From: Candidatus Hydrogenedens sp. | GTDB taxonomy: Bacteria; Hydrogenedentota; Hydrogenedentia; Hydrogenedentales; Hydrogenedentaceae | Assembly (NCBI GenBank): GCA_049968235.1 | Contig: JBMFRC010000001.1 | Span: forward strand, 352,001-416,000 | DNA length: 64,000 nt | Reading direction: 5' to 3' | Shown: positions 1-64,000 of the stretch, in pieces | Layout of the letters: every line of letters starts with the position of its first letter | Position numbering within the stretch: position 1 is the first letter of the stretch | Made by a program: the position numbers and the translations under genes | Notes under the pieces: generated by a model | Databases searched by the model: none | What the model saw: only the letters and a program-made list of their open reading frames with translations | Told to the model about the DNA's origin: nothing

Positions 1-234
1 GGGTAATTTTTTTGACGGAGTATTTGTTCTAAATCTGTAGCAGGTGCGTAAACTCGTTCTGCCCAGATATGGGGGTGCGAATTTAATAATGAGTATAAAA
101 TTTGTAGTCCCAGATTCCCCAATCCTAATTCATATAAGTCAGGGAAAACCAGAGCGACCCGTAATTGAATTTCCTTTTTCGACTTGTGAATTGCATTCCA
201 TTCAGTTCCCAGATAACGAGAAGGATGTTCCACA
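1..234 (-). CDS. Radical SAM protein, TIGR03960-like N-terminus; partial, runs off the window start. Start is probably the GTG at 232-234, since no ATG is in frame.
   Basis: Minus-strand frame open from the TGA of the upstream gene (301-303) to position 1. It translates to ...LPYVEHPSRYLGTEWNAIHKSKKEIQLRVALVFPDLYELGLGNLGLQILYSLLNSHPHIWAERVYAPATDLEQILRQ. That matches the hallmark N-terminal PSRYxGGExN ... ALxFPDxYExGMSNLGxxILY motif of that radical-SAM family. Absent from the ORF track because its stop lies outside the window. Confidence 0.45.
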
Positions 235-300
235 TATGGAAGTATTTCATACTCGAAAACATTTTGATTTTCTGTTCGTTTTTTTATATTCATAATTACT

Positions 301-1608
301 TCATTTGGGGAATGATGGCAGGTAAGGGCTAACTTGTTGATTGGGTTTCGACCAGATAATTCTGCCTACAAGCACACACCCTTTTGCACCGCATTGTTTT
401 GCGTCTTTACTGAACATTCCCTCACCAACAGTTACCCAGGTCTCTTCCGGAGAAACTGCGGATACGCCAAAATTTCCCATAGTGGCACCGCGTTCAGGTA
501 AAACAATTTGTTCTGTCTTACGGATAACATATATTTGGTCATTATCTGTATTAACCTGAGCAATAAATAACGGAGCCCGATGTCGAATAATATGGTCATT
601 ATTAGCACCTTTCCTTGTGTAAACAAGGAATAATCCATCGCTATGCACTGCCCAATGTTGTTGTGTATTATAACTACCTAATTCAATTCCATCATCAAAT
701 AACCAGGGTTGTATTGGCTCATAATGTAGCCCATCATTACTCCATGTTACATATCCCCGTTCATCATTTCTAATAGTAAGATAATATTTCCCTTTATACT
801 TTGCCAGGGAGGGTTCACACATTCCCCGGGGGACTTCATGCGTAATAATATTTCCGTTTTTTAGATAGATAAGTTTTTCTCCATCAAATTTTATATGTAG
901 GACTGTTATGGAATAATTTTTGTTATTATCCTCTTTGTTTTTTGCGAAATAAATGGGCAGAAGAATGGTCCCATCAGGTTCGATTATCCATTGGGTACAA
1001 CCGGGCATAATGGAAAAAGCGTCTTTCAGGTCTCCACCCAAATCTAAGGTTTGCCATTTTGTCCATAAGTTTTTTTCGGGGTCGTAAATAGCATAAGCCC
1101 CTTCCAGACAGCCCTTATCCTCCCGGACTTGATGCCCATTATCGTCATATCGCAGGCGTATTCCGATAGCAATATATTTCTTTGTTTGTGGATGCCAGCC
1201 CGGGGTAACATCACAAACGCTTACTATATGTCCTCTTTCATCTTTTACCCAATCCAATTCCGGAACGGGTTGTGGTTCTGCCCATGTTTTTCCTCCGTCA
1301 TCCGTGTAAGAGAAAAACATACCGGAATAATAATCCGATACCATCAAATGCTTTTGCAAAGTCATTAACACTCGTGGATAGCCCTTAGAACTTATTACAG
1401 GTATTGTTGCTACACGCGGATGAAACCAGCAGAAATCATCTCCATCATAATTAAAAGCACATGACGGTTCTATTGCTCTTATAAGGTTTTCTTCCCCGGC
1501 ATAAGATAGTGAGGTAAAAAGAATGATGGATATAGAGAAGAAATGCAATTTAAAATAATGATTTTTCATAACTATTTCCTTTTTGAAAAATGTAACAGTA
1601 GCAAACAT
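301..1608 (-). CDS. Secreted BNR/Asp-box repeat protein (sialidase/neuraminidase-like beta-propeller glycosidase)
   Basis: N-terminal signal peptide (hydrophobic run, then SYAGEE). Asp-box motifs SYTDDGGKTW and WSNDGLHY (consensus S-x-D-x-G-x-T-W), typical of sialidase-like propellers. Confidence 0.6.
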   Translation of the reverse strand: MFATVTFFKKEIVMKNHYFKLHFFSISIILFTSLSYAGEENLIRAIEPSCAFNYDGDDFCWFHPRVATIPVISSKGYPRVLMTLQKHLMVSDYYSGMFFSYTDDGGKTWAEPQPVPELDWVKDERGHIVSVCDVTPGWHPQTKKYIAIGIRLRYDDNGHQVREDKGCLEGAYAIYDPEKNLWTKWQTLDLGGDLKDAFSIMPGCTQWIIEPDGTILLPIYFAKNKEDNNKNYSITVLHIKFDGEKLIYLKNGNIITHEVPRGMCEPSLAKYKGKYYLTIRNDERGYVTWSNDGLHYEPIQPWLFDDGIELGSYNTQQHWAVHSDGLFLVYTRKGANNDHIIRHRAPLFIAQVNTDNDQIYVIRKTEQIVLPERGATMGNFGVSAVSPEETWVTVGEGMFSKDAKQCGAKGCVLVGRIIWSKPNQQVSPYLPSFPK

Positions 1609-1890
1609 ATTATTTCGTATTTTGATGGCTATTTTAAAACAAAGGTACGCCGTTATGTGTCATAAAATGGGGAAAATGGATAAGGCAGAGGAAAGAATAG
1701 ACATTAGCAAGGCTACAGGTAATATTCGTTAAAGTATAAATATAACATCTTACCCCTGTGGAGTGAAATGCATCTTTTAGCCCACAATTATCTTACCCTC
1801 AGTGTTTGGTAGGAAAAGAGTTTCAAAAACCAGGTATTATTTTACTTAGAGGACATCCAAAAAACGCTCAGGAGGTATATGTTAGCAGTT

Positions 1891-2523
1891 TTACTTTATT
1901 CCCCTGCGTTTTAACTGTAAATATTTGTATTGCACCGCACATCCTAACAAGCCCAGTCCGAACCATGTGAGCATACTAACCATTCGGAAATAAGATGGTT
2001 CAAAATCGGTAGTGATAGAAAGGATACCTATCAGTTCCAGCAATCGTACCATAGCCCACACAATAATCAGCGAACCGATGGAGGATGTTGCAACAACAAT
2101 AACTATTTTTTCAATAAGAAAAGATAGAACACCTCCAAATATACCCGACATAAGTAAAATAATAGGATTATTCATCACAGGTAGCAAAATAATCCCAAAA
2201 GAAAATCCACCAATCATACCTAACAAAAATATTCCCGATTTGTAGAAAAGAATTGCTAAAAGGCTACCTATTATACCTAAAAGGAGTGAAAGAGCAATTG
2301 TTAGAGGGAAAAAATGCATCATATATCCTCCTAAAAATAGGAAGGAAGCAGAACTTAGTATGCCAAAACCCAGCAATCCGATAATCCAGTAAATCAGGCG
2401 ATAACCTGTAAAACACATCAGGAACCCCAAAACTATTATAAATAATATTGCAGACATATGTATAGGATAATTTAATATTTGTTGATAAATATCTACAGGT
2501 TTAATCAGACAAAAATAACTCAC
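1891..2523 (-). CDS. Polytopic membrane protein (hypothetical)
   Basis: 210-aa ORF with about six hydrophobic helices rich in G/I/L/F. No recognisable catalytic motif. Confidence 0.45.
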   Translation of the reverse strand: MSYFCLIKPVDIYQQILNYPIHMSAILFIIVLGFLMCFTGYRLIYWIIGLLGFGILSSASFLFLGGYMMHFFPLTIALSLLLGIIGSLLAILFYKSGIFLLGMIGGFSFGIILLPVMNNPIILLMSGIFGGVLSFLIEKIVIVVATSSIGSLIIVWAMVRLLELIGILSITTDFEPSYFRMVSMLTWFGLGLLGCAVQYKYLQLKRRGIK

Positions 2524-2535
2524 TTTTCCCTCAAA

Positions 2536-3621
2536 TCAAGTCGTGGTCTTCCTTTGTTTCTTGTATGAGAACCCGAGTAGTAGCAAAGTTAAGAGTAGAA
2601 TGGATATATCCCCTTTGTTTATCGATTCACTTCTCTGTTGAGAATCTATATTACAGGAAATAACATTTCGTAACCACGAACCTTGCCCTCCCATGTAAAT
2701 ATAGTATTTTTCCCCATATACCTCAATTACAAGTATTCCGGATACTTTATTAAAATCTCGAGGTGTAAATTTAACCTGAAATTTTACTATTCCCTGGGGT
2801 TCTACCAGAAATGTTCGTTCTCCGATAATCTGAAATTCAGGTTCTCCAATAATCCAGATGTAAAAGGGGATGTCTTCCGTGCCAATGTTCTGAACCGTAA
2901 ATTCGCTAACCACCGAATTTTTCAAGGATATACTACCGAAGTTCAGCATACTATTTACTGCGGGTGTAATTATTAGAGGGACATCTTTATCAATAGGCGG
3001 AATTTCAATTTCCCCTTCGTTAGGATTTTCTTGTGGAGTTACTGCATACTGAACAAACAAATCGAAATCTCCTTCCGCTAATAGGAACTCTTTGCGGTTC
3101 GAAATTAGGTCCCCATCAAGGTCTGCAGTTGCCCGTAGATATAATCCACCACTTAAATTATAATTTTTTAAATCAATATTAATTCCGACTTGACTAATAG
3201 CCCCTTGTACAAAGTACTGAATAGCCACAGGTTCTCCCATCGTAATAATTGCAGCACTGAAACGTTCAATCTCATCACAGGTAATACCATACAATTGCTG
3301 GATTGCTATACATTTACTACCCAATGTATTGTCCTTTTTTATCTGAACCCAATTAAAGTAATAAATGGAAAGCAGTAGGTCATGGTTAGGTACCGTCTCA
3401 TCTCTGAGAACACGGTCCAATAATCTCGCATGAGCACGGTCGGAAATGCCATTTTTATCCACATCGACCAGGTCAGGGTCGGTATCCGGGTCAAAGGCTT
3501 TGGTAATTTTTACAAAGGTATTCTCTGCTTCAATATCTAAAACATAGGCGGTCGAAGAAAAAAATAAAAATAAAGTAAAACCAAGAAAAATAATCGTTTT
3601 TTGTATATAAAAACTATTCAT
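2536..3621 (-). CDS. Secreted protein with a dockerin/EF-hand-like Ca-binding loop and a C-terminal membrane anchor (hypothetical)
   Basis: Signal peptide. D-rich PDTDPDLVDVDKNGISD loop (D-x-D-x-N-G-x-I-x-x-D). C-terminal ILLLTLLLLGF followed by a KKQRK basic tail. Confidence 0.45.
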   Translation of the reverse strand: MNSFYIQKTIIFLGFTLFLFFSSTAYVLDIEAENTFVKITKAFDPDTDPDLVDVDKNGISDRAHARLLDRVLRDETVPNHDLLLSIYYFNWVQIKKDNTLGSKCIAIQQLYGITCDEIERFSAAIITMGEPVAIQYFVQGAISQVGINIDLKNYNLSGGLYLRATADLDGDLISNRKEFLLAEGDFDLFVQYAVTPQENPNEGEIEIPPIDKDVPLIITPAVNSMLNFGSISLKNSVVSEFTVQNIGTEDIPFYIWIIGEPEFQIIGERTFLVEPQGIVKFQVKFTPRDFNKVSGILVIEVYGEKYYIYMGGQGSWLRNVISCNIDSQQRSESINKGDISILLLTLLLLGFSYKKQRKTTT

Positions 3622-3757
3622 ATTCCAATAATTAAGTTATCCGTTTTTTTATTAGACTGTATTTGCTGTAAAATAGATTTATAATATTTACATTTATTTA
3701 TTGAATATCGTTCCAATACTCTTAGTTTCATTATATTAAATTCACGAGGATAAAACA

Positions 3758-3979
3758 ATGAAGTATTTTAAAATCGCACAATTTGTTCCCGGAAAGGGCG
3801 ATGCCTGGACTTATTACGAATGTGATGATAAAGAAACGATACAACGACAATTAACATATATTCCCGAAACAGGTGAAATTTCAAAAGTACCTGACCCTAT
3901 TGTCAAAAGGCTATATCGTCCGGAATTATTAGAACCTTCAACCTCAGAAGAATTTATATCCCTCTGGGGGAAAGAATAA
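3758..3979 (+). CDS. Small hypothetical protein (73 aa)
   Basis: ATG preceded by AGGAT. 31 nt upstream of the PHP-domain gene on the same strand. Confidence 0.35.
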   Translation: MKYFKIAQFVPGKGDAWTYYECDDKETIQRQLTYIPETGEISKVPDPIVKRLYRPELLEPSTSEEFISLWGKE

Positions 3980-4010
3980 CTTATTAAAGATATGATACGG
4001 AGTATATGAA

Positions 4011-4877
4011 TTGAAAATTAGAAGTCCTTATTTAAATTCTGTAAATTCTATTTGGGTAAAAGGCAATTTACACACACATACAACCGTAAGTGATGGTTCT
4101 TTTAGTCCACAGGATACTATATCCCGATATGCATCCATGGGTTATCAATTTCTTATGTTCAGCGACCATGATTTAATTACTCCTATAAATGGGCTGGACA
4201 CAAAAGGAATGATAATCATTCCGGGAAATGAAATCACAAATGACGGACCTCACCTCCTTCATGTAAATGCGAAGAAGAAAGTTGAACCCTATCCAAACCG
4301 ACAGAAGGTCCTGGATGAAATTCAAAAAGATAGCAATTTTGCTATTATTTCTCATCCTAACTGGGAAGAAGATTTTAATCACTGTCCCCAGGAGTTGTTG
4401 GAGAAATGGGAACATTACACCGGTATCGAGATATACAACGGTATTGTCCGTCGCCTACCGGGTAACCCCTGTGCCACAGACCGCTGGGACTTACTCCTTT
4501 CTCGGGGAAAATTTGTCTGGGGATATGCCCATGATGATGCCCATTGGGAAGAAAATTTCGGCGTTGCATGGAATGTCGCACAGGTCGAAAGTTTAACATT
4601 AGAGAATGTTCTTAATGCCCTAAAAAATGGAAACTTCTATACCAGCACAGGAGTTGAGATAGAAAAAATCCATGTAAATTCAAATACAATATCCATAACC
4701 ACATCCAATGCTAAGAAAATCGCTGTTATCGTTGATTATGGACGGAGAGTTAAAGAGGTTTGTGGGAATTCCATTTGTTATGAAATTAGTGAGACATTTC
4801 CATATTCCTACATTCGTTTTGAATGTTGGGGAGAAGGTGAAGCCCAGGCATGGACACAGCCATTCCAGTTCGTATAG
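4011..4877 (+). CDS. PHP-domain metal-dependent phosphoesterase
   Basis: N-terminal NLHTHTTVSDGS motif (HxH...SDG) plus downstream His/Asp clusters (FSDHD, ISHPNWEED, YAHDDAHWEEN), typical of the PHP/histidinol-phosphatase fold. Confidence 0.65.
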   Translation: MKIRSPYLNSVNSIWVKGNLHTHTTVSDGSFSPQDTISRYASMGYQFLMFSDHDLITPINGLDTKGMIIIPGNEITNDGPHLLHVNAKKKVEPYPNRQKVLDEIQKDSNFAIISHPNWEEDFNHCPQELLEKWEHYTGIEIYNGIVRRLPGNPCATDRWDLLLSRGKFVWGYAHDDAHWEENFGVAWNVAQVESLTLENVLNALKNGNFYTSTGVEIEKIHVNSNTISITTSNAKKIAVIVDYGRRVKEVCGNSICYEISETFPYSYIRFECWGEGEAQAWTQPFQFV

Positions 4878-5066
4878 AGATGAAAAAATAAAGTATACTC
4901 AACATAAAGAAGGAATATATACAAAAATACAAACAAGATTGTTTCTATGAAATATCACAAATTTTTTTTTTCGACATCCAAAAGTTGTTTATTATATGAT
5001 TAAAAACCCGGTATATTAAAATCTGAAATAAAAATGACAAAAAAACATCTATGAAGGAGTTGTATC

Positions 5067-6635
5067 TTGATTGAGTATGTAACATTACATTGGATAGATT
5101 TAACGATCATTGGCGTTTATATGGTAGGTTGTTTTGCATTAGGCACCTATACCAGTCGGTATATTGAAAATGCAGGAGATTTCTTTATTTCAGGTAAATC
5201 CCTCCCTTTCTGGGCGATTGCATTTTCTATCGTTGTGAGTGACATCGGAGCCTTAGACTTTGTTGGAGTTGCCGGAAATGCTTATAGATACGGAGTATCT
5301 GCTGCTAATTTTGACTGGTTAGGGTCCATGCCTGCTATGGTATTTGCCGCATTTATATTTGTTCCTTACTTCTGGCGTTCAGGGGTATTTACCATTCCCG
5401 AATTTTTAGGAAGAAGATATAACTCAGCGGTTCAGGTAATTAATGCTCTTATCTGGACCTCTGTAATGTTATTGTCTCTGATGATAATGCTCTGGACAAC
5501 AGCGGATGACCTTGTCTATACCATTTTAGGATATAAACCTATATATACAGTTTGGGTTATGGCGGGTGTTACAGGTTTCTATACCTTTGCAGGAGGATTA
5601 TCCGCCGTGGTAATGACCGATGTAGTTCAGTTAATAGTAATGTATGTTGGGGGGTTAGGTTTGCTGGCATTAAGTTTATGGGAAGTCGGTGGATGGAGTG
5701 TTATGAGAGCCAAAATAGAGGCACTCGGTCCGGAATATGCAAATCATTTTACAATTCTTCTGCCAAACAGCATAGAAAATCCATTCCCATGGACAGGAAT
5801 TGTCTTCGGTCTGGGTATTGTTCTTGCCATCGCTTATATGAGTGGAAATCAGGCAATTGTTCACAGAACATTGGGCGCCCGTTCTGAATGGGATGCCAAA
5901 GCAGGGATGCTCATGGGAGGTTTTTTGAAGTCTTTTATTCCATTAATGGTAGCTCTGCCCGGACTCTGCGCTATTGTTTATCTGCATGAAAGAAACATTA
6001 TATTGCATGAACAGGATAAAGTTATTCCCACTATGATACGGATGATGCTACCACCAGGATTACGAGGACTTATGTTTGCAGCTCTTTTTGCTGCATTAAT
6101 GTCCAGTATCTCCGGCACTCTTAGTTCTGCTTCCACCATATTTGTTACAGATATTTTCAATAAGCTCTGGACATTAGGAAGAAAAAAATCATTAGACGAA
6201 AAACAGGCTTTATATGTGGGACGAGGTTTTACCTTGTTTCTTATCATAAGTAGTGCCATCTTTGCGGAACAAATATCACGAGTTGGTGGAATTTATAATT
6301 TTATCCAAACTATTTTGTCTCTATTTCAAGGTCCCTCTCTGGCTATTCTATTGCTTGGAATTATGTGGAAACGAGCCACCGGTTGGGGAGGTCTGGTAGG
6401 CTTAATATCCGGCGTCTTTTTCTGTTTTATTTTATGGTGTGTTCCCAACCTATTCCCTGCAGAAGACCCATTCTTATTTGTTTCCATGTGGTCTTTTGTC
6501 TTCTCAATCATTGTTACTGTAATAGTTAGTCTTCTAACCCCGCCCGAACCCGAAGAAAAGATTCGGGGTTTGGTCTGGGGGTCTGTTGTTCAGGATATAA
6601 AAGCACAAAAAGCCTTAGCGGAAAGGATTCAATAA
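5067..6635 (+). CDS. Sodium:solute symporter family (SSF) transporter
   Basis: 522 aa, 13-14 TM helices. N-terminal GAxDFFxxGxSLPFWAIAFSIVxSDIGA and GRRYNS motifs, characteristic of the SSF (SLC5-like) family. TTG start with a GAAGGAG SD 8 nt upstream. Confidence 0.8.
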   Translation: MIEYVTLHWIDLTIIGVYMVGCFALGTYTSRYIENAGDFFISGKSLPFWAIAFSIVVSDIGALDFVGVAGNAYRYGVSAANFDWLGSMPAMVFAAFIFVPYFWRSGVFTIPEFLGRRYNSAVQVINALIWTSVMLLSLMIMLWTTADDLVYTILGYKPIYTVWVMAGVTGFYTFAGGLSAVVMTDVVQLIVMYVGGLGLLALSLWEVGGWSVMRAKIEALGPEYANHFTILLPNSIENPFPWTGIVFGLGIVLAIAYMSGNQAIVHRTLGARSEWDAKAGMLMGGFLKSFIPLMVALPGLCAIVYLHERNIILHEQDKVIPTMIRMMLPPGLRGLMFAALFAALMSSISGTLSSASTIFVTDIFNKLWTLGRKKSLDEKQALYVGRGFTLFLIISSAIFAEQISRVGGIYNFIQTILSLFQGPSLAILLLGIMWKRATGWGGLVGLISGVFFCFILWCVPNLFPAEDPFLFVSMWSFVFSIIVTVIVSLLTPPEPEEKIRGLVWGSVVQDIKAQKALAERIQ

Positions 6636-7078
6636 TGAATATCTATACAAAAACTATTTTTTCTATACTCTTTGTTCCCATAATTTGCACTATGTTTTCC
6701 ATTAGCGCATTTACACAAACAAATGAAACTGCCTCTAAAGATGTGGATATTCCCAAAGCAGAGGTTTCTTACATATTTCATCTTGCAGATAAAGTAGTGG
6801 ACAGTTGGTTAGCGTTCCTAGACGGATTGGGCAGGACATTTGACCCTATCATAAGACCTATTTTCAGACCTATTACAACATTCTTAGAACGCACTTATCA
6901 GCCCTGGGCTAAAATATGTGCTCTGGGATTATTTGTTGGCACTATGCTCTGGGTATGGCTCGGAATGCCTAAAGAATATGTTAACCTGGGTAGAAAAAAG
7001 AAAACTGTGTGGACAGATCTAAGATTGTGGACAATCATTTCCATGCTTCCTCATATTATTGTATATCTATACTTCTAA
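6635..7078 (+). CDS. Small membrane protein translationally coupled to the SSF transporter
   Basis: TAATG stop/start overlap with the upstream transporter. N-terminal signal/TM segment and a C-terminal TM pair. Confidence 0.5.
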   Translation: MNIYTKTIFSILFVPIICTMFSISAFTQTNETASKDVDIPKAEVSYIFHLADKVVDSWLAFLDGLGRTFDPIIRPIFRPITTFLERTYQPWAKICALGLFVGTMLWVWLGMPKEYVNLGRKKKTVWTDLRLWTIISMLPHIIVYLYF

Positions 7079-7094
7079 CTTAGGAGATTTTCAT

Positions 7095-7388
7095 ATGGCA
7101 AACGAAGAAAAGAACATAAATACTCAGGACCGCGGCGAAATGCACCGCATTGATAATGAACGAAATCAAGGAGTGCAATTAGAACATAGAGATGCAGAAT
7201 TATATATTGTGATGGGGATTTTTGTAGTGGCTTTAGGTTTGCCTGTTATTTTAGGGACTTATTTCTCCATGCAAGCAAGTAATTACCGACCCGCAGTTGT
7301 GAATTTTATTTGCGGTGTTGTAATGACGGGTATTGGAATAGCATCAATCCTTTACGGCTGGGCTATGAAGAAAAGACTCTTGTCGTGA
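7095..7388 (+). CDS. Small two-TM membrane protein (hypothetical)
   Basis: ATG at 7095 preceded by a TAGGAG SD at 7081-7086. The tracker start at 7059 is probably too long. Two hydrophobic helices. Confidence 0.4.
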   Translation: MANEEKNINTQDRGEMHRIDNERNQGVQLEHRDAELYIVMGIFVVALGLPVILGTYFSMQASNYRPAVVNFICGVVMTGIGIASILYGWAMKKRLLS

Positions 7389-8011
7389 ACAACACAGTTC
7401 CTTCAGGATATATACCGCTTCGTTATACACAAAAAGAAGTTCCTTTACGACTGCCTGTCCCGCGATTTTATCGCTATCGAACACAGATTAGTAAATTATT
7501 TCTATCATTCTCAGGCAAAGTAGTCCCTCTACCCATACAAGAATTACCTAAGTATGAGTTAGTCGCCTGGCCTCTGTATATAGTCCGATTCTTTTTACAG
7601 TCTGGTACAGAGAAAACACAAGAAATATTTATCGCTGTAGATGCCTGGACAAGAACAATTGCACGATTTGAGCGTATAAAAGAGATACAAGACACTCCTA
7701 CCGCAGATTTTCAATTATGGATTAAACCTTCTATATCATTAGACGAAGTAAAATCTATCGCCCGGTACGGACTCATGCATCAGTTGCTACGCCAGCGAAG
7801 ATTACAACCTGCCCCTGAAACGGTTATACCCGAAATTATATTTTTAGTTTATACGCCTATATGGGCATGTTATTTTGCACGAACTCTACACTCCTTAGAT
7901 GTTCGACTTCTCGATGGTTATTCCGGTGAAAAAATAGGTTCCCAAACCCGAAGTGCCTTCTTAAATGCTCTGATACATCATCACTCTGAAAAATCAGGAA
8001 CTTCTTATTGA
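7385..8011 (+). CDS. Hypothetical protein; probable GTG start overlapping the upstream stop (GTGA)
   Basis: Open frame 7310-8011. The GTG at 7385 overlaps the TGA of the upstream gene, a classic coupling arrangement. No recognisable domain. Confidence 0.35.
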   Translation: MNNTVPSGYIPLRYTQKEVPLRLPVPRFYRYRTQISKLFLSFSGKVVPLPIQELPKYELVAWPLYIVRFFLQSGTEKTQEIFIAVDAWTRTIARFERIKEIQDTPTADFQLWIKPSISLDEVKSIARYGLMHQLLRQRRLQPAPETVIPEIIFLVYTPIWACYFARTLHSLDVRLLDGYSGEKIGSQTRSAFLNALIHHHSEKSGTSY

Positions 8012-8169
8012 AAACAACTATATACTTTGTATATACCTATTAAAAACTTTCACCTCGAACAATCGGAAATTATTTTAATATAAATTAGTGGAAACTTTTT
8101 ATATTTGTGCTAAAGTTAATATAACACCTAAAAAGTTTGCAGTAAATTTCCCCAGATAATGCAAATATT

Positions 8170-8415
8170 CTACATGGCCAGCAAGATATAAAACATTTCC
8201 TCCTCCCGGAAATGATTAAAATGAGCCGAATTCCCAAAAGCACCAAACTCATCCCACATTACAGGAAGTTCACTTGCAGATAATGATAATCTCGAAGGAT
8301 TATTAATATCTGTAATTAAAAATCGCTCAACACATTTTCTTAATCTCGGAACAGGACTTAAATCACCTAATTTCACGGCAAACCTATCTTTTATAGGAAG
8401 GGAATCGTCATACAT
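8170..8415 (-). CDS. Small hypothetical ORF downstream of the pilin-like pseudogene; possibly a remnant
   Basis: 81-aa ORF with no recognisable motif. The H-x9 spacing after NSAH is followed by FY rather than the DG of the DUF1559 C-terminus, so it may be a decayed 3' piece of the pilin-like gene. Confidence 0.2.
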   Translation of the reverse strand: MYDDSLPIKDRFAVKLGDLSPVPRLRKCVERFLITDINNPSRLSLSASELPVMWDEFGAFGNSAHFNHFREEEMFYILLAM

Positions 8416-8492
8416 CTTTACTACCTACTGTAACATTCCTATCCTCTCGGGCTTAAAATACTGAATAGCCTGAATCATAACCGCGCAAGGGT

Positions 8493-8981
8493 CTACTCCG
8501 AGAGGAAGTTACTTGTGTTTGATGGAAGAGGCACACCTGGTTTAATTAGCATATCAGGGTGTGGAGCCCATCCAAAATAATTGTAACTGCCTTTATCAAA
8601 TTGGCAGGGTAATATAGGTTTATTGAAATCATAATCTACATGAAATCTCGTACGAACAGATTCTGCATCAGAATCAGAAAGGAATACACAGATATTAAAA
8701 TCCGGCATATATTCTGGATACAATAGGGTAGGTTCAAAAATTGCATCGAAAACGAAATTGCCATGACAATCTAATAATTTTATGGGAGGATAATACTCTC
8801 CCTTTGCTTCATTCGCATACATTTCAAATATTACACCCATTTGTTTTAAATTATTCTGACATGACGAATGTCTTACCGTCTCTCTTGCTCTTGCTTATGC
8901 AGGCGATAATATTGTAGCAAGATTCCCTATAATCGCAATGACAACTAATAATTCAATCAGCGTAAATCCTTTCTTTTTCAT
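8493..8981 (-). pseudogene. Prepilin-type N-terminal cleavage/methylation-domain protein (planctomycete DUF1559-like pseudopilin), interrupted by an in-frame TAA at 8895-8897
   Basis: Minus-strand translation from ATG 8979-8981 gives [65 protein letters not shown]... This is the canonical T2SS/T4P-like leader plus the ARARE..[8 protein letters not shown](M/I)G motif. The stop falls exactly where the conserved Leu of ...PALARARE is expected (TTA to TAA). The frame is preserved on both sides. Confidence 0.6.
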
Positions 8982-8989
8982 TTTTAATC

Positions 8990-9360
8990 TCCTTTCCAAA
9001 TAAGGTTAAAATTTTATTTTTATCGATATGAGTTCTTTATATCACATGATATAACATAATAAATATTAATAACCAATAATGATTATTATAATAAATATAT
9101 TATATTATAACATGTTATTCAATGTTAATTTAATATATAATTTAAGTTATTATACAATAGTAGAAATTATAATAGAATATCAATATTTGTTATACTCATT
9201 ATTAATATTTACTATTATATCTCTATTTTACTAAAACGTTCTAACTATGCTATCGATTTATAGGAGTAATACAAGAATTACTCTTGAGACCTCTGAATAA
9301 AAAAATACGATAAATAGTATATGAAAAATTATATATAGGAAGGGTAAAAGGGAAAAGTAA
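8990..9360. repeat. Extremely AT-rich non-coding core packed with short palindromic A/T words
   Basis: About 370 bp of almost pure A/T (e.g. ataatgattattataataaatatattatattataa). No ORF. Lies between the pilin-like gene start and the 3' end of the GntR-ABC operon. Confidence 0.7.
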
Positions 9361-10013
9361 ATATGTGGTATGATGAAAGAGGCAAAGCAGGTAAGTTTTT
9401 TATATTATGCAGTGTCAAAACAAAGACTGACATGATGAGAGAAATGATTGAGAGTAATGCAAGAGATAACCCTGTGGGAGAAATTGGAATGCAGATGAGT
9501 AGAGGGGAGAGTATAAGTCAAACCGGGGAGAGCGGAGGAGTTCGTCTTTACTATTTTATGCATTTTTGAATACTGAGTGATGATTTTTCTGTGTTCTCTG
9601 TGGTTGATTACATTTTTTCACCACGGAGGACACAGAGGAGCATAGATAAAGGAGCATATCATTTCTTGCTAATGACTGCATATAATTTAAAACGGATGTA
9701 TGGAAAATTAAGGAAACAAAAGGAGAGATATGCATAGATAACAAAAAGATAGAAAAACGGACAGAAAACAACAAATAAAATGGGTAAAAGTAAAAATATA
9801 GACTCTTGCATTTTAATTCCTCATCGGGGTTTTATCTCGTAAAAACATGTATAATTTATACTCTAACCTCTTACACAAATTGTTCAGAGGTCTCATTGAA
9901 TAATAAGACTCTATGTAATTCAGATAGAAAAGCCCGTGTCTATTTTAATGAATTTTCCATTCGTCCTGTTTGCCTAATTGGGTCGCTCGGTCTTACTTGC
10001 TTTTATTGAAGAC

Positions 10014-12356
10014 TTATTGGGGAATAAGTGAAGAAAAGTCAACATTTGCTGATATATCTGGCTGGCGACGGATATTTAAAGGAAGCATTATAAAAACATA
10101 ATCCCCTTCTATCCTATGTTTTATTCCTTTTTGTAAATACATATCTACCCCGCCATCATCTTTTCTATCCATGCCTATGCTATATATTTTAAATGCAAAG
10201 TCATCTCCTTTTATATATGTAATTGGTTCGCCATTTTTCCATGGGTCCTCAGGAATTTTAGAAATATAATCGGGAACAAGTTCTTTTAGATTATCAGGAA
10301 GCCGATTATTTTTCAAACGAAATCGTTCAATGGCTATAGCGGTTTGAACAAGATTTATAAGAACATAGTGCCGTAATTCGGAATCAAAACAGCGGTCCAA
10401 TGACGGGTATATTATGTTGAGGTTTATATAAAGCCAGTGTGGGGGAATAGATGTGAAGAGTGAATTTATTTCTCTCTTTTTCAGAAGATGAGTCTTATAG
10501 TCATCGAACGAACATTTTTCTTGTATGCAAATGTTTTCTTTTTGTGCTACATTGGTAGCCGTTTTTCTTAGTGCGGTATATAGATTCATTGCCACCATTC
10601 TTTCTATATCTGTAAGATAAAAAACATCAAAGATAGGAACCCATGATTTAATTATATTTCTCAATTGATAATATTGAAGGTACTTATATTTTTGTATCCA
10701 GGAACTATATTCAATTAAGAATCCTTCTCTTTGAACCATAGGTAAAACAGACAGAAACATCAGTAATTCTGTATGTAAACTCAAATTAAATAAGGACCTT
10801 TCTTCAGGAGGTACCGAAAAATTCTGAACAATATTACTTAATTCTAAAAGTACTTCTTCGGATAGTTCTTGATGATTAATAATCCATTCTAAATTATCAT
10901 AGAATTTCCTAAACATGGCAATATATACAAGTTGTGAAATATATACAGGTTCATCTTTTAGAGATTTAGAAACAGAGGCACAGGTTCGCAATGCCCGCAA
11001 CATATTTCCATAATCACCATCTATGGCACTTAAAATAGCCTCCAACCCTAATTTCCTCTCAAAATCTCGCAATTCGGAAAGATGTCCCAATTCCACAGAA
11101 TAACCCTTAGTTAAATCAATTGAATAGTACCCTTTTGTTAGACCACTTTCAGCAGTTTCATGGAGTTTTTGGGTTAATTTTTTATATACCTTCTCGTAAA
11201 CTTCTTTATATAACCAGTAGAGATTTTCCGATAGGGGCTTATCATATCTTATTATATCGCCATAAAAACGGTTCAATATTATCTTTAGATATTCTTTTTC
11301 TTCCTGTGTTTTAAATTTTTCATCAATCTCCTTTTGATACAATTTTTCAAAATCCATTTCCTTCAAAATGACATCTCGACAAAGAGGAAATAAATCGTAA
11401 TATTTCCGGGCAATGTTCTCCTTTTGCGGAACGGAACTATATTTTTCATTCATTTCTTTTAAGGTTGCAGGGAGAGAATTTCCTCTAAAATAAGCAATAC
11501 ATTTTTCAATAGTTCCTGTTTGTAAATGGGAAATAAGCGTTAAGATTGCAAAACAAAGGGGCAGTAAATATCCAACACATAAGAATGAAACCCGTTCCTC
11601 TATATACGGAGAATTCCCAGAATTTTCCAATAAATCTTTCTCTGGTGTTTTCCAATAATAACCATGTGCAAATAACAGAAGATTGAGCCATGTTATAGCA
11701 AAGATTGCAGATAAGAACAGATATGTACCTCCAAGTATGGATGTATTAAGAATACCCAAATATTGCCATGGCACTATGCAGACAAAAATACTAAGGAAAA
11801 TAATTAGCAGGAAAATCCTTTCTTTTTTCCCTAACAAACGGGCTCGGATTGTAATGAATAAATAAACAAAAAACATGATAAGATAGTAAAAATAAACTGC
11901 ATGAAAAACGATATAGATAAGGGAAAGAGAAAATTTCCTACATGAAGGGAAAATAATAAATAACAAATTCTTAACAAAAGAAATAAGCCACGAAACCCCT
12001 TGCCCTATTCCAAAAAGATGATATAGGGTCATAAACCATTCTTTATTTGAGTATATATAAAAGGAGGACAATGAATAAAAAGATATAAGCAGACACAGGA
12101 CAAGAAACGAAAAGATAAGAATACTTGATGGGTTAAACATGATTAACCAGACAATTATCCCATAAGTAATGACAATCCCGGTAATAAATATCATAAGGGG
12201 CATTAAGAAAGAATTTATATCAGGGAAAGGAATCTGCAAACTTGCCAGAGCGGGGTCTGGTACAATATGCATCTTAAACTTCCAATAAAAATAGATAAAC
12301 TCTATATCCAGATAACAGGCAATGTTATGAAAAGATTTATGTTCCCTGCTAACCAA
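10014..12356 (-). CDS. Large membrane protein: N-terminal polytopic domain, central soluble domain, C-terminal GspG-type pseudopilin-like motif
   Basis: 780 aa. The first ~270 aa carry 8 or more hydrophobic helices. The C-terminus reads LPDNLKELVPDYISKIPEDPWKNGEPITYIKGDDFAFKIYSIGMDRKDDGG. This matches the T2SS major pseudopilin C-terminal consensus (LPxDL...DPWGxxY...FDLxSLGADGxxGG). Confidence 0.55.
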   Translation of the reverse strand: MVSREHKSFHNIACYLDIEFIYFYWKFKMHIVPDPALASLQIPFPDINSFLMPLMIFITGIVITYGIIVWLIMFNPSSILIFSFLVLCLLISFYSLSSFYIYSNKEWFMTLYHLFGIGQGVSWLISFVKNLLFIIFPSCRKFSLSLIYIVFHAVYFYYLIMFFVYLFITIRARLLGKKERIFLLIIFLSIFVCIVPWQYLGILNTSILGGTYLFLSAIFAITWLNLLLFAHGYYWKTPEKDLLENSGNSPYIEERVSFLCVGYLLPLCFAILTLISHLQTGTIEKCIAYFRGNSLPATLKEMNEKYSSVPQKENIARKYYDLFPLCRDVILKEMDFEKLYQKEIDEKFKTQEEKEYLKIILNRFYGDIIRYDKPLSENLYWLYKEVYEKVYKKLTQKLHETAESGLTKGYYSIDLTKGYSVELGHLSELRDFERKLGLEAILSAIDGDYGNMLRALRTCASVSKSLKDEPVYISQLVYIAMFRKFYDNLEWIINHQELSEEVLLELSNIVQNFSVPPEERSLFNLSLHTELLMFLSVLPMVQREGFLIEYSSWIQKYKYLQYYQLRNIIKSWVPIFDVFYLTDIERMVAMNLYTALRKTATNVAQKENICIQEKCSFDDYKTHLLKKREINSLFTSIPPHWLYINLNIIYPSLDRCFDSELRHYVLINLVQTAIAIERFRLKNNRLPDNLKELVPDYISKIPEDPWKNGEPITYIKGDDFAFKIYSIGMDRKDDGGVDMYLQKGIKHRIEGDYVFIMLPLNIRRQPDISANVDFSSLIPQ

Positions 12357-13099
12357 TAGGTATAAATTCGTTCTTTTCGATTCATAGGGATATGGGACAA
12401 CAAATAAACACCTGATTTATAATCTCTTCTCATCCGTCGGCTTACTTTCAAATGCCAGACAAGCCCTGATAACACTAAAGCAATCAGTGGGAAAAATACG
12501 AACAGTAAGTCCAGTAAGTAAGAATAGTCGAAGGAGACTATCCACCGCATTGCCAGCAATATAAACATAACAGAAACATAAAGAGTAAAAAGTAAAAACC
12601 AGAAAATACCCGTCCATACGGGAATAATCAGTCCATTATTTCTGAGTTCAAACCAGACCTGAGCAATTTGACTATTCGGAAAACTTTTAATAACCATATT
12701 CGGTTCTAATTTGCTTAGGACACTACGAAGACGCAAAGGAAGTAATAACTTTATATCTTTTTTTATGCCAGTCCTTACCTGTGAAGTAATTTTTACACTC
12801 AAAAACCAGATGAGGTAAGTATAAAGTATTACTAACACCAAAAATATTAAGTAAGTATATGTAGAAAAGGATATTTTATTTTCATACTCTGCACCTGTAA
12901 AAGGTAAAGAACCAAATAAAAAGGGAATTACCCTATCCATAATAGTTGCATAGTCCAAAACTGCTAATATCACACATGAAAAAATAGAAAGAAATATAAT
13001 TATTCCTACCAAAAATGGTGAAAAGACAAAAAACCAGCATAAAAATTGAATAGTGAGATACACAATCCCATGTATAACAGCAGGGAAAATTAAAGGCAC
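12302..13099 (-). CDS. Polytopic membrane protein (possible permease component of the GntR-ABC operon)
   Basis: 265 aa, about 6 TM helices. Overlaps its neighbours at both ends, consistent with operon coupling. Confidence 0.45.
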   Translation of the reverse strand: MPLIFPAVIHGIVYLTIQFLCWFFVFSPFLVGIIIFLSIFSCVILAVLDYATIMDRVIPFLFGSLPFTGAEYENKISFSTYTYLIFLVLVILYTYLIWFLSVKITSQVRTGIKKDIKLLLPLRLRSVLSKLEPNMVIKSFPNSQIAQVWFELRNNGLIIPVWTGIFWFLLFTLYVSVMFILLAMRWIVSFDYSYLLDLLFVFFPLIALVLSGLVWHLKVSRRMRRDYKSGVYLLSHIPMNRKERIYTYWLAGNINLFITLPVIWI

Positions 13100-13542
13100 A
13101 TAAAAAGGAAGTTCAAGAGGGAAAAATTTTGAAAGGCATCCATGTATCTATGGGTAGATAATTCATAAGGTACATATTCTGATAAAATAAAAGCCACAAC
13201 AAACCGTAAAAGAAAAGTAGAGAGAATAACTAAAAAGAGCCGTGTAAATAAAGATACAGTTACAATTAAAGATAAAGTTATGGGAAGATGAAATATTCTA
13301 TGTGGAAAACCAATATGCATTTCTCCGGAATTACCTATCTGAAGGAGTAAAAGAATGGATATAGCATAAACCGTAAGATACAAACTAATGTCTACATCTT
13401 TCCAGTCAACAAGAAATATGGGGACAAAAATACGAAAGGAAATAGCAACAAATATGCACATTCCTAAAACAACACCAAAAATACTACCCCCTACATATAA
13501 TTCCTCCCACAATAAGGCTTTCCGAGACGAGTTAAGTTTCAT
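13090..13542 (-). CDS. Small polytopic membrane protein (operon member)
   Basis: 150 aa, about 4 TM helices. Lies between the ABC ATPase and the 265-aa membrane protein. Confidence 0.4.
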   Translation of the reverse strand: MKLNSSRKALLWEELYVGGSIFGVVLGMCIFVAISFRIFVPIFLVDWKDVDISLYLTVYAISILLLLQIGNSGEMHIGFPHRIFHLPITLSLIVTVSLFTRLFLVILSTFLLRFVVAFILSEYVPYELSTHRYMDAFQNFSLLNFLFMCL

Positions 13543-13666
13543 AAAAATTACTCCTTATCTTGTTTTTTCACATAAGCAATAAAAATTTCTTCTAACGATG
13601 GAATAGCGATATTAATTATCTCTCCACCTTGTTGTTGTATTTGTTCTTTTATGTTTGTGTTATTCC

Positions 13667-14478
13667 CTACACACAAAACCTGATACCCATGGCCAGGGAA
13701 TTTATTCGTTTTATACCGGGGATATTCTTCAAATTTAATTTTTTATTGTTCATCCTCACTTCTAACAAATAGTGTTGTTTTTTTATCTCTTCCAGATTTC
13801 CATTCATAACAACTCTACCATGATGAAGCATGCATACATCATCCGATACTCGTTCTACTTCATCCAATAAATGCGAGGAAAATAACACAGTTCGTCCTTC
13901 TTCGGCTACGGAACGAACTACTGCTGATAATATATCCATCCTCGCTACCGGGTCTAAACCTGACGATGGCTCGTCCATACCAACAACTCCGGACGATGTG
14001 ATAATGCTACCAGTAATCCTGTTCGTGCTAATTCGCCCAGTGATAATGCCCGTATCTTACGTTTCGGGTCTAATTCAAACTGTTCAAATAATTGATATGA
14101 ATATGTCATATCCCAATTTGGATAAAAAGCGGACATATAACGGATTAATTGTTCAATACGCATCCATCGGGGAAGGTCCCGCGTTTCTGATAAGTAACCA
14201 ATACGGCTGAGTACCTCTTTTGGATACTTCACGGGATTTAGACCAAAGACAGAAACAGAACCTATCTCTACGGTATAAGCACCTAAAATATGATGAATAA
14301 GAGTCGTTTTCCCGGCTCCATTTTCCCCTACCAAACCAAATACCCGACCCTGCAATACTTCTATCGTTACATCATTTAGAGCACACTTTCTCCCGAAATT
14401 CTTGCATAAGTTTTCGGTCTTAATGATAATTGAGTCTTTTTTTCCTTCAGATTGTTTATTCATGGTCTTTCTCCTCAT
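13667..14478 (-). pseudogene. ABC transporter ATP-binding protein (YtrB-like) split by a 1-nt frameshift near 13976-13980
   Basis: Upstream piece has Walker A GENGAGKTT, a Q-loop and the signature LSLGELARTGLLVAL, then ...HRPELLV. The downstream piece starts in another frame with (L)DEPSSGLDP (Walker B/D-loop) and the H-loop SSHLL. Joining them needs one extra base to give ELLV-L-DEPSSGLDP. Confidence 0.7.
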
Positions 14479-14860
14479 CCATGTGCAGTTTTATTTGTTC
14501 TGCGCGGGACTGTATTAGTTCTAATAACTGGCTTAATGAAAAGTTAAGGTGCTTTGCTATAACCAATAGAGAATCTATATGTTCATATATGACGCGGTAT
14601 CGTTCTTCATCGGAAAATAATGTTCGTATAGTAGCCACATAAGTACCGGCTCCAGGACGGGTATAAATCATCCCTTGATTTTCCAGTTCCCGATATGCTT
14701 TGGATACTGTATTGGGATTGATTAACAGTTGTTGAGCCAATGTGCGAACAGGAGGTAATTCATCTCCATTTTTCAAAGAACCTGTAGCAATTAGGTATTT
14801 GAACTGCCGAACAATCTGTAGATATATTGGCGTTCCATCTTGAGTATTAATTCGAATCAT
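14456..14860 (-). CDS. GntR-family transcriptional regulator (short YtrA-like subfamily)
   Basis: 134 aa. N-terminal winged HTH with the GntR signature ...LPPVRTLAQQLLINPNTVSKAYRELENQGMIYTRPGAGTYVA. Overlaps the start of the ABC ATPase gene. Confidence 0.8.
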   Translation of the reverse strand: MIRINTQDGTPIYLQIVRQFKYLIATGSLKNGDELPPVRTLAQQLLINPNTVSKAYRELENQGMIYTRPGAGTYVATIRTLFSDEERYRVIYEHIDSLLVIAKHLNFSLSQLLELIQSRAEQIKLHMDEEKDHE

Positions 14861-14874
14861 AATTTGAATCCTAA

Positions 14875-14902
14875 TGTATTACTGTTCTACTAATATAATA
14901 CA
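14875..14902. promoter_or_regulatory. Inverted repeat TGTATTA-N14-TAATACA just upstream of the GntR gene; candidate autoregulatory operator
   Basis: Exact 7-nt inverted repeat at 14875-14881 and 14896-14902, 15-42 nt upstream of the GntR start codon (minus strand), inside a 485-bp divergent intergenic region. Confidence 0.25.
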
Positions 14903-15345
14903 ATTTTTCTCCCGTTTGTCAATACCTTTTTAATATTTTTTCATTATTTCATATCTTATTTTTTATCAATTATTTATATATGCTATGTCTCTTAATTCTT
15001 ACGCAGGAGATTATTGTAAAGAAAAAATTTTTACAGAGTTTTATCAATTTTAGGGGATATAAATTATTTGAAAACAGTGATGTCATCTACAATTATTGTT
15101 GTCTATATTGCTCGTAAGTTTTGAGAACGGATTTCCTTGCTTAGATAGTATAAAAGAAGAGAATAATCCTCCCATTTTTTATTTACTTTAATTACAAATC
15201 TGATTTTACTTCTCGATTACATGTATAATTTATCCTAAAACCTCTTCTTCTTTTTATTCAGAGGGCTCAATTAGTGTATCTCTTTATAAATCGTTTATCA
15301 ATAATAAAAACATAACATACTATACAGAAGGGAAACAGATAAGGT

Positions 15346-16254
15346 ATGTTACAGATAGAAAAAATAGACATCCAAAAAATAAATGCAATAGCAGATATGT
15401 TGGAAACAACGACAAAGATTATAAACAGCGGATTGGATGAATCAGCAATAAGTTCTATGTATAATGAATCAACCCCATTATGGGTCCGAACAGTTAACAA
15501 TCAGTTCTGCGGGATAATTAATGATAGCAATGATATAAAACTTATTATTTCAACTGCGAAAAGAAAAGCAGAAGAAGGGGCGCCTATACTTGTTCAGCAG
15601 GGGATAGAAGGAAAAACCTGTTATCTAATCGGTTATCGTATGTCATACCATTTTTTTCCTGTAGAAATTTTTGGTGTAGAGTTTATTCCCGGAAATTATC
15701 GTATTCCTCGATTGTTATGGTTGCCTGTAGAATTTCCCGGAAAAGAATTAAAATCCATAACAGAAAAAGCCAAAGAAGTTGCCCGGAATCTTCCCCTTGG
15801 ATATTATGGTGTGTTATTTGAATTCGTTGTAAATGCACAGGGTGTATTTTTATCTTTTATTGACCCATTTTTCCAGCCGGATGAAGGAATGTGCCAGATA
15901 TGTAAGGAAGGAACGGGCATGGATTTAATGCGGATACATCAAACTGTTGAAAAACAGGGGATTCCTGATGTGGTTCCTACACGCGAATTAGGATGTGCTA
16001 TAGCGTGGATTATCCCGCATAGTGGAATTGTGCAAAGTATAAAGAACATTGAAAAGGTGCAAAGCACGGAGGGAATTAAGCAGGTGTATATACGAGTACA
16101 TGAGGGAGATTCGCTCACTCATATAACAGATATAGATTCCCGTAATAAAACAGGATATGTAATTGCTATTGGTCCGGATGCCTTTACCGCACGGAATAGG
16201 GCGTTATCTGCAGTTTCGCGAATACAAATCAATACGCGTAATCTTTTACCTTGA
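15346..16254 (+). CDS. ATP-grasp-like domain protein (hypothetical)
   Basis: 302 aa. PILVQQGIEGKTCYLIGY and GYYGVLFEFVVNAQGVFLSFIDPF resemble the central and C-terminal ATP-grasp motifs. No clear N-terminal pre-ATP-grasp domain. ATG start with AAGG upstream. Confidence 0.4.
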   Translation: MLQIEKIDIQKINAIADMLETTTKIINSGLDESAISSMYNESTPLWVRTVNNQFCGIINDSNDIKLIISTAKRKAEEGAPILVQQGIEGKTCYLIGYRMSYHFFPVEIFGVEFIPGNYRIPRLLWLPVEFPGKELKSITEKAKEVARNLPLGYYGVLFEFVVNAQGVFLSFIDPFFQPDEGMCQICKEGTGMDLMRIHQTVEKQGIPDVVPTRELGCAIAWIIPHSGIVQSIKNIEKVQSTEGIKQVYIRVHEGDSLTHITDIDSRNKTGYVIAIGPDAFTARNRALSAVSRIQINTRNLLP

Positions 16255-16312
16255 GAGATATTTTAAGTTGGTCCTGTCGGACAAATCAGGCGCGTTTGAC
16301 GCATCGGATACT

Positions 16313-17338
16313 TTATATTATACTTCCTGTCTTCTTGATAATATTCTCTGCCATACAAAGGAGTTCGACCCATTGAATATTATAATAGCGGGGATTATGG
16401 AAATCTGCATGGATACCATTTTGGATTTTAGTGACCATAGTCTGTATGGCTTCTTCTACGCTGACTTGAGGGCGAAATCCTAAAATCTGCTCGGTCTTCT
16501 TCGTGGAAACGCGGTAACTGCGTCCTCGTGTAGAACCATATTCTACTTCAATTCCGATATCCATTCCATTTTCACGAAATACTTTCCGTACCCAATGGGC
16601 TAATTCAAGTATCCGATAATTTTTATAAGATAGATTAAATATCTGATTTCCTACAATTTTTAGGTCCGCTTGCAGGCAAGCCACATAAGCACGGGCTATA
16701 TCGATTACATCAATCAAAGGTCGCCACATCTCTCCTCCACAATGAACAGTTAAGAAACCTTTATCAAATGCAGATTTTACAAAGGTATTAACGACAAGGT
16801 CATACCGCATACGGGGACTCCATCCATATACAGTTCCCTGTCGTAACAAGGTTGGATAGAAATCGGGTCCGGATAGTTTTAACAGTTCTTTTTCTGCCTG
16901 ATATTTGCTTACCGCATACGCAGCACGCGGTTCTACTGGGCTTTCCTCATCCTGCAAAACATCTTCCGCTAATAGTCCACGGTCATAAATAGAGCAACTG
17001 GATGCAAAGATAAACCGCTTTATCCCTCTACGTTTGCAATTTTCTCCTAAAATAGCCGTGGCTTCCGTGTTTAATTTTTTGTTGGCTTCCGGATTAAATT
17101 CTGCCATCGGGTCGTTACTCAATCCTGCCAGATGAATAACTCCGTCGACATCGTCCAACCATGCAGAATCAAATTGACATAAATCACCCTGAACACATTC
17201 AATTCGATTTTTTACTTCTTCCAGCCCTTCATCTCCGAATAGGAATTTATCAACAACACGGACTGCAAACCCATGATTTAACAATTCGCGAACAGTAACC
17301 GCACCAATATAGCCAGAACCACCTGTTACCAGTATCAT
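16313..17338 (-). CDS. NAD-dependent epimerase/dehydratase (extended SDR, nucleotide-sugar modifying)
   Basis: N-terminal Rossmann motif ILVTGGSGYIGAVTV. Catalytic YxxxK (YAVSKYQAEK). Confidence 0.8.
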   Translation of the reverse strand: MILVTGGSGYIGAVTVRELLNHGFAVRVVDKFLFGDEGLEEVKNRIECVQGDLCQFDSAWLDDVDGVIHLAGLSNDPMAEFNPEANKKLNTEATAILGENCKRRGIKRFIFASSCSIYDRGLLAEDVLQDEESPVEPRAAYAVSKYQAEKELLKLSGPDFYPTLLRQGTVYGWSPRMRYDLVVNTFVKSAFDKGFLTVHCGGEMWRPLIDVIDIARAYVACLQADLKIVGNQIFNLSYKNYRILELAHWVRKVFRENGMDIGIEVEYGSTRGRSYRVSTKKTEQILGFRPQVSVEEAIQTMVTKIQNGIHADFHNPRYYNIQWVELLCMAENIIKKTGSII

Positions 17339-17376
17339 CTTTTAACTCCTTCTTCTAATATTTATTTTTTCAATCA

Positions 17377-19284
17377 TTATGGCACAAACAGAGTTCGTAT
17401 TTCTTTTTTTGTTAATCCTGCATAATCTGTAACCACAAATGTAATTGTATGCGTTCCGGAGGGTAAATCTTCATCTTGTTCCCAACGTAGTGTTCCACGA
17501 GGTCCATCATATTCACTCAGTAGCCATTTCTGGTCGCAGAAAATTTCTGCCCGTGCTATACCACTTCCTATATCGGAAATAGAAGCAGATATAGGAGGTC
17601 GTTTTGTAAGTTGTTTTATGTCTTTATTAATATTAATGGAAATATTTGTGATTTGTGGAGGTTCATCATCTCTTATTAATGCGAAAGTGCCCCAATCAGA
17701 TACAGTGGCAATAACAGAGTCTCCCCTCTTTTGAGAATCTACTCTTGTCCATGAAGAACTTGTTTTACGGTATAAATGGATTCGCTCTTGCGGTTGGACA
17801 TTCTCTCGAATCTGTATTTTCATCTGTACCGCTTCTGCCATAGGCACATTATACGGTTCTATTTTCCATATATTTGAGGTAATTACCATGCCCTGAGGGA
17901 CTTTCTGTGCAGAGACAGGGGAGATGGAAAGCCAGAGGATTCCGTATGGTGTATTGGACGGTATATCTATCTGAAAATCATTCAATACAATGGGATTTAT
18001 TTTATCTTGTGCCTTAACTGCATATATAGTCTTTTCCCATGGAGGTATAGATGGATGGGACACTCGAAAAGTATATTTGCCTGATGCAGGAGGTTCCCAT
18101 GGAAGTTCGTAAATATTATTTGCCCGCTGGATAGGTTTTAGTAAGATAGACTCCTGTTCTGAGATGCATGTAACCTCAGGTATTTCCTTCGCAGATGTTT
18201 GTGCTAATAGAATTTCTAATACAAGGATAGACGGTAAATAGTGAATAGAAATATCTGTTTTTTCTATCTTCTTGTGTAAATCATTTGCAGGAACATCTGT
18301 GATGTATAGAGGAATCTGTGTTTTTTTCCTATCAAAGTCCTCTACTTCTATCTGGATATGCTCCTCATCTTTTATAGAAATCCAATCTTTTCGAGCCTGC
18401 TTGTAATTCTGCGATTGATTTCCCTGCCATTGCCACAATAACCAATAAATTGGATTTGAGATGTAAGGATAAAAAGCGACCACAGCATCCCGATAGGTAT
18501 TGTAATCAATGCGGTCTTGCTGAATAGTCGATAAGATGTTTTCGCTATTCTTTAATGAAATTCGGTAAGGTCCCAATTTACAATTGCCGGATTCGGGGTC
18601 GATGGTTGAAATACCAAATCCTATTGCACCCTGTGCATTAATAACGATAGGAAATGTTGTCTTTTCGTTAATAGGTATTTCTAGAGGAAGACAGCGACCA
18701 TTGATGGTTGCGTGAATACTTCCGGGGATAACAAGTAGAGATGTTATTTGAGGTTTATTACGGTCAATCCAGTGAAAACCATATTCCCATGGATTTAGAC
18801 ATGTAATTCCATCTTTTGTGCGAAGTTCAAAGTGTAAGTGTGGTGCTTTTGTTCCAGACTGACCTGTATATGCGATTATAGTCCCTTTTTTTACAATAAG
18901 TTCGTTGTCTTTGAGCATTAGGTCTACGGTGAAGGATTCTTTCTGATGTTGGACCTTTTGCAGATAAGACTGATATGGTTCTGCAAAAGAAAGTAGGTGT
19001 GCATAAATCCCCATAATTCCCGAATGAAATTGAATATATAACACGCGACCATAACCCCAGGGACCGCAACGCATCCTTGTTACATAGCCATCATCTATGG
19101 CATAGACCGGTGTACCAACAACAGCATGATAGTCCACGCCCATATGAAAACGACCATCTCGATGCTCGCCAAAGGAAGAAGTAGCCATCAAGTCTCCTTT
19201 CAAAGGGAGAACAAAAGATTCTTTGGCAGAAAGGGAATTGATTATTATAAAAATAAATGCAATAAATGGAGTTATGAACTTCAT
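17377..19284 (-). CDS. M23 family metallopeptidase (LytM-like) with a large C-terminal extension
   Basis: Signal peptide. M23 motifs HMGVDY (HxxxD), GQSGTKAPHLHFELR (HxH). The catalytic domain is N-terminal and is followed by ~450 aa of unknown beta-rich sequence. Confidence 0.75.
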   Translation of the reverse strand: MKFITPFIAFIFIIINSLSAKESFVLPLKGDLMATSSFGEHRDGRFHMGVDYHAVVGTPVYAIDDGYVTRMRCGPWGYGRVLYIQFHSGIMGIYAHLLSFAEPYQSYLQKVQHQKESFTVDLMLKDNELIVKKGTIIAYTGQSGTKAPHLHFELRTKDGITCLNPWEYGFHWIDRNKPQITSLLVIPGSIHATINGRCLPLEIPINEKTTFPIVINAQGAIGFGISTIDPESGNCKLGPYRISLKNSENILSTIQQDRIDYNTYRDAVVAFYPYISNPIYWLLWQWQGNQSQNYKQARKDWISIKDEEHIQIEVEDFDRKKTQIPLYITDVPANDLHKKIEKTDISIHYLPSILVLEILLAQTSAKEIPEVTCISEQESILLKPIQRANNIYELPWEPPASGKYTFRVSHPSIPPWEKTIYAVKAQDKINPIVLNDFQIDIPSNTPYGILWLSISPVSAQKVPQGMVITSNIWKIEPYNVPMAEAVQMKIQIRENVQPQERIHLYRKTSSSWTRVDSQKRGDSVIATVSDWGTFALIRDDEPPQITNISININKDIKQLTKRPPISASISDIGSGIARAEIFCDQKWLLSEYDGPRGTLRWEQDEDLPSGTHTITFVVTDYAGLTKKEIRTLFVP

Positions 19285-20435
19285 TACTTCTTATTTTTTT
19301 TTGGTGCTGTTGGCTTTGTTGTGGTTTGAGCAGGCACGGATTTCTTTACTGCTGGGGTTTTATCCTGACGGGATAATTTTTCTAAAATGGGGTCAAAGGC
19401 GAGGAATATTTTCACTTTTTCCGAATCATTTAGATAAGGTTTACAATATTCAAATATCTTTTCATCCGTTTTTTGTTCAATTAAAATATTTTTAATTTTT
19501 TCTTTAACCTGTTCAAAGTTAACCTTCTCTTCTGCTTCGCATTCTAACAATTTAAACAAATGCCATCCTAATGAACTTTTTATGACAGGGCTCAGGTCTC
19601 CCGGTTTCATGGCAGGTAGAACCTGTGTAAAAAACGGAGGCAATGCTTCTGTGGGTATCCATCCCATATCGCCTCCTTTCTGACGGTCCGGTGCTTCGGA
19701 AACAGAACGGGCAACCGCGTCAAAACTTTCTCCTGCCTTTATTCGTGCTAATGCTTTCTCTACTTCTTTTTGTGTTTCCTGCCATGCTTTTTCATCTGCC
19801 GTTTTTGCATTGGGCTTTGGTTGTCGAAATATTTGTTTTAAATGCACGCGTGAGGGTTTCATGAAAAGGTCCGGGTTACTTTCATAAAACTTTTTCGCTT
19901 CATCATCTGTTACGGTTATCTTATTCTCATTTACAAGGGCTTGTCTCATCTTTTTTAATATCAGATTTTTACGGGTTCTTTCGCGAAAAGATTCTATTGT
20001 CTCTCCTTTGGCTTTTAAGATGTCCTCCATACTGGGAGGGTTCTTTCCTGCCTTTTTTGTATCCTCCTGAATTTCCTTAATTTGTTCATCCACTGCTTTT
20101 TTTACCTCATCCTCAGTTACAGAATATTTTCGTTTTAGAGATTCCTGATACAAAATTTCGCGTTGGGCTAAATTGGTAATGCAACGGATGGCAATATGGA
20201 TACGGTCCTCATCTTTTACATCTTTTTGTCCCGTTCCCGCAACATATTCCAATAGTTCCAGATGATACCTCATTAAAAATTCTTCTTTCGATATGGGCGT
20301 ACCGAGAACCAAAGCCACAGGTCCATCCGGGACAGATTTCTCTACGATATCCATCCTAGACAGGTCAGGAGCCTGAGCAGGTAAATATGAAATCCAGAGG
20401 ATAGAGGTAAGCACAAAAAGTAATTTGCGAAACAT
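19284..20435 (-). CDS. SurA/PpiD-like periplasmic chaperone with parvulin-type PPIase domain
   Basis: Signal peptide. Parvulin motif ...GGDMGWIPTEALPPFFTQVLPAMKPGDLSPVIKSSLGWHLFKL. The stop overlaps the start of the M23 gene. Confidence 0.7.
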   Translation of the reverse strand: MFRKLLFVLTSILWISYLPAQAPDLSRMDIVEKSVPDGPVALVLGTPISKEEFLMRYHLELLEYVAGTGQKDVKDEDRIHIAIRCITNLAQREILYQESLKRKYSVTEDEVKKAVDEQIKEIQEDTKKAGKNPPSMEDILKAKGETIESFRERTRKNLILKKMRQALVNENKITVTDDEAKKFYESNPDLFMKPSRVHLKQIFRQPKPNAKTADEKAWQETQKEVEKALARIKAGESFDAVARSVSEAPDRQKGGDMGWIPTEALPPFFTQVLPAMKPGDLSPVIKSSLGWHLFKLLECEAEEKVNFEQVKEKIKNILIEQKTDEKIFEYCKPYLNDSEKVKIFLAFDPILEKLSRQDKTPAVKKSVPAQTTTKPTAPKKNKK

Positions 20436-20462
20436 ATAATTATCCTTATTTTAAAATTATGT

Positions 20463-20798
20463 TCAATCCTGTGTTTTATCCACTGGTTTTTCTGTTTCAG
20501 GGGTAATTTCAGTTTGTGTTGTTTTTATAATCAATAATCCGTAGTAAATCAAAATACCTGAGATGCCATAAGTAATAACAAAAATCAATGCACATAAAAT
20601 AACCATTGTGCCTATAGCAATGTAATATCCACTCAATTGCATCATCAAAAATACAAATAGGGCTATGAGAGTGAAAAACAATCCGGCAATAGTTGCAATA
20701 CGATTTGGCTCCAGATGAACAACAACCTGTTTTTTTGTATCCAGAAGGGGTCTTACCTCGGGATAATCCAAATTATGAAGGTTATTTATATTCTTCAT
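20463..20798 (-). CDS. Small two-TM membrane protein (hypothetical)
   Basis: 111 aa with two long hydrophobic helices. 27 nt upstream of the SurA-like gene. Confidence 0.35.
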   Translation of the reverse strand: MKNINNLHNLDYPEVRPLLDTKKQVVVHLEPNRIATIAGLFFTLIALFVFLMMQLSGYYIAIGTMVILCALIFVITYGISGILIYYGLLIIKTTQTEITPETEKPVDKTQD

Positions 20799-21130
20799 CT
20801 TCCGATTTGTACCTTTTTATTCATTCTATATAAATATACAAAATTCAGACCCCCATTTACATTTTTAAAATTACCATTAATCAATCACTTAGAGGTAGAA
20901 AGTATTAACAAATTGATAGCTAAAACAAATAATTACCAGTAAAGGCAATTCATAAATTGTCTCAAAAGGGTATAGATGAATACATATATATCAAATGATA
21001 ACCTTACATATTCGTTCTATGTCTTTTTATCCAATCCACATATCCCATTTATATAATCTCTCATTTCTACTTACATAGATAGTATTAATTATCTGATTTA
21101 AGGTTAAAAAATATTAATTTTGTAAAGTTT

Positions 21131-21820
21131 TCATTGGGATTTATATGATGATAAAAAATCCTGATAGGCTGTAAGGATTTGCTCCTCGTTCATAGGTGCA
21201 ATAATCATACGGACTGTAGTAGAAGCAGTCTGTCCTGTTTCCAATGTTTTACCAAACAGTGAGAAATACATGGAGTAATGTGTATTCCCTACTGGTGGAG
21301 TTAATATAGCAAAGCAGTTATCTTTGCGTGCCATCTGAACCACGGCAAGATTTGTCTCTTTATTGATGCGATAAATAATTGGCTCCTTAAAGGAGGGACG
21401 TATTGTCCAATCTACAGGATTAGGTGGAATAGTCCAGCGTCCATCACGAATAATCGAAATAGATTGTTCGTCCCTTGGGAAAGCCTGCCAATCTCCCGCA
21501 TCCACAGGAGTGGGAAGAAACTTATTGCCTTCCTCCGTTTGTGCATAAACGTAAGATTCTGGAAATTTATCGGTCAGGTAAGAGGAAAGAAATATTTCAA
21601 AATCCGGCAAATTTTGTTTTGCTTCAATTGAGATATGAAGGTCTAATGTGTAAGGATTTATCCATTGATATACAGAGGACAGGACAAAAGGATGTGCTTC
21701 GTCTGCTTCCCACTTTACTTTTATTGTTTTCTCATCTACCCATTCTGTTGAACTTTGCACACTCCGCATACTTTCTCCGAAGCGTTGGTTGGTTGCAAAT
21801 ACACGGTAAAAATTTAACAA
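21131..21820 (-). CDS. Hypothetical protein (229 aa), TTG start
   Basis: Long minus-strand ORF with no recognisable motif. The start codon at 21818-21820 is TTG. Confidence 0.4.
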   Translation of the reverse strand: MLNFYRVFATNQRFGESMRSVQSSTEWVDEKTIKVKWEADEAHPFVLSSVYQWINPYTLDLHISIEAKQNLPDFEIFLSSYLTDKFPESYVYAQTEEGNKFLPTPVDAGDWQAFPRDEQSISIIRDGRWTIPPNPVDWTIRPSFKEPIIYRINKETNLAVVQMARKDNCFAILTPPVGNTHYSMYFSLFGKTLETGQTASTTVRMIIAPMNEEQILTAYQDFLSSYKSQ

Positions 21821-21990
21821 GCCCGGTAGTGCAGACGGATTGGTAGAAATTTCAAGTTCCGGTGAAATAGAGGAGAACGGGACAAATCCGATAGACCTCC
21901 CTTCAAAACGGAATGTGCCTTTCAGTGCTCCTGTATCTATAAGATATTCACCTGGAGTTTTATCTGAAGCAATGAAATATGGTTTTTCTT

Positions 21991-23295
21991 CTATTGATTT
22001 TGTTGATGATATTTTTCTTTTCGTGCAGAGTTAAAAAGTTCTTTCATTTTGTAGTGAACATAGGGCTGTTTTGCCGCATCCTCTTTTCCTTTCGCGTGAG
22101 CGACCCATAATTCTAAATCTGTGGGACAATAGAGAACGCTGTGCAAGTTAACATTGACCATTGCCACTGCTTTGAGGATCTCTAATGCGATATTCTGGTC
22201 AATCTTGCCGTAATTCTCTTTTATTCGTGTAGCCATTCCTTTATAACGATGGTCATAGGAATTTGAACCATAGGGCATATTTGGTGCATTGGCACAGGTC
22301 TGTAAAGAGCGAATGGTTGGATCCATTGCTTCATCGGCACGCATAACGGCATTCTCAATGGGAATTGCATATTCGACAGTCTCGCGCGGGTCATTATCTG
22401 TAAATATTGCTACATGATGGGCACACGTTTCATAAACCAGGGCTCGGTTTTCATCTCCATCCGCAATCACATAGTTATAACCCACGGTATGCCGTGCTTC
22501 GAGAACAATTTCTGTTACCTGGTCCAAAGTAGATGCTTCTTCCAATATCTTGCGTAGAAGAAATTCAAGTGGGATACCATCAATGCGTCGGTCTTTATTC
22601 GTTGCTCCAATCTGTGCAATGGATACTTTGCGGTTATTCATGCCGGAGAGAACACCAATTGCACATGCATAACCGACAGAAATAAATGAATTCAATCCTT
22701 GTGGTTCATAACAGAAGGTAACCGCTGTATCCTGAATTCCTGCTTCCATAATCCAATCAAAATTTCTACCATGATACATCTTCCCATCAACAGTAGCTTT
22801 ACCCCACACGGCAAACGAACTACAACCCCGTTCTGTTATAACGGAAACAACATGAATACGACGCAAATCCTGAAGATTTACACCGGCACCATCAGCAATC
22901 CCCTCCAGTTCACGAGAATACCGTAATGGAATATGTGGCGAACATAATCTCCATGTAACATCCAATATCAACTTTGCTGCAAACTTTGGTAACCCTACTT
23001 CTTGCTTCGCCAGTTCTAATAATTCGTCAAATCGTGCAAGACTACGGTGAATAACATCTTTCAAGAGAACACCTCGTTGAAAACCCATCTCATACGGGGT
23101 CCCTTTCAAGTGAATAACCTTCGTCCCTTCAATTTCCTCCAAGAAAGCTTTTTGTATATCTACTGCTTCATGGGGACCGCGCGTAGGATAGAGCCAGAAG
23201 TAGAATCCAGCACCTAAAACCAGCACAACAAAAAGAATGGGAAGTATAAAACGAATTTTCTTTTTCATGGGAAATTCTCCAATAACAATTTTCAA
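21991..23295 (-). CDS. Peptidase C45 family Ntn-hydrolase (acyl-CoA:6-aminopenicillanic-acid acyltransferase-like), membrane anchored
   Basis: N-terminal TM/signal (the real start is probably MKKKIRF at 23268). GTPYEMGFQRG and the self-processing/nucleophile site ERG-CSSFAVWG are typical of C45. Confidence 0.6.
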   Translation of the reverse strand: MKIVIGEFPMKKKIRFILPILFVVLVLGAGFYFWLYPTRGPHEAVDIQKAFLEEIEGTKVIHLKGTPYEMGFQRGVLLKDVIHRSLARFDELLELAKQEVGLPKFAAKLILDVTWRLCSPHIPLRYSRELEGIADGAGVNLQDLRRIHVVSVITERGCSSFAVWGKATVDGKMYHGRNFDWIMEAGIQDTAVTFCYEPQGLNSFISVGYACAIGVLSGMNNRKVSIAQIGATNKDRRIDGIPLEFLLRKILEEASTLDQVTEIVLEARHTVGYNYVIADGDENRALVYETCAHHVAIFTDNDPRETVEYAIPIENAVMRADEAMDPTIRSLQTCANAPNMPYGSNSYDHRYKGMATRIKENYGKIDQNIALEILKAVAMVNVNLHSVLYCPTDLELWVAHAKGKEDAAKQPYVHYKMKELFNSARKEKYHQQNQ

Positions 23296-23421
23296 GTGAA
23301 ATTATGTTTATGTTATTTACATTAAATATTTGAATTCAAAAAATATACCAGGATTATTTATTATATCTATATCATCTGACTTTTATTTTCAAAAAAATTT
23401 TCATCGGGTTATTATCGTCTA

Positions 23422-26400
23422 TTATACATCCTTAATGATAGAAATAGGGATTGTTAGATTGTTAGCAATATCGGGAATATCATTTCTATATGTAAAAAGG
23501 ATTATCTGTTGTCCTTCTCCCAATGCTTTCAATGTTTCCAGAGATTGAATCAATTGGGGATAGTCATAAGACACAAAAGGGTCATCTAACAATAACGGAA
23601 TTGGTTCTTTGAGAAAATGAGGAATTTTCATAAGGGCGACACGCATAGCAAGATATGCCTGTTCCTGAACAGAGGGATTTGAAGATAATTCTTCCAGAGG
23701 TATGGGGTTCTCTGTTTGTGCAGGAATAACTTTCAATGTCAGGTCCTGCTCTACAAGCACACCTGTATATTTGTACTTCGTTAAATGTATCAGCAAACGA
23801 CTGACTTCATTTTGTAAAGGCAATGCAATTTTATGATACCGATATGTGGATAATTGCTGTAATACCGATATTGCTGATAATACACTCTCCTGTTCGTATC
23901 GAAGTATTCTCCATTGAGTTTCATAATAATATTTTTCTTCAGCAATTTCATTTAACGGTCGCAATTTGTTTGTCAATGTTTCCAACTCTGATTGTAGAAT
24001 CTGTATATCCTTTTGTATTTGTTCTACTTCGTTTTCTGTTTGCTCAATAAGTAGTTGCAATTGTTCTTCATCTTCGGCGGGGACTGATGGGACAAAATCT
24101 TGTGTTTGTTTTTCCAGTTCCTCTATTGTGCCATCATTCAGCAATTGTTGAAGTTGCAGTTCGGTTTGTTTAATTCGTGAAAAGATAGCCTGTGCTTCTT
24201 CGGCAAGGGCATATTTGTTTTTCCATTCGGAGATACTGCTTACTCCTGCCAGTTCTAATATCTCCTGAATCTGTTTCTGGTTTTGAGATAGTTCCTCATC
24301 CACTTTTTGCAGTTGTTGATTTAAATCCAATCGCTTTTTCCGAAGCTCGGATACCTTTGTTTTTAGCCCACAGTACATTTCTTCTGCACGATAATATGAA
24401 CGGAAAGTATCCTGTGTTAAAGTTTCCCCTGGTTGAAGCAGTCCGGATTGAACTAAGTCATGTTCTATCCGGCTAAGTATCTCTTTTTGAATTTTATTGT
24501 AAATATCCTTTGTATATTCTTCTTTTTTCGTTATAGTGTATGTTAATTGTTGATATTGGTTCCGGAGGTCCCAGAGCCTGCGGTGGTACATTCTTGCTTT
24601 TTCCTGCAATTCAAATACCTTTCGCCGATTTTGCTCTATTTTATCCTTATCTTCCAGAGATAGACCTGCTTGTTCAAAAAGATTTTGTATCTCTTGATAA
24701 AGGTCGTAGGTTCGGGTCTGGTTAATCGTAAATAGTTCCTCTGCTTTACGAACCTGTGTAGATAAATCTCCCTCGTTTTTTAACCAGGCACAGTATTCGT
24801 CATAAAGCCCCTGCAATTCGCGCACATGCTGTAAATTGGCTTTATTAAGTAGTGCTGTTATTGGATGCTTATCAATATATTCGAAGGTAACTATTTTCTG
24901 AATTTTTTCTTTCAATTGCTTCAGGAAAACATCGATTTCTTTCAGAGTTCGCTTATTATTGATATAAGAACTCACAAAATATAAAAAAGCCAATCCTACT
25001 GCACTGGCAAACCATAGAGATTCCTTTTTATGCATTGTTATAAACAGATAAATGAGTAAAATATCCAGCAAAAAACAAAGCGTCCCTAATACCAGGTCCA
25101 CAGGTTGTCGGGAACGAATTTGTAGTTTTAATACCTCTGCTTCTTCCAATTGTCTTTCTAATTCTTGCTGTTCTTCTTCCGGTTTATCTTTATATTTCAA
25201 ATAATCATCTACAAGCCCTGCAAAGTCATTTATATCATCAAATAATTCCCGATACGGTTGCGTTTGTTGTTGAACACGGGTATATTCTTTTCTCAGTTCA
25301 TTAAGTTGCGATTCGCTTTTATGTGTTTCCTTCAAAGAACTTTTATACATATCAATGGCAAAATCGGTTTTGGAGTAGAACATATCATCTTTTTGTATTA
25401 CCTCTGGAAGTTCCGAAACAATTTTTTCAACTTCCTGAATATGTTCGTTTACCTTCTCTCGTTGATTGTGTAGTTCTTTCAACACCTCCTCATTACTGTG
25501 AATATGTTTCAAATATTCCTCATATTTATCTTGATAATCCTTAATATAATCAATAGGGATAAAGGTAGAATGACGCAGTTCTAACTCAAGTTCATTGATT
25601 TCCCCAGAGATGTTCTCAATCTCATTTTGCAATTTCTGCTTTTGCATTTCCGCATGATTGATAGCCATCTCCGTTTGAATAACATATACATTCTGGTCAA
25701 CTGGAAAATTTCTAAAATTGGAGTATGAAAAGGAACGTCTAGTCAGTTCATTTAACTTGTCTCGTAAGGCTTTTGCATCGTTCTTTTTTCTCCAGAGCGT
25801 ATATTGACGGGCATATTGTAATTTATCTTGCAGTTCCTTATATTTCTGTTGAAGACTACTCAGTTTCTCCTTATGTTGTTTCAGAAATAATTTCTTCTCG
25901 CATATTCTTTCAAAACTTTCCTTTACCTGCTCATATTCCTCTGATAACCTTTCTATTTGTTCCGATATCAGGTTATAGGGGCGTTTATAGGTACGTTCTG
26001 TTCCGATGGATTGCAAATATTCCTGAAAATCGGTAATTATGGTATTTACAGATTGTTCCGTTGTCCCTGTATCTATCAAACACTGAAGATGTTCCTTTAC
26101 TCTGTTCCCGTGGGTAAAGGAATTCAAACTGTCTATTGTCTTCTGTGAAATTACAGACACTCCGGAGAACATTTCACGAGTCAAATCCAGATGTTCATTT
26201 ATAAAAGCAGGTTCTCCATTTGGATATACAGGAACTGTATCTGTTATATCATTTGCATCCATCCCTTCATATATTCTTAATGATGGTTCAGGTCCAAATA
26301 CTCGATGAAGATGTATCAGTTTCCCCGTATTCAGGCGATAAACAATATTTCCCCGATAATCCGAAGTATACCATGGTGTATATTTATAATAATTTTCAGA

Positions 26401-26580
26401 AAAGGATGCATTTTTCTTTTTGGAAGTTTTTTGCCCAAATAACATATCCAGCATAAACTGGAATAATGTATTTTTCCCATTCTCATCTCTGACAAAAATT
26501 ATCTGGAACCCCTTCTCAAATTCAAGGGGAATCTTTTGTAGTTTCCCGAAACCATAGATATGTCCCTTTATAAATTCCAT
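23422..26580 (-). CDS. SbcC/Rad50-like SMC-type coiled-coil protein of the SbcE/YhaN type, with an internal TM hairpin and degenerate ATPase motifs
   Basis: 1052 aa. N-terminus IYGFGKL...IIFVRDENGKNTLFQFMLDMLFG sits at the P-loop position. Long heptad-rich coiled-coil arms. A hydrophobic hairpin (LVLGTLCFLLDILLIYLFI / LWFASAVGLAFLYFV) lies mid-protein. C-terminal LSSNP (signature position), LLLDDPF (Walker B) and ILFTY (H-loop position). Confidence 0.65.
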   Translation of the reverse strand: MEFIKGHIYGFGKLQKIPLEFEKGFQIIFVRDENGKNTLFQFMLDMLFGQKTSKKKNASFSENYYKYTPWYTSDYRGNIVYRLNTGKLIHLHRVFGPEPSLRIYEGMDANDITDTVPVYPNGEPAFINEHLDLTREMFSGVSVISQKTIDSLNSFTHGNRVKEHLQCLIDTGTTEQSVNTIITDFQEYLQSIGTERTYKRPYNLISEQIERLSEEYEQVKESFERICEKKLFLKQHKEKLSSLQQKYKELQDKLQYARQYTLWRKKNDAKALRDKLNELTRRSFSYSNFRNFPVDQNVYVIQTEMAINHAEMQKQKLQNEIENISGEINELELELRHSTFIPIDYIKDYQDKYEEYLKHIHSNEEVLKELHNQREKVNEHIQEVEKIVSELPEVIQKDDMFYSKTDFAIDMYKSSLKETHKSESQLNELRKEYTRVQQQTQPYRELFDDINDFAGLVDDYLKYKDKPEEEQQELERQLEEAEVLKLQIRSRQPVDLVLGTLCFLLDILLIYLFITMHKKESLWFASAVGLAFLYFVSSYINNKRTLKEIDVFLKQLKEKIQKIVTFEYIDKHPITALLNKANLQHVRELQGLYDEYCAWLKNEGDLSTQVRKAEELFTINQTRTYDLYQEIQNLFEQAGLSLEDKDKIEQNRRKVFELQEKARMYHRRLWDLRNQYQQLTYTITKKEEYTKDIYNKIQKEILSRIEHDLVQSGLLQPGETLTQDTFRSYYRAEEMYCGLKTKVSELRKKRLDLNQQLQKVDEELSQNQKQIQEILELAGVSSISEWKNKYALAEEAQAIFSRIKQTELQLQQLLNDGTIEELEKQTQDFVPSVPAEDEEQLQLLIEQTENEVEQIQKDIQILQSELETLTNKLRPLNEIAEEKYYYETQWRILRYEQESVLSAISVLQQLSTYRYHKIALPLQNEVSRLLIHLTKYKYTGVLVEQDLTLKVIPAQTENPIPLEELSSNPSVQEQAYLAMRVALMKIPHFLKEPIPLLLDDPFVSYDYPQLIQSLETLKALGEGQQIILFTYRNDIPDIANNLTIPISIIKDV

Positions 26581-27740
26581 TCCGGGGGAACCTCACATGT
26601 TTCAACGGTAGGAATTTTTAGATTTGCTCCTCCAGCAATTCTTGCGGTTAAATGTCGGACTCGTTTTGCAATACTGACAGCGGAGGTATTCGGTGCACAT
26701 TTTTGTTGTTCCGTTACCTGCTTAAAAAATTCAGATAGAACGGTAATCTCTCGCAAATCTTCTGCATTTTCAAATCCTTCTATTTCTCCATCAAAACTCC
26801 ATGTAATAAATAGATTTTCTTCCTGAATAGATATCATTGTTTCCGGGATGCCATTTAGAAGGGAAGGAGAAATTGTTCCACTGAAACGGAGATGAACAAC
26901 ACAGGGTTTTTGCAAATTTGTCAATTCATTTCGTAACTTCGTGTGAAGTCCATCTTCATTTGTAAACAAAGACATATCTATATTGATAAGAGCATAAAAA
27001 TTTTTCTGTAAAGACATATGTTCTACATGGGAAACTTTCCATTGATTATCATCCGATTGAAAGCGAATACCTAAAACCCCAAAAGGAGGAGTATCATCCA
27101 TACTTATAGGGTCGGGAATACCACAACAACACGCCGTCAATTGCGAAGTATTGTAAAATTGTTTGAAACTGTGTCCTTTCCCTACCCCGATATATGAGAT
27201 AACATCCGGGACCTTCTCAAACCATCTTGACAATTCCCTTTTATCGTTAAACATAGGCAATTCATAAGATAGAAGAATATGATTCCTGCCATCATAGCCA
27301 GTCGGTAAATTAAGTTCCGCAAAATCCCCTACCTTCCTATTATCTCCTGCTATTGCATAAACAACAATCGGGGTCTTATTCCCTTCCCACCTGTTTGTTG
27401 TTTCGGAATTCATTACTATTACATTTTCGGGAAAAGTCTCTAATATGTAGGGAGAATATTTTGTGATAGGGTCTGATTCGCCGGGAATAATAATGACTGG
27501 AACAGGTTTAATTGCTTCACATCGCTCAAACAGGAATTGAAGGGTTTGTTCCGTTACATATTCTGCATCCAGCAAATTACCGGTTATGAATAAGGCATCT
27601 GCTTTATACTCAAATACTTTACTGACAATTGCATCGAGTAATTCCCTCTGTCTTCTTCTTCGTTCTTGACCATAGTGTAGGTTTAAGGAGGAAAAAAAGG
27701 GCTTGTCTAAGTATACATTTGCGGTATGTAAGATGAACAT
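26568..27740 (-). CDS. SbcD/Mre11-like calcineurin-fold phosphoesterase homolog (SbcF/YhaO-like) with substituted metal ligands
   Basis: MFILHTANVYLD aligns position-for-position to SbcD MRILHTSDWHLG. ADALFITGNLLD aligns to the GDxxD motif. IIIPGESD aligns to GNHD. Overlaps the SbcE-like gene by 13 nt. Confidence 0.6.
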   Translation of the reverse strand: MFILHTANVYLDKPFFSSLNLHYGQERRRRQRELLDAIVSKVFEYKADALFITGNLLDAEYVTEQTLQFLFERCEAIKPVPVIIIPGESDPITKYSPYILETFPENVIVMNSETTNRWEGNKTPIVVYAIAGDNRKVGDFAELNLPTGYDGRNHILLSYELPMFNDKRELSRWFEKVPDVISYIGVGKGHSFKQFYNTSQLTACCCGIPDPISMDDTPPFGVLGIRFQSDDNQWKVSHVEHMSLQKNFYALINIDMSLFTNEDGLHTKLRNELTNLQKPCVVHLRFSGTISPSLLNGIPETMISIQEENLFITWSFDGEIEGFENAEDLREITVLSEFFKQVTEQQKCAPNTSAVSIAKRVRHLTARIAGGANLKIPTVETCEVPPEWNL

Positions 27741-27765
27741 TTTCGTTTAACCTGTAACAGTTTGA

Positions 27766-28716
27766 TTAAGAATATATTATATCAATTTGCGGTTCCTGCT
27801 TTGCTATGGCATCAGTAAAACCCCTATATCGCCAATATCGGAATACTCGGCGATACATTCGGAGAAGTAATTTAGAATCTTCTGGAAGTTTTAAGCAAAA
27901 ACGGTGGTAGTAAGGAATAAGCAGGGCATTGATAATTCGTGTAGTATAAGGAAAATAAAGTTTATAATTAACGACGATATGATAGTCATTAGGAAACAAT
28001 CGCAGGTAACAGCCCATTGAATAACCCCGACGGTAATGATATCTGCACATATCCAGATATGAACTTCCTTTCCAAAGCCAACAAAGAGCCTGATTGTCAA
28101 TATGAAGTTTACAACCTACTTGCGAGAGCCTTTTTACCAATTCCACTTCTGCGAATTCCGGGAAATAAAATGATTTGTTAAATGTTCCACTTTGAAGAAT
28201 AAGGTCACGAGGGATACTCATGTTATAGAGAGAGAAATGGGAAGGAGTTATTTGTGTAATTTCCTCCATTGAAGGTGGTTCATCCTCTGGCAAGAACCAG
28301 GGTGTTATGCTTTTTGAAGAGAGTCGCGGATGCAAAAGTAACGCGCCTCCGATACAGGCTTTCCCCTCATATGCGTATTGGAGCTGGACATGCCTTTGGA
28401 TCCAACTATTACTGGGCAATACCTCCGGTTGACTGCACAATACCCACTTTCCTTTCGCCTCGTGCAATGCTAAGTCCCATGCTTGTATCATTGACTCTCC
28501 CCCATGTGGAATATAACGAACAATCAACGGAGACCCTTTTGACAAAGAAGCAACTGTCTTTCGCGTTTCTTCTGAGGAATTCGTTTCAACAATAATCCAC
28601 TCAAATTGTGCTAAAGGATAATCCTGATGTTCCAGATGAAAAAACCATGGGGATAAACACCACGACAAATTATTTCCTACTAACAGCACGCTTGCATGGA
28701 TTTCATTCGTTGACAT
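27766..28716 (-). CDS. GT-A fold (GT2-like) glycosyltransferase homolog lacking DXD and other acidic motifs
   Basis: ASVLLVGNN..FEWIIVETNSSEE..VRYIPHGGESMIQAWDLALHEAKGKWVLCSQPEVLP follows the GT2 N-terminal pattern (IIPTYN..EIIVVDDGSTD..xRYIxxxNxGxxxARNxGxxxAxGEYIxFLDxDD). The DD and DXD positions are ET and SQPE. 25 nt upstream of the SbcF-like gene. Confidence 0.4.
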   Translation of the reverse strand: MSTNEIHASVLLVGNNLSWCLSPWFFHLEHQDYPLAQFEWIIVETNSSEETRKTVASLSKGSPLIVRYIPHGGESMIQAWDLALHEAKGKWVLCSQPEVLPSNSWIQRHVQLQYAYEGKACIGGALLLHPRLSSKSITPWFLPEDEPPSMEEITQITPSHFSLYNMSIPRDLILQSGTFNKSFYFPEFAEVELVKRLSQVGCKLHIDNQALCWLWKGSSYLDMCRYHYRRGYSMGCYLRLFPNDYHIVVNYKLYFPYTTRIINALLIPYYHRFCLKLPEDSKLLLRMYRRVFRYWRYRGFTDAIAKQEPQIDIIYS

Positions 28717-28825
28717 TCCGATACTTTCTTCCCTTTTTGTTATTATAAAATATTAACATGATAATATACTGAAAAGGGAATTTTTATTTCTATATATAGT
28801 TTTCCAGAGATAAGGCTCATCATAT

Positions 28826-31108
28826 ATGTCGCAAATAGCAAGTAAGGTTTCGGAGTTCCGACGCTTCCCTTTTTGGGGAACATTACTCGGGGGTATTTTC
28901 CTGTTACTTTTGATACGTATTTATTGGGACCCTATGCTGGCAGCCAGTTTAGGTAAAAGCGATAAAGAAGATATATGGGCAAACAAACAATATTCCGTTT
29001 GGGGTCCTATATGGAAATATGGGTTTGACCGTATCGGGAAGGGAGAAATTCCGCACTGGAATCCGTATCAACTTTGTGGACAACCCTACCTTGTGGACAT
29101 ACGTACATCTTTGTTTCAACCCTTGCATATACTATTTTGGCGAATGGACTTTGCACATGCCTATCAATGGTATATTTTCCTTTCCATGTCCCTTTTAGGT
29201 ATCGGTTTTTTAATATGGGGTAGAATTTTAGAGATTCCTTATCCTGCTTTAATACCCGGACTTGTATCTGTGGTATTTTCGGGACCTGGAATATGTGTTC
29301 AAATGTCGTTACCTTTGTTAAGTGGTTCTGTGTGGCTAATTTTTCTACTAAGTGGTATGGTATATTTCTTTGAAAACCATACACCACGCAGTTTTCTCAT
29401 CTTATTGTTTATATGGACCGCATTGATACTATCTGGAAGTATTGAATGCATATTTGCAGGTCTCCTTATGCTCATCCTTTTCCCTTTTATCTTTCGCAGT
29501 TTCCCGACACTTTCCATAGAAAGGAAATCTTTATCGGTAATTTTCAAAATTATAGTTGTTTTGATACTGGGAATAATGGTAAGTGCATTTGCATGGTTTC
29601 CTTTTATATCATGGCAGATATATACAGATGTACACTGGAGCCAATTTCTTAGTTTTCCTTTATCGGCTCATTTTCCCGAAACATTCTCTCTCGCTTTTTC
29701 TCAAATCTTTCTCCCTATATGGGCATGGGACCTTCCAAAATTACCCGTTTTATATCCCGGATTAATATGTTTCGTATTTATTTTTCCCGCATTTTTTGAC
29801 CGTGAACTTCGTTCTATCGTATGGTTTCATGGGCTAATCTTGTTATTTTTCTTCCTTCTATTTTTTATAAACCTTAACCTGGCACGAATACTTCAACAGG
29901 GAATGTTAATTCTTGTTGCAATTTCTTTCTCAACATTGGCAGGGATAGGCTTTCACCGATTGCTATTAAAAGGTCGGGATTTAAGTTCTCCATATGTATG
30001 GGTTTCGGGTATCTTTGTTTTTTTATTGCTATTAGCCCTCATTTTAATCGCTAATCCATGGATAAAGGGTGTATCCATTTTATTACTCTTTCTCCTTATC
30101 CCTGCAACAATCATCCGTATACCCAAAATAAATTCTATCCTTTGCATCTTAATCGCTCTGTTAAGTTTCATCGAATTGTATTATTTACTTCGTCCTTTTC
30201 TACCTGAAAGTTATATCCCCGTTATTGAAAAAAAAGATGTTTATTCCGAATTCGTCAGACAGCTCCGCTATCAAACAGGCACAGGAAGAGGTCTGATTGT
30301 CCCGGAATCGAACTCAATACTCTGGTCGGAAAACCTCGGGATGTATTATCACTGGCAATTGGTGAATGGAACAGAACTACCCACAGATAAATATGCACAA
30401 TTATGGATGAAATCCCTTTCAAATCAAACACAGGAAAAAACAGAACTATTAACAAATCCGTTAACAACAATCAGTGGTGTTCAGTGGGCATTTACTACAA
30501 ATATGTCAATAGATAACGATAAGGGGAAAAATTTAAAAACCTGGCGAAAAATGGAGCAAATCTACTTTGTTGATATTTATGAAAATACCCAACCTATACC
30601 GCGATGTTTCTGGGTACCCCACTACCGAAAAGTCTCTTCTATGGAAGAGGTCTTAAATATTTTGACACATAGTAACTTCTCTCCATTTAAAGAATGCGTG
30701 ATACAGTCAGATGTTCCGATTTCCTACGACAAAAAAACTGCTGATATACTTCCCTTAACACCGGAACAGGATGCAGATTCTTCCGCAAAGGTAGTAACTA
30801 CCAATATCCAGGAGGAAAACTCTGAATATATCTCTATACAGATAAAAGCACCTAAGGAAGGTTTCTTAGTGCTTTTAGACACATACAACCCGGGCTGGAA
30901 AGCATTTGTCGATGGAGAACTTACTGAAATTTTTAGAACAAACGGTATATTTAGAGGTGTTCCCATACCGGGAGGGGTACATCAGGTTGTATTCAAATAT
31001 ACAAGCCCTGGCTGGGACGCAGGGAGAATAATTACATTCGTGGCTATTCTTTTAACTCTATCAACACTACTCATCGAAAAAGTTTTCAATAAAAGCCAAA
31101 CCGCATAA
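28826..31108 (+). CDS. YfhO-family polytopic membrane protein (GT-C-type glycosyltransferase-like)
   Basis: 760 aa with many TM helices. The N-terminal loop IPHWNPYQLCGQPYLVDIRTSLFQP resembles the YfhO hallmark (IPLWNPY..G.P..AN.Q.A.FYP). C-terminal soluble domain. Confidence 0.6.
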   Translation: MSQIASKVSEFRRFPFWGTLLGGIFLLLLIRIYWDPMLAASLGKSDKEDIWANKQYSVWGPIWKYGFDRIGKGEIPHWNPYQLCGQPYLVDIRTSLFQPLHILFWRMDFAHAYQWYIFLSMSLLGIGFLIWGRILEIPYPALIPGLVSVVFSGPGICVQMSLPLLSGSVWLIFLLSGMVYFFENHTPRSFLILLFIWTALILSGSIECIFAGLLMLILFPFIFRSFPTLSIERKSLSVIFKIIVVLILGIMVSAFAWFPFISWQIYTDVHWSQFLSFPLSAHFPETFSLAFSQIFLPIWAWDLPKLPVLYPGLICFVFIFPAFFDRELRSIVWFHGLILLFFFLLFFINLNLARILQQGMLILVAISFSTLAGIGFHRLLLKGRDLSSPYVWVSGIFVFLLLLALILIANPWIKGVSILLLFLLIPATIIRIPKINSILCILIALLSFIELYYLLRPFLPESYIPVIEKKDVYSEFVRQLRYQTGTGRGLIVPESNSILWSENLGMYYHWQLVNGTELPTDKYAQLWMKSLSNQTQEKTELLTNPLTTISGVQWAFTTNMSIDNDKGKNLKTWRKMEQIYFVDIYENTQPIPRCFWVPHYRKVSSMEEVLNILTHSNFSPFKECVIQSDVPISYDKKTADILPLTPEQDADSSAKVVTTNIQEENSEYISIQIKAPKEGFLVLLDTYNPGWKAFVDGELTEIFRTNGIFRGVPIPGGVHQVVFKYTSPGWDAGRIITFVAILLTLSTLLIEKVFNKSQTA

Positions 31109-31513
31109 TGTTTTAATACCCATCATTTGAGCATTAACATCCTTTGTAAATAGCGAAAAGTTTCTGTTTAAATGAACAAATGAGAATGAGTGCGTAGAAA
31201 AAACAGCACAGACACAGCGCTGTATTGAGTACATGTATAACCCTACCCATGCAGGAGTAATTTATAAATTGCTTCTACAACCTATAGAATAAGCAGAATC
31301 TCTGTGTATAATAAAAATATTCTATCGACCTATTGGAACTTGCTTTGCCAGACCCTATTCCATCGCTTTATCTATCTCCATTATTCCATTTGTTCCTTTT
31401 TAGAATACGAACACTAAATTTGTTTATTTGGAAAATAATCTGGAAATATGTAATTATAACTATTATTTCATATCTTGTTTCTAACTTTATCTTGATTTTG
31501 CGGAGTTTTTCCT

Positions 31514-32491
31514 ATGCGTATACCTGATTATGTTTATGGTAGTATTGCACCAACTTTTACCGTTTTCAAGGAAGATGGTTCCCTTGACCCTGAGGGTCAA
31601 AAGCGTCTCCTTGAATATATGATTGAAAAAGGTTCCATATCCGCATTTTTCATTCGTTCGGGTATGGGACAGATGTATACCTTTTCTTTTGAAGAAGTAA
31701 AACAATTGGCAGAGATTGCCTGCAAAGTGGTGAAAGAGCATTCTGCGGTACTTATCGGATGTAGCGGTATCTGGGACCGTAACTATGACCACCGTCCTAA
31801 TCGACAGGAATACATTCAACAGGCAATCGAATTAAGTCGTTTTGCACAAGATATAGGTGCGGATGGTGCTGTATTAACTATCCCTGAGGCTCTGGTGCCC
31901 GAAAATAATGAGTCGCTTGAAGATTTAATATATCGTTATTTTGAAACGGTCTGTTCCGCAGTGAAAATACCCGTGTTATTCTATCAACCCCCCGGCACAA
32001 GACCCGAATATTGTTTAACACCGGAATTATTGAAAAAACTTGCAAAAATAGACAATCTTGTAGCCGGAAAAGTATCCATTGCTGATGGCGGTTATTTGTT
32101 CGATTTAGTCCGTGCCGTTCGTAATGAAAATTTTTCTTTAATTGTCGGAAATGAGACTGTTTTTTATGCAGGGCTTATGTTAGGTTGTCGCGCCTGTATT
32201 GGTCAGGGAACCAGTCTAAACCCTCAAATTATCTATGCTATGGTTAAACGGTATGAAACAGCAGATATAGAGGGGTGTATGCAGGCTCAAGAGGATATAA
32301 ATATACTTGTGAGAAAATGTCCGAATGCGGTAGAATTTTTCAAACGTTATATTACGGAACAGGGTTATCCTGTAAATGAAAGTTCTCGAACGATTGAAAA
32401 CAATCCCTATTTTGAAAAACGTGAAAGGTTATCCGTTCCGGAATATGAAGCATTCAAGCAGATTTATGAAAGTATCCTTGCAAAATATTAA
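31514..32491 (+). CDS. Dihydrodipicolinate synthase / N-acetylneuraminate lyase family (DapA-like class I aldolase)
   Basis: 325 aa. TIM-barrel aldolase pattern with Schiff-base lysine context LVAGKVSIADGGY and N-terminal ...PTFTVFKEDGSLD. Confidence 0.7.
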   Translation: MRIPDYVYGSIAPTFTVFKEDGSLDPEGQKRLLEYMIEKGSISAFFIRSGMGQMYTFSFEEVKQLAEIACKVVKEHSAVLIGCSGIWDRNYDHRPNRQEYIQQAIELSRFAQDIGADGAVLTIPEALVPENNESLEDLIYRYFETVCSAVKIPVLFYQPPGTRPEYCLTPELLKKLAKIDNLVAGKVSIADGGYLFDLVRAVRNENFSLIVGNETVFYAGLMLGCRACIGQGTSLNPQIIYAMVKRYETADIEGCMQAQEDINILVRKCPNAVEFFKRYITEQGYPVNESSRTIENNPYFEKRERLSVPEYEAFKQIYESILAKY

Positions 32492-32516
32492 AGCGAATTT
32501 TATTTGAGGAATACAC

Positions 32517-33404
32517 ATGTTAACAGATAATATTCTCGATTTAATTGGTAATACTCCCCTTATTCAGTTAAAAGGTGAGCGTATTTTTGCAAAGGCAGAA
32601 TTTTTAAATCCCGGGGGAAGTATCAAGGACCGTGTAGCTTTATCTATGCTGGAAGGGGCAGAACGCGATGGAAGACTAAAACCCGGATGTGTCATTGTTG
32701 AGCCGACTTCCGGAAATACAGGAATCGGCATTACTTTAGTGGGTAGATTGAAGGGGTATCGTGTTTGTATTGTTATGCCCGAAAATATGAGTGCAGAACG
32801 GAAAAAATTAATTAAGGCACTTGGAGGAGAACTTATCCTGACCCCGGCGGAGCAAAGTATTATGGGAGCGGTCAATAAAGTCAAGGAAATACAGGCAAAT
32901 GACCCGAATGTTTTTGTCCCTCAGCAATTTGAGAATCCGGACAATCCCCGTGTCCACTACGAAGAAACTGCTCGTGAACTCTGGCGACAAATGGGCGGGA
33001 ATATTGATTGTTTCGTAGCAGGTGTGGGCAGTGGTGGAACCTTACAAGGAGTAGGCAAATTTTTGAAGGAACATAAACCCAATGTTCGCATTGTTGCCGT
33101 AGAACCCAAAAATGTTTCTGCTTTATTGGGACATGAGCCGGGGTTACATCAAATTCAGGGGATTGGTGATGGTTTTATTCCGCCGATACTGGATGTGTCT
33201 ATGGTAGATGAAGTAGTGGAGGTAACCGATGAAGATGCTATCGAGACAACACGCTCTTTAGGGCGTGATTATGGACTTTTAGTTGGGATTTCTTCCGGGG
33301 CCAATGTTTGGGCTGCTCGTGTTATGGCACAAAAAATTTCCGGCACTATTGCCACAGTGCTACCTGATAGAGCGGAACGATATTTCAGTACTTCGCTTAT
33401 GTAA
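32517..33404 (+). CDS. cysK: Cysteine synthase (O-acetylserine sulfhydrylase), PLP-dependent
   Basis: IGNTPLIQL...NPGGSIKDRVALSM (PLP-lysine motif), GNTGIGI, and the glycine-rich loop GVGSGGTLQG. Confidence 0.85.
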   Translation: MLTDNILDLIGNTPLIQLKGERIFAKAEFLNPGGSIKDRVALSMLEGAERDGRLKPGCVIVEPTSGNTGIGITLVGRLKGYRVCIVMPENMSAERKKLIKALGGELILTPAEQSIMGAVNKVKEIQANDPNVFVPQQFENPDNPRVHYEETARELWRQMGGNIDCFVAGVGSGGTLQGVGKFLKEHKPNVRIVAVEPKNVSALLGHEPGLHQIQGIGDGFIPPILDVSMVDEVVEVTDEDAIETTRSLGRDYGLLVGISSGANVWAARVMAQKISGTIATVLPDRAERYFSTSLM

Positions 33405-33405
33405 T

Positions 33406-34158
33406 TTAGGTATTCCACTGAAACTGTTCTCCTAAATATACTTTTCGAACGCGCTCATCAGCAGATACCTCTTCAGGGGTTCCGGTGCATATAACTTGCC
33501 CTTCGCTAATGATATAGGCACGGTCTGTTATCGATAAGGTATCCCGCACATTATGGTCGGTAATCAAAATACCGATACCTCGCTCTTTCAATTCCTTCAC
33601 CATAATTTGTAATTCGCTAATAGCAATTGGGTCTATTCCCGCAAAGGGCTCGTCTAAAAGAAATATTTTAGGCTCTGTAATTAATGCGCGAGCAATTTCT
33701 GTTTTTCTACGCTCTCCACCTGAAAGGGTATAGGCATATTGGTTTGATAAATGTTCTATATTCATCTCTTTCAGAAGTTGGTGAGCTTTCTCTTTATGTT
33801 CTGCACGACTACCGGGTAAAAATTCCAATATTGCTAATAGATTTTGTTCCACAGTTAAATTACGGAATACAGATGGTTCTTGAGCCAGATATGCAATCCC
33901 TGCACGGGCTCTACGATACATCGGGAAACGGGTAATATCCTGCCCCATAAAAAATACCTTTCCATCATCCGGCTTAAATAGCCCCACTACCATGTTAAAT
34001 GTTGTTGTTTTTCCAGCACCATTGGGTCCCAATAATCCTACTATCTCACCTTTATTTAAACATAGTGAAACATTGCGGACAACTACGCGTTTCCGAAATG
34101 ATTTGACTAACCCTTGAGTTTCCAATAACTTTTCAGAAGACATATACCTCTCCCTCAT
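33406..34158 (-). CDS. lptB: LPS export ABC transporter ATP-binding protein LptB
   Basis: Walker [10 protein letters not shown], signature [15 protein letters not shown], Walker [14 protein letters not shown]-loop ITDHN. Downstream of lptC and lptA homologs. Confidence 0.85.
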
Positions 34159-35060
34159 AGAGGTTTTAGCACATCAGGGAAGGCACATTGAAGCAGTAAC
34201 CGGTTTAGTCGCACCTGTTCTTCTGCTGTTAATGTTCCCTTATTTAAGAACTCTTTTGCCGTTTCCGGTAAAGTTGTCTTTGCCCATGCTTCCTTATTAT
34301 AGAAATCCGGTTTCCGTAATAATCTATTTATCTGTTTGACCAAATCCTGTTTTCTCTTTAGAATCAAATCATTAGGAGTGGACAAAAATTGACTTCTCGC
34401 ATCCCCATCAAATTTACTTAACAAGTATTTGCCGGGAGTCATTTCGCTGGATTGCCCCTGTCTTTTTAATTCTGCAATAAAACCATTCCAATCTATAACA
34501 TCAGTTTCCGTAAGAAGAGACAACCCTGTCTCTATACCACCTTCAGAACCAACTCCTCCCTGTAGCGGTATCATATCCGCTTGTAGATTTTCGATGTCAA
34601 TCGTATTGTTCTTAAAATCCAGAACAATTTTGGAACCTTTTAATCCCTGTGCTTTGGGACTATCTAACATAGGATTCCCTGTGAATTCTACCATTTCCTT
34701 TTTAAAGTCCCAGACTGCTTTCTCTGCTGTTAATTTACCTTCAGGATGTTCAAGATATACCTTGCCTTCCATACGAATCAGTACCGGTGAATTTCGACCT
34801 TCTTCCCATTCAAAAGTCATTCTATCCGCTTTGATAGGCATATTAGGGGTATTGGGTTCTTGAGATAGTAAAACGATACTTACACCTCCGCTCATCTCAC
34901 GTATACTCATTCCTTGATTTAGTGTCCCTTTCAATTTCCCAACTTTCTCAATTTTCATGGAGGAATATTTACCTAAACTTATATTCTCCTGAGCATATAC
35001 TTTTACATATATAGCGATAAACAATAATAAGATGAATAATACAGGCATTAGTTTTTTCAT
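34155..35060 (-). CDS. lptA: LptA-like (OstA N-terminal beta-jellyroll) periplasmic protein with ~120-aa C-terminal extension
   Basis: Signal peptide. Position between the lptC-like and lptB genes with overlapping junctions. Repetitive beta-strand pattern for the first ~180 aa, then an extra helical tail. Confidence 0.5.
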
Positions 35061-35641
35061 GTTGTATTCCTCAATATCAACGGGACCTGTCCGGATACTT
35101 CTTCCAGTTCAAACTCTTTAGTGTCAGGATAAATAATTAAATTTTCCGCATCCAGATGTAAATCTGTGCCCTGCACTGCAATTTTCCCATGTGTCCAGAT
35201 GCGGGCAGGTTCTGTTTCTGTTCGATTACTCCATTCAATCCCATCCGTATTAAATAAAATATTATCCATTTGAGCCTCTACATTTCCCACAAGAGAGGCT
35301 TTATTCATTTTTTCAAAAACTCCTTCTCTTGCAGAAATTTTGATATGTTCTTTACCGGATTGAATATCATAAATGACTGCATGTACATCTTCAACTTTCC
35401 ATGTATTTTCATCAATGACAGCAAACTTTTCCGCATGCAACCATAAGGTAGGTTTGCGTGCTTCACCTATGGTAGGACGTGGGTCATGATGATACAAATC
35501 CACAGACGAGACATTCATATCATCTATGGATTGCTTTTGAGGAGGAGTTGTCTCCGCAGTAGGTAGGGTTGTAGAGTTTTTTTTGCCACAAGAAAATAGT
35601 AGAAGTGTGCAAATTGTAAATACCGTCATCCATCTCATCAC
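35057..35641 (-). CDS. lptC: LptC-like membrane-anchored protein
   Basis: 194 aa. N-terminal anchor MMRWMTVFTICTLLLFSCG. Size and position immediately upstream of lptA-lptB. Overlaps the coaX stop. Confidence 0.45.
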   Translation of the reverse strand: MMRWMTVFTICTLLLFSCGKKNSTTLPTAETTPPQKQSIDDMNVSSVDLYHHDPRPTIGEARKPTLWLHAEKFAVIDENTWKVEDVHAVIYDIQSGKEHIKISAREGVFEKMNKASLVGNVEAQMDNILFNTDGIEWSNRTETEPARIWTHGKIAVQGTDLHLDAENLIIYPDTKEFELEEVSGQVPLILRNTT

Positions 35642-36414
35642 GCAGTGCCTCGGGTATTTTTTTCATAAATAATCTTTAACCCTTTTAATGTCAACAAGGG
35701 GTCAACCACATCAATATTTTTTGCCAGTTGGGCAATGGTTTCAGCAAGTCCACCTGTTGCAAGAACACGGGCATGAGTTCCCATCTCCAGACGTATCCGT
35801 TCAATCAATCCATTTACCAAATCCGCATATCCATAGGTAAGACCTGAACGGATATTGTTTACTGTATCCCGACCTATAACAGCGGGAGGGACACTAATCT
35901 CTACTCGTGGTAACTTAGCACAGTGTTCAAATAAAGCATCTGCAGATAATTGAATGCCGGGGACAATTACTCCACCTAACCATTCCGATTTGGCAGTTAC
36001 GACATCAAAGGTTGTAGCTGTGCCGAAATCTACGATAATTAAGGGTCCTCCATATTCTTCGACCCCTGCTACAGCATTTACAATGCGGTCAGCACCTACC
36101 TCTTTCGGGTTATCACATTGGAGAACAATACCTGTGCGTATCCCCGGCTCAACCATTACAGGTTCAAAACCAAAGGCTCGTTCACATAGATGATATAAAG
36201 CGGGATTGATATCCGGAACCACACTGGAAATACAACATCCCCGAATCTGCGAAGGCTTAATATTTGCAGAATAAAATAACATTGTAATCAACAAATAAAA
36301 CTCGTCCCCAGTTCGATAATTAGATGTTACGACCCTCCAATGATTTATCAACTTGTCCTTATGATAAATACCCAGCACAATATTGGAATTTCCAACATCA
36401 ATAACCAATAACAT
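35638..36414 (-). CDS. coaX: Type III pantothenate kinase
   Basis: MLLVIDVGNSNIVLGIY... (DxGN[TS] motif), the central GTATTFDVV motif and overall length of 258 aa. Confidence 0.85.
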   Translation of the reverse strand: MLLVIDVGNSNIVLGIYHKDKLINHWRVVTSNYRTGDEFYLLITMLFYSANIKPSQIRGCCISSVVPDINPALYHLCERAFGFEPVMVEPGIRTGIVLQCDNPKEVGADRIVNAVAGVEEYGGPLIIVDFGTATTFDVVTAKSEWLGGVIVPGIQLSADALFEHCAKLPRVEISVPPAVIGRDTVNNIRSGLTYGYADLVNGLIERIRLEMGTHARVLATGGLAETIAQLAKNIDVVDPLLTLKGLKIIYEKNTRGTA

Positions 36415-36476
36415 AGTTCTACCTTCCTACCCATCGGGCTTTAAATAATGGGAAAGTATCTACCTTTTTTATTGTA

Positions 36477-37475
36477 TTATACCCTTTCTATTAATAACGA
36501 AATATCTAACGCGGAAACAGAATGGGTTATCGCCCCTACGGAAATAATATGCACACCGGTTTCAGCCACAGGACGAACCCGCTCTAAATTTATATTTCCA
36601 CTTGCTTCCAGTAGTACCGGGTATCCTTTGGCTATCTTTACCGCCATCTTTATATCCTTTAACTCCATGTTATCCAGCAAAATAGCGTCTGCTCCTGCTT
36701 TTAACGATTCTTTAACCTGTTCCAGTGTGATTACTTCGACTTCTATCCGTTCCAGATGAGATATATGTTCACGAACTTTGCGGATTGCAGAGGCTATATC
36801 TCCTGATATTTCCAGATGATTCTCTTTAATTAATATACCATCCGACAGATTAAACCGATGCCGATGTCCACCTCCATGAACCACTGCATCAATCTCCATA
36901 GCACGGAGCAGGGGCATGGTCTTCCGTGTATGACAAATTCGCACAGGTAAATCTTTAACCCGTGATACAAATTTATGTGTAAGTGTTGCAATCCCTGAAA
37001 GATGCTTTAAAAAATTAAGGGATACACGTTCTGTAGTCAATACTGCACGCGCATTTCCTTCAAATGATGCAATAATTTGTCCTTTTCGTATATGGGTCCC
37101 ATCTGTAACTGACTCCCAATTTTCTATCTCCGCCTCATTAATTTCATACAACCGTCTGAATATTTCAATTCCACTAATAATTCCATCCGCCTTGGCAATT
37201 ACATTTACTTTACACCTCTTATCCGGGGGGACAATAGCATTCGTTGTTTTGTCTCCCAGTCCTATATCTTCCTGAAGTGTAAGATACAAAAGTTCATCTC
37301 TATCAATAGGACAAAACATCAGCATATATCCTGTTTCTATAAGGTTAATATCGGATTTTATTCCACTTAAATGTTCAATCATATCATAAAAAGATACATA
37401 TAATCGAATTATGTTTATCTCTTCTTCATCAACCTTGATTGAACAAAATACATCTATCCCATCGATATTCATCAA
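36477..37475 (-). CDS. nadC: Nicotinate-nucleotide (quinolinate) phosphoribosyltransferase, with apparent N-terminal extension
   Basis: LGDKTTNAIVP..., HTRKTMPLLR, GGGHRHRFNLSDGILIKENH and DNM motifs typical of NadC. The tracker ORF adds ~50 aa upstream of the likely start (MLMF...). Confidence 0.85.
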   Translation of the reverse strand: MMNIDGIDVFCSIKVDEEEINIIRLYVSFYDMIEHLSGIKSDINLIETGYMLMFCPIDRDELLYLTLQEDIGLGDKTTNAIVPPDKRCKVNVIAKADGIISGIEIFRRLYEINEAEIENWESVTDGTHIRKGQIIASFEGNARAVLTTERVSLNFLKHLSGIATLTHKFVSRVKDLPVRICHTRKTMPLLRAMEIDAVVHGGGHRHRFNLSDGILIKENHLEISGDIASAIRKVREHISHLERIEVEVITLEQVKESLKAGADAILLDNMELKDIKMAVKIAKGYPVLLEASGNINLERVRPVAETGVHIISVGAITHSVSALDISLLIERV

Positions 37476-37537
37476 AAATAATTGAGTTTTTCGACATATC
37501 TATCTATGGATTTTCCTGTATATGAACGGAATATATG

Positions 37538-39763
37538 TTAGAAACCCGGGTCGGGATTACTTTTTTCTTCGGGTGGCAGAAGTGGTGCGACTTCAGTCTC
37601 GGAGGGGGGGACGGGTTCTGTTGTAGTAGATGATGAGGGCTGGTTACTGTCAATCGGTTCCAGAAGTGTTTCTTCTGGAACGGTCTCTTCTGTCCGTCTG
37701 GAAACTGGATAATAAATAGGCGGGGCTGTCCCTTCGATATATGCCTCTGTGTAGGAACCACCGAGTGTACCTGTAATACGATTAATTTTGTAGAACTGCA
37801 CACCGGAAGGAACTGTAAAATCGCGTACAGGCAGGTCTTTTTCAGCGAACATCATGAAGTCAACCCAAATTGGGCATGCGAGCCTTCCTCCGGTATAATT
37901 TACTCCTCTACCTAAACTGCGATTGTCCTTATAACCGACCCATACAACAGTGGTAAAATCTGTGGTAAATCCACAAAACCAGGCATCACGGCTGTCATTG
38001 GTTGTTCCGGTTTTACCTCCTACAGGCCTTTTCAAGGCACTGGCACGATGCCCCGTCGGGTAATAGCCCAACGAAGAGTCGGGGGTGCATACTCCCTTCA
38101 ACATGTGCATGGTAACATACGCAACCTTCGGGTCAACAACCTGTTCTTTTTGTTGATACAGGCGATAATCATAAAGAAGCAACCCTTCCGCATCGCGAAT
38201 TTCTTTTATAAACACAGGGTAGAATTTTATTCCATTGTGAGCAAAGACGGAATAAGCAACAGTATGGCTGAGTGCAGTTACTTCTACTGTGCCAAGACCT
38301 AATGTTAAACCTACAGAGTTGCTAACTACGGTGTTCATTTCACATCGTTCAAAAAAGGTACGAACGAAAGGCAATCCCAACATATCCACCAGACGAATAG
38401 AAACAATATTTATGGATTTTTCGATAGCCTGTCGCAGGGGTATCGGACCACGAAAAGAACCATCAAAATTTTGAGGAGCCCAAACGCGTCCATTGGGCAT
38501 AACACGAACAAATGGGGAATCGTCAATAAGTGTTGATGGCGTCATTCCTGAGGCTATAGCGGACATCCATATAAAGGGTTTTACACTGGACCCGGGCTGT
38601 CGTTTCGCCTGTGTTGCAGTGTTATATTTTTCCTCTTCCCAATTTCTTCCACCCACAAGTGTGCGGACAAAGCCTTCATATCCCGGACGATTATCAATGC
38701 AAACCAATGCACCGGAAACAGGTATAAAATTCTTTGTTTCAAGACGCGGTTTATCAAATTTTGTCAAATGCTCTTCTAAAGTAGTTTCTGCTACTTTTTG
38801 CAAAGAATAATCGAGTGTTGTATATACACTTAGTCCCCCTTCAAACACTTCGCTTACAGAATATTTGGAAAGCAAGATTTTTCGGACCTCTTCGACAAAA
38901 TATGGCGCTTTTATACGATAAGGTTCGTAAATATCAATTCCTTCCTTTTTCAGTTGCTCTCTTTTTTCAGGTGTCATTACCCGTGAGGATAAATCTTCTG
39001 ATAAAGCCTTCTGATATTCCTCCTCAGTAATAAATCCCTCTTCACGCATTTGCTCCAATACAATGTTTCTGCGTTCAATTGCATTCTTTAAATGGTTAAT
39101 GGGTTCATTAACATTAGGAGCCCGAGTTAATCCGGCAAGAGTTGCTCCTTCACTCAGCGTTAAATTCTGCACACTTTTCCCAAAATATTGCCTTGAAGCA
39201 GACTCCACACCATAAGCATTAATCCCTAAAAAAACCTGATTCAGGTAAAGTTCTAATATTTCATCCTTTGTAAATTCCCGTTCCACCTGTAAAGCGACAA
39301 TAGCCTCTCGTATCTTCCTTTTTATAGACCGTTCTTGTCCAATACCTAATGTTTCTACATTCCGAACAACTTGCTGTGTAATGGTGCTACCTCCACGAAA
39401 ACGTCCTGTACGTAATCCATATAAAAAAGCGTTTATAATGGCATCCGGTCGGACACCTTTATGCGAATAGAATAAAGCATCTTCTGTAGCAATAAATGCT
39501 TTTTGCACATGAAGGGGTATCTGACTGAGAGGAACTAATTGTCTGTCTTCAATCGTAAATGTATACAGGAGTTCCCCTGTATCTGCATATATCTTCGTCC
39601 CCGTTTTCGGACGGAAAGTCTCTAAAGAAGAAATGACATTTTGAGCATCCTCCAATATCCACACAAATACCCCGAGAGCAGAGCCCCATAAGGCTCCGAC
39701 TACCAGCATGAAACTAAAAAATAGCCATGCACAACCGCGTCGGGGTGTAACTGTATACTCCAT
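37538..39763 (-). CDS. mrcA: Class A penicillin-binding protein (bifunctional transglycosylase/transpeptidase, PBP1A-type)
   Basis: Glycosyltransferase motifs EDxxFxxHxG (EDALFYSHKG), GGSTITQQ and RKxxE. Transpeptidase motifs SSVKP, SxN and KTG(T). N-terminal TM anchor. Low-complexity P/E/T-rich C-terminal tail. Confidence 0.85.
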   Translation of the reverse strand: MEYTVTPRRGCAWLFFSFMLVVGALWGSALGVFVWILEDAQNVISSLETFRPKTGTKIYADTGELLYTFTIEDRQLVPLSQIPLHVQKAFIATEDALFYSHKGVRPDAIINAFLYGLRTGRFRGGSTITQQVVRNVETLGIGQERSIKRKIREAIVALQVEREFTKDEILELYLNQVFLGINAYGVESASRQYFGKSVQNLTLSEGATLAGLTRAPNVNEPINHLKNAIERRNIVLEQMREEGFITEEEYQKALSEDLSSRVMTPEKREQLKKEGIDIYEPYRIKAPYFVEEVRKILLSKYSVSEVFEGGLSVYTTLDYSLQKVAETTLEEHLTKFDKPRLETKNFIPVSGALVCIDNRPGYEGFVRTLVGGRNWEEEKYNTATQAKRQPGSSVKPFIWMSAIASGMTPSTLIDDSPFVRVMPNGRVWAPQNFDGSFRGPIPLRQAIEKSINIVSIRLVDMLGLPFVRTFFERCEMNTVVSNSVGLTLGLGTVEVTALSHTVAYSVFAHNGIKFYPVFIKEIRDAEGLLLYDYRLYQQKEQVVDPKVAYVTMHMLKGVCTPDSSLGYYPTGHRASALKRPVGGKTGTTNDSRDAWFCGFTTDFTTVVWVGYKDNRSLGRGVNYTGGRLACPIWVDFMMFAEKDLPVRDFTVPSGVQFYKINRITGTLGGSYTEAYIEGTAPPIYYPVSRRTEETVPEETLLEPIDSNQPSSSTTTEPVPPSETEVAPLLPPEEKSNPDPGF

Positions 39764-39772
39764 CCTATAATC

Positions 39773-40168
39773 CTACAAAGTTATCTTTTCCGTTACAAAT
39801 AACTGGCTAATTATAAATGAAACGCATATTACTAAAATAACGCCTATCAGGGAACCCACTAAATTTGCAAGAGAATCCCGTAAATCGAAAGAACGTGTCG
39901 GTACAAAAATCTGGCATATTTCCATGAAAAAGCCATAAACAAAAGATATACCGACAGAGGTAAAAATAAGGGTCTTGTTTGAATATCTATGCTCGCTTCG
40001 CATCATTCCCACAGATATAAGGATTGATAAAATCCCATATAGTATCACATGCAACACTTTATCTTGATAAGGAAACCAATCCGGTGTTGTTTGTGTTATC
40101 GGTTGGATGGATAACCAGAAAACAAACATAGCATATAGGATTGTTATAAATAAATACTTTTTTTTCAC
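39773..40168 (-). CDS. VanZ-like family membrane protein
   Basis: 131 aa, 4 TM helices. The conserved pattern ...DKVLHVILYGILS...FMEICQIFVPTRSFDLRD is characteristic of VanZ-like proteins. Confidence 0.65.
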   Translation of the reverse strand: MKKKYLFITILYAMFVFWLSIQPITQTTPDWFPYQDKVLHVILYGILSILISVGMMRSEHRYSNKTLIFTSVGISFVYGFFMEICQIFVPTRSFDLRDSLANLVGSLIGVILVICVSFIISQLFVTEKITL

Positions 40169-40170
40169 AT

Positions 40171-41760
40171 TTAGTTCCCTTTTGTTTCAATAGAAATGTG
40201 CCCTTCTACAGACATATCGGGATTATTGGGGGAAGGGGAATGAAATCCGGAGGAAAAATTACTTCCTTGCTGAATGGAAGCATTTTGCATGTCTACAGGT
40301 ATAGAATCATATCCTGCTGTCTTTCCTTTTATTACAAAAGAAGGGGGTAATCTTTCTGGTAAAATTGTTATTACAGCCGGATAGCCTCCATCAATTGGTG
40401 CACGAACAACAGGTGCTTCACGAACTGTTAAATATCCCGTCTCATCCATAAAAAAAGTAAGCGTGGTATCTCTGCCCTCAGAAAGCAAATCTGCAAGAAG
40501 GAGATATACATCGGGTACGAAATATTGTCGAATTTTCAGTAAATCCCCTGCTATTTGAATTACTTTTTCTGTGTTGAGGACCCAGAGATATGCAGATAAA
40601 GGCAATAGTTCATTCGGATTATTAAAATAAACTTCCGGAGGAATCATAGGTCGGGTATAGTTATAACTTCGGGTTTTAGCACTCATAAGCAGGGTATTTC
40701 GTCGGAATAACAATTCGGGACGAAGGCGAAACTGAACATATTGTATGGCTCGTATTACCTGCATTACTGCCTGCATGGAAAATTCAGGTGCTATTTGTGT
40801 CCCATATTTCACGGGAAACTCCATCGGATTACTCCTAACTTCCATCGGTAAAAATGGCAAGTCTGTAACAATTCCATATTGTAATGGAACAAATAATTGA
40901 GTAGCAGAGATACCCACCCTCTCCGGAATAATAATCATTCTTATATTATGTAATTTAGGTGGAAAACAGGAGAAGATGCTTCGCAAACTATGATAATGAG
41001 ACTCCGACAAAACCCCACCATCAAAGACTAAGATATAAAATTCATTGAAGAAACTTTTCATAGGTTCGGGTAGTTGCACATCATTGATAAACTTATTTGA
41101 CGGTAGATAGGTTGATAGAACCATGCATAGGTATATAAGGGATTCATATATATGTGCTAAAACATGGGGAGAGGGCATCTCTCCTGTGGACAAAAATTGC
41201 TGAACGGAAACATTCCATATTTGTTCCAGATGAACCGGTGTCTTTTTTAATTCTGAATCTATCATTTCTGTTAATTGAATAATCTGTGCATCTTTTAAGT
41301 TATCTATTCCCTTTAATAAAAATTGAGAAGATAAGGAAATTGATGGGAGGTCTGGAACTTGCTTTTGAACTTCTCTAAGCAGAGCTTGGGTAGCAAATAC
41401 CGACGCATACATCAGTAAATCACCCTGAAATTCAGGTGTCTGGCGAATCATTGCATCCCATACCTGCAAATGAGCAAGTGAAAATGTATGTGCTTCAAAA
41501 TATGCGGAAATTTGTTTTCTCCACATTTCTAATGTAAATTCTTTTGCAATTAATTTTTCCTTCAATGTTTGCCAGAATACTTCCCACTCGGCAGTATTCG
41601 GTTCAGGCGGTGAAAAAGTCTCTGATGTAGATATGTTTGATTGTGACAAAGGCAATGAGTTTCCAGAATTATCATCAGTAAACACTTGCTCTGCAAACAA
41701 GAACAATATACAAAAAGAAATTAAAAAACTATCGAGGTAGAAAATTTTTTTTCTTAACAT
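40171..41760 (-). CDS. Secreted hypothetical protein (529 aa)
   Basis: Signal peptide. No recognisable catalytic motif. Tightly packed between the VanZ-like gene and the upstream membrane protein. Confidence 0.45.
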   Translation of the reverse strand: MLRKKIFYLDSFLISFCILFLFAEQVFTDDNSGNSLPLSQSNISTSETFSPPEPNTAEWEVFWQTLKEKLIAKEFTLEMWRKQISAYFEAHTFSLAHLQVWDAMIRQTPEFQGDLLMYASVFATQALLREVQKQVPDLPSISLSSQFLLKGIDNLKDAQIIQLTEMIDSELKKTPVHLEQIWNVSVQQFLSTGEMPSPHVLAHIYESLIYLCMVLSTYLPSNKFINDVQLPEPMKSFFNEFYILVFDGGVLSESHYHSLRSIFSCFPPKLHNIRMIIIPERVGISATQLFVPLQYGIVTDLPFLPMEVRSNPMEFPVKYGTQIAPEFSMQAVMQVIRAIQYVQFRLRPELLFRRNTLLMSAKTRSYNYTRPMIPPEVYFNNPNELLPLSAYLWVLNTEKVIQIAGDLLKIRQYFVPDVYLLLADLLSEGRDTTLTFFMDETGYLTVREAPVVRAPIDGGYPAVITILPERLPPSFVIKGKTAGYDSIPVDMQNASIQQGSNFSSGFHSPSPNNPDMSVEGHISIETKGN

Positions 41761-41798
41761 ATCACATCATCTAAACATTCACTTTTTGGTTTATAACA

Positions 41799-43523
41799 TT
41801 ATTGAGATTCAGGGACAGCAAATAATTTTGTGCTACCTTTATTAAAAATTAGTGGAAATTTATCAGGCAATTGAATACTCTTATGAAAAGTTTCCTGCTC
41901 ATACGGTCCATCTATAATATATCTCACTTTATATTTTTTTAATATTTCTTCCATAGTATATGAATCTCCACAGGTATAAAAACGGAATACATCCTCCGTT
42001 TTTTGGACATAATCTTTCGTAAGCATGAAATGCCCTGTAACTGTCCGGCAGGGAGTAAATGCAAAAATAAACTGGGATGTTTTAGGTGATGCTATAACCA
42101 CATCATTCTCTTTTCCATTCCTTTTTAAATACTCCAATGCGGAATTTTCATCTATGGATAAGAAATAAGCCCATTGGGGATGCCCATATTTCAAATCGTA
42201 AAACATGGAGTAATATACAAAAACAGTGGTAGGGACGGACAACAGAATTATCAGGATAGTAAGTAAGAACTGTCGTGCAAATAGAAAAGAAAAAATACGA
42301 ATTACCTTATTTTCAGTGATGGTATGTTGTGTAATGTAATTATTTATCCATTCGTAGGGACCTATCATAGTTAATATAGGTGGAACAAGGATGAAGGCAT
42401 ATAATCCCGATTCCTGACCTGCTTTCCAATAGGGATAAAGATTACAAATCCCCCATGCTACCATTATCCAAACAAAGATTATTAAAAAACGAACCTGTTC
42501 CTGACACTTTTTTACAAGATATACAAAAAATATCATGCAAACCAACCATGTCCAGCCGATACCCAAAACATATTCAATTAAAAACCCGGGCTTGCCCATA
42601 AATTGATAATTTGCAGACCAACCTGACATACCTAACGCATCAGAAAGGGATATCCAGAGATAATACAGAATCGCAGGAGCATGGATTCCAGCAGGGATAG
42701 CACATAAATAGAACCATTTCCTCTCAAACTTCCTTTGTATAGAACAAAATAAAATCGGGATTAGTGTAAACATAATATAGGATTCAGGTATCAGGTAAGG
42801 ACGCATCAATGAGTGGAGTAAAGCCATTATGCCACACAGAACGAAATATATCGTTTTTCCTGTCTGAAAACCGCGTATAAGGAATGCGTACATCAGAACA
42901 GATAGTGTTATGGAACGAATAAAATGAGGCTTACAAACAAGATAACTAAATATCTGAATCCCTTCCATATCCCATGAAAGAGGTAAGGATAAATGAAGGT
43001 ATTGGTTCAACAATTCCACGAACCAACCAAAGCCTGAACCCAAAGTAATGAGAAGTAATACAAATCTTCTCTGATAAATGCTCTCGAAAAATATAGCGAG
43101 AAAATAATATAAAGAAAATAGAAATAAAAATACAGATAGGCATCTATCGATATGAAAAAAGTTAATCACAGAGATATGGAGAAGCCGTGCGGTCCTTCCT
43201 AATAACCACCATTCTACATTGAAATACGAATCTGGGGGAGAATATGGCGTGCATTGATTGGTAAACCACCATTTCCCTTCCCACGCCTGACGCTGGAACA
43301 TGATATATCCCAACGAACCCGCAGTGCCTCTGCCCACTATGCCCATGAAAACACCTTTCTCTCCTTCAAGGTATTTCCCATATAAATATGGGAAGGTGCC
43401 TATAATGCAAACAACAATACCGAATAGGAGGGGGAACCAAAACTCTCGTCTTGCAATTGGAGGACAGTAAGTAAAATTTTTTATTGGTTGAGTGGTATCC
43501 GTAAAAGAGTCCCCCTTTCCCAT
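41799..43523 (-). CDS. Large polytopic membrane protein (possible GT-C-like lipid/glycan transferase), start coupled to the sulfatase-family gene stop
   Basis: 574 aa with 12 or more TM helices and short loops. Overlaps the upstream sulfatase-domain gene at 43523. The architecture resembles the membrane half of EptA/LtaS/ArnT-like enzymes. Confidence 0.45.
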   Translation of the reverse strand: MGKGDSFTDTTQPIKNFTYCPPIARREFWFPLLFGIVVCIIGTFPYLYGKYLEGEKGVFMGIVGRGTAGSLGYIMFQRQAWEGKWWFTNQCTPYSPPDSYFNVEWWLLGRTARLLHISVINFFHIDRCLSVFLFLFSLYYFLAIFFESIYQRRFVLLLITLGSGFGWFVELLNQYLHLSLPLSWDMEGIQIFSYLVCKPHFIRSITLSVLMYAFLIRGFQTGKTIYFVLCGIMALLHSLMRPYLIPESYIMFTLIPILFCSIQRKFERKWFYLCAIPAGIHAPAILYYLWISLSDALGMSGWSANYQFMGKPGFLIEYVLGIGWTWLVCMIFFVYLVKKCQEQVRFLIIFVWIMVAWGICNLYPYWKAGQESGLYAFILVPPILTMIGPYEWINNYITQHTITENKVIRIFSFLFARQFLLTILIILLSVPTTVFVYYSMFYDLKYGHPQWAYFLSIDENSALEYLKRNGKENDVVIASPKTSQFIFAFTPCRTVTGHFMLTKDYVQKTEDVFRFYTCGDSYTMEEILKKYKVRYIIDGPYEQETFHKSIQLPDKFPLIFNKGSTKLFAVPESQ

Positions 43524-45064
43524 TAAAAATAACCTCCACTGGTAATTTTTTCTTTCTCTTCAGAGGACATCTCTTCTTTTTGCCTTTCTTGAGGAGGGTT
43601 TATTTCCAATTTCTCTTTATCTGTTTTCATAACAGGTCGGGAAGAACACCATTTCTTCCATTCTTGATTAAAATAATTCCACATCTCTGTATGCTGTGTT
43701 TTATCGACACTTTTTTGTGGAAATCCTTTCTCATTCGGAGTTAATAATTCTTCAAATTCAGGTTCCGCACAAAACGAACAGGGTTGCCGTTTCCCATTTA
43801 TATATTCTTCACGGAGTTGCTTTTGCTTCTGAGCATACTCGGAACATTCCTGCCATGTAAGCCATTGCTGCCAATTTAGATATTGCCATCCCTTTTTAAT
43901 TAATGACCGACCTATGGTTCGCGAGGGAAGATATAACTCTGAAAAGATGATTCGCTCCTGGGGCAGTTTCTTTTTTTCACCCTTCCACCAATCGAGTAAA
44001 GGTAAAGCAATTCCATCCCATTGGGGGTCTGTCCATGTTATTCCGAGAAACATCAAAAGTGTCGGGAACATATCTACCAGAGATACCTCTTCGTCTATCC
44101 TCCGCATTTGTGAGTTTATATAAGGAGCATGAATAATAAGTGGAACATGTATAGTCTCAAGATACAGTCGCCAGGCATGCTCAAGAAAACCGTGGTCTAA
44201 AAATTCTTCTCCATGGTCTGCAGTAAACAACCAGATAGCATTTCGATTTGCCCGTAGTTTCTTTAATGAATTATAGAGTGTCTTTATACAATCATCTGTA
44301 AGTGCAATTTCTGCGTCATAACGAAGGACAAGGTCTTCAAAACGAACATCACCGGGACCAAACCCCTGTTGAACTAACTCGGGCAAATGAAAACGAATTT
44401 CATCATATAAACGAAGAGGTTTCGAATAAATTCTATCCTCAAATCGGAGATAGTAAGAAGGAGGAGGGTCATAAGGTTCGTGGGGGTCATAAATATGAAC
44501 ATACATAAAAAGAGGCTTATTGTTATCTAAGGTATTTATGTATTTTAAAATTTCCTCCACAAGTTTAACCCCATTTCCACTGATACCAAACTGCCTTGTT
44601 AGCACTTTTATATAATCAAAACCTTTCCCGAACATTTGTTCTTCCAGTGCAGGATGGTCTGTAAAAAGTAACATTGTATAACCTTGATTTTTGAGAATCT
44701 CAGACAGTGTTGTAACTGATGGGTCAATTTGTGCTCGCCAGCCTGTACTCCATGGAGTAGAAGATGGGTAGCGTCCCATTAAAATAGCACTCACACTTTC
44801 ACATGTATATGTCGAAGCGGAATAGGCTTTTTCAAAGATAAGGCTTTGTTGAGCAATTTCATCTATAAACGGACTGGTATTACGATGATACCCGTAAACT
44901 CCTAAATGGTCTGCACGAAGAGAATCGACCACGATAAAAAATATATCCGGCGATACAGTGCCATTATTTATATTCGATGAAAGAGGCGCATCCGCTCTAC
45001 TACATTCAAAGCAAAAAAAAGAAAGGAACAAAATTAAAACCATGCTTTTTATGCTTGCAGACAT
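43523..45064 (-). CDS. Sulfatase-family (alkaline-phosphatase superfamily) secreted protein. A Cys is present but the FGly CxPxR motif is absent.
   Basis: Signal peptide. FIVVDSLRADHLGVYGY (metal-binding Asp pair) and ...TCESVSAILMGRYP at the sulfatase nucleophile position, but it lacks the P and R of C-x-P-x-R. ...FTADHGEEF (DHG motif). Confidence 0.65.
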   Translation of the reverse strand: MSASIKSMVLILFLSFFCFECSRADAPLSSNINNGTVSPDIFFIVVDSLRADHLGVYGYHRNTSPFIDEIAQQSLIFEKAYSASTYTCESVSAILMGRYPSSTPWSTGWRAQIDPSVTTLSEILKNQGYTMLLFTDHPALEEQMFGKGFDYIKVLTRQFGISGNGVKLVEEILKYINTLDNNKPLFMYVHIYDPHEPYDPPPSYYLRFEDRIYSKPLRLYDEIRFHLPELVQQGFGPGDVRFEDLVLRYDAEIALTDDCIKTLYNSLKKLRANRNAIWLFTADHGEEFLDHGFLEHAWRLYLETIHVPLIIHAPYINSQMRRIDEEVSLVDMFPTLLMFLGITWTDPQWDGIALPLLDWWKGEKKKLPQERIIFSELYLPSRTIGRSLIKKGWQYLNWQQWLTWQECSEYAQKQKQLREEYINGKRQPCSFCAEPEFEELLTPNEKGFPQKSVDKTQHTEMWNYFNQEWKKWCSSRPVMKTDKEKLEINPPQERQKEEMSSEEKEKITSGGYF

Positions 45065-45205
45065 TGTTATTCACTTATATTATTATATTAAATGAGTTCA
45101 TACTTGAAATTTACTTTATCGTATTAGTATACAAAATTGAAGGATATGTATTAATACTGTAAGGCAAGAATTCATAATAAAGTTGAAAATAATTCTGTGG
45201 GGGAA

Positions 45206-46276
45206 TTATGCACGATATAAAGAATGTCCAATACCCATTGCTTCGCGAACGGATTCCACCGTTCTCAATGCAACAGGAGTAACTTTTTGGGCATTAGCAC
45301 GAAGGAAAGATTCTATATAATCCTGATTATTATCGGGTTGATTGTATTTTTCAATAATGGGCGCATTAAATTCTGATACCAATCGAGCAACTTCTTGCTT
45401 TAATTTCCCATAAAACTTCTCGCCATTCCGATATTTTTGAACAAAATCTAAATATAAATGTTCGGGAGCCAGTAAGGAAAGGAGTCTGTATAAAACACCG
45501 ACCCCCGCTGGCATATGAGGAATAATAGCATCCGGGTCATTACTTTCTACAGGTAAGGGTAAGGGGTCTGTTGATGTCTCCACAGCACGAATTTTCTTTA
45601 ATACAGTCTCCGGGTCATCCAACAAATCTAAAGTATTGTTTTCACTCTTACCCATTTTGGAAGCGCCATCCAAACCGGGAAGTCGAAGTGCTTCTCTGCC
45701 CACTGCCTGAGGTACATGAAGTGTCTCACCAAAACGACTATTAAACCGCTGGGCAATATCAATCGCCATCTCTACATGCTGACGCTGGTCGTCGCCTACA
45801 GGAACTTTATCCGCCTGCACTATTAAAATATCTGCTGCCATTAGAACCGGATAACCTAACAGTCCGTAGGAAAGAGGATTCCCATCGATTCTGGCATCTT
45901 CCTGTAGTTTCGACATTTTATCTTTGTAGGTGGTTCCGCGTTCTAAAAAACCAATATTTGTAATCATCCCCAGTAATAAAGTTAACTCCGCGGTACAAGG
46001 CAAATCACTTTGCCGGTAGATAATAGATTTGTTCGGGTCTAAACCACAGGCAACATAAGTTCGGAGCATATCAATTGTATTCTGATAGATATTCTCTCGC
46101 GTGGTAATTGTCGTTAGAGCATGATAATCTGCAACAAAATAATAACATGTAGATGTGTCTAATTCCTGAAGTTTTAAAAAATGTCGAATAGCACCAAAAT
46201 AGTTCCCGTAATGTAATCTACCTGTAGGACGAATTCCAGATAAAATAACTTCTCTTTTCTTCAATTGTTCAACCAT
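45206..46276 (-). CDS. trpS: Tryptophanyl-tRNA synthetase
   Basis: Class I motifs: HIGH-type LHYGNY and KMSKS-type KMGKS. Size 356 aa. Internal blocks (YPVLMAADIL, VPVGDDQRQH) match TrpRS. Confidence 0.85.
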   Translation of the reverse strand: MVEQLKKREVILSGIRPTGRLHYGNYFGAIRHFLKLQELDTSTCYYFVADYHALTTITTRENIYQNTIDMLRTYVACGLDPNKSIIYRQSDLPCTAELTLLLGMITNIGFLERGTTYKDKMSKLQEDARIDGNPLSYGLLGYPVLMAADILIVQADKVPVGDDQRQHVEMAIDIAQRFNSRFGETLHVPQAVGREALRLPGLDGASKMGKSENNTLDLLDDPETVLKKIRAVETSTDPLPLPVESNDPDAIIPHMPAGVGVLYRLLSLLAPEHLYLDFVQKYRNGEKFYGKLKQEVARLVSEFNAPIIEKYNQPDNNQDYIESFLRANAQKVTPVALRTVESVREAMGIGHSLYRA

Positions 46277-46568
46277 AGTAAAACCTCTCTTACATGTTTT
46301 ACAAAGAATATGGGATAAAATGTGTAATATTGGAACTAATATTATATAAAAAATAATTATCGATACTCTAATAGAGGTATGTAAATACTGTATTTTTTGT
46401 GGTGATTTATTTTAATTAAGGTTAAATATACGATTTAGAGGGGATTTGCATTTTGATTTTTAGATTTGTTAAATATTAGAATATGTTATATAACGAACGG
46501 TAAGTAGAACATTAAAGTAAAAATAATTATAAAAAAATTAAACCAAAAACCTATTGGAGGATTTCAAT

Positions 46569-48563
46569 ATGGCAGAAGAAAAAAAATCAATTAGTTCACT
46601 GATGGTAGAAAATAGAACTTTTCCACCATCTGAAGAAGTTCGAAAAAGAGCCCACATCAAATCGTTCGATGAGTATTATCAGATGTGGAAGCGGTCTATA
46701 GATGACTGCGAAAATTTCTGGTTAGAACAGGCAGAAACCTTGTCCTGGTTCAAAAAGCCCACCAAAGCCCTGGAATATACATGGAACACAGAAGCACGGA
46801 TAATCCGCCATACATGGTTCGCCGATGGTGAATTAAATGTGACTTATAACTGCCTTGACCGTCATCTAAATACACCAATAGCAAAGAAAACCGCTATTAT
46901 CTGGCAGGGTGAACCTGAAGAAGATGTAAAACACATTACTTATGAGGAACTTCATAAAGAAGTTTGTAAGTTCGCAAATGTATTAAAGTCTTTAGGTGTA
47001 AAGAAGGGTGACCGTGTATGTATTTACCTACCTATGATACTTGAACTACCGATTGTTATGCTTGCTTGTGCTCGTATTGGTGCCATTCATTCTATAGTAT
47101 TTGGTGGTTTCAGTGCGGAATCTCTTCGTGACCGCATCAACGATTCTTCATGCAAAATCCTTATTACATCAAATACCTCTTTGCGTTCCGGCAAGTCCAT
47201 TCATCTAAAGGAGATTGCTAATAACGCAATGAAAGAAACTCCGTCGATTGAAAAATGTGTTGTCGTGAAAAGAAATAATGAGCCTTGTTCCATGACCGAA
47301 GGTCGGGATTTATGGTATGACGAACTCATGGCAAAGGCATCCGATGTTTGTGAACCTGAAAAGATGAATGCAGAAGATTATTTATTCATCCTTTATACAT
47401 CCGGTTCCACCGGCAAACCTAAGGGGGTAGTTCATAGTACAGCAGGTTATTTACTTCATGTGTCTCTATCGCATAAATATATCTTTGATATTCACGATGA
47501 TGATATTTATTGGTGTACTGCAGACATCGGTTGGGTTACAGGTCATAGTTATATTGTTTACGGTCCACTTTGCAACGGTGCTACAACCGTTATGTTTGAG
47601 GGTGTTCCTACTTATCCTGATGCAGGTCGTTTCTGGCATATCGTTGATAAATTTAAGTGTACCGTTATCTACACAGCACCCACTGCCATTCGCACACTCA
47701 TCCAGAAAGGTGATGAATGGCCTGCTAAGTATGATTTAAGTTCACTTCGTGTATTAGGTTCCGTAGGTGAACCGATTAATCCCGAAGCTTGGATATGGTA
47801 CTACGAAAAGATTGGAAGAGGTCGTTGCCCGATTGTGGATACATGGTGGCAGACAGAAACCGGCGGTATCTTAATTACACCTCTTCCCGGTGCACATACA
47901 CTGAAGCCCGGAAGTGCTGGTAGACCATTCTTCGGTGTTGACCCTGTTATTCTAAGAGATGACGGAACAGAAGTAGATGCCAATGAAGGTGGGAAACTTT
48001 GTATTCGTAAACCCTGGCCGGGCATGATGAGGACCACATGGGGCGACCATGATAGGTTTATTGATACCTACTTTACTATGTATAAGAACCTGTACTTCAC
48101 AGGTGATGGTTGCAGACGGGACGAAGACGGTGACTACTGGTTAATGGGTCGTATTGACGATGTGGTCAATGTCTCCGGTCACCGTATTGGAACGGCAGAA
48201 GTAGAAAGTGCTTTGGTCTCCCATGAAAAAGTCGCAGAAGCGGCAGTTGCTCCAATGCCTCATCCTATTAAAGGGCAAGCTTTATATGCTTATGTAACTC
48301 TGGTCGCAGGTGTTGAAGAAAGTGAAGAACTCCGGAAAGAACTGGTTATGCATGTCCGTAAAGAAATCGGACCTATTGCCGCACCGGATGTTATTCAATT
48401 TGCCCGTGCATTACCCAAGACCCGTTCCGGTAAGATTATGCGTCGTATCCTTCGTAAAATTGCCGAAAATGACTTTAGCAATTTAGGTGATACCACTACA
48501 TTGGCTGACCCGAAAGTCGTCGAAGAACTCGTTGAAGGCAGAAAAGCCTTACTTAAAGATTAA
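46569..48563 (+). CDS. acs: Acetyl-CoA synthetase (AMP-forming)
   Basis: AMP-binding signature [11 protein letters not shown], ...TWWQTETGG..., and a C-terminal [10 protein letters not shown] lysine loop. The GGAGG SD at 46556-46560 precedes the ATG at 46569 (the tracker start at 46554 overlaps the SD). Confidence 0.9.
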
Positions 48564-48594
48564 TATGAATACTTTTTGTTAAAAGAACTTTTTG

Positions 48595-48640
48595 GAGCCG
48601 TGAGATGTCGCTACATTATACTCACGGCTCTTATTAAATT
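48595..48640 (+). terminator. Hairpin after acs (GAGCCGTGAG-N16-CTCACGGCTC) followed by a U-rich stretch; candidate terminator/attenuator
   Basis: Perfect 10-bp inverted repeat at 48595-48604 and 48621-48630, then TTATTAAATT. It lies between the acs stop and the probable MFS start (48669). Confidence 0.4.
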
Positions 48641-48668
48641 AAAAATAAATCTCTGGAGGGTTTTAAGT

Positions 48669-50060
48669 ATGAGTGAACAAAAAACTCAAAATCGTTGGAT
48701 TGTTGTTATTGGAGCACTTATTGTTCAGGTAAGTCTGGGTGCTGTCTATATCTGGAGTGTATTTCAAACTCCACTCAAAGCAGCCTTCCCCACATGGACT
48801 GAAACGCAAGTAACTTATCCATCACAGATTGTGCTTGCCACATTTGCCCTCGCTGTTATTATTGGGGGAAGAATTCAAGATAAGTTAGGACCCCGAATTG
48901 TAGGAATTTCTGGCGGAATTATTTTAGGGGTTGGACTTATTCTGGCTAAATTCACACAAAATTTTATATCCTCTCCTGAAATGGCTTTATACTGGCTTAT
49001 CTTTTCCTTCTCTATATTAGGTGGATTGGGAATTGGTTTCGCTTATGTTTGTCCTATTGCCACCTGTGTAAAATGGTTTCCGGATAAAAGAGGTTTAATT
49101 ACTGGATTAGCAGTTGCAGGTTTCGGTGCGGGTGCCTTTTTCTTCGCTCCTTTAGCCAAAGCATTAATATCGGGTGGGGCATACGAAATTATGACCGTGA
49201 AACTTTTCTCGCTACCTCAGGTCGGTGTATTCAATACTTTTCTTACACTCGGGGTTATTTTCCTCGTTGCCGTTGTATTTGGTTCTTATCTGTTAAAAAA
49301 TCCTCCCGCAGGTTATAAACCCGCAGGTTGGAATCCTCCACAACCTTCAGGTGGAGCAGGAACTCGTGTCGATTATAGTCCCACAGAAATGTTAGCAACC
49401 CCTGCTTTCTGGTTGCTCTGGATTACTTATTTTGCAGGTTGCACAGCAGGTTTGCAAGTAATTATGAAAGCATCCCCTATCTGGCAATCTTTCAGCGTGT
49501 CCGCAGTAACTACAAGACCTGTCCCTGAAGATATATTTAGTGGAATAGTCTCCAAAGGAGCCATGGCTGTTTCTCTTATCGCTATATTTAATGCAGTGGG
49601 ACGAATCTTCTGGGGTAAGGTCTCCGATAATATCGGTAGAAAAGCAACCTTAACTATTATGTTCTTGTTATGTGGCATTGCTATGTTACTATTAAACTAT
49701 TTGAAAACATATCCTTTATATATTTTGGGAATAGGTGTTGTAGGATTATGCTTTGGTGGATACCTGGCGTTGTATCCTGCTGTCATAACAGATTACTATG
49801 GAACAAAGAATGTTGGTATCAATTACGGTCTGATGTTTACCGCATACGGAGCAGGGGGACTGGCGGGTCCTTATCTTGCTGCAAAATTAATGACTGTTGC
49901 AGAAAAAGTTCCTTATATAATCACGGAAAAAGGTGCTCAAATTACAAAAGAATTTGCTTTAGGTAGTTATAGCACCGCATTTATTGTTAGCGGTATTGCC
50001 TGTCTTGTAGCAGGTGCTATCATACTTATTATTCAGCCTCCGAAAACAGCCAGTAATTAA
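48669..50060 (+). CDS. MFS transporter, oxalate/formate antiporter (OFA) family-like
   Basis: N-terminus MSEQKTQNRWIVVIGALIVQVSLGAVYIWSVF and 12 TM helices are typical of OFA-type MFS. The ATG at 48669 is preferred over the TTG-extended tracker start, which would include the upstream hairpin. Confidence 0.75.
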   Translation: MSEQKTQNRWIVVIGALIVQVSLGAVYIWSVFQTPLKAAFPTWTETQVTYPSQIVLATFALAVIIGGRIQDKLGPRIVGISGGIILGVGLILAKFTQNFISSPEMALYWLIFSFSILGGLGIGFAYVCPIATCVKWFPDKRGLITGLAVAGFGAGAFFFAPLAKALISGGAYEIMTVKLFSLPQVGVFNTFLTLGVIFLVAVVFGSYLLKNPPAGYKPAGWNPPQPSGGAGTRVDYSPTEMLATPAFWLLWITYFAGCTAGLQVIMKASPIWQSFSVSAVTTRPVPEDIFSGIVSKGAMAVSLIAIFNAVGRIFWGKVSDNIGRKATLTIMFLLCGIAMLLLNYLKTYPLYILGIGVVGLCFGGYLALYPAVITDYYGTKNVGINYGLMFTAYGAGGLAGPYLAAKLMTVAEKVPYIITEKGAQITKEFALGSYSTAFIVSGIACLVAGAIILIIQPPKTASN

Positions 50061-50081
50061 AAACATATCCAAATTTATACA

Positions 50082-50121
50082 ATAGGGTAGAGAATATTAT
50101 TTTCTCTATCCTATTTTTTTC
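50082..50121 (+). terminator. Rho-independent terminator between convergent genes
   Basis: 13-bp stem ATAGGGTAGAGAA / TTCTCTATCCTAT (one G.U pair) with a 7-nt loop, followed by TTTTTTT. Sits 21 nt after the MFS stop and abuts the 3' end of the minus-strand ligase-like gene. Confidence 0.6.
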
Positions 50122-50139
50122 GCTGGATATAAAGAATAC

Positions 50140-51618
50140 TCAGGGTAATTCCTCTTTTTTAGAAACAGGAGAAATTTCATCTTGCAGGATTATGAATATT
50201 GCCAAAGAAAAAGCAAGATATACCTGCCCAATAGGATAGGAAAGGCGGGGAAAAGCCAGTGACATAACCACTATTTGTGAAACTAATGCACACCAGTAAC
50301 CAATCCAAAAACCTTTATCTTCTCCCTGATATTCAACATTGACAAGATAACCACTCCGCAACATAATACCTACTAAAGCAAAAAGCATAATACAAAACCC
50401 AATAATCCCACCTTTGAACAACCAATATACCCAAAGATTATGTAAAGTCTGATAAGTGGAAAGAGCATACAAATCCTGCCAAAAATTCGAGGCTAAACCC
50501 ATTCCTTCAAACTGGCTTCCCATCCCGGTCCCTAACAATGGGGATTTTTTAAAGTTTTCAAGGGCTCCCGTAACTTCAACCAACCGTGCCTGAAGGGAAA
50601 TACCTAAATCCGAATTCGTCCAGGATAATATGTCTAAATGGAAAAGAAGAACCAGGGTAAAAAAGATAACGGTTAAGCATAACATAAACATAACAAATGC
50701 TAAAGGTCGCAGTCGTGAGGGCAAGTAGATAATGAATACAAGGACGCTGCCAAAAAATACGCTAACCAATGCAGTTTTCATCATTAATATGAAAAGAGGA
50801 AGGGTAAAAAATGCAACAAGAATAAGTGCCTTTAATTTTTCTTTATACTCTTTCTGGTAGAAAAACTGACTTAGAAATATAATGAAAAATATTTCAAAGA
50901 ACATGTGCCCATTTAAGCGAACTTCCTGTAATCGGAAAGGACCTATTTTAGCCGGTACAAATTCCCCTAAATAATTCTGAAAACGGAGTACTTTCCCTGT
51001 AAAAAAAACATAAATAAATATCGCACAGGTGGCAATTCCCAATAATACCGTCAGTATAAAAATTATATTGATAGTCTTCTTTAAAGAAGTCAGGGATTTC
51101 CATGCGTGTGGAAAGATAATAGCAGAGAGGAAGAAGAATGGGAATCGTGTTTCTGCTATGACACGTTGCCAATTGTGACCGGATACAAATCCAATGGTAG
51201 CAATATAAACAAAAAACATCAAATACAGGAGGGCGAAATACAGGAAAATGCTCCACCGCCAATATACTCGTTCAAGAACAAGGTTAACAAAAAAATTTCC
51301 TAAAAACATGAACATCATAATTTCACGGGGATGCAATTCCATACCTGCAACAGGAAAAATCCTTATGGAAATATAATAATGATTAAGCATCATAAACACG
51401 AGAAAGATAGTGGCAGAGTAATTCAGGGGAAGTAAAAAATATAAAACCGCTAAAGGAGCGGATAAACCCAAAAGAAGGACATATAAAAAAGGAAGTTTTA
51501 TGATGAAGAGCAAAAAAATAAGCCCCAAACCATAAAGAAGTGTGCAAAGAAAAACAACAATCGGGAGGGATGTTTTTGTTAAAAACAATTTTTTTTCTTG
51601 GGATATTACTTTCTGCAC
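50140..51618 (-). CDS. O-antigen ligase/polymerase family (Wzy_C domain) polytopic membrane protein
   Basis: 492 aa, 10 or more TM helices. A periplasmic loop with the ...TLHNLWVYWLFKGGIIGF motif (H-N...E/W...G-x-x-G) is characteristic of WaaL/Wzy-type ligases. Confidence 0.6.
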   Translation of the reverse strand: MQKVISQEKKLFLTKTSLPIVVFLCTLLYGLGLIFLLFIIKLPFLYVLLLGLSAPLAVLYFLLPLNYSATIFLVFMMLNHYYISIRIFPVAGMELHPREIMMFMFLGNFFVNLVLERVYWRWSIFLYFALLYLMFFVYIATIGFVSGHNWQRVIAETRFPFFFLSAIIFPHAWKSLTSLKKTINIIFILTVLLGIATCAIFIYVFFTGKVLRFQNYLGEFVPAKIGPFRLQEVRLNGHMFFEIFFIIFLSQFFYQKEYKEKLKALILVAFFTLPLFILMMKTALVSVFFGSVLVFIIYLPSRLRPLAFVMFMLCLTVIFFTLVLLFHLDILSWTNSDLGISLQARLVEVTGALENFKKSPLLGTGMGSQFEGMGLASNFWQDLYALSTYQTLHNLWVYWLFKGGIIGFCIMLFALVGIMLRSGYLVNVEYQGEDKGFWIGYWCALVSQIVVMSLAFPRLSYPIGQVYLAFSLAIFIILQDEISPVSKKEELP

Positions 51619-51677
51619 TGTTGTTTCCGTTTTTATATTACCCTACAATAAACCGCAATTTAATTTCTAATTGGTTA

Positions 51678-53408
51678 TTAACTTGCCAGACCTTTCTCGT
51701 GTTCTTCCGCCAACTGTTCAATAAAATCCAATTCCAGTTTGGGGAATAGAACTTTGGGCGGGTTGAGAAGCCCCCCCGGGGCTAAAGGCTTTGTAATTTC
51801 TTCCCATATATCGTCTCCCCCTTCGGGACCCTGTTGCTTTATTTCATAATTTAAGATAGAACACAATTCTGAACTACCATCTGGTATAAAGGGGTTCATA
51901 AGGATTGTTAACGCCTTAACAACCTGAACACATACATAAAGGGTCGTTCCCGTTCTTGCTATATCCGTTTTTCGAGTTGTCCAGGGTTGTTTGGAGTCAA
52001 AATAGACATTGGCTTTACGGGCAAGATCTACCCATCGTTCTAAGGCTAAACGGAAACGGAATGTTTCAATACTTTCAGCAACTCCTTCTTTTGCTGTAGC
52101 AATGGCAGAAAGCATGGCTTTATCCGCTTCATCCATTGTCCCGGTGGAAGGAACTTTACCTTCAAAGTTCTTGATAATCATTGTTAAAGTTCGATGAACA
52201 AAATTTCCAACAATATCACAAAGTTCCCCATTATAATGGTTACGAAATTCATCCCAATCAAAATCAGAATCCTTACTCTCCGGCATAATAGAACATATAT
52301 AGTATCGAATAGCGTTTGTCCCTAATTTGTCAATAGCCCAGTTTACACGAATCATATTACCTTTGGACTTAGAACCCTTTTCGGACTTTCCTGTTTTGCG
52401 ATTAAAAATATTCAGGTATTCATTGCCAACCACATTGTCTGCCATAATAAAATTATCTTGTCCCATTAGCATAGCAGGGAAAATAACGGCATGGAAAGGA
52501 ACATTATCTTTACCAATAAAATGAATTAGCCTCGTATCTGGATTTTTCCACCAATCTTCCCATGCTTGCGGGTCATTATATTTGTCTATACCCCACTGCC
52601 TTGTATTGGTCACATAACCAATAGGGGCATCGAACCAGACATAAATACGTTTATTTAATGCATCCGGATGAGTCAACGGAATAGGCACTCCCCAATCGGT
52701 ATCTCGTGTGATACAACGGGGACGTAAATCATTTATCCAGCTCAAGGCTATACCACGGACATTACTTCGCCACTCCGGATGGGATTCTAACCAATGAGTA
52801 AGTCTTCCCTGAAATTTGGGCAAATCAAGAAACCAATGTAGAGATGTCTTTAATATAGGCGTGGAATTATCTCCAGGGATATTTGCACGAGGATTGACTA
52901 ATTCCTTTGCAGTATATTGGGCTCCACACTTTTCGCATTCATCACCATTAGCATCTTCATAACCACAACGGGGACATTGCCCTTTGACATAGCGGTCAGG
53001 TAAAAAGCGGTTTGTCTTCGTCGAATACCACAATTCCATTTCGCGTGGGAAAATATATTGTTTATTATAAAGGTTTGTAAAGAAAGATTGTGTGGTATCA
53101 ATATGCAAATCCCATGAAGTTCTCCCGTAAATATCATACGAAATCCCCAATCTTCGGAAGGCTTCCGCATTAGCATTATGATAACGGTCTATAACATCTT
53201 TGGGGGTCGTCCCTTCTTTCAATGCTGTTAAAGTAATGGGCACGCCATACTCATCCGAACCGCCTATATATAGGACTTTCTGACCTCGAAGCCGTTGATA
53301 GCGGACATAAATATCCGCAGGCAAATAGGCTCCTGCAATATGTCCTAAATGAATATGTCCGTTAGCATAGGGTAATGCACTCGTAACTAAAATTTTTTTA
53401 TAACCCAT
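51678..53408 (-). CDS. metG: Methionyl-tRNA synthetase
   Basis: N-terminal LPYANGHIHLGH (HIGH), zinc knuckle CPRCGYEDANGDECEKCG, and KMSKS-type KSKGN. Confidence 0.9.
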   Translation of the reverse strand: MGYKKILVTSALPYANGHIHLGHIAGAYLPADIYVRYQRLRGQKVLYIGGSDEYGVPITLTALKEGTTPKDVIDRYHNANAEAFRRLGISYDIYGRTSWDLHIDTTQSFFTNLYNKQYIFPREMELWYSTKTNRFLPDRYVKGQCPRCGYEDANGDECEKCGAQYTAKELVNPRANIPGDNSTPILKTSLHWFLDLPKFQGRLTHWLESHPEWRSNVRGIALSWINDLRPRCITRDTDWGVPIPLTHPDALNKRIYVWFDAPIGYVTNTRQWGIDKYNDPQAWEDWWKNPDTRLIHFIGKDNVPFHAVIFPAMLMGQDNFIMADNVVGNEYLNIFNRKTGKSEKGSKSKGNMIRVNWAIDKLGTNAIRYYICSIMPESKDSDFDWDEFRNHYNGELCDIVGNFVHRTLTMIIKNFEGKVPSTGTMDEADKAMLSAIATAKEGVAESIETFRFRLALERWVDLARKANVYFDSKQPWTTRKTDIARTGTTLYVCVQVVKALTILMNPFIPDGSSELCSILNYEIKQQGPEGGDDIWEEITKPLAPGGLLNPPKVLFPKLELDFIEQLAEEHEKGLAS

Positions 53409-53498
53409 GTGTTATTTATTCCTCAAAATATCTTTGGGTCTTGAATTTCTCTGGCGTTTGAAGTTCAAAAAATTAATAAAAAATTGCATGTCAAAAAA

Positions 53499-54275
53499 CT
53501 ATTGTTCAAGCAATGACATCAGATACTGATAACTTCTTTCAGCACTGTCCAGTGAATTATTCTCAAAATCGGTATCCTGTTCTATAATCCATTCGCCGGA
53601 ATTCATCTCTTTTACCTCTGCCAATACCCCTCGCCAATCTATTTTTCCATTATTACCTAATTCCGTAAATTTTAAAGGTTCTATTTCGCGAACATCTTTT
53701 AAGTGGAACAAAGAAATTCTCGTATTGTATCGTTTTGCAATAAGTAAGGGGTTTTTGTGTGTGGCGACATAAGCCCAGCCCAGGTCTAATTCAATATTAA
53801 TGCTCTGAGTATGAGTAACGAGTATATCTAAAAAATAGCCCTGTGCGGTGGCACTAAGTTCATGAGCATGATTGTGATAAGAAATGGAAAGCCCCTGTTG
53901 TTTTGCCTGATTACCTATTTGTTCCAGTTCATTGAGGACTGAAGATAAAAGGGTCTCATCTTGCCATATCTGAGGGTCAATCCATGGAACAACGACCTTG
54001 CTAATACCCGATTCTTGTACTTCATTGAAAAAACTCTGCGGGTTCTGTCTCAGCATTAAAAAGTCCACATGGGTGCTTATTGGTGTTAGATTATATTGTC
54101 GTAATTTTTTCACAAATTCTGGGATGGTCATCGTCCCTGTATCTGCAATTTCTACATACTGAAACCCTATATCAGCAATTCGTTGAAGGGCTTTATCACA
54201 ATCTTTTTTTAACTCATCACGAACTGTATAAAGTTGAAGTGCTATTATAGGAAATTGTGAATTGGAATGTGTCAT
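53499..54275 (-). CDS. Sugar phosphate isomerase/epimerase (xylose-isomerase-like TIM barrel)
   Basis: 258 aa. The conserved His/Glu/Asp pattern (YHNHAHE..., FHLKD) fits AP-endonuclease-2/xylose-isomerase-like TIM barrels. Confidence 0.65.
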   Translation of the reverse strand: MTHSNSQFPIIALQLYTVRDELKKDCDKALQRIADIGFQYVEIADTGTMTIPEFVKKLRQYNLTPISTHVDFLMLRQNPQSFFNEVQESGISKVVVPWIDPQIWQDETLLSSVLNELEQIGNQAKQQGLSISYHNHAHELSATAQGYFLDILVTHTQSINIELDLGWAYVATHKNPLLIAKRYNTRISLFHLKDVREIEPLKFTELGNNGKIDWRGVLAEVKEMNSGEWIIEQDTDFENNSLDSAERSYQYLMSLLEQ

Positions 54276-54278
54276 AAT

Positions 54279-55055
54279 TTATTTTTCATGTAGAAATATT
54301 TTTTTAAGGAAATTATAACTTTCTGAAATTTCTTCAAATATATCTCCTTGAAAGGAGTCCTGTTCATATATATACCATTCTACCTGGGCTGTTTTTGCAG
54401 ATGGGAGAATTTCTTCCCAGTTAAGTTCGCCTTTTCCTAAGGGGACAAAAATATGTCTCTTACCGGTAAGTTTCTTTTCTATCTTAGCATCTTTAATATG
54501 GATAACAGGGCACCGTTTCGGATATTTTTTTAGCCAATCCGCAGGATTGGAACCTCCAATGTATAGCCATGCTAAATCAAATTCCGCAAATAAATTATCC
54601 GGGCAGGTAGATTGTAAAAGGACATCCAGTTTGCATGAGGTCTGATTGGGAAAGAATTGAAGTTCCCAATCGTGATTATGATATGACAGACGTATATTTT
54701 TTAAGCGAAGTCGGGCACCCAGTGCATCCAGTCTTGCACAGCCTTTTAACCAGGCTTCTGCATCGGAACGACAATCGGACATCATTCCACCCGGAGCAAC
54801 ATCTGTTACACCTACTGTTTTCCAGAACTCCACCTGCTCATCAAATTTTTTCTCAAAATCTTCAACATTTATATGTGCTGCTACTGCTTTTAATCCTGCA
54901 TTATCCAGTGCAGAACATATTTCTTTTGCCGGTAAACCGGGCATGCCACTCCATTGAACATATTCATACCCAATTTCACGGACTTTTTTTAATGTGCCTT
55001 GCAAATCTTTTTTTGCTGGCTCACGAACACTATATAATTGCAGTCCAAAGGGCAT
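54279..55055 (-). CDS. Sugar phosphate isomerase/epimerase (xylose-isomerase-like TIM barrel), tandem paralog
   Basis: 258 aa. Same family pattern (YHNHDWE, IHIKD). 3 nt from the paralog. Confidence 0.65.
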   Translation of the reverse strand: MPFGLQLYSVREPAKKDLQGTLKKVREIGYEYVQWSGMPGLPAKEICSALDNAGLKAVAAHINVEDFEKKFDEQVEFWKTVGVTDVAPGGMMSDCRSDAEAWLKGCARLDALGARLRLKNIRLSYHNHDWELQFFPNQTSCKLDVLLQSTCPDNLFAEFDLAWLYIGGSNPADWLKKYPKRCPVIHIKDAKIEKKLTGKRHIFVPLGKGELNWEEILPSAKTAQVEWYIYEQDSFQGDIFEEISESYNFLKKIFLHEK

Positions 55056-55072
55056 AATATTTCCCTTTTTTA

Positions 55073-55489
55073 TTATTTAGTTTCCTGTTTTTCTTTCTTC
55101 TCTTTCTTCGGCTTCTTGGTCTCTTTCTCTTGGACCATATCTATAATTTCGATTCGAGCCAGTGGGGAACCATCTCCCAGTCTGTGGTCGAGCCGAAGGA
55201 TACGGGTATATCCACCAGCACGGTTGGCACAAGTAGGGGCAATCTCTTTAAATAATCGTGTTACAACATCATTATCGCGGAGGCGAGCAAATGCCAATCT
55301 TCTATGATGTACCGAATCTACTTTAGCAAGGGTGATTAAAGGCTCTGCAAACATTCGAAGTTCTTTTGCCTTCATCAAACCGGTTTCAATGGCATCATGA
55401 CGGAACAAGGCACACATTAAACTCCGCATCAATGCCTGTCTATGGGAAGTATTTCTACCTAATCTTCTTCCTACTTTACGATGTCGCAT
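55073..55489 (-). CDS. rplQ: 50S ribosomal protein L17
   Basis: [22 protein letters not shown]... canonical L17 N-terminus, with a Lys-rich C-terminal tail. Confidence 0.9.
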
Positions 55490-55513
55490 GTTTCAAACTC
55501 CTCAACCAATTAT

Positions 55514-56608
55514 TTATTTGTCTTCTTGTTCTTTTTCTAACATTTTTTCTGCCAACAAATCCTCTGCCTCGCTTACCTGTCCCTGAACACCGGGTTCATG
55601 AAATTCTACAGGGAATCGTTTCGAATGAGAACTGGAACTTTGTCTTTTTTTCATTCCCAGATTGAGCCCTAATTTCTGGAGGCTCTCTTTAACTTTTACA
55701 ATTGTTGTCGCACCTAAATTCGGAAGTTTTGAAAGGGACTCTTCTGTATACCCTACAAGGTCGCCAAGTGTATGTATATCTGCCTTTTTGAAGCAATTTA
55801 AGGCTCTTTGCGGGAATTCTACCTGTTCGATGGGTTTGAGAAGAAGTTTATTCCTCTTGATTTCATTTATATCTTCTTCATTCTCTTCTTCCTCTTCAGA
55901 TTTCACCTCTACTTTTTCCTGTTTTACGAAGATACGAAGATGGTCAATTAATAATGAAGCGGATTGTTCTAAAGCCAATTCCGGGGTAATGGAACCGTTG
56001 GTCCAGATTTCAAGGATAAGTCGGTCATAATCCGTTTTTTGACCAACACGGGCATCTTCTACCTGAAAATTTACTTTGGTCACAGGGGAAAAATTGGCAT
56101 CGAGATAAATTGTTCCGCGTTCCGCATGTCCTAATTCCAATTCTTCCGCAGGAGAATATCCTCTACCACGGGAAACTTTAATGTCCATCTTCAGTTTGGC
56201 ATCACTACGAACCGGGACAGCAATGACATGGTCCGGGTTATATACATCTATGGGCTGACCTTCAAATAGGTCTTTTGCATAAATAATATTTTCGCCTTCG
56301 TGTTCAAAGGAGAAAATAAGTGATTCCCCTTGATTAAGGGATATTTGACATCGTTTCAGATTTAGAACCAGGTCCGTAACATCTTCTTGGAAACCGGGGA
56401 TTGCTGAAAATTCGTGATATATCCCATCTATTTTTATGGCAGTAATAGCACTCCCTTCAAGTGAAGCGAGAAGAACCCGCCGTAATGAATTTCCTACTGT
56501 TACGCCGTATCCCCGTTCAAATGGTTCTACAATAATCCGAGCATAACGGTCATTGGATGACGGGTCAAATTGAACCACTTCTGGAATGATGAATTCTTTT
56601 GCTACCAT
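55514..56608 (-). CDS. rpoA: DNA-directed RNA polymerase alpha subunit
   Basis: N-terminal domain ...EPFERGYGVTVGNSLRRVLLASLEGSAITAIKIDG and a C-terminal alpha-CTD helix-hairpin-helix. Position between rpsK and rplQ. Confidence 0.9.
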   Translation of the reverse strand: MVAKEFIIPEVVQFDPSSNDRYARIIVEPFERGYGVTVGNSLRRVLLASLEGSAITAIKIDGIYHEFSAIPGFQEDVTDLVLNLKRCQISLNQGESLIFSFEHEGENIIYAKDLFEGQPIDVYNPDHVIAVPVRSDAKLKMDIKVSRGRGYSPAEELELGHAERGTIYLDANFSPVTKVNFQVEDARVGQKTDYDRLILEIWTNGSITPELALEQSASLLIDHLRIFVKQEKVEVKSEEEEENEEDINEIKRNKLLLKPIEQVEFPQRALNCFKKADIHTLGDLVGYTEESLSKLPNLGATTIVKVKESLQKLGLNLGMKKRQSSSSHSKRFPVEFHEPGVQGQVSEAEDLLAEKMLEKEQEDK

Positions 56609-56678
56609 TTGGTTATACCCTTTGAATTTATGGTTATGCGTTTTATTTTTTTCTGTATTGTTTATATAGAAACAGAAG

Positions 56679-57077
56679 TTATACTCTTCTTCTTTTTCGG
56701 GGTCTACAACCGTTATGAGGAATAGGTGTTGTATCTTTTATCATGGTTACATTTAAGCCAGCTGCTTGAATGGCTCTAATTGCGGATTCGCGACCCGCAC
56801 CGGGTCCACTCACAAATACACTTACCTCACGAAGTCCCATTTCCAGAGCCTTTTTACTGGCTTGTTCTGCAGCTAATTGTGCCGCATAAGCCGTGCTTTT
56901 GCGAGAACCGCTAAAACCTACCTGTCCCGCACTGGACCAGGAAATGACATTGCCTAAATGGTCCGTTATGGAAACAATCGTATTGTTAAATGTTGCCTGA
57001 ATATAGGCGTTACCGGATGTTATCCCTAATATGACTTTTTTCTTTTTTGCTCTTGATTTACCTTTGTCTTTTTGCAC
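56679..57077 (-). CDS. rpsK: 30S ribosomal protein S11
   Basis: ...[18 protein letters not shown]-type core and [15 protein letters not shown]... typical of S11. Confidence 0.9.
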
Positions 57078-57129
57078 GGACGATACTCCTTTTGCAATTT
57101 ATTCAGTGTTGATATTATTAACGAAATAT

Positions 57130-57495
57130 TTATTTCTTCTTAGACGCAATTCTACGGGGGCCTTTCCGTGTGCGAGCATTGGTATGGGTTCGCTGTCCAC
57201 GAACGGGCAATCCCTTTTTATGACGGGACCCACGATAACTTCCTATGTCCATTAACCGCTTTATATTGGCGGCGATTTCACGCCGAAGGTCACCTTCTAC
57301 TTTATAATGATTCTGGATATAGGATGAAATTATATTTGCTTGTTCGTCAGTCAAATCGCGCACACGTGTATCTGGATTAATATTTGTATTCTTCAAAATT
57401 TCGAGTGCACGGGCAGGACCTACTCCGTAGATATAGGACAGTGCCACAACAATTCTTTTGTCTTTAGGTAAATCTACACCTACAACACGAGCCAT
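57130..57495 (-). CDS. rpsM: 30S ribosomal protein S13
   Basis: [30 protein letters not shown]... canonical S13. Confidence 0.9.
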
Positions 57496-57512
57496 TCTTT
57501 ATCTCTCCTTAT

Positions 57513-57626
57513 TTATCCCTGTTTTTGTTTATGTTTTGGGTTATCACAAATAACACGGACCTGACCGTGTCTACGGATAATTTTACATTTCTCACAAATC
57601 TTTTTTACTGAACTTCTCACTTTCAT
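57513..57626 (-). CDS. rpmJ: 50S ribosomal protein L36 (37 aa); not in ORF track
   Basis: Minus-strand translation gives [37 protein letters not shown]. The zinc-ribbon C-x2-C...C-x4-H pattern and its position between infA and rpsM match L36. Confidence 0.85.
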
Positions 57627-57644
57627 AATCGTTCCATTTCCTTC

Positions 57645-57881
57645 TTACTCGTTTGATGGACCTGATTGTTTAAACCGATATGTAATGCGACCTCGTGTAA
57701 GGTCATAGGGGGACATTTCCACCTTAACCTTATCACCGGGCAATATTCGTATAAAATTCATTCTCATTTTCCCTGAAACATGAGCCAGTATTGTGTGTCC
57801 ATTCTTCAGTTGTACTTTAAACATACAATTCGGTAGTGGTTCTACCACAACACCGTCAATTTCTATGGGCTTTTCTTTCAT
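57645..57881 (-). CDS. infA: Translation initiation factor IF-1
   Basis: 78 aa S1-like OB fold with ...[21 protein letters not shown]...[21 protein letters not shown]... Confidence 0.9.
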
Positions 57882-57902
57882 ACGTTTTTTATATTTAGAC
57901 CT

Positions 57903-58694
57903 CTAATTATTTCGTTGTCCCCATATAAGTTTTTCGTTATATGAAAGGATTTCTCCTTTGTCTTCACGGACAACAACGCTATGTTCAAAATGGGCACTGG
58001 GCAAACCATCTCGGGTTACCGCTGTCCAACCATCGCTTAATATACGAACGGCGGATGTCCCCATATTCACCATCGGCTCTATGGCAAGTATCATGCCTTT
58101 TCTAAGTCTCACTCCAGGTTTACCTGTATCGAAGTTCGGAATTTGTAAGGGTTCGTGCATCTCCGTACCAATACCATGTCCTACAAAATCACGAACTACA
58201 GAAAACCCTTCTTTTTTACATGTACTTTCCACTATTTTTCCTATATCGTTTATTGTATTTCCTTCTTTTGCAACACAAATGGCTTTTGACAGAGCCAAAT
58301 CGGTTGTCTCAATCAGTTTTTTTCGTTGAGCATCAATTTCACCACATGGCAATGTAACTGCCGCATCGCCATAGTAACCACAATAACATGTTCCAACATC
58401 AATGCTCACGATTTCTCCTTCTTTTAACATTCTTTTACCGGGTATCCCATGGACAACTTCATCTTCGATAGATATACATGTTGCCGCAGGATAACCACGA
58501 TAACCTTTGAACGACGGTATAGCCCCTCGTTCTCGTATCATTTCTTCGGCAATTCTATCTAAATCTTTTGTTGTTATTCCCGGTCTAATATGCTCTGCTA
58601 AAGTCGCTAAAACTTCAGCAACTATTTGATTTGCAGTGCGGAGTAATTCTATCTCCCATTCAGAGCGAATTACCACCATACCGCATTTTTTCAC
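57903..58694 (-). CDS. map: Type I methionine aminopeptidase
   Basis: Metal-ligand pattern DxxxG...D...H...E...E with ...HGIPG.... 263 aa. Position after secY. Confidence 0.9.
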   Translation of the reverse strand: MKKCGMVVIRSEWEIELLRTANQIVAEVLATLAEHIRPGITTKDLDRIAEEMIRERGAIPSFKGYRGYPAATCISIEDEVVHGIPGKRMLKEGEIVSIDVGTCYCGYYGDAAVTLPCGEIDAQRKKLIETTDLALSKAICVAKEGNTINDIGKIVESTCKKEGFSVVRDFVGHGIGTEMHEPLQIPNFDTGKPGVRLRKGMILAIEPMVNMGTSAVRILSDGWTAVTRDGLPSAHFEHSVVVREDKGEILSYNEKLIWGQRNN

Positions 58695-58768
58695 CTTTAT
58701 AGAATTAAGATTATGTATTATAACAACTTACAAAATTAAATTCAACATAAAAAATATTTATTTTTGCA

Positions 58769-60100
58769 TTAAAAACCTCTGCGAGAACGAATTCGTCCCG
58801 CTTTTCCACTAAATCCATCGTAATGCCTCATTAATAAATGCTGTTCTATCTGCTTAATTGTATCTAATGCAACACCGACTAAAATCAATAAGCTGGTCCC
58901 TCCAAAAAATTGAACAACAGTCCAATCGGGAACTTTGATAAAGAAATATACCGCTTCAGGGAGTAATGCAATGATAGTAAGAAATATCGAACCTGCAAGG
59001 GTAATTCGTGTCATAATATGATTTAGATATTCTGCTGTGGCTTTACCGGGACGGACACCTACGATAACTCCTCCATACTTCTTCATATTGTCTGCAATTT
59101 CTACGGGATTAAAAGTAATCGCTGTATAGAAAAAGGAAAAGAAAATAATTAGACCCCCATAACAAATGGCATAACCAATATTACCCGGATAAAATAGTTG
59201 TCGAATAATCTGTTCCAGAATGGGAATGCGTATCGTATCGCCCAGATAGGCAGGAAGGGAAAGTATGGAACTTGCAAAGATAATAGGAATAACACCTGCC
59301 TGATTAACTCGTAATGGTAAATATGTTTTCTGTCCGCCAGAAACCCTTCTCCCTTTCACCTGCCTCGGATATTGAACGGGAATTCGACGTTGACCTGTGG
59401 TTATAGCAATGGCACCCGCAATAACCGCAACCATTAAGAAAACAAGGACAAGTGCCTGAAACATATTTAATTGCTTGGAAACAAAAACTAATTGGACAAG
59501 ATGTCTCAATGCTGCGGGCATGCGTGAAACAATACTGGTAAAAATAATCAATGACATACCATTGCCGATACCAAATTCGCTTATCTGTTCTCCTATCCAC
59601 ATAACAAATGCGGCACCTGTTGTAAATGATAAAATGCAGGTAAAGATAAAGATGGGACCCGGATTAGGAACAATTTCTTTCCCTAACCCTTGTAAAAACC
59701 AGGCAATTCCCATGGATTGAATAATACAAAGAACTATTGTCCCGTAACGGGTATAATCATTAATTTTTTGTTGACCCTGTTGCCCCTCTTTTTGCAATTT
59801 TTCTAATGCAGGAATAATCGGAATTAAGAGTGATAAAATAATTGATGCGGTAATATAGGGCATAATACCTAATGTAAAAACGGTAGCACGGGCAAAGGCA
59901 CCTCCACTGAACATATCGTAGAAACCTAATAGCCCGCCTCCCTGACTAATTTTCTGGGCTAATGCGGAACCATCAATGCCGGGAGCCGGTACATGACAGC
60001 CGAGCCTGTAAATTGCTAACATAACGAGAGTAAATATGATACGGCTTTTCAGTTCCGGGATTCTAAATGCATTTTTGAAAGCCTCTATAGGTTGAGACAC
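58769..60100 (-). CDS. secY: Preprotein translocase subunit SecY
   Basis: 443 aa, 10 TM helices. Characteristic ...GIMPYITASIIL... (TM2 plug region) and ...IPIIFASS.... Confidence 0.9.
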   Translation of the reverse strand: MSQPIEAFKNAFRIPELKSRIIFTLVMLAIYRLGCHVPAPGIDGSALAQKISQGGGLLGFYDMFSGGAFARATVFTLGIMPYITASIILSLLIPIIPALEKLQKEGQQGQQKINDYTRYGTIVLCIIQSMGIAWFLQGLGKEIVPNPGPIFIFTCILSFTTGAAFVMWIGEQISEFGIGNGMSLIIFTSIVSRMPAALRHLVQLVFVSKQLNMFQALVLVFLMVAVIAGAIAITTGQRRIPVQYPRQVKGRRVSGGQKTYLPLRVNQAGVIPIIFASSILSLPAYLGDTIRIPILEQIIRQLFYPGNIGYAICYGGLIIFFSFFYTAITFNPVEIADNMKKYGGVIVGVRPGKATAEYLNHIMTRITLAGSIFLTIIALLPEAVYFFIKVPDWTVVQFFGGTSLLILVGVALDTIKQIEQHLLMRHYDGFSGKAGRIRSRRGF

Positions 60101-60121
60101 CGAATAACTCCTCTCATACTA

Positions 60122-60604
60122 TTATGAGTTTTGTTTTTCTTCTGAAGTTTCTTCTTTTATCTTTTGTAATTTAATCGTTCCGCCAGCACTTTCAATCTTT
60201 TGTTGTGCAGAGGGAGAGACCGATTGAACTATGATATTAAAAGATTTTGTTAATTCTCCTTTACCTAAAATCTTAACACCGCCTTTTTGTTTCTTTGCTA
60301 AACCTTTCTTAATTAAATCTTCTGTTGTGATGGTTGCTCCTGTATCAAAGAATTTTTCGAGCATCTCTACATTCACTACGGAAACCGGGAACCGCTTTAT
60401 ATGATGAAAACCGCGTTTGGGCAAACGACGATGTATAGGCATTTGACCACCTTCAAACCCGGGTTTTGTCTTATAACCCGAACGGGATTGGGCCCCTTTA
60501 TGTCCACGACAGGAGGTCTTGCCATGTCCTGAACTGGGACCTCTTCCAACGCGTTTTCTTCTCTTTTTGGCACCTTCTTTATAAGTTAATGTATGTAGTT
60601 CCAT
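60122..60604 (-). CDS. rplO: 50S ribosomal protein L15
   Basis: ...RKRVGRGPSSGHGKTSCRGHKG... a Gly/Arg-rich L15 N-terminus. Confidence 0.9.
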   Translation of the reverse strand: MELHTLTYKEGAKKRRKRVGRGPSSGHGKTSCRGHKGAQSRSGYKTKPGFEGGQMPIHRRLPKRGFHHIKRFPVSVVNVEMLEKFFDTGATITTEDLIKKGLAKKQKGGVKILGKGELTKSFNIIVQSVSPSAQQKIESAGGTIKLQKIKEETSEEKQNS

Positions 60605-60630
60605 CGTTTTTTTCCCTTTTTACCTTTGAT

Positions 60631-61185
60631 TTATTCTTCCTTCGGTTTTGTTTTCCTCGTTATGGTATTCAAGCCTCTGATTTGTAATATTTCCTCACGG
60701 GTTTTGAGTTGACGAAGCCCATTCAGGGTTGCCCATATTACATTTACTGAGGTATTAGAACCTAATGATTTTGTTAACACATTTGAATATCCTGCCGCCT
60801 CTAAAACTGCACGCACAGGACCACCAGCGACAATTCCCGTTCCACGAGAAGCCGGTTTTAAGAGGACCCTCGCCGCATCTGCTCTACCCAGTACTTCATG
60901 AGGGATAGTCGTTTCTACAATAGGGACCTTGAACATATTTTTCTTCGCTTTTTCTGTTGCTTTCCGGATGGCATCAACAGTTTCTCCCGCTTTACCGATT
61001 GCCGCACCAATATTTCCTTTGCCATCTCCCACAACAACGAGAGCAGAGAAACTGAAACGTTTGCCACCTTTTACTACTTTGGCAACACGACTAACACGAA
61101 TAACCTGTTCTATAAATTCCGTCGGTTGCTGTTCAACTATAACATCATCTTCTTCCGTATTTCTTCTTGATTTTCTTTCCATCAT
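60631..61185 (-). CDS. rpsE: 30S ribosomal protein S5
   Basis: ...[30 protein letters not shown]... canonical S5 dsRBD and C-terminal domain. Follows rplO directly, so no rpmD. Confidence 0.9.
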
Positions 61186-61199
61186 AATTCATGTTCTCC

Positions 61200-61553
61200 T
61201 TAAAATTTTAATCCTGCTTCTCGTGCGGAGTCTGCAAGTGCTTTTACTCTACCGTGATATAAATGTCCTCCACGGTCAAATGCAACTTTAGAGATAGATT
61301 GGGCAAGAGCCTTTTGGGCAAGGACACTTCCTACCTGTTTGGCAGATTCAATATTCCCACCTTTAATCTTTAGTTGCACCGATGACGCTGAGACTAAGGT
61401 TTTACCCTGAGTATCATCAATTATCTGAGCGTAGATATGATTCAATGTCTTTGTAACGCGCAGTCTCGGACATGAAGTTGTTCCAAAAATCTTCTTACGA
61501 ACTCTTTGTTTTCTCCGTTCCAGACGAGCTATTTTTTGATAAATTTTCTTCAT
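61200..61553 (-). CDS. rplR: 50S ribosomal protein L18
   Basis: ...[18 protein letters not shown]...[27 protein letters not shown] canonical L18. Confidence 0.9.
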
Positions 61554-61572
61554 AGTATCTCTATCCTATTTG

Positions 61573-62112
61573 TTATTTGCCACTTGCTTTGGATTCTTTT
61601 CTACGAATGCGTTCATAATCGTAACGGATTCCCTTACCTTTATAAGGTTCCGGTTTGCGTAACGCACGGATATTTGCGGAGACCTGTCCCACCAATTCTT
61701 TATCAATTCCTATGACCTTTATTGTTTGTGGGTTATCAACGGCAAAAGTAATTCCAGGTGGGGGTTCCATACTAACGGGATGACTGAAACCCAATGTAAG
61801 GTTCAAATTCTTCCCTTGTAAGGAAGCACGGTATCCGACCCCCTCAATCAATAAGGTCTTTTGATAGCCCTTTGTTACACCTATTATCATGTTGTGAATC
61901 AGAACACGAGTTAATCCATGCAGGGCTTTATGTTCTCTTTTATCACTGGGTCTTTGAACAATGATTTGCTTATCTTCAATATTTATAATAACCTCTGGAT
62001 GAAAGGTTCTTTGTAGTGTTCCTTTAGGTCCTGTAACGGTCAGGGTGTTCCCCTGTAATTCGCATTTTACGCCATCCGGTACAGGTACCGGTAATTTACC
62101 TATCCGCGACAC
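61573..62112 (-). CDS. rplF: 50S ribosomal protein L6
   Basis: MSRIGKLPVPVPDGVK...LTVTGPKGTL... two-domain L6 pattern. Confidence 0.9.
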   Translation of the reverse strand: MSRIGKLPVPVPDGVKCELQGNTLTVTGPKGTLQRTFHPEVIINIEDKQIIVQRPSDKREHKALHGLTRVLIHNMIIGVTKGYQKTLLIEGVGYRASLQGKNLNLTLGFSHPVSMEPPPGITFAVDNPQTIKVIGIDKELVGQVSANIRALRKPEPYKGKGIRYDYERIRRKESKASGK

Positions 62113-62148
62113 TGTTTATCCCTTTCTGTTATTTCTTTTTGTTTTAGG

Positions 62149-62547
62149 TTACCAGACTTCACAAATAACTTCACCACCGAGTTTTTGTTTCTTCGCATCA
62201 CGACCTGTCATAATCCCTTTCGGGGTTGACATAATTTGTATTCCAAAACCACTCCGAACAGGTTTCAGGTCTCGATAACCGGAATACCTGCGGATGCTGG
62301 GTCTACTTACTCTTCGAATTCCCTGAATTACAGAACGACGGTCTTTGGTATAATTCAGTTGAATTTTTAATTGAGGTACTTTGCTGTCCTTATCCAATTG
62401 ATAATCTGCAATAAATCCCTCTTTTTTCAGGACTTTGCAGACCTCTTCTTTTATTTTAGAAGCAGGAATTTCTACCGTTACGTGTCCTGCTTGTGCCGCA
62501 TTGCGCATCCGCGTTAACATATCACTAATGGGGTCATTCATTGACAT
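62149..62547 (-). CDS. rpsH: 30S ribosomal protein S8
   Basis: MSMNDPISDMLTRMRNA... canonical S8 N-terminus. Confidence 0.9.
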   Translation of the reverse strand: MSMNDPISDMLTRMRNAAQAGHVTVEIPASKIKEEVCKVLKKEGFIADYQLDKDSKVPQLKIQLNYTKDRRSVIQGIRRVSRPSIRRYSGYRDLKPVRSGFGIQIMSTPKGIMTGRDAKKQKLGGEVICEVW

Positions 62548-62568
62548 ATTTCTTACCCTTTTCCTTAT

Positions 62569-62754
62569 TTACCAACTCGATTTAGTTACACCGGGAATTT
62601 TACCTTCCAAAGCCAAAGTACGGAAACAAATTCTACAAATCTGGAAATCGCGCATAAATGCTCGAGGTCTTCCACATCGCTTACATCGATTATACTTGCG
62701 AACCTTGAATTTGGGAGGCCTGCTTGCTTTTATCATTAAAGATTTCTTAGCCAC
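62569..62754 (-). CDS. rpsZ: 30S ribosomal protein S14, short zinc-ribbon type (type Z)
   Basis: 61 aa with C-x2-C...C-x2-C (CKRCGRP...CRIC). Position between rplE and rpsH. Confidence 0.9.
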
Positions 62755-62765
62755 AATAGTTACTC

Positions 62766-63311
62766 CTATGTTGTAAATGGCATTCCAAACATTCTTAATA
62801 TTTCACGATTAGCATCTGTCGATGTCGAATTTTTGAACACGAAAGTAATGTTCATTCCACGAACACGTTGAATGCTATCAATATTTATTTCCGGAAAAAT
62901 AGTTTGTTCCTTTAACCCTAATGTATAGTTGCCAAAGGGGTCAAAGGATTTTGTAGGAACTCCGCGAAAGTCGCGAATACGGGGAATGGCAATATTGAAA
63001 AGGCGGTCCATAAATTCATACATACGGTCACCACGCAAGGTTACACGGCAACCGATACTAACACCTTTTCTTAATTTAAAGTTCGATACAGACTTTCTTG
63101 CCTTACGAATTTGCGGTTTTTGTCCTGTGATAATACCCAATTCATTCGCCGCATTTTCTAAAAGTCGTGCATCCTGTGTGGCATCGCCGACACCCATATT
63201 CACAACGATTTTCTCCAGACGCGGAACCTGCATGATATTTTTATATTGAAACTTTTTCATCGCCTCAGGGACGATTTGCTGAAAATATTTCTCTTTTAAC
63301 CTTGGAGCCAC
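62766..63311 (-). CDS. rplE: 50S ribosomal protein L5
   Basis: ...[20 protein letters not shown]... canonical L5. Confidence 0.9.
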
Positions 63312-63326
63312 AGTTTTTCTCCTTCT

Positions 63327-63638
63327 TTAATCTAATGCTTCACCGGTCGCTTCCCAAACACGAACACGGCGTCCATCTTCTAATTTTTTCATTTTTATTT
63401 TTGATGGTGCATTAATTGCTTCGCACCACGGAGCTACATTGGAAATGTGGATAGGTGCTTCTTTTTGGACAATCCCACCTGCCTGATTTCGTGCAGAAGG
63501 TTTTGTATGCTTCTTCACAATATTTACCCCTTCCACCAAAATCTTTTGTTTTTTAGGATAAACTTCTAAAACTCTACCTTTTTTACCTTTGTATTCACCA
63601 CGAATAACTATTACGGTATCTTTCTTACGAATATGCAT
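63327..63638 (-). CDS. rplX: 50S ribosomal protein L24
   Basis: MHIRKKDTVIVIRGEYKGKKGRVL... KOW motif. The real start at 63638 follows a GGAGG SD. The tracker N-terminus (MEVNC) is probably over-extended. Confidence 0.9.
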   Translation of the reverse strand: MHIRKKDTVIVIRGEYKGKKGRVLEVYPKKQKILVEGVNIVKKHTKPSARNQAGGIVQKEAPIHISNVAPWCEAINAPSKIKMKKLEDGRRVRVWEATGEALD

Positions 63639-63654
63639 GCAATTAACCTCCATC

Positions 63655-64000
63655 CTATAATACTTCCGGGGCTAAGGAAACAATTCGCATGAACCCCTTT
63701 TCCCGCAATTCACGGGCAACGGGTCCGAAGATGCGTGTTCCCCGAGGTTCCATTTGATTGTTAAGTATCACGGCTGCATTAGAATCAAAACGGATAGTTG
63801 TCCCATCCGGACGTTGTGTATCGCGACGCATGCGAACAACAACCGCTTTAACAACATCTCCTTTTTTTACATTGGAGTTGGGAATGGCTTCTTTGACACT
63901 GGCAGTTATAATATCTCCAAGACCAGCATAACGACGCCTGGAACTACCCATTACCTGGATAACCCGAATTACACGGGCACCCGAATTATCTGCCACTTTT
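63655..64000 (-). CDS. rplN: 50S ribosomal protein L14, 5' end truncated by the window edge
   Basis: ...[36 protein letters not shown]...[13 protein letters not shown]...[26 protein letters not shown]. Canonical L14 normally begins a few residues before ADNSGA, so the true start is beyond position 64000. Confidence 0.85.

What the first reader, a model, noticed from the sequence alone, without database searches (positions are those of the whole stretch)
8493..8981. Planctomycete-type prepilin (DUF1559-like) gene interrupted by a single in-frame TAA at a conserved Leu codon
Minus-strand reading gives [51 protein letters not shown]... This is the canonical prepilin leader and the ARARE...[10 protein letters not shown] block, in one continuous frame. 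The stop (8895-8897) is exactly where the Leu of PALARARE is expected, one transversion away (TTA to TAA). That points to a very recent nonsense mutation, a sequencing error, or possibly a regulated readthrough site. No H-x9-DG tail is found in frame downstream, so the 3' part may also be decayed; see the small ORF at 8170-8415.
Basis: seen in the sequence. Interest (0 to 1): 0.55.

Follow-up and report, generated by a model that had tools for sequence, protein, structure and literature searches.

The report
Decayed DUF1559 prepilin-like pseudogene
This is an ordinary dead copy of a pilin-like gene from a large paralogous family in a Candidatus Hydrogenedens genome: it carries two premature stops, two frameshifts and many damaged conserved residues, so the TAA is not a lone recent mutation, a sequencing error or a readthrough site.

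Summary
On the minus strand, ATG 8981, a canonical prepilin leader ([14 protein letters not shown]...), TAA at 8897-8895 and ARARE...[10 protein letters not shown] all lie in one frame. The TAA replaces a Leu that is invariant in 120 homologs and is TTA in the closest intact gene.

It is not the only lesion. The gene runs from 8981 to 8099 and aligns end to end (84% nt, same terminal TAA) with an intact 294-aa Hydrogenedentota gene. Against that gene it has four disabling lesions:
- TTA>TAA at codon 29
- a 1-bp deletion between 8511 and 8510
- CAG>TAG at 8427-8425
- a 1-bp deletion between 8210 and 8209

The H-X9-DG tail exists, out of frame at 8214-8177, with its Asp mutated to Ala. Eleven of 78 near-invariant family positions are broken, against a mean of 0.53 in intact homologs. 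The window's branch has excess nonsynonymous change (p = 1.5e-4).

Two other MAG assemblies carry all four lesions, and one has a fifth, so assembly error is excluded. An intact 294-aa ortholog occupies the same syntenic position in a related species. Other relatives lack the gene there.

Verdict: an established multi-lesion pseudogene, deposited in GenBank as three separate CDSs. Low interest.

The parts
8099..8981 (-). Whole pseudogene: remnant of a 294-codon prepilin-like DUF1559 / H-X9-DG gene, from the ATG (8981-8979) to the original terminal TAA (8101-8099)
   Evidence: Colinear DNA alignment with the intact P0001 gene (L001:10001-10885): 84% identity over 883 nt and the same stop position. 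tblastn of family members hits three successive frames. The repaired translation hits 294-aa homologs at 83% identity and 100% coverage.
8989..8993 (-). Shine-Dalgarno-like AGGAG, 7 nt upstream of the ATG, still intact
   Evidence: Read directly from the sequence. That it functions is inferred.
8898..8981 (-). Codons 1-28: class III (prepilin) signal with the G|FTLIE cleavage/methylation motif and a hydrophobic helix. This is the only part that can still be translated from the original start (a 28-aa product). It carries I20N, A23T and L26S at near-invariant positions.
   Evidence: PF07963 at 30.9 bits. TIGR02532 at 37.4 bits for the 28-mer. Conserved-column violations.
8895..8897 (-). Lesion 1: nonsense TAA at codon 29 (TTA Leu in the intact homolog)
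   Evidence: The column is 100% Leu in 120 homologs. Identical in L007 and L008.
8510..8511 (-). Lesion 2: 1-bp deletion between these two bases (gene position 472). It shifts the reading frame, and the shifted frame then ends at TAG 8495-8493.
   Evidence: Pairwise DNA alignment. tblastn/tblastx frame change at 8511/8508. Not in a homopolymer run.
8425..8427 (-). Lesion 3: nonsense TAG at codon 186 (CAG Gln in P0001, L171 and P0002)
8209..8210 (-). Lesion 4: 1-bp deletion between these two bases (gene position 774; placement +/-2 nt). Second frameshift, inside the H-X9-DG motif.
   Evidence: Frame change in tblastn at about 8212/8209.
8177..8214 (-). Remnant of the C-terminal H-X9-DG motif (H-x-PGGGNVLYL-AG). 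It is split by lesion 4, and the conserved Asp is replaced by Ala (D268A).
   Evidence: Three-frame translation. TIGR04294 is met by intact P0001 (20.9 bits, cutoff 19) but gives no hit for the repaired window protein. D is 98% conserved.
8672..8672 (-). Site of an additional 1-bp deletion found only in strain L008 (GCA_049969095.1). It would be a fifth lesion.
   Evidence: It could also be an assembly error in that MAG.

Best explanation
Window 8981-8099 (minus strand) is a non-functional relic (unitary pseudogene) of one member of the large DUF1559 / H-X9-DG family of prepilin-like proteins, in a Candidatus Hydrogenedens sp. genome.

The ancestral gene encoded a 294-aa protein. By established knowledge of type IV pilin-like proteins, it had a class III signal peptide that a prepilin peptidase cleaves after Gly5 and N-methylates at Phe6. 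A globular DUF1559 domain and a C-terminal H-X9-DG motif followed.

In this lineage the gene became dispensable and was inactivated. It has since drifted without constraint and accumulated two nonsense codons, two 1-bp deletions and about 24 amino-acid replacements, 10 of them at near-invariant positions.

At most, a 28-residue N-terminal stub can still be translated from the original start. The downstream 115-aa and 81-aa ORFs are frame fragments, not genes.

Shown: the homology, the lesions, their presence in three assemblies, the relaxed constraint, and an intact positional ortholog. Inferred: loss of function, dispensability, and that no fragment has a role.
For: 1. End-to-end colinearity with intact genes. 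The locus is 84% nt identical to the P0001 gene with the same stop codon, and the only gaps are two 1-bp deletions. The repaired protein is 83/78/71% identical to P0001/P0002/P0003 at 100% coverage.
2. Four disabling lesions, mapped.
3. Damage at conserved positions. 11 of 78 columns that are >=95% conserved in 120 homologs are violated, against a mean of 0.53 in intact homologs and 0, 1 and 0 in P0001-P0003. The violations include C100F, P101L, G217C and D268A in the H-X9-DG motif. TIGR04294 is lost.
4. Branch-specific changes. The window branch has 22 synonymous against 24 nonsynonymous plus 2 stop changes. The two intact sister branches together have 57 against 14 (Fisher p = 1.5e-4). This gives omega of roughly 0.33 against 0.07. 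The overall dN/dS of 0.11 against P0001 shows the gene was constrained for most of its history.
5. The lesions are real. L007 (GCA_049971155.1) is identical over the whole pseudogene. L008 (GCA_049969095.1) shares all four lesions and has one more deletion. The 28-aa and 81-aa fragments are each on record from three NCBI contigs.
6. The assembly is sound. 79% of the window lies in ORFs of >=200 codons. The four neighbouring genes in the syntenic block are intact, with the same lengths as in relatives: 522/147/97/208 aa against 523/150/96/209 aa.
7. An intact positional ortholog exists. L171 and L172 have SSF, 150 aa, 96 aa and 209 aa genes followed by a convergent intact 294-aa gene. L171 aligns continuously with window 4953-8995 at 78% nt identity. 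The neighbours' dS (0.9-2.1) matches the pseudogene's dS (1.26).
8. The gene is dispensable. It is absent from this position in L170, L174 and L175. The family is highly paralogous, with 68 copies in P. limnophila (PMC10632474) and 74 in R. baltica (PMC2754498).
Against: - No expression data, so transcription of the locus or translation of the 28-aa stub cannot be excluded. The SD and ATG are intact.
- Only 64 kb of the genome is available, so I cannot say whether a functional paralog compensates.
- The order and age of the lesions are not resolved, because all three strains share the four lesions.
- The parsimony counts of branch-specific changes are approximate, because dS to the outgroups is near saturation.
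Confidence: 0.93

Rival explanations
1. Sequencing or assembly artefact: the gene is intact in the organism, and the TAA (and the indels) are errors in the consensus.
For: The sequences are MAG-derived. One strain (L008) differs by a single-base indel inside the locus, which is the kind of difference an assembly error could produce.
Against: Three independently deposited assemblies share all four lesions base for base. The two deletions are not in homopolymer runs. The rest of the window has long uninterrupted ORFs, and the four adjacent genes are intact. Errors would not produce 10 missense changes at invariant residues.
Confidence: 0.02
2. One reading: an otherwise intact gene hit very recently by one nonsense mutation.
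For: The TAA is one transversion from the ancestral TTA. The overall dN/dS against P0001 is still low at 0.11.
Against: There are three additional disabling lesions. Nonsynonymous change is in excess on this branch. Eleven conserved-column violations are spread along the whole gene, including upstream of the TAA. All lesions predate the split of three strains.
Confidence: 0.02
3. Programmed recoding: TAA readthrough (or reassignment) and ribosomal frameshifting yield a full-length protein.
For: None beyond the in-frame continuation after the TAA.
Against: It would need two readthrough events (TAA and TAG) and two +1 frameshifts at sites with no slippery or repeat context. TAA terminates 25 of 39 long ORFs in the window. 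No ortholog has any of these features. Conserved residues, including the H-X9-DG Asp, are lost. No Rfam element is present.
Confidence: 0.01
4. Retained function of a fragment: the 28-aa leader stub (SD, ATG and G|FTLIE all intact) is made, perhaps processed by prepilin peptidase, and has a role. Alternatively, the 115-aa or 81-aa ORFs act as new small proteins.
For: The SD and start codon are intact. The 28-mer scores well on TIGR02532. A strong sigma-70-like match (11 of 12) lies about 118 nt upstream at 9128-9099, although such matches are not enriched over shuffles.
Against: Three of the 28 residues are radical changes at near-invariant hydrophobic-helix positions (I20N, A23T, L26S), so the stub itself looks unconstrained. 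The fragments have no family hits and no relatives outside these three near-identical strains. Strain L008 has a further frameshift inside the 115-aa ORF and a SNP in the -10-like hexamer.
Confidence: 0.03

Closest known systems
DUF1559 / SBP_bac_10 (PF07596) proteins with a prepilin N-terminal domain (PF07963, TIGR02532) and a C-terminal H-X9-DG motif (TIGR04294). The family is massively paralogous in Planctomycetes and is abundant here in Hydrogenedentota.
   Same: Same architecture and length as the intact members. The locus is colinear over all 294 codons with P0001, P0002, P0003 and the L171 ortholog. It has the [15 protein letters not shown] leader, the ARARE...SCQNNLK block, ERFLITDINNP and the PGGGNVLY..GHV tail.
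   Different: It is not an intact member: it has two stops and two frameshifts, the H-X9-DG Asp is lost, and TIGR04294 is no longer detected. The host is Candidatus Hydrogenedens, not a planctomycete.
Type IV pilins / T2SS pseudopilins (GspG, PilA, ComGC)
   Same: Class III signal peptide, Glu5 and an N-terminal hydrophobic helix. There are weak N-terminal hits to the GspG, PilA and ComGC models.
   Different: All equivalog scores are far below their cutoffs (for example GspG 30.6 against 88.85). The globular part is DUF1559, not a pilin head domain. No pilus or T2SS assembly genes lie next to it.
Ordinary bacterial unitary pseudogenes, split by annotation pipelines into several short 'hypothetical' CDSs
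   Same: Multiple frameshifts and stops, relaxed constraint, an intact ortholog at the syntenic position, and fragments annotated as separate CDSs of 28, 109/115 and 81 aa.
   Different: Nothing notable.

Membership tests
Prepilin-type N-terminal cleavage/methylation domain (PF07963 / TIGR02532) | G-F-T-L-I-E motif followed by a hydrophobic helix, scoring above the curated cutoff | tested here: met
   PF07963 at 30.9 bits against 21.2. TIGR02532 at 31.9-37.4 bits against 16.3.
DUF1559 (PF07596, SBP_bac_10) | Pfam HMM score at or above the gathering threshold | tested here: inconclusive
   The frame-2 segment scores 22.1 bits against a cutoff of 23.3. Intact close homologs also carry only 'weak' PF07596 hits.
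DUF1559 (PF07596, SBP_bac_10) | Full-length homology to recognised family members | tested here: met
   The repaired protein gives E = 4e-160 and 83% identity at 100% coverage to P0001. All 120 listed hits carry PF07963 plus PF07596.
H-X9-DG C-terminal domain (TIGR04294) | His, nine residues, then Asp-Gly near the C-terminus, scoring above the cutoff | tested here: not met
   No hit for the repaired window protein, while P0001 scores 20.9 against a cutoff of 19. The motif is split by a frameshift, and Asp is replaced by Ala.
Functional (intact) gene of the family | Uninterrupted ORF of about 294 codons | tested here: not met
   Two nonsense codons and two 1-bp deletions.
Pseudogene | Homology to an intact gene, with disabling lesions that are real rather than assembly errors | tested here: met
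   three assemblies share all four lesions.
Pseudogene | Relaxed selective constraint on the lineage | tested here: met
   22 synonymous against 26 nonsynonymous-plus-stop changes, compared with 57 against 14 on intact branches, p = 1.5e-4. 11 conserved-column violations against a mean of 0.53.
Pseudogene | Intact ortholog at the syntenic position in a relative | tested here: met
   L171 and L172 carry an intact 294-aa gene convergent to the 209-aa neighbour. L171 aligns continuously with window 4953-8995.
Programmed stop-codon readthrough / recoding | A single recoded stop with an otherwise intact downstream frame, conserved in orthologs | tested here: not met
   The downstream frame is broken three more times, and no ortholog has the stop.
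Alternative genetic code (TAA reassigned) | TAA not used as a terminator; in-frame TAA widespread in genes | tested here: not met
   25 of 39 ORFs of >=200 codons end in TAA, and 79% of the window lies in such ORFs under table 11.
Phase-variable (contingency) gene | Frameshifts in a homopolymer or short tandem repeat tract | tested here: not met
   The deletion contexts are ACAAGT^AACTT and CATTT^CCGGG, with no repeat tract.

The most novel reading that the evidence does not exclude
The 28-residue stub ([28 protein letters not shown]) keeps an intact ribosome-binding site, start codon and prepilin-peptidase site. It may still be expressed and processed into a 23-residue membrane peptide that has some effect, for example as a competing substrate for the prepilin peptidase or a cap or decoy in pseudopilus assembly. 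That would mean gene decay has created a micro-pilin.
Probability: 0.03. Interest if true: 0.4.

Novelty: new member of a known kind. Interest (0 to 1): 0.08.

Why it matters
It matters little biologically. One copy of a highly paralogous, individually dispensable gene family has died in one Candidatus Hydrogenedens lineage.

The practical value is for annotation. Three GenBank CDSs should be merged into a single pseudogene feature: a 28-aa 'type IV pilin protein' and two 'hypothetical proteins' of 81 and 109/115 aa.

The locus also gives a small, clean example of turnover in this family at a synteny breakpoint. The gene is intact in some relatives, deleted in others and decaying here. That may be useful to anyone studying the birth and death dynamics of the unexplained DUF1559 expansions in Planctomycetes and Hydrogenedentota.

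Tried and rejected
- Exact-sequence look-ups of the 115-aa ORF and the 233-aa TTG-start version of the neighbour found nothing. The deposited gene calls use different starts. The 147-aa neighbour worked.
The order of the lesions therefore could not be resolved.
- The genome-contig scan gave only one close locus, L009 at 71%. The window's own species is apparently not among the representatives, or was missed.
- The Rfam scan of 7800-10200 at E <= 1 and of the whole window at gathering thresholds found nothing. There are no tRNAs.
- The promoter scan found no more sigma-70-like sites than in shuffles (16 against 11.9 +/- 3.2), so it gives no real evidence on whether the relic is transcribed.
- The upstream regions of the window, L009, L001 and L089 align poorly, so no conserved promoter could be defined.
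- I considered and rejected readthrough, an alternative code, phase variation and assembly error. The reasons are in the rival explanations and the membership tests.
- I considered that P0001 (the closest sequence, 83% aa) is the ortholog. It lies in an unrelated context with no flanking homology. The positional ortholog is the L171 gene (81% aa). Synonymous distances suggest the P0001 lineage is closer and relocated the gene, but this remains unproven.

Full report
**1. The observation**

An AGGAG at 8993-8989 is followed by ATG at 8981-8979. The translation is [28 protein letters not shown], then TAA at 8897-8895, then [37 protein letters not shown]... in the same frame.

The N-terminus passes the curated thresholds of the prepilin cleavage/methylation models: PF07963 at 30.9 bits against 21.2 and TIGR02532. 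The DUF1559 model PF07596 is hit just below its gathering score, at 22.1 against 23.3. This is therefore not a chance resemblance.

The same three-frame translation shows that the frame with the leader ends at 8493 only because the coding sequence moves to another frame. The sequence ...LPLGVDPCAVMIQAIQYFKPERIGMLQ*VVKMYDDSLPIKDRFAVKLGDLSPVPRLRKCVERFLITDINNPSRLSLSASELPVMWDEFGAFGNSAHFNH continues in a second frame. PGGGNVLYLAGHVEYLHYLGKFTANFLGVILTLAQI* continues in a third.

**2. What it is homologous to**

A conceptual repair of the three segments (293 aa) retrieves thousands of relatives. All of the best 120 are annotated with PF07963 plus PF07596. The top hits are intact proteins of 294-295 aa at 83% (P0001), 78% (P0002) and 71% (P0003) identity over 100% of the query, and where named they come from Candidatus Hydrogenedentes/Hydrogenedentota MAGs. 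P0001 is encoded intact on at least six independently assembled contigs.

**3. Lesion map**

I aligned window 8981-8085 (minus strand) with the P0001 gene (L001:10001-10885). The alignment is colinear from ATG to the same terminal TAA (window 8101-8099), with 84% identity over 883 nt and only two internal gaps. Relative to the intact gene, the window copy has four disabling lesions:
1. TTA>TAA at codon 29 (8897-8895).
2. A 1-bp deletion between 8511 and 8510.
3. CAG>TAG at codon 186 (8427-8425). P0001, L171 and P0002 all have CAG here.
4. A 1-bp deletion between 8210 and 8209.

Neither deletion lies in a homopolymer or repeat tract. tblastn and tblastx of family members against the window independently show the same three-frame path. 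No other family member exists in the 64 kb.

It is split by lesion 4, and its Asp is replaced by Ala. Accordingly, TIGR04294 is detected in P0001 (20.9 bits, cutoff 19) but not in the repaired window protein.

**4. Evidence for relaxed constraint**

In an alignment with the 120 homologs, 78 columns are >=95% conserved. The window copy violates 11 of them: I20N, A23T, L26S, L29stop, A36V, R38H, C100F, P101L, G217C, D268A and P281T. Intact homologs violate 0.53 on average, and P0001, P0002 and P0003 violate 0, 1 and 0.

I polarised single-base changes with the P0001, L171 and P0002 genes as references. The window's own branch carries 22 synonymous, 24 nonsynonymous and 2 nonsense changes. The P0001 and L171 branches carry 20/5 and 37/9. 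Fisher's exact test of 22:26 against 57:14 gives p = 1.5e-4.

With roughly 3.6 nonsynonymous sites per synonymous site, omega is about 0.33 on the window branch and about 0.07 on intact branches.

The pairwise dN/dS against P0001 is still 0.11. The gene was therefore functional for most of its history. It is an established pseudogene, but not an ancient one.

The replacements are spread over all segments, including the 28 codons upstream of the TAA. This argues that even the translatable stub is not under selection.

**5. Not an artefact**

The neighbouring 147-aa protein led to two further NCBI MAG contigs, L007 (GCA_049971155.1) and L008 (GCA_049969095.1). They are 99.9% identical to the window.

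L007 is identical across the entire pseudogene. L008 shares all four lesions and has an extra 1-bp deletion at 8672, plus SNPs at 9104 and 9194 in the upstream spacer.

The 28-aa and 81-aa fragments are each on record from three NCBI contigs, the longest being 421,442 bp. They are named 'type IV pilin protein' and 'hypothetical protein' of Candidatus Hydrogenedens sp..

The window itself is well assembled. 79% of it lies in ORFs of >=200 codons, and these end in TAA (25), TGA (9) or TAG (5). That also rules out any reassignment of TAA.

**6. Ancestral state and locus dynamics**

I searched with the convergent downstream neighbour (window 7385-8011, 208 aa) and found orthologs at 90-71% identity. 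Their loci show the following:
- **L171 and L172** contain the same block as the window (SSF symporter, 150 aa, 96 aa, 209 aa), followed by an intact, convergent 294-aa N_methyl/DUF1559 gene. L171 aligns continuously with window 4953-8995 at 78% nt identity, and the homology stops just upstream of the ATG.
- **L173** shows the same arrangement up to its contig end.
- **Synonymous distances agree.** The flanking genes between the window and L171 have dS of 0.9-2.1, with SSF at 1.4. The pseudogene has dS of 1.26. This is the positional ortholog, so the ancestor had an intact gene here.
- **L170**, where the neighbour is 90% aa identical, has a PLD-like gene in place of the DUF1559 gene.
- **L174 and L175** have the neighbour directly followed by a DUF4130 gene.
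- **L009**, which is related to them, keeps an intact copy (P0003) plus two extra genes.
- **P0001**, the closest sequence, sits in an unrelated context with no flanking homology.

The gene therefore lies at a synteny breakpoint. Across relatives it has been kept, moved, deleted or, as here, left to decay.

This fits a family known for very high paralog numbers: 68 in Planctopirus limnophila, of which only two are essential (PMC10632474), and 74 in Rhodopirellula baltica (PMC2754498). The biochemical function of the family is still unknown. Its Pfam name suggests solute binding.

**7. Mechanism**

From established knowledge of type IV pilin-like proteins, the ancestral product would be inserted in the inner membrane. 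A prepilin peptidase would cleave it after Gly5 and N-methylate it at Phe6.

In the window, translation from the original start ends after 28 residues. The remaining ORFs (115 aa at 8840-8493 and 81 aa at 8415-8170) are frame fragments with no family hits of their own.

I conclude that the locus is non-functional (confidence 0.93). The remaining doubt concerns only whether the 28-aa stub is made and does anything.

**8. Rivals**

- **Assembly error** is excluded by the three concordant assemblies and the intact neighbours.
- **A lone recent nonsense mutation** is excluded by the other three lesions and the excess of replacements.
- **Programmed readthrough or frameshifting** would require four recoding events at sites without any recoding context. 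It is contradicted by the loss of invariant residues downstream and by the absence of these features in every ortholog.
- **Phase variation** is excluded by the lack of repeat tracts.
- **A functional 28-aa peptide** cannot be formally excluded, but three radical substitutions in its hydrophobic helix disfavour it.

**9. Comparison with the known, and novelty**

By descent the locus belongs to the DUF1559 / H-X9-DG prepilin-like family. It is not a functional member, because the intact-ORF and H-X9-DG criteria were tested and failed.

As a kind of object it is an ordinary bacterial pseudogene that annotation pipelines have split into three CDSs. I rate it as a new member of a known kind, with low interest (0.08).

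The useful outputs are a corrected annotation and a documented example of turnover in this paralogous family within Hydrogenedentota.

Noticed in passing
window 8982-10013: About 1 kb upstream of the pseudogene is gene-free and very AT-rich (the 8001-10000 bin has 31.7% GC against 38% for the window), with no homology to the upstream regions of the intact orthologs. In L171 the synteny ends exactly at the gene's start. The only ORF called there by the depositors is 68 aa (9363-9569, +).
   Followed up: partly
window 9588-9636: An isolated stable hairpin with 17-nt arms (TCTGTGTYCTCYGTGGT) and a 15-nt loop. Folding gives -20.8 kcal/mol and z = -4.7 against shuffles. The motif occurs nowhere else in the window or in 174 other fetched loci, apart from the same-strain locus L008. 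There is no Rfam match and its function is unknown.
   Followed up: partly
window 10014-12356 (-): A 780-aa ORF with a long, apparently multi-pass hydrophobic N-terminal part and a C-terminal end resembling the T2SS GspG globular domain (PF08334, weak: E = 0.008, below cutoff; ...DPWKNGEPITYIKGDDFAFKIYSIGMDRKDDGG). It is followed by two ORFs with no Pfam hits (12302-13099 and 13090-13542). This is an unusual architecture that I did not investigate.
   Followed up: no
window 8672, 9104 and 9194 (against L008): Of the five differences between the window and strain L008 over 5.7 kb, three fall in the pseudogene or its upstream spacer. One is an extra 1-bp deletion at 8672. Another is a SNP at 9104 that changes the first base of the -10-like hexamer of the best sigma-70-like match (9128-9099, 11 of 12). 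This fits neutral drift, but the numbers are too small to test.
   Followed up: partly
GenBank records MGC8737276-8, MGC8845843-4 and MGC9053486-8 (window 8170-8981): The pseudogene is deposited as three separate CDSs: a 28-aa 'type IV pilin protein' and 81-aa and 109/115-aa 'hypothetical proteins'. These should be a single pseudogene feature.
   Followed up: yes
L001:9988-10899, L170:1064-2296, L174:837-4063, L009:10885-12381: The DUF1559 gene sits at a rearrangement hotspot. The most similar intact copy (P0001) is in an unrelated neighbourhood, and its homology to the window is limited to the gene plus or minus about 15 nt. L170 has a PLD-like (HKD motif) gene at the position. L174 and L175 have DUF4130 directly adjacent. 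L009 has two extra genes (154 and 260 aa) inserted between the DUF1559 gene and the conserved neighbour, plus a second, 334-aa DUF1559 paralog 2.5 kb upstream.
   Followed up: partly
window 8194-8214 (-): A terminator-like hairpin followed by a T-run is predicted inside the coding remnant, overlapping the H-X9-DG motif and the second frameshift. It is probably coincidental.
   Followed up: no

Follow-up and report, generated by a model that had tools for sequence, protein, structure and literature searches.

A long intergenic gap in Candidatus Hydrogenedens sp. that very probably holds a degenerate, internally deleted IS5-family insertion sequence

The stretch of DNA analysed here (the window, 64 kb) contains one exceptionally long tract between two genes. 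When stop-to-stop ORFs of at least 100 aa are counted, the longest ORF-free run is located at 8895-10013 and spans 1119 nt, against 481 and 464 nt for the runners-up in the window. An earlier sequence-only reading had described this gap as unusually long, which is borne out. Both genes that flank the gap are on the minus strand; the gap lies upstream of a prepilin-like gene and downstream of the gene for a large membrane protein. The features of the region are as follows.

8085..8981, minus strand: prepilin-type pseudogene (N_methyl and DUF1559-like; N_methyl E 3.5e-9)
8982..9284, no strand: native AT-rich spacer, 303 bp, 16% GC (from its composition; outside the IS homology)
9285..9895, plus strand (transposase sense): very probably a degenerate IS5-family element, 611 bp, collinear with the 1365-bp element of contig L018
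9285..9300, plus strand: left terminal inverted repeat TGAGACCTCTGAATAA, 15/16 complementary to 9880-9895
9337..9574, plus strand: N-terminal transposase remnant, aa 2-76, interrupted by four stop codons and a frameshift (tblastn)
9578..9650, plus strand: deletion-junction segment, ~70 nt, for which the intact element offers no credible equivalent (only scattered blocks in the global alignment)
9636..9737, plus strand: C-terminal transposase remnant, aa 310-343 (RSIDKGAYHFLLMTAYNLKRMYGKLRKQKERYA), with a TAG stop (tblastn, BLASTP)
9738..9895, plus strand: non-coding 3' end of the element, including the invariant block TGTATAATTTAT (9848-9859) and the right repeat (alignment with the right ends of L018, L033, and L039)
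9880..9895, plus strand: right terminal inverted repeat TTGTTCAGAGGTCTCA, which pairs with the left repeat across 579 nt
9896..10013, no strand: native DNA, 118 bp, from the right end of the IS to the stop codon of the minus-strand pseudogene (10014-10016); the IS homology stops at 9895
10014..13554, minus strand: large membrane-protein pseudogene in three reading frames (tblastn against relatives)
15160..15269, plus strand: solo right-end remnant of the same element, ~110 nt (right-end alignment)

The prepilin-like gene starts with MKKKGFTLIELLVVIAIIG on the minus strand, its ATG being at 8981. The SBP_bac_10/DUF1559 model scored 21.1 bits in this pseudogene, just below the cutoff of 23.3. 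An in-frame TAA is found at 8895-8897, where relatives usually have Leu, together with at least two frameshifts. The large membrane protein has homologues of 1114-1181 aa (P0001-P0006; ~1170 aa). In the window, tblastn recovered it in pieces at 13093-13554, 12305-13147, and 10017-12416, and the homology stops near 10035. The ORF on the gap side (10014-12356, minus strand) has its end at 10014. An exact-protein look-up of the 780-aa ORF found no record, as expected of a pseudogene fragment. The gene belongs to an operon of GntR, an ABC ATPase, and the ~1170-aa membrane protein (10014-14490, minus strand), an architecture also seen in relatives. The GntR gene at 14456-14860 remains intact; the coding sequences of the ATPase and of the large protein are each broken into three reading frames. 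Inactivating lesions had been noted earlier in both flanking genes, and both sets are confirmed, the TAA and frameshifts in one gene and the three-frame split in the other. Identical lesions are present in the 99.9%-identical contigs of two other assemblies (L007 and L010), so they represent genuine gene decay rather than assembly or sequencing error. The prepilin-like gene, the ABC ATPase, and the large membrane protein, together with the IS remnants described below, form a stretch of gene decay of ~6.5 kb.

Peptides from all six frames of window 1-16000 were set against loci from the closest relatives (L001-L006), and matches were confined to the GntR-ABC-membrane protein operon; downstream synteny was absent, and 8982-9950 had no match in these loci. 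The comparison of the same spacer in related genomes, proposed earlier as a check, therefore had no orthologous spacer to draw on. The scan for tRNA and tmRNA yielded zero genes.

The native part of the gap next to the prepilin-like gene is extremely AT-rich. The GC content is 13.5% in 9000-9199 and 16.1% in 9000-9284, compared with 38% in the window as a whole, in agreement with the AT-rich core that had been described. The palindromes reported in this core do exist, but they are not above chance: the top inverted-repeat score, 14, falls within the 14.3 +/- 2.9 obtained from dinucleotide shuffles. The inverted repeat I2 (9048-9072 / 9199-9223) was considered as a pair of MITE ends and rejected, being at chance level for this composition. 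A phasing of AA/TT and A-tracts at 10-11 bp, the sign of DNA curvature that was looked for, is absent; the power at periods of 9.5-11.5 is under the shuffle mean, and 0.87-0.90 of the shuffles match or exceed the observed value. The best sigma-70-like matches are on the minus strand, at 9128-9099 (11/12) and 9193-9166 (10/12), and the count of such sites in 8982-9284 is no higher than in shuffles. This 303-bp segment is probably the promoter region of the prepilin-like pseudogene and, as read from its sequence, the putative AT-rich target that received the IS5-family element. Subtraction of the 611-bp element leaves 303 + 118 = 421 bp of native DNA; other long spacers in the window measure 231-464 bp, and the native spacer is thus typical of them.

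Some further observations concern the same segment. A near-identical contig from another metagenome-assembled genome (L009) stops at window position 9155, inside the 16%-GC core. Within the gap, the window and L010 differ at just two positions, both in the AT core (9104 A/T and 9194 A/C). This contig break and these two differences probably reflect low coverage or sequencing difficulty in extremely AT-rich DNA. There is also a 7-bp hairpin, GAGTAAT-ACAAGA-ATTACTC, at 9262-9283, two bases outside the left end of the IS remnant.

The remaining 611 bp (9285-9895) are, with high confidence, an internally deleted and degenerate IS5-family insertion sequence, as judged from homology and end structure. 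The reference for this assignment is an intact element in a metagenome contig (L018), which is 1365 bp long, has inverted ends, and carries TATA on either side. Its transposase of 343 aa matches DDE_Tnp_1 (E 5.8e-27) and DUF772, and scores 251 bits against the NCBIfam model NF033581 'IS5 family transposase' (cutoff 140). The left end in the window (9285-9300) matches the L018 left end TGAGATCTCTGAATAA at 15 of 16 positions. With the L018 transposase as tblastn query, aa 2-47 matched 9337-9489 and aa 54-76 matched 9506-9574 (joint E 4.7e-6); the N-terminal match is weak, with 45% identity and 4 stops over aa 2-47. The C-terminal residues, aa 310-343, matched 9636-9734 with 68% identity (E 4.6e-9 by tblastn; E 3e-13 by BLASTP), and the match is followed by the stop context TATGCATAG, the same as in L018. 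A phmmer search of 1.84 billion representative proteins with the translation of 9576-9734 gave one specific match, the same 343-aa transposase (P0007, E 3e-5), which is confined to residues 21-53 of the translation. A stitched translation of the remnants gave no protein match, only 2 candidates having passed the word filter. In DNA comparisons, 9648-9796 shares 73-75% identity with four copies of the element (E down to 5e-21; blastn against L018, L039, and L044, E 1e-19 to 1e-21), and 9842-9895 is ~78% identical to other copies. DNA identity to the nearest full-length element is no higher than 73-78%, and this element comes from another Hydrogenedentes-like population, not from the same genome.

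The global alignment is collinear in two blocks: IS positions 1-427 correspond to 9285-9577, and 1100-1365 to 9651-9895. They are separated by a single large internal gap of ~670 bp, and the catalytic DDE core (aa 77-309) is missing from the window copy. With aa 2-76 and 310-343 only, it is a remnant of an IS5 family member and not a functional one, and it cannot transpose by itself. The strand composition fits the same origin. The plus strand of 9337-9800 contains 65% purine, with GC skew up to +0.59, so the purine skew described earlier is real; it is not exceptional, as several coding stretches of the window show a strand bias just as strong. The purine content is 62% on the L018 sense strand and 63% in the leader and coding sequence, and the purine richness of the gap thus matches the sense-strand composition of an intact transposase gene and its leader. 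No target-site duplication was seen at the window copy, whose flanks read CTCT and TTGA; it is plausible that the duplication was lost in an old, decayed copy. The earlier suggestion that the gap might be the scar of a past insertion is borne out by the deleted IS5-family element, its inverted-repeat ends, and its transposase pseudogene fragments. The same reading had taken a protein-coding gene revealed in the gap by homology as counting against it; homology does reveal such a gene, that of a dead transposase.

Other copies of the element were found by end-motif scans. The copies share the pattern TGTATAATTTAT-N23-TTCAGAGGnCTCA with the same spacing. The scans gave six matches in genome contigs, of which L011 alone is genuine, and nine genuine matches in metagenome contigs (L017, L018, L022, L024, L031, L033, L037, L039, and L044); the others were chance matches in unrelated taxa. 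L004 is a further carrier besides L011, and the pattern also occurs at the extreme contig ends of L004-L006, from a distant Candidatus Hydrogenedens relative. The right end of ~110 nt is near-identical across L018 and at least 10 other contigs and stops in ...TTGTTCAGAGGTCTCA, beyond which the sequences diverge completely into 10 different flanks, AT-rich and mostly TATA-like. The majority of the right-end contigs break off at most 53 nt inside the shared sequence. Variable flanks after a constant end, and contig breaks at that end, indicate the end of a multi-copy mobile element. Since the sites of the element elsewhere are also AT-rich, an insertion at the present spacer is unsurprising. These contigs bring to light an abundant IS5-family element of Hydrogenedentes-like metagenome bins.

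Nine contigs (L004, L005, L006, L011, L017, L022, L024, L031, and L037), which come from several assemblies, end inside an IS end or within 53 nt of one; in Hydrogenedentes-like genomes, the element repeatedly causes assemblies to break. The contig L011 is labelled 'uncultured Lentisphaera sp.', yet it has an identical end and the same flank as L044. Another metagenome contig, L033 (185-985), carries an independent internal-deletion derivative of 801 bp with both ends kept. At its junction, the N- and C-termini of the transposase meet in a repeated CRFR codon motif, which suggests a deletion between short direct repeats. This precedent shows that internal deletions recur in the IS family.

The two blocks of the window copy are joined by the junction segment, which contains the hairpin. 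The hairpin arms are 9588-9603 and 9621-9636, with the loop at 9604-9620. As the earlier reading had stated, 16 pairs can form, 14 of them Watson-Crick; the 2 T/G positions pair in the plus-sense RNA only. The plus RNA folds at -34.6 kcal/mol (z = -6.7), and the minus RNA at -20.8 kcal/mol (z = -4.7). No other copy of the element has this hairpin, and in the L018-type intact element the equivalent region folds no better than background (z = +0.33). It is present solely in 99.9%-identical strains, which show zero substitutions in 9285-9895. The 20 residues encoded across the hairpin had no homologue in the phmmer search of 1.84 billion proteins, and the P0007 match lies outside the hairpin-encoded part. 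An origin of the arms from transposase codons 78-95, suggested by MAFFT, was rejected; the identity is near random and the global alignment is unsupportive. An intrinsic terminator was also rejected, with no T-run after the hairpin on either strand. The pyrimidine-rich 5' arm stands out from the purine-rich strand around it, which hints at an inverted copy of the purine-rich 3' arm.

The following course of events is proposed. An IS5-family element of ~1.3-1.4 kb would have inserted into the AT-rich spacer, with ancestral ends TGAGAyCTCTGAA...TTCAGAGGTCTCA and one DDE transposase gene of about 343 codons. Later, an internal deletion of ~670 bp would have removed the middle of the transposase gene and with it the catalytic domain. 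The 5' arm of the hairpin might have arisen as an inverted copy of the 3' arm, by fold-back or template switch during repair of the deletion; this step is put forward with low confidence. After the deletion, the leftover coding fragments would have gained stop codons and frameshifts. The remnant is probably without function, although it may have acquired a secondary, exapted role. Any present effect would be indirect, through spacing or through promoter-like sequences at its ends.

Self-comparison of the window showed that 9845-9895 is repeated at 15219-15270, in another long spacer. The window thus holds two remnants of the element, 9285-9895 and 15160-15269. The second one is located 77 nt upstream of a gene at 15346-16254 (Pfam domain LAL_C2, ATP-grasp-like). 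The right end also contains an invariant TGTATAAT, an extended -10-like sequence that lies 36 nt from the tip and points outward. The TGTATAAT/TGTATAATTTAT block is kept unchanged between copies that are otherwise ~78% identical. From its sequence, the TGTATAATTTAT block could be either a transposase-binding site or a portable promoter. In the solo remnant, TGTATAAT points into the gene at 15346-16254, as a possible IS-derived promoter. Two other interpretations of the motif shared by 9846-9895 and 15220-15269 were examined. Both a promoter with a leader hairpin and an operator for the adjacent GntR regulator were rejected, as the same sequence ends at variable flanks in many contigs.

In several IS families, the ends are known to carry outward-facing promoters. 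It is conceivable, but judged unlikely, that the present element likewise has a portable outward promoter in its right end, with TGTATAATTTAT as the candidate, and that the remnants were kept for driving neighbour genes. In that case, the solo end at 15160-15269 would serve as promoter of the ATP-grasp-like gene at 15346, and divergent transcription would arise from the 611-bp remnant, perhaps with a stable plus-strand RNA that includes the junction hairpin.

A structured ncRNA, one of the possibilities raised earlier, would lie on the plus strand and be either the 51-nt hairpin alone or an RNA of ~610 nt closed by pairing of 9285-9300 with 9880-9895. The hairpin is indeed far more stable than shuffled sequences and better in the plus sense, and 9280-9900 as a whole folds with z = -5.5 on the plus strand, with its two ends paired. 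However, the closing stem consists of the terminal inverted repeats of an IS, a third copy of which stands alone at 15254-15269, and the interior is a transposase pseudogene. The hairpin, which is missing from every other copy of the element, including the homologous intact ones, is not followed by a T-run. The Rfam scan gave 0 matches at gathering score in the 64-kb window; a scan of the gap at E up to 10 gave only sub-threshold miRNA-like matches (15-22 bits against cutoffs of 45-200), those on the hairpin being chance matches to eukaryotic miRNA models at 17-22 bits and E ~1. A structured ncRNA is thus highly improbable. It is also very unlikely that the whole gap is an extended regulatory region of the prepilin-like gene, with curved or AT-rich DNA bound by nucleoid proteins. 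The 303 bp beside the gene start do have 16% GC, with the best sigma-70-like matches on the correct strand, but the next 611 bp are an insertion, and only 8982-9284 can therefore be native upstream DNA. Judging by the arrangement, the idea of curved DNA or nucleoid proteins could apply to this 303-bp part only. Even there, AA/TT and A-tracts show no 10-11 bp phasing, palindromes and promoter-like sites are no more frequent than in shuffles, and the target gene is a pseudogene.

Two further explanations start from the 611-bp unit itself. It might be an active non-autonomous element (MITE) that is moved in trans and of which this genome holds many copies. Its size and non-coding nature fit, both inverted repeats are intact, and a comparable deletion derivative exists elsewhere (L033). 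Against this, there is one copy in 64 kb, no target-site duplication, and the 68-aa ORF inside the unit has been recorded nowhere but at this locus. No further copy of this variant came out of the metagenome and genome scans, which is weak evidence, as the collections apparently lack the source genome and the copy number is a lower bound. An active MITE is accordingly quite unlikely. The same 68-aa ORF (9363-9569) might be taken as a small protein encoded by the gap, as it has an ATG start after a purine-rich stretch and one MAG annotation calls it as a gene (L010 and L047). However, it has no Pfam match, is recorded at this one locus only, and is read in frame 0, whereas the transposase remnants that overlap it are in frames 1 and 2. 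The gap almost certainly encodes no such protein, and the ORF is spurious.

The degenerate insertion sequence can be compared with three known systems. Like other members of the IS5 family (NF033581 'transpos_IS5_4'; DDE_Tnp_1 and DUF772), the window copy has terminal inverted repeats and the same order of parts (left repeat, leader, transposase, 3' non-coding region, right repeat), and its N- and C-terminal sequences are those of the transposase. A full-length relative is flanked by a 4-bp AT-rich repeat (TATA), and there are many insertion sites. Unlike these members, the window copy lacks the catalytic core (aa 77-309) and a target-site duplication, carries stops and frameshifts, and contains the extra hairpin-forming junction segment. 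The element itself seems to be an IS of Hydrogenedentes-like bacteria that has no name as yet. MITEs are known to be deletion derivatives of ISs (see, for example, PMC3852290). The window unit resembles such MITE-like internal-deletion derivatives in being short and non-coding, with both inverted repeats, and in corresponding to a parent IS minus its transposase; the multiple copies and target-site duplications that define MITE families were not found for the window variant. As in IS ends with outward promoters, the right end in the window has a conserved outward -10-like block, and the solo end faces the next gene. An apparent ncRNA candidate or odd regulatory tract thus turns out to be a dead insertion sequence, so the region should be annotated as a mobile-element remnant and dropped from lists of novel-RNA candidates. 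What remains is a decayed representative of a well-known class of mobile elements, from a poorly studied phylum.

Follow-up and report, generated by a model that had tools for sequence, protein, structure and literature searches.

Organisation of the locus

The window, i.e. the whole 64,000-nucleotide stretch of Candidatus Hydrogenedens sp. DNA that was analysed (all genomic data used here are MAGs), carries three minus-strand genes encoding GT2-like, nuclease-like and ATPase-like proteins of 316, 390 and 1052 amino acids, respectively (Table 1). As stated in the initial annotation, these co-oriented genes are tightly packed, with a 25-nt gap between the GT2-like and nuclease-like genes and a 13-nt overlap between the nuclease-like and ATPase-like genes, and none of the three ORFs contains an internal stop. 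The GT2-like gene lies head-to-head with a gene encoding a YfhO-like protein (38.2 bits with Pfam YfhO; cut-off 28.5). A promoter scan of the region separating these two genes revealed no excess over the shuffled expectation. The flanking genes are of the housekeeping and envelope types, with Gram-negative-type envelope genes nearby (LptA-like and SurA-like), and the base composition is uniform over the window. The C45-family gene located directly downstream of the three-gene set is frameshifted in the window genome.

Table 1. Features of the locus, numbered from the first nucleotide of the window
Feature	Positions	Strand	Size	Remarks
Putative pseudo-ATPase, YhaN/SbcE (Rad50/SbcC-like, AAA_27) type	23422..26580	minus	1052 aa	
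Signature remnant L965-SSNPSV	23668..23688	minus		family consensus LSxGTxDQ
TM hairpin (aa 496-514 and 522-540)	24961..25095	minus		coiled-coil apex, where Rad50 has its zinc hook
Walker A remnant V30-RDENGKN-T38	26467..26493	minus		family consensus G[PL]NExGK[ST]T
Putative pseudo-nuclease, YhaO/SbcF (Mre11/SbcD) type	26568..27740	minus	390 aa	
Motif III remnant G87-E-S-D90	27471..27482	minus		canonical GNHD to GESD
Motif II remnant G54-N55	27576..27581	minus		canonical GD to GN; N55 invariant
Motif I remnant N8-V-Y10	27711..27719	minus		canonical D-x-H to NxY; N8 invariant in 12 orthologues
GT2-like (GT-A fold) protein	27766..28716	minus	316 aa	DD and DXD eroded; no TM segment
S95-Q96-P97-E98	28423..28434	minus		in place of the DXD metal-binding motif
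E44-T45	28582..28587	minus		in place of the GT2 'DD' (DDGS)
AT-rich divergent intergenic region	28717..28825		109 nt	presumed promoter region of both transcription units, from layout only
YfhO-like polytopic membrane protein (GT-C family)	28826..31108	plus	760 aa	divergent to the GT2-like gene

Stepwise loss of catalytic motifs in a YhaO/YhaN-type pair

HMM alignment to intact orthologues upheld the proposed SbcD/Mre11-like and SbcC/Rad50-like identities, and showed that the 390-aa and 1052-aa proteins form, by homology, a YhaO/YhaN (SbcF/SbcE)-type Mre11-Rad50-like pair. First, an AAA_27-type gene with a hydrophobic (TM-type) region in mid-protein follows and overlaps a Metallophos gene in 37 of the 39 genome-scan loci, which cover Hydrogenedentota, Acidobacteriota and Clostridia, and in nearly all metagenome loci long enough for both genes. 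Second, the top 35 Foldseek matches of the nuclease-like protein against the PDB were all Mre11/SbcD proteins (best 3av0_A, E 4.7e-11), with which it shares a predicted nuclease-plus-capping fold. Third, the YhaN-like family profile matched the Rad50 C-lobe (4nck_A, E 2e-5), and the C-lobe of the window ATPase aligns with the signature, Walker B and H-loop region of Rad50. The Pfam profiles recognised the three proteins only in part: Glycos_transf_2 scored above its gathering cut-off (25.7 versus 23.3 bits), whereas Metallophos (16.6 bits; cut-off 21.5) and AAA_27 (17.9 bits; cut-off 22) fell below theirs, which intact orthologues pass (51.3 and 52.9 bits, respectively).

As in SbcE/SbcF (YhaN/YhaO) of B. 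subtilis and the Bacillota AAA_27/Metallophos pairs, to which homology is detectable by HMM, the nuclease-like gene of the window comes first and the SMC-like gene overlaps it. Both types also combine a head, a coiled coil and a hydrophobic central domain without a CxxC hook, and share the Walker B 'DD'; SbcE itself has a hydrophobic, insoluble central domain, no CxxC and the nuclease SbcF as its partner (PMC2811018). The window copies differ in lacking the nuclease metal ligands, the Walker A and the signature motif, while the Clostridia ATPase homologues recovered in this analysis are shorter (about 520-860 aa versus 1052 aa), and none of the examined Bacillota loci has the GT2-like plus YfhO-like block in which the window pair sits. 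The reported role of SbcEF in double-strand break repair and competence should not be assumed for the window pair.

The ATPase-like protein is made of an N-terminal head half, a coiled coil, a TM hairpin, a second coiled coil and a C-terminal head half, in that order. The membrane anchor noticed initially is present, as a mid-protein hairpin (Kyte-Doolittle peaks of 2.65 and 1.67) and not a terminal anchor. Together with the absence of a zinc hook (no CxxC was found in the protein), which distinguishes it from Mre11-Rad50/SbcCD, this anchor is an ancestral trait of the YhaN family and not an innovation of the window locus. Indeed, a mid-protein hydrophobic region occurs in every family member scanned, as two separate segments in most of them and as single or overlapping segments in L002, L014, L016 and L019.

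Motifs of the nuclease-like protein were aligned with hmmalign to intact orthologues and, via the intact orthologue L002, to T. maritima Mre11. Seven of the eight aligned metal-site positions are substituted, including those first read from the sequence (D8N, H10Y, GN and GESD) as well as motif IV (H to Y) and motif V (GHxH to GKGH), and the window's substitutions were found again in independent MAGs. Positions 88-89 of motif III differ among orthologues (ES, DT, NS, SS, TA or NA). The nuclease-like protein lacks residues that its family needs for catalysis, which suggests that it is inactive. The canonical eight-position pattern is complete in 64 of the 80 aligned YhaO-like sequences from metagenome loci, and in 90 of the best 150 library representatives (111 if one substitution is tolerated). 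We found no published description of such a disabled, retained YhaO/YhaN-like pair in the literature, in agreement with the initial claim of novelty, but degenerate YhaO-like proteins also occur in other lineages and the locus is not unique in this respect.

Concerning the ATPase-like protein, two of the four lesions initially reported were verified. The Walker A GPNEQGKTT of intact orthologues is replaced by VRDENGKNT; it is substituted and not shortened, as had been stated, since its length is unchanged. Similarly, the signature LSxGT is turned into LSSNP. Like its nuclease-like partner, the protein thus lacks residues required for catalysis in its family. The Walker B 'DD' is not a lesion, because it is found in nearly all intact family members, and the H-loop His of Mre11-Rad50/SbcCD is missing from the entire YhaN-like family, where a Cys ('FTCR') aligns with the Rad50 His, the Tyr being restricted to the window subclade. 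As the window protein keeps G35-K36, residual nucleotide binding is possible in that species.

These losses were not concerted within one module, as had been thought, but stepwise and lineage-specific. Both subunits are intact in L002, L012, L014, L016, L042 and L043; the nuclease motifs are lost beside an intact ATPase in L001, L004, L009, L010 and L015; and the motifs of both are lost in the window, L006, L007 and L008. When the motif columns were left out of the alignment, neighbour-joining recovered the window clade as monophyletic. Since relatives carry an intact ATPase beside a disabled nuclease, the nuclease was lost first and the ATPase later, in one subclade.

The pair does not behave as decaying genes. 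Plain pseudogenisation of three genes without function could account for the loss of catalytic motifs in all three, and for the frameshift in the adjacent C45-family gene, but it is largely refuted and we regard it as highly improbable for the following reasons. First, full-length, stop-free orthologues with 46-84% identity occur in at least 10 independent Hydrogenedens-clade assemblies. Second, the approximate dN/dS values (dS of about 0.7-1.1 is near saturation) are 0.07 for the GT2-like gene, 0.13 for the ATPase-like gene and 0.15 for both the nuclease-like and YfhO-like genes. Third, lengths, overlap and spacing are conserved, the ATPase keeping 1046-1059 aa even at 21% identity. Fourth, outside its motifs the ATPase is as conserved as in the ATPase-intact sister clade: in the window subclade only the extra conservation on Walker A (mean pairwise identity 0.60 versus 1.00) and on the signature (0.41 versus 1.00) is gone, with the remainder of the head, like the coiled coil, still conserved. 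Walker A is not even fixed in this subclade (VKEEQDRNS, FRDDNEKNT and others). Purifying selection combined with a motif-only loss of constraint speaks against random decay and in favour of the pair having kept a non-catalytic role, as initially suggested.

The GT2-like protein and its YfhO-like neighbour

The N-terminal domain of the GT2-like protein, as modelled with AF2, matches GT2 enzymes including K4CP, TarS and SpsA, and no TM segment was predicted in the protein (maximum hydropathy 1.07). The erosion of its motifs was confirmed: the DD site reads IIVETNSS in the window, versus VVDDGSTD in L015 and VVDAGSSD in L046, and the DXD site reads LCSQPEVL, versus LCDDELV and LADDELA, respectively. 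Its presumed inactivity is less certain, because one acid survives per eroded motif (E44 and E98). Most orthologues have E or D at position 44, and P0143 and P0144 have S; S95 never varies, and position 98 can be E, D or N. A still-active enzyme would also fit these retained acids and the strongest constraint among the three genes.

It is worth considering that at least one of the three proteins might still be an enzyme acting through non-canonical residues, e.g. a metal-independent or single-acid GT-A enzyme, a phosphoesterase whose metal site is altered and whose substrate is not DNA, or an ATP-binding, non-hydrolysing switch. Besides the features of the GT2-like protein just mentioned, which has 84 invariant columns among 13 orthologues, many of them polar, this possibility draws on the invariant D58, D90 and H5 and the nearly invariant H154 of the nuclease-like protein, and on the G35-K36-x-T38 of the window ATPase. 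We consider it unlikely, as conservation would be expected of any new active site, whereas the replacements in nuclease motifs III and V differ between orthologues, Walker A is unconserved in the subclade (close relatives have Lys to Arg and Gly to Glu/Asp changes), and no segment of the head is less conserved than the signature.

The GT2-like gene had been regarded as a member of the same module as the pair. In fact, it tracks the divergent YfhO-like gene, which it adjoins in L004-L010, L040, L041 and L046, more faithfully than the pair. In MAG GCA_026415215.1, contig 7 (L040) carries the GT2-like gene beside YfhO, and the pair is found on contig 22 (L001); the same YfhO-GT2 arrangement occurs in L041, where the pair is absent. 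Several intact pairs have no upstream GT2 gene (L002, L014, L016, L042 and L043), and no GT2 match was found near the pair in any Clostridia or Acidobacteriota locus examined. As the GT2-like gene can part from the pair, and intact pairs occur without it, the envelope link may reflect inherited gene order and not function.

The GT2-like and YfhO-like genes could thus form a separate glycosylation unit lying beside an independent disabled pair. This is a less probable but serious alternative, since GT2 and YfhO are known to function together in CsbB/YfhO transmembrane glycosylation, where a GT2 gene likewise adjoins a YfhO-family GT-C gene (PMC5836110); the window protein differs in having no TM helices, DD or DXD, and Gram-negative-type envelope genes lie nearby. 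Against this separation, the GT2 gene directly precedes the pair in three far-apart Hydrogenedentota lineages (the Hydrogenedens clade, L015/L046 with YfhO present in L046, and L012). The gap is short in the Hydrogenedens clade and L015 (12-29 nt), but it reaches 175 nt in L012 and 133 nt in L046. Furthermore, the synteny shared by the window, L004 and L006-L010 is restricted to the four-gene block, which survives intact though both flanks are rearranged. Orthologous loci preserve the 13-nt overlap and the gaps of roughly 25 nt, a spacing which suggests that the GT2-like gene is co-transcribed with the pair.

A putative non-catalytic membrane-tethered complex

A precedent for the reuse of Mre11-Rad50-type proteins is provided by Lamassu LmuB/LmuC, whose Mre11-derived subunit has ceased to cleave DNA; Lamassu has been proposed to derive from SbcCD, and LmuC from the C-terminal domain of SbcD (PMC12663957). 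The window ATPase shows a weak match to the LmuB profile (49 bits), which would fit a defence system whose GT2-like effector is under the control of a Rad50-like sensor together with an adaptor derived from Mre11. We find this very doubtful. Lamassu comprises a working ATPase sensor and a dedicated effector, LmuA, whereas no LmuA-like effector was found here, PADLOC matched neither of the other two proteins, and a sensor that lacks both Walker A and signature would be unable to act in the Lamassu style. Moreover, the block looks vertically inherited, like core genes, with identity ranks that agree across all four genes, a uniform composition, and housekeeping and envelope neighbours.

We propose instead, with a probability of roughly 0.6, that the disabled YhaO/YhaN descendant is a non-catalytic, membrane-tethered coiled-coil complex, possibly tied to envelope glycosylation. 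As in the rest of the family, the Rad50-like subunit would be held in the cytoplasmic membrane by the TM hairpin at the apex of its long antiparallel coiled coil. The first step in the Hydrogenedens lineage was the loss of metal-binding residues from the Mre11-like subunit; next, in the window subclade, Walker A and the signature disappeared from the Rad50-like subunit, which because of this loss would neither bind or hydrolyse ATP canonically nor undergo ATP-driven head engagement. Purifying selection keeps the pair's fold and length, its coiled coil and membrane hairpin, and the translational coupling of its two genes. The most likely product would be a constitutive, non-enzymatic pseudo-Mre11/pseudo-Rad50 complex serving as a scaffold, tether or spacer. 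The pair is probably in one operon with the soluble, motif-eroded GT2-like protein, itself encoded head-to-head with the YfhO-like GT-C protein. This four-gene block being the only clade-wide synteny, it points to a role in envelope glycosylation rather than DNA repair. Altogether, the locus gives the impression of an enzyme complex that has been co-opted for a non-catalytic, structural purpose.

A degenerate pair of the SbcEF/YhaNO branch

Using a combination of methods (HMM searches, AF2 models compared with Foldseek, and alignment of the ATPase family profile to the C-lobe of P. furiosus Rad50), we found that the nuclease-like and ATPase-like proteins belong among the Mre11-Rad50-like complexes, as a pseudoenzyme offshoot of the SbcEF/YhaNO branch. 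These methods agree with one another and with the enzyme families named in the initial annotation, which had described three co-oriented and apparently catalytically dead enzyme homologs. The open reading frames lie exactly where it placed them (Table), with 25 nt between the GT2-like and nuclease-like genes, a 13-nt overlap between the nuclease-like and ATPase-like genes, and zero internal stops. The overlap is also kept in the related loci L006 (Ca. H. terephthalaticus) to L010, and the two overlapping genes are translationally coupled. The nuclease-like protein is 100% identical to the NCBI MAG protein ACP5UA_01465, from a Candidatus Hydrogenedens lineage that is uncultured.

Table. Features of the gene block and its surroundings. 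The dN/dS values (Nei-Gojobori) compare the window with Ca. H. terephthalaticus, at dS 0.73-1.08.
Feature	Window position	Strand	Length	Pfam score (gathering cut-off), bits	dN/dS
GT2-like protein	27766..28716	minus	316 aa	Glycos_transf_2 25.7 (23.3)	0.07
Nuclease-like protein	26568..27740	minus	390 aa	Metallophos 16.6 (21.5)	0.15
ATPase-like protein	23422..26580	minus	1052 aa	AAA_27 17.9 (22)	0.13
TM hairpin, coiled-coil apex	aa 496-540 of the ATPase-like protein	minus			
YfhO-like GT-C gene	28826-31108	plus			0.15
C45-family acyltransferase/hydrolase gene	21131-23295	minus			
C45 residues 1-425	21991..23295	minus			
C45 residues 417-712 (other frame)	21131..21820	minus			
ORF with two hydrophobic stretches	20463-20798		111 aa		
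Envelope-gene-rich neighbourhood	15346-20435 and 33406-39763				

Pfam and NCBIfam recognise the three proteins weakly, and the following lines of evidence place them. First, the nuclease-like and ATPase-like proteins score below the gathering cut-offs, whereas intact orthologues clear them (AAA_27 52.9, 34.1 and 37.3 bits in loci L002, L004 and L019; Metallophos 51.3 bits). Second, the AF2 model of the nuclease-like protein (pLDDT 70) has the phosphoesterase and capping-domain fold, and its top 35 Foldseek matches in the PDB are all Mre11/SbcD (E down to 4.7e-11, TM-scores 0.5-0.66). Third, the ATPase-like protein combines a split ABC-type head, a long coiled coil and a hydrophobic centre with zero CxxC. 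The window pair and its relatives thereby share the published architecture of B. subtilis SbcE (YhaN), an SMC-like protein devoid of the CxxC hook, the unique central domain of which is hydrophobic and insoluble, and of its nuclease partner SbcF (YhaO) (PMC2811018). Fourth, the N-terminal domain of the GT2-like protein (pLDDT 72-88) adopts a GT-A fold nearest to GT2 enzymes (K4CP, TarS, TarP and SpsA), and the protein passes the Glycos_transf_2 cut-off; its sequence search against the PDB gave zero matches even at E 10.

In a word-indexed search, full-length orthologues of each of the three proteins came only from Hydrogenedentes assemblies, where the three genes travel together. With the ATPase alignment as query, a scan of GTDB species genomes yielded 34 loci (Hydrogenedentota, Acidobacteriota and Clostridia), all ORFs of which were then searched with HMMs. 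The ATPase gene directly follows a Metallophos-type gene, mostly overlapping it, in all loci but two truncated ones, and the upstream gene is of the YhaO/SbcF type in almost every locus long enough for both. A metagenome scan with a six-sequence alignment returned 80 loci, mostly gut Bacillota pairs with intact motifs, which served as background only. Next to the intact YhaO/YhaN-like pair of L002/L003, the stretch 10843-14669 has a second Metallophos gene (302 aa) beside a large gene; these were considered as a canonical SbcCD and rejected, the large gene being TamB.

A Lamassu-like defence system is an unlikely identity for the three genes. PADLOC did report a match to LmuB, but a weak one (49 bits); the other two proteins were unmatched, so that the LmuA/LmuB/LmuC set is incomplete, and we rejected the defence reading. 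Lamassu is nevertheless a useful precedent for the reuse of an SbcCD-type machine (PMC12663957).

As regards the surroundings, the window is of uniform composition (GC ~35-41%), and Rfam and tRNA scans of its whole length found no element. Promoter-like sites are no more frequent than expected (40, as compared to 37 ± 7 in shuffled sequence); terminator-like sites (14, as compared to 7.1 ± 2.6) reach about twice the expectation, all being weak and none lying in the gaps among the three genes. Neither result says much on co-transcription. The flanking envelope-gene-rich regions encode a SurA-like PPIase, an M23 peptidase with an Ig domain, an NAD-dependent sugar epimerase, a class A PBP (PBP1A) and an LptA-like protein paired with an LptB-like ABC ATPase. 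Downstream of the ATPase-like gene, the C45-family gene is split by a 1-nt deletion at ~22012, after the run AAAGAAAAA, and in L006 and L007 the orthologue is one continuous ORF (712 and 739 aa, respectively). The break, which sets this gene apart from the three unbroken "dead" ones, reflects either a true frameshift or an error in the MAG consensus; Pfam and NCBIfam gave no match to the C-terminal domain of the C45 protein.

Motif loss in the two subunits

The nuclease-like protein has an Mre11-like fold without the metal site. The motifs of the intact orthologue in L002 (IHTADVHLD, IAGDVFE, PGNHDP, VAVGH and LGHFH) match those of T. maritima Mre11 one by one, and the canonical phosphoesterase residues (DxH, GD, GNHD, H and GHxH) are kept in this orthologue and throughout the Clostridia loci. 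In the window protein the corresponding stretches are LHTANVYLD, ITGNLLD, PGESDP, LLSY and VGKGH, with substitutions at seven of the eight metal-site positions in the alignment (NxY, GN, GESD, Y, GKGH). The substitutions originally proposed by eye (D8 to N, H10 to Y, GD to GN and GNHD to GESD) thus hold in this alignment. Among 12 orthologues N8 and N55 never change, unlike the residues of motifs III and V.

The ATPase-like protein is Rad50-like without Walker A or signature motif, and here the earlier list of four lesions had to be halved. Walker A (G[PL]NExGK[ST]T in the family, VRDENGKNT in the window) and the signature (LSxGTxDQ as compared to LSSNPSVQEQ) are indeed lost; they are canonical in all other lineages where the profile alignment covers them, Walker A being unreadable in most short Clostridia homologues. 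The P-loop, previously described as shortened, is of the same length as the family consensus and is therefore substituted. The other two presumed lesions are not lesions, since they are normal in the family: Walker B is DD in the window and in the family, including members with a perfect Walker A, and the H-loop position is a Cys (FTCR), not a His, in the family, the Tyr of the window being specific to the dead subclade (the window and L006-L008).

Outside the head, every YhaN-like ATPase examined, including those of L017-L039 (Acidobacteriota and Clostridia), carries a hydrophobic TM-type region in mid-protein, which forms two separate segments, a hairpin, in most of them and a single segment or overlapping segments in L002, L014, L016 and L019. 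Because this region is found family-wide, the "hydrophobic central domain" of SbcE is probably a membrane anchor. The length of the ATPase is nearly fixed throughout Hydrogenedentota (1046-1059 aa in L001-L016, L042 and L043), even at 21-24% identity, which suggests that coiled-coil length is under constraint; the range for Acidobacteriota is 946-952 aa, and that for Clostridia ~520-860 aa.

Sorting the loci by motif state gave three classes. Both subunits are intact in Clostridia, Acidobacteriota and the Hydrogenedentota loci L002, L012, L014, L016, L042 and L043. The nuclease is partly or fully degenerate and the ATPase intact in L001, L004, L009, L010 and L015; L046 has a nuclease of the degenerate class, the ATPase being absent from its contig. 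Both are dead in the window, L006, L007, L008 and the sequences P0015-P0018 and P0020. In a neighbour-joining tree of the nuclease-like proteins from which the motif columns had been removed, the window clade is monophyletic, with all members degenerate, and around L015 there is another cluster, of both degenerate and intermediate sequences. An exhaustive profile search collected 2589 relatives; of their 150 best cluster representatives, 90 have the full canonical pattern and ~30 keep at most four of the eight ligand positions, a degenerate share that is probably too high because the query profile is itself degenerate. Degenerate patterns recur, such as D-L-N-P, along with intermediates such as DHDN[CRK]H (P0151-P0230, L015 and L046), and P0175, a degenerate YhaO-like representative, is annotated as Hydrogenedentes. 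Judging from these sequences, the second cluster near L015 and the ~30 degenerate representatives indicate that the nuclease has died recurrently, whereas the added death of the ATPase appears, among the loci examined, only in the subclade of the window.

The GT2-like protein and its YfhO-like neighbour

The canonical GT-A motifs of the GT2-like protein are eroded as initially reported (DD to ET, DXD to SQPE), but not entirely. At the DD site, L015 and L046 read VVDDGS and VVDAGS and the window IVETN; at the DXD site, they read C/A-DDE and the window CSQPE. The window protein keeps one acid at each site, E44 and E98; among orthologues the former position is mostly E or D, and the latter E, D or N. 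Residual non-canonical enzymology is plausible for this protein.

The GT2-like gene stands beside a YfhO-family GT-C gene in the window, L004-L010, L040, L041 and L046, as in CsbB/YfhO, a known functional pairing of a GT2 with YfhO (PMC5836110). Unlike what is expected of a CsbB/YfhO-type pair, the window protein lacks the GtrB/CsbB-like C-terminal TM helices, and indeed any TM helix (maximal 19-residue hydropathy 1.07, threshold 1.6). The YfhO-like gene is always divergent to the GT2-like gene in the window, L004, L006-L010, L040, L041 and L046, and it occurs in L046 and all Hydrogenedens loci. A check for similar erosion of the YfhO-like protein gave no sign of it, its Pfam coverage and invariant N-terminal PHWNPYQLCGQP motif being alike in all lineages.

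Whether the three minus-strand genes form one module, as first claimed, received a mixed answer. On the one hand, the order GT2-like, nuclease-like, ATPase-like is kept, with gaps of ~24-29 nt in the Hydrogenedens clade, 12 nt in L015, 175 nt in L012 and 133 nt in L046, and the four-gene block that includes the YfhO-like gene is the sole synteny between the window and L004 and L006-L010. On the other hand, the MAG GCA_026415215.1 carries these genes on two contigs, one with the GT2-like gene next to YfhO (L040) and one with the dead-nuclease/intact-ATPase pair (L001); L041 is arranged similarly to L040, and no GT2 gene occurs upstream of the intact pairs of L002, L014, L016, L042 and L043. The YfhO-GT2 pairing thus persists even where GT2 is apart from the Mre11/Rad50-like pair. 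In our reading, the GT2-like gene is primarily a YfhO partner, and the four genes are an old block retained by selection in Hydrogenedentota.

Selection on the block and its possible function

The three genes are under purifying selection (Table). The dN/dS ratio is 0.06-0.21 in other comparable pairs, and 0.29 in the most distant one (nuclease-like protein, window and L004), where dS is near saturation. We also compared the mean pairwise identity of ATPase-like segments in the dead subclade with that in the ATPase-intact sister clade. It falls from 1.00 to 0.60 at Walker A, 0.41 at the signature and 0.70 at Walker B/D-loop, while the head overall (0.69-0.70 as compared to 0.71-0.76 in the sister clade) and the coiled coils (0.67 as compared to 0.61-0.63) behave alike. 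The nucleotide-binding motifs are no longer specially constrained, and the remaining protein is constrained as before. The earlier statement that this is not random decay is borne out by these values, and pseudogenisation is essentially excluded. That the pair retains some non-canonical chemistry is unlikely, because its motif remnants are not conserved. We put at roughly 0.85 the probability that the nuclease-like and ATPase-like proteins are a disabled but functional pseudoenzyme pair. The initial observation therefore stands in corrected form, and its interpretation as a non-catalytic structural system is supported in part.

How such a pair might work can be proposed as follows. The pseudo-Mre11 and pseudo-Rad50 proteins would still assemble in the Mre11-Rad50 fashion, a pseudo-Mre11 dimer bridging two heads; the assembly, cytoplasmic and constitutive, would be held at the membrane by its hairpins. 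It would act as a scaffold, a tether or a spacer, and could possibly serve the GT2-like/YfhO-like pair in envelope glycosylation. We regard this envelope link as doubtful. Improbable, to a further degree, is the full proposal that the YhaO/YhaN complex of Hydrogenedentota is a cytoplasmic coiled-coil device, constant in length (~1050 aa) and tethered to the membrane, working at the cell envelope with the GT2/YfhO glycosylation pair and not in DNA repair, which in the subclade of the window would have become a fully non-catalytic scaffold or ruler made of a pseudo-Mre11 dimer and pseudo-Rad50 arms. In the literature searched, which was incomplete, neither a disabled YhaO/YhaN complex nor its GT2/YfhO link is described, and this is absence of evidence only.

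What normally defines an Mre11-Rad50-type machine is its nuclease and ATPase cycle. In a single phylum, we observe a natural series from both subunits intact, through nuclease dead, to both dead, all under purifying selection, which shows that the architecture is of use even without either activity. For studies of the membrane-anchored SbcEF/YhaNO branch, which is poorly understood, this series supplies separation-of-function variants that already exist in nature. It also calls for caution with the public labels of such proteins ("AAA family ATPase", "glycosyltransferase", "SbcD/Mre11"). Together, the loci offer a clear series of natural losses, along with a genomic association that was unexpected: the conserved block raises the testable possibility that an SMC-like complex is linked to envelope glycosylation. 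Should the envelope scaffold reading prove true, the complex would be the first one derived from Mre11-Rad50 to have a structural role at the envelope.

Follow-up and report, generated by a model that had tools for sequence, protein, structure and literature searches.

Degenerate ATP-binding and nuclease sites in a YhaN/YhaO-type gene pair of Candidatus Hydrogenedens, probably retained as a non-enzymatic scaffold

Mre11-Rad50-type machines are usually regarded as ATP-driven nucleases. The gene pair described here lies in a stretch of 64,000 nucleotides from Candidatus Hydrogenedens sp. (the window), and has in common with Mre11-Rad50 and SbcCD the fold of the head, the fold of the partner with its nuclease and capping domains, and the arrangement as adjacent, translationally coupled genes. 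Unlike those systems, it has neither a zinc hook, in place of which there is an apical hydrophobic hairpin, nor the ATP-binding motifs, nor the nuclease metal site. In B. subtilis, SbcE (YhaN) acts in double-strand-break repair or competence. It has a unique, hydrophobic and insoluble central domain (Krishnamurthy et al. 2009, PMC2811018), and the SbcE/SbcF pair presented in that work has the same Rad50/SbcC-like head split across the N and C termini, the same two heptad arms of ~300 aa with a hydrophobic centre replacing the CxxC hook, and the same SbcD-like gene immediately upstream. The likeness is drawn from the published description of the Bacillus pair, and several features set the window pair apart: the Walker A, the signature and the Cys of the H-loop column have been lost, the partner is without seven of eight metal-ligand/catalytic residues, the host is a member of Hydrogenedentota and not a Firmicute, and no adjoining yhaM-like gene was noted. 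The original prediction spoke of a membrane-anchored layout described for Bacillus, which overstates the source, where the central domain is characterized as above and no anchor is established.

Another relative is LmuB of long Lamassu, an SbcC-derived SMC-like ATPase in which a Walker B of 'hhhhDD' consensus occurs together with a prototypical Walker A, the latter being needed for Lamassu defence (PMC12663957). LmuB shares with the window protein a Rad50/SbcC-type head and coiled coil, the 'DD' of Walker B and PADLOC similarity, but it keeps Walker A and works with LmuA/LmuC effectors, and the window pair has neither.

The larger gene of the pair occupies positions 23422..26580 of the minus strand, on which all features discussed below are likewise found, and is a single unbroken ORF of 1052 aa. 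The ORF is genuine, and the range first proposed for it (23488-26493) falls within these limits. Its product is orthologous to Rad50-like proteins of the YhaN/SbcE type (Pfam AAA_27, PF13514) from Candidatus Hydrogenedens, with full-length orthologs at 80-21% identity, all of the compared sequences coming from metagenome assemblies. The window protein itself stays below the AAA_27 threshold (17.9 vs 22 bits), whereas the full-length orthologs P0011-P0013 exceed it (34-53 bits); with syntenic orthologs above the threshold, the proposed membership in the YhaN/SbcE-type family is upheld by descent. A phmmer search with aa 1-200 (E <= 1e-10) retrieved 310 proteins of the family, including some annotated as YhaN, and family representatives carry the JGI name 'uncharacterized protein YhaN'. 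The family profile matches PfRad50 with E = 6e-20, and the AF2 model (pLDDT 81.7) finds Rad50, SMC5/6, MukB, JetC and SbcC in Foldseek searches, structures 7zr1, 3qku and 7yzp being among those that match the head. Profile alignment, AF2 and Foldseek thus confirm a Rad50-type ABC head fold, of which the N-terminal half (aa 1-195, 25996..26580) is a beta-rich Rad50-type lobe in the model and the C-terminal half (aa 934-1052, 23425..23781) aligns to the C-terminal lobe of Rad50. Judged by its motifs, which are examined below, the protein is a member of the family by descent and probably not a functional ATPase member.

Between the halves of the head run two coiled-coil arms, modeled as long helices, from aa 202 to 493 (25102..25977; heptad power z = 9.8) and from aa 541 to 933 (23782..24960; z = 5.1), and the helix breaks of the second arm pair with those of the first around the apex. 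In both arms the heptad signal far exceeds chance (0/500 shuffles each), and the heads show none; the helical arms span ~690 aa, less than the ~900 aa of heptad-rich sequence claimed originally. The apex is formed by a two-helix hydrophobic hairpin (aa 494-540, 24961..25101), which consists of TM1 at about 494-516, the loop HKKE and TM2 at about 521-540, with the helix reversal at 516-519 in the AF2 model. Only the hairpin segments exceed a Kyte-Doolittle 19-residue mean of 1.6, with a maximum of 2.65 against 0.84 elsewhere in the protein, and insertion of the hairpin in a membrane is predicted from this hydrophobicity. Heptad analysis, hydropathy and the AF2 model agree with the original prediction that the arms and a mid-protein hairpin are retained, and its hairpin coordinates were right as well (nt 24965-25110, or aa 491-539). 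The hairpin is centred at 0.49 of the protein length, compared to 0.48-0.51 in orthologs from three phyla, and a CxxC zinc hook is absent throughout the window protein and in 23 relatives.

The ATP-binding site was originally said to be non-canonical in all four motifs, and the strings quoted for them are exact: nt 26467-26493 encode VRDENGKNT (aa 30-38), and nt 23488-23688 encode aa 965-1031, which contain LSSNP, LLLDDPF and ILFTY. Comparison with the family retains this view for Walker A, the signature and the H-loop column, and finds Walker B normal. The degenerate Walker A, VRDENGKN (aa 30-37, 26470..26493), lines up residue for residue with the orthologs' G[LP]NE[SQ]GKT, from which it differs by G30V, N32D and T37N; the first Gly and the Ser/Thr are gone, but the motif is not one residue short. 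In the AF2 model the former P-loop region is made of a strand (25-30), a loop and a helix (33-48), with pLDDT 85-93. The signature is likewise degenerate, in a register shifted by two from the one first given: S967-N968-P969-S970-V971 corresponds to L-S-x-G-T of the family and LSGGE of Rad50, so that SNPSVQEQ (aa 967-974, 23659..23682) stands in place of LS[QK]GTxxQ, with neither the signature Ser nor the Gly preserved at its position. The second Asp of PLLLDDPF (aa 995-1002, 23575..23598), the Walker B and start of the D-loop, is present as reported, but it is not a loss, 'DD' being the majority state of the family (84 of 108 representatives, the other 24 having DE) and found in every motif-intact Hydrogenedentota ortholog. 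Tyr1031 (23488..23490) does occupy the His column of the Rad50 H-loop, where, however, the family norm is Cys (103/115) and not His; the change from Cys to Tyr is specific to the degenerate clade. Gln146 (26143..26145) is kept at the Q-loop column of the PfRad50 profile alignment (visQk vs YIRQG). No canonical Walker A or signature was found anywhere in the window protein or in eight other members of its clade, so the claim of degeneracy stands. Loss of GK[ST] was seen in 0/150 family representatives.

The losses of Walker A, signature and H-column Cys mark one monophyletic clade (200/200 bootstraps). P0011 and P0009, at 49-55% identity, have intact GLNESGKT and LSQGT and the same gene order as the window (YfhO / GT2 / partner / big gene). 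Within the degenerate clade the Walker A columns vary further (FRDDNEKN, VKEEQDRN, VRDKNEKD), and Walker B is relaxed in three members (ED, ND, DN). In 12 intact orthologs the motif columns are far more conserved than other head columns (0.56 vs 1.71 bits; 0/10000 random column sets were equally low), and in the degenerate clade the order is reversed, with 0.95 bits for the motif columns vs 0.66 for the rest of the head (206/10000 random sets were equally variable).

One might suppose that ATPase activity persists despite a non-canonical P-loop, with Lys36, both Asp of Walker B, the D-loop and the Gln of the Q-loop being enough for ATP binding and a slow switch cycle. Consistent with this, GK is kept in VRDENGKN, D999/D1000, D1006 and Q146 are present, the heads remain strongly constrained, and related SMC-like proteins can function with a 'DD' Walker B. 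Against it, key residues drift within the clade (K36R, G35E/D, N37D, D999E/N, D1000N); position 32, an Asn in every intact member, now carries Asp or Glu, so that the phosphate site gains negative charge; the Ser and Gly of the signature are missing; and the motif columns outvary the rest of the head. We therefore regard such an ATPase as unlikely. Individual clade members may nevertheless bind nucleotide or phosphate in some non-canonical way, because Lys36 (7/8 clade members), the D-loop Asp (all members), the Walker B Asp (most members) and the Q-loop Gln are largely kept.

Directly upstream, at 26568..27740, lies a gene for a partner protein of 390 aa with the Mre11/SbcD/YhaO fold. Its matches to the Metallophos and SbcD models are below threshold, but profile comparison with Mre11 gives E = 9e-9, and the best 35 PDB matches of its AF2 model in Foldseek are all Mre11/SbcD (TM 0.5-0.66), reaching E = 5e-11 and spanning the nuclease and capping domains. 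In place of the canonical D H D N H H H H of the five phosphoesterase motifs, the partner has N Y N E S Y K H, that is, 1/8 metal-ligand/catalytic residues. The calcineurin-like phosphoesterase fold has been reused as a non-catalytic scaffold in Vps29 of retromer, which is a weak structural match to the partner model (ranks 38-39); it belongs to an unrelated lineage, and the analogy extends to the pseudoenzyme principle alone. A gene of the SbcD/YhaO type is found directly upstream of the big gene here and at 33/35 related loci examined, the remaining two having only a C-terminal fragment of it. At the gene junction (26568..26594) the big gene starts within the 3' end of the partner gene, with an overlap of 13 nt and an SD-like GAGG (26591-26594) that precedes the ATG at 26580 by 10 nt; the overlap is also 13 nt at loci L005-L010 and 4 nt at L001, so that adjacency and a translational-coupling overlap are conserved. 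This overlapping gene, likewise catalytically degenerate, was overlooked in the original prediction. The overlap, together with the yeast two-hybrid results on Bacillus homologs cited in PMC2811018, suggests that the two proteins would form a complex.

The partners at 24 other loci, in Clostridia, Acidobacteriota and most Hydrogenedentota, keep all eight catalytic residues; in the Hydrogenedens lineage and in L011 the count is 0-2/8. The ATPase motifs are intact in L001 and L009-L011, whose partners are among those with 0-2/8. Because degenerate partners thus occur beside intact ATPase motifs, the alignments place the loss of the nuclease site first and that of the ATP site later, in one sub-clade of Candidatus Hydrogenedens; loci with an inactivated nuclease beside an intact ATPase arose twice.

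The best explanation, in our opinion, is that a YhaO/YhaN-type Mre11-Rad50-like pair has turned into pseudoenzymes and is probably kept as a passive scaffold or tether fixed to the membrane. By analogy with Mre11-Rad50, a dimer of the Mre11-fold partner would hold two Rad50-like heads, each of them capping an antiparallel coiled coil of ~290 residues per arm, or roughly 40 nm, and the hydrophobic hairpin would replace the zinc hook and fix the rod to the inner membrane, leaving the heads on the cytoplasmic side. On the branch towards this genome the partner would have lost its metal ligands first, so that no nuclease chemistry is expected of it; afterwards Walker A, the signature and the conserved H-column Cys would have disappeared from the big protein. 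Of the two composite sites in a head dimer, Walker A belongs to one and the signature to the other; a chain that lacks both would disable both sites, whatever its dimer partner, and ATP-driven head engagement and hydrolysis are most likely gone. What persists would be a passive scaffold, for which DNA is the default guess of a ligand, from ancestry. An ATP-independent tether, as envisaged originally, is a reasonable suggestion from the sequence.

Asymmetric ABC and SMC dimers carrying one degenerate site are well known, and the window protein could by this token be the inert half of a heteromer, acting as a regulatory or structural subunit for an intact YhaN/SbcC/Rad50-like paralog encoded elsewhere. 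The architecture of ABC ATPases argues otherwise, as the loss of Walker A and signature in one chain should kill both composite sites; a pattern scan of GTDB species representatives found one locus per Hydrogenedens assembly; and the dedicated partner gene appears to be itself inactive. We consider this arrangement quite improbable.

Both genes are kept under purifying selection. Between the window and L006, dN/dS of the big gene is 0.134 overall (95% interval 0.108-0.164) and 0.136 for both head halves together, and that of the partner is 0.148; the motif-intact pair L009-L010, of equal divergence, gives 0.119, 0.101 and 0.126, respectively. The values (0.13-0.15; upper 95% bounds 0.16-0.21) cannot be told apart from those of motif-intact orthologs, and rest mainly on these two comparisons, dS being near saturation except in the closest pairs. 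All complete genes in the clade encode 1049-1053 aa, with intact ORFs of this length in at least eight lineages and down to 57% identity. The heads have 3.1-3.4 fixed switches per 100 aa against 0.7-1.0 in the arms, and their divergence from the outgroup is 1.26-fold higher, compared to 1.00 for the arms. Decay into remnants that are pseudogenes in all but name would fit the absence of both catalytic centres, the modest head-specific acceleration and the scores below Pfam thresholds, but it is contradicted by the intact ORFs, the low dN/dS, the conserved coupling overlap and the confident AF2 folds, and is very improbable. Loss of both sites in genes that remain under selection points instead to a non-enzymatic, probably scaffolding, role.

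A GT2 glycosyltransferase-like gene (27766..28716) lies 25 nt upstream of the partner on the same strand and probably shares an operon with the pair, an association conserved only within the genus-level clade; the neighbours at the locus are GT2, YfhO, a C45 hydrolase and a PPIase. An anti-phage defence module akin to Lamassu (LmuB) or Wadjet (JetC), hinted at by a PADLOC match of the big protein to the LmuB profile (E = 1.2e-13), weak JetC matches and Foldseek hits to JetC and LmuB structures, is hardly credible, since these matches lie in the coiled coil and C-terminal head, as expected of any Rad50/SbcC relative, neither LmuA/LmuC nor JetA/B/D are among the neighbours, the locus is chromosomal, syntenic across the genus and vertically inherited across the phylum amid housekeeping and envelope genes, and the Walker A required for Lamassu defence is absent. 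PADLOC gave no match with the partner.

The window pair is a variant of an already known, poorly understood family, with a function that is most likely that of a scaffold. In automated annotation the pair is either overlooked, most clade members having no recorded Pfam domain, or called 'AAA family ATPase', a label that is probably wrong for the degenerate clade. A bolder proposal, which we consider doubtful, is that the stepwise losses, with the nuclease site going first and twice independently, reveal that the selected core function of membrane-anchored YhaO/YhaN-type complexes throughout this phylum is architectural, that of a ~40 nm rod reaching from the inner membrane to a cytoplasmic target, either the nucleoid or an envelope-biogenesis assembly encoded by the co-oriented GT2/YfhO neighbours, and that the window clade has the first described catalysis-free Mre11-Rad50-type complex. 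Intact pairs, pairs in which only the nuclease is dead, and pairs in which both sites are dead make up a natural separation-of-function series in a little-studied branch of the superfamily, all of it under purifying selection, which provides natural 'mutants' for dissecting the function of the YhaN/SbcE family. If the scaffolding role proposed here holds, part of the work of these complexes would require neither activity.

The YhaN/SbcE-type gene (23422-26580, minus strand) is a single uninterrupted ORF of 1052 aa that encloses the region first described (23488-26493). The window is ordinary chromosomal DNA from a Candidatus Hydrogenedens bacterium. The large gene has a GAGG 10 nt before its ATG, and its start overlaps by 13 nt with the partner ORF of 390 aa (26568-27740, minus strand). 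A GT2-like gene (27766-28716, minus strand), located 25 nt upstream of the partner gene, has a Pfam match that is barely over threshold (25.7 vs 23.3 bits) and covers only aa 34-115, and a gene for a YfhO-like membrane protein (28826-31108, plus strand) is transcribed divergently. This GT2/YfhO arrangement is kept in the related loci L001 and L005-L010, and is absent from more distant Hydrogenedentota loci. A C45-family autoproteolytic acyltransferase/hydrolase (21991-23295, minus strand; NCBIfam 8.6e-51) is encoded directly downstream on the same strand, and no such gene was found in the corresponding place at any other locus with a gene table or ORF list examined. Envelope genes are abundant in the window (PBP1a, M23 peptidase, SurA-like PPIase, sulfatase). 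A 574-aa ORF (41799-43523, minus strand) with a marginal match to Dpy19, a GT-C type C-mannosyltransferase (27.4 vs 27.2 bits), adjoins the sulfatase gene (43523-45064), near PBP1a (37538-39763), where envelope-modification genes are abundant. ORFs of 780 aa (10014-12356, minus strand) and 529 aa (40171-41760, minus strand) have no Pfam family at E <= 1e-5; the former has a faint T2SS protein G-like stretch close to its C-terminus, and nothing else.

By descent, the large protein and its partner belong to the YhaN/SbcE and YhaO/SbcF family, an offshoot of Rad50/Mre11; YhaN/SbcE has ATP-site motifs and YhaO/SbcF a metal site, whereas the proteins encoded here lack these features. The large protein scores 17.9 bits against Pfam AAA_27, below the cut-off of 22, and its full-length homologues are graded, those with 80-57% identity being without Pfam ATPase domains and those with 55-21% having AAA_27, AAA_23 and SMC_N. 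A phmmer search of 1.84 billion representatives with the N-terminal 200 aa retrieved 2087 relatives at E <= 1e-3, of which 310 reach E <= 1e-10; some carry the JGI name 'uncharacterized protein YhaN'. P0011 and P0009, whose motifs are intact, share the window's gene order (YfhO, GT2, partner, large gene) and are therefore orthologs rather than paralogs. The family profile aligns to Pyrococcus Rad50 with E = 6e-20, which gives an independent placement of the motif columns. One family representative, P0160 (1549 aa), joins a YhaN-type N-terminal head to a long C-terminal extension rich in Asp/Gly/Cys repeats (DGDGLGDDCDVCP...), an architecture unusual within the family.

The AlphaFold2 model (pLDDT 81.7) has a beta-rich head and two very long helical arms, with breaks that match in pairs on either side of an apex (residues 516-519); its Foldseek matches are Smc5/6, Chaetomium Rad50, MukB, JetC, archaeal Rad50 heads, SbcC and LmuB. 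In both arms, hydrophobic periodicity of 3.5 residues far exceeds that of shuffled sequences (z = 9.8 and 5.1; 0/500 shuffles each), and the same test finds no such excess in the heads. Strong hydrophobicity is confined to two helices (about aa 494-516 and 521-540), which HKKE separates and whose centre is at 0.49 of the protein length. The coiled coil is retained as originally predicted, and so is the hairpin (nt 24965-25110, aa 491-539). A comparable hairpin lies at 0.48-0.51 of the length in orthologs of 624 to 1059 aa from Hydrogenedentota, Acidobacteriota and Clostridia, and none of 24 members examined has a CxxC hook. The hairpin region matches the 'unique central domain' of B. subtilis SbcE/YhaN, the first half of which is hydrophobic and insoluble, though it is not termed a membrane anchor there (Krishnamurthy et al., PMC2811018).

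The motif strings quoted in the original prediction are where it placed them: VRDENGKNT at nt 26467-26493 (aa 30-38), and LSSNP through LLLDDPF to ILFTY at nt 23488-23688 (aa 965-1031). Walker A is not one residue short, since VRDENGKN aligns gap-free to G[LP]NE[SQ]GKT, but its first Gly is indeed gone and Asn occupies the Ser/Thr position; the changes relative to intact orthologs are G30V, N32D and T37N. LSGGE is likewise lost, in a different register: S967-N968-P969-S970-V971 aligns to the family L-S-x-G-T and Rad50 LSGGE, with both Ser and Gly absent, and on this alignment the loss appears worse than LSSNP suggested. Y1031 does fall on the H-loop His column of Rad50, where the family norm, however, is Cys (103/115), and the change from Cys to Tyr is confined to the degenerate clade. 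In two Clostridia members, P0018 and P0069, this Cys is the sole one in the whole protein. The Walker B Asp cannot be counted as a loss, because DD is the family majority (84 DD vs 24 DE; counts from 150 representatives, P0133-P0279), is common to every motif-intact Hydrogenedentota ortholog, and occurs in long Lamassu LmuB, where the hhhhDD consensus accompanies a prototypical Walker A and defence is impaired when Walker A is mutated (PMC12663957). Thus, with its own family as the reference, the protein has lost three of the four motifs first called non-canonical, and the fourth is a family trait. The DD majority and the H-column Cys suggest unusual ATP-site chemistry across the whole YhaN-type family. 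The Q-loop column has Gln in the window protein (Q146, 26143-26145). Gln is found there in Clostridia and in 7 of 8 proteins of the ATP-site-dead clade, and A, T, P, I or H in motif-intact Hydrogenedentota orthologs.

The degenerate proteins (the window protein, P0001-P0006, P0008 and L006-L008) are monophyletic in 200/200 bootstraps and nested among intact orthologs. No canonical Walker A or signature was found anywhere in any of them. The degenerate head, used as query, retrieved family representatives of which the best 150 all keep GK[ST]; three of these have lost the first Walker A Gly alone. In 12 intact orthologs, reaching down to about 22% identity, motif columns are far better conserved, with 0.56 bits vs 1.71 for other head columns, and 0/10000 random column sets are as low. 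In the degenerate clade, with identities of 57% or more, the order is reversed: motif columns have 0.95 bits and vary more than the remaining head columns (0.66 bits), 206/10000 sets are as high, and substitutions include K36R, G35E/D, D999E/N and D1000N. Clade-specific switches were fixed at 3.1-3.4 per 100 aa in heads, 0.7-1.0 in arms and 0 in the hairpin, and beyond the motifs include R1009Q, right after the D-loop (Arg in 13/13 intact sequences). The former P-loop site is modelled as strand 25-30, a loop and helix 33-48. Residual non-canonical ATP binding is unlikely. In one locus (L009:6001-9168, Ca. Hydrogenedens sp. AMR_MDS_2428) the signature is LRQGT (Ser to Arg) and Walker A is intact (GLNESGKT), which may represent either an intermediate state or a partial hit on the ATP site that arose separately.

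Each ATP in an ABC/SMC-type dimer is bound between one head's Walker A and the other head's signature, so that a chain lacking both motifs would disable both sites in any pairing. A role as one subunit of a heteromer, alongside an intact paralog, seems improbable.

The partner has only sub-threshold Metallophos/SbcD matches, and 0/12 of its database homologues have a Pfam domain on record. Its AF2 model (pLDDT 70; core good, C-terminal 70 aa poor) nevertheless has only Mre11/SbcD among its top 35 PDB matches (Foldseek; E down to 5e-11, TM 0.5-0.66), and in a profile alignment GNLLD, PGESDP and GKGH fall on motifs II, III and V of Mre11. All related loci that are not cut short have an SbcD-like gene directly upstream of the YhaN-like one. 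Eight metal-ligand/catalytic positions read D H D N H H H H in 24 loci (Clostridia, Acidobacteriota, most Hydrogenedentota); the window partner has N Y N E S Y K H, or 1/8, and all partners from the Hydrogenedens lineage and L011 keep 0-2/8. L001 and L009-L011 pair a dead partner with an intact ATP site, so that the nuclease site was lost first and the ATP site later. L015, from Hydrogenedentota MAG Dive100_bin1.12 (partner gene about 1084-2250, large gene about 2247-5420), has D R N P R P H T (2/8) with an intact ATPase (GPNERGKST, LSQGTVDQ), and its loss is independent, as its tree neighbours are lineages with 8/8 partners. These sequences indicate that the nuclease site was lost at least twice within the phylum Hydrogenedentota. 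L031:1-180 was rejected as a second copy; it is a contig-end assembly overlap, identical to the C-terminal part of the L015 gene in the same MAG.

Within the degenerate clade the least saturated pair is window vs L006 (dS 0.80, 80% aa identity). Its dN/dS is 0.134 overall (95% bootstrap 0.108-0.164), 0.136 for the head halves together (0.086-0.206), 0.121 for arms and 0.148 for the partner (0.100-0.212). The motif-intact pair L009-L010, at the same divergence, has 0.119 overall, 0.101 in heads, 0.126 in arms and 0.126 in the partner. Head divergence of the degenerate clade from the nearest outgroup is 1.26-fold that of intact genus members (1.13-fold without motif columns), and the ratio for arms and hairpin is 1.00-1.01. 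There was a modest head-specific acceleration, followed by continued constraint, which excludes a pseudogene; decay of the gene pair, given dN/dS near that of the motif-intact pair, is very improbable. Least credible is a defence system, as the PADLOC LmuB/JetC matches that point to it reflect generic SbcC-like similarity and the cognate partners are absent.

The most likely reading, which we consider probable, is that the complex is constitutively free of both nucleotide and nuclease activity and is retained as a scaffold or tether anchored in the membrane; all evidence comes from sequence, in metagenome assemblies. By analogy with Mre11-Rad50, a partner dimer would hold two heads, each at the end of an antiparallel coiled coil with arms of about 290 residues (about 40 nm) and the hydrophobic hairpin at its apex. 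As there is no signal peptide and the loop has four residues, the hairpin is predicted to lie within the inner membrane, with both large halves cytoplasmic. Ancestry makes DNA the default ligand of such a scaffold; the operon link to GT2/YfhO, which is genus-specific, is no more than a lead. A literature search found no account of catalytically dead Mre11/Rad50-type pairs, and on the YhaN/SbcE family nothing beyond the 2009 study (PMC2811018). The lineages compared here provide a clean natural separation-of-function series in this under-studied family.
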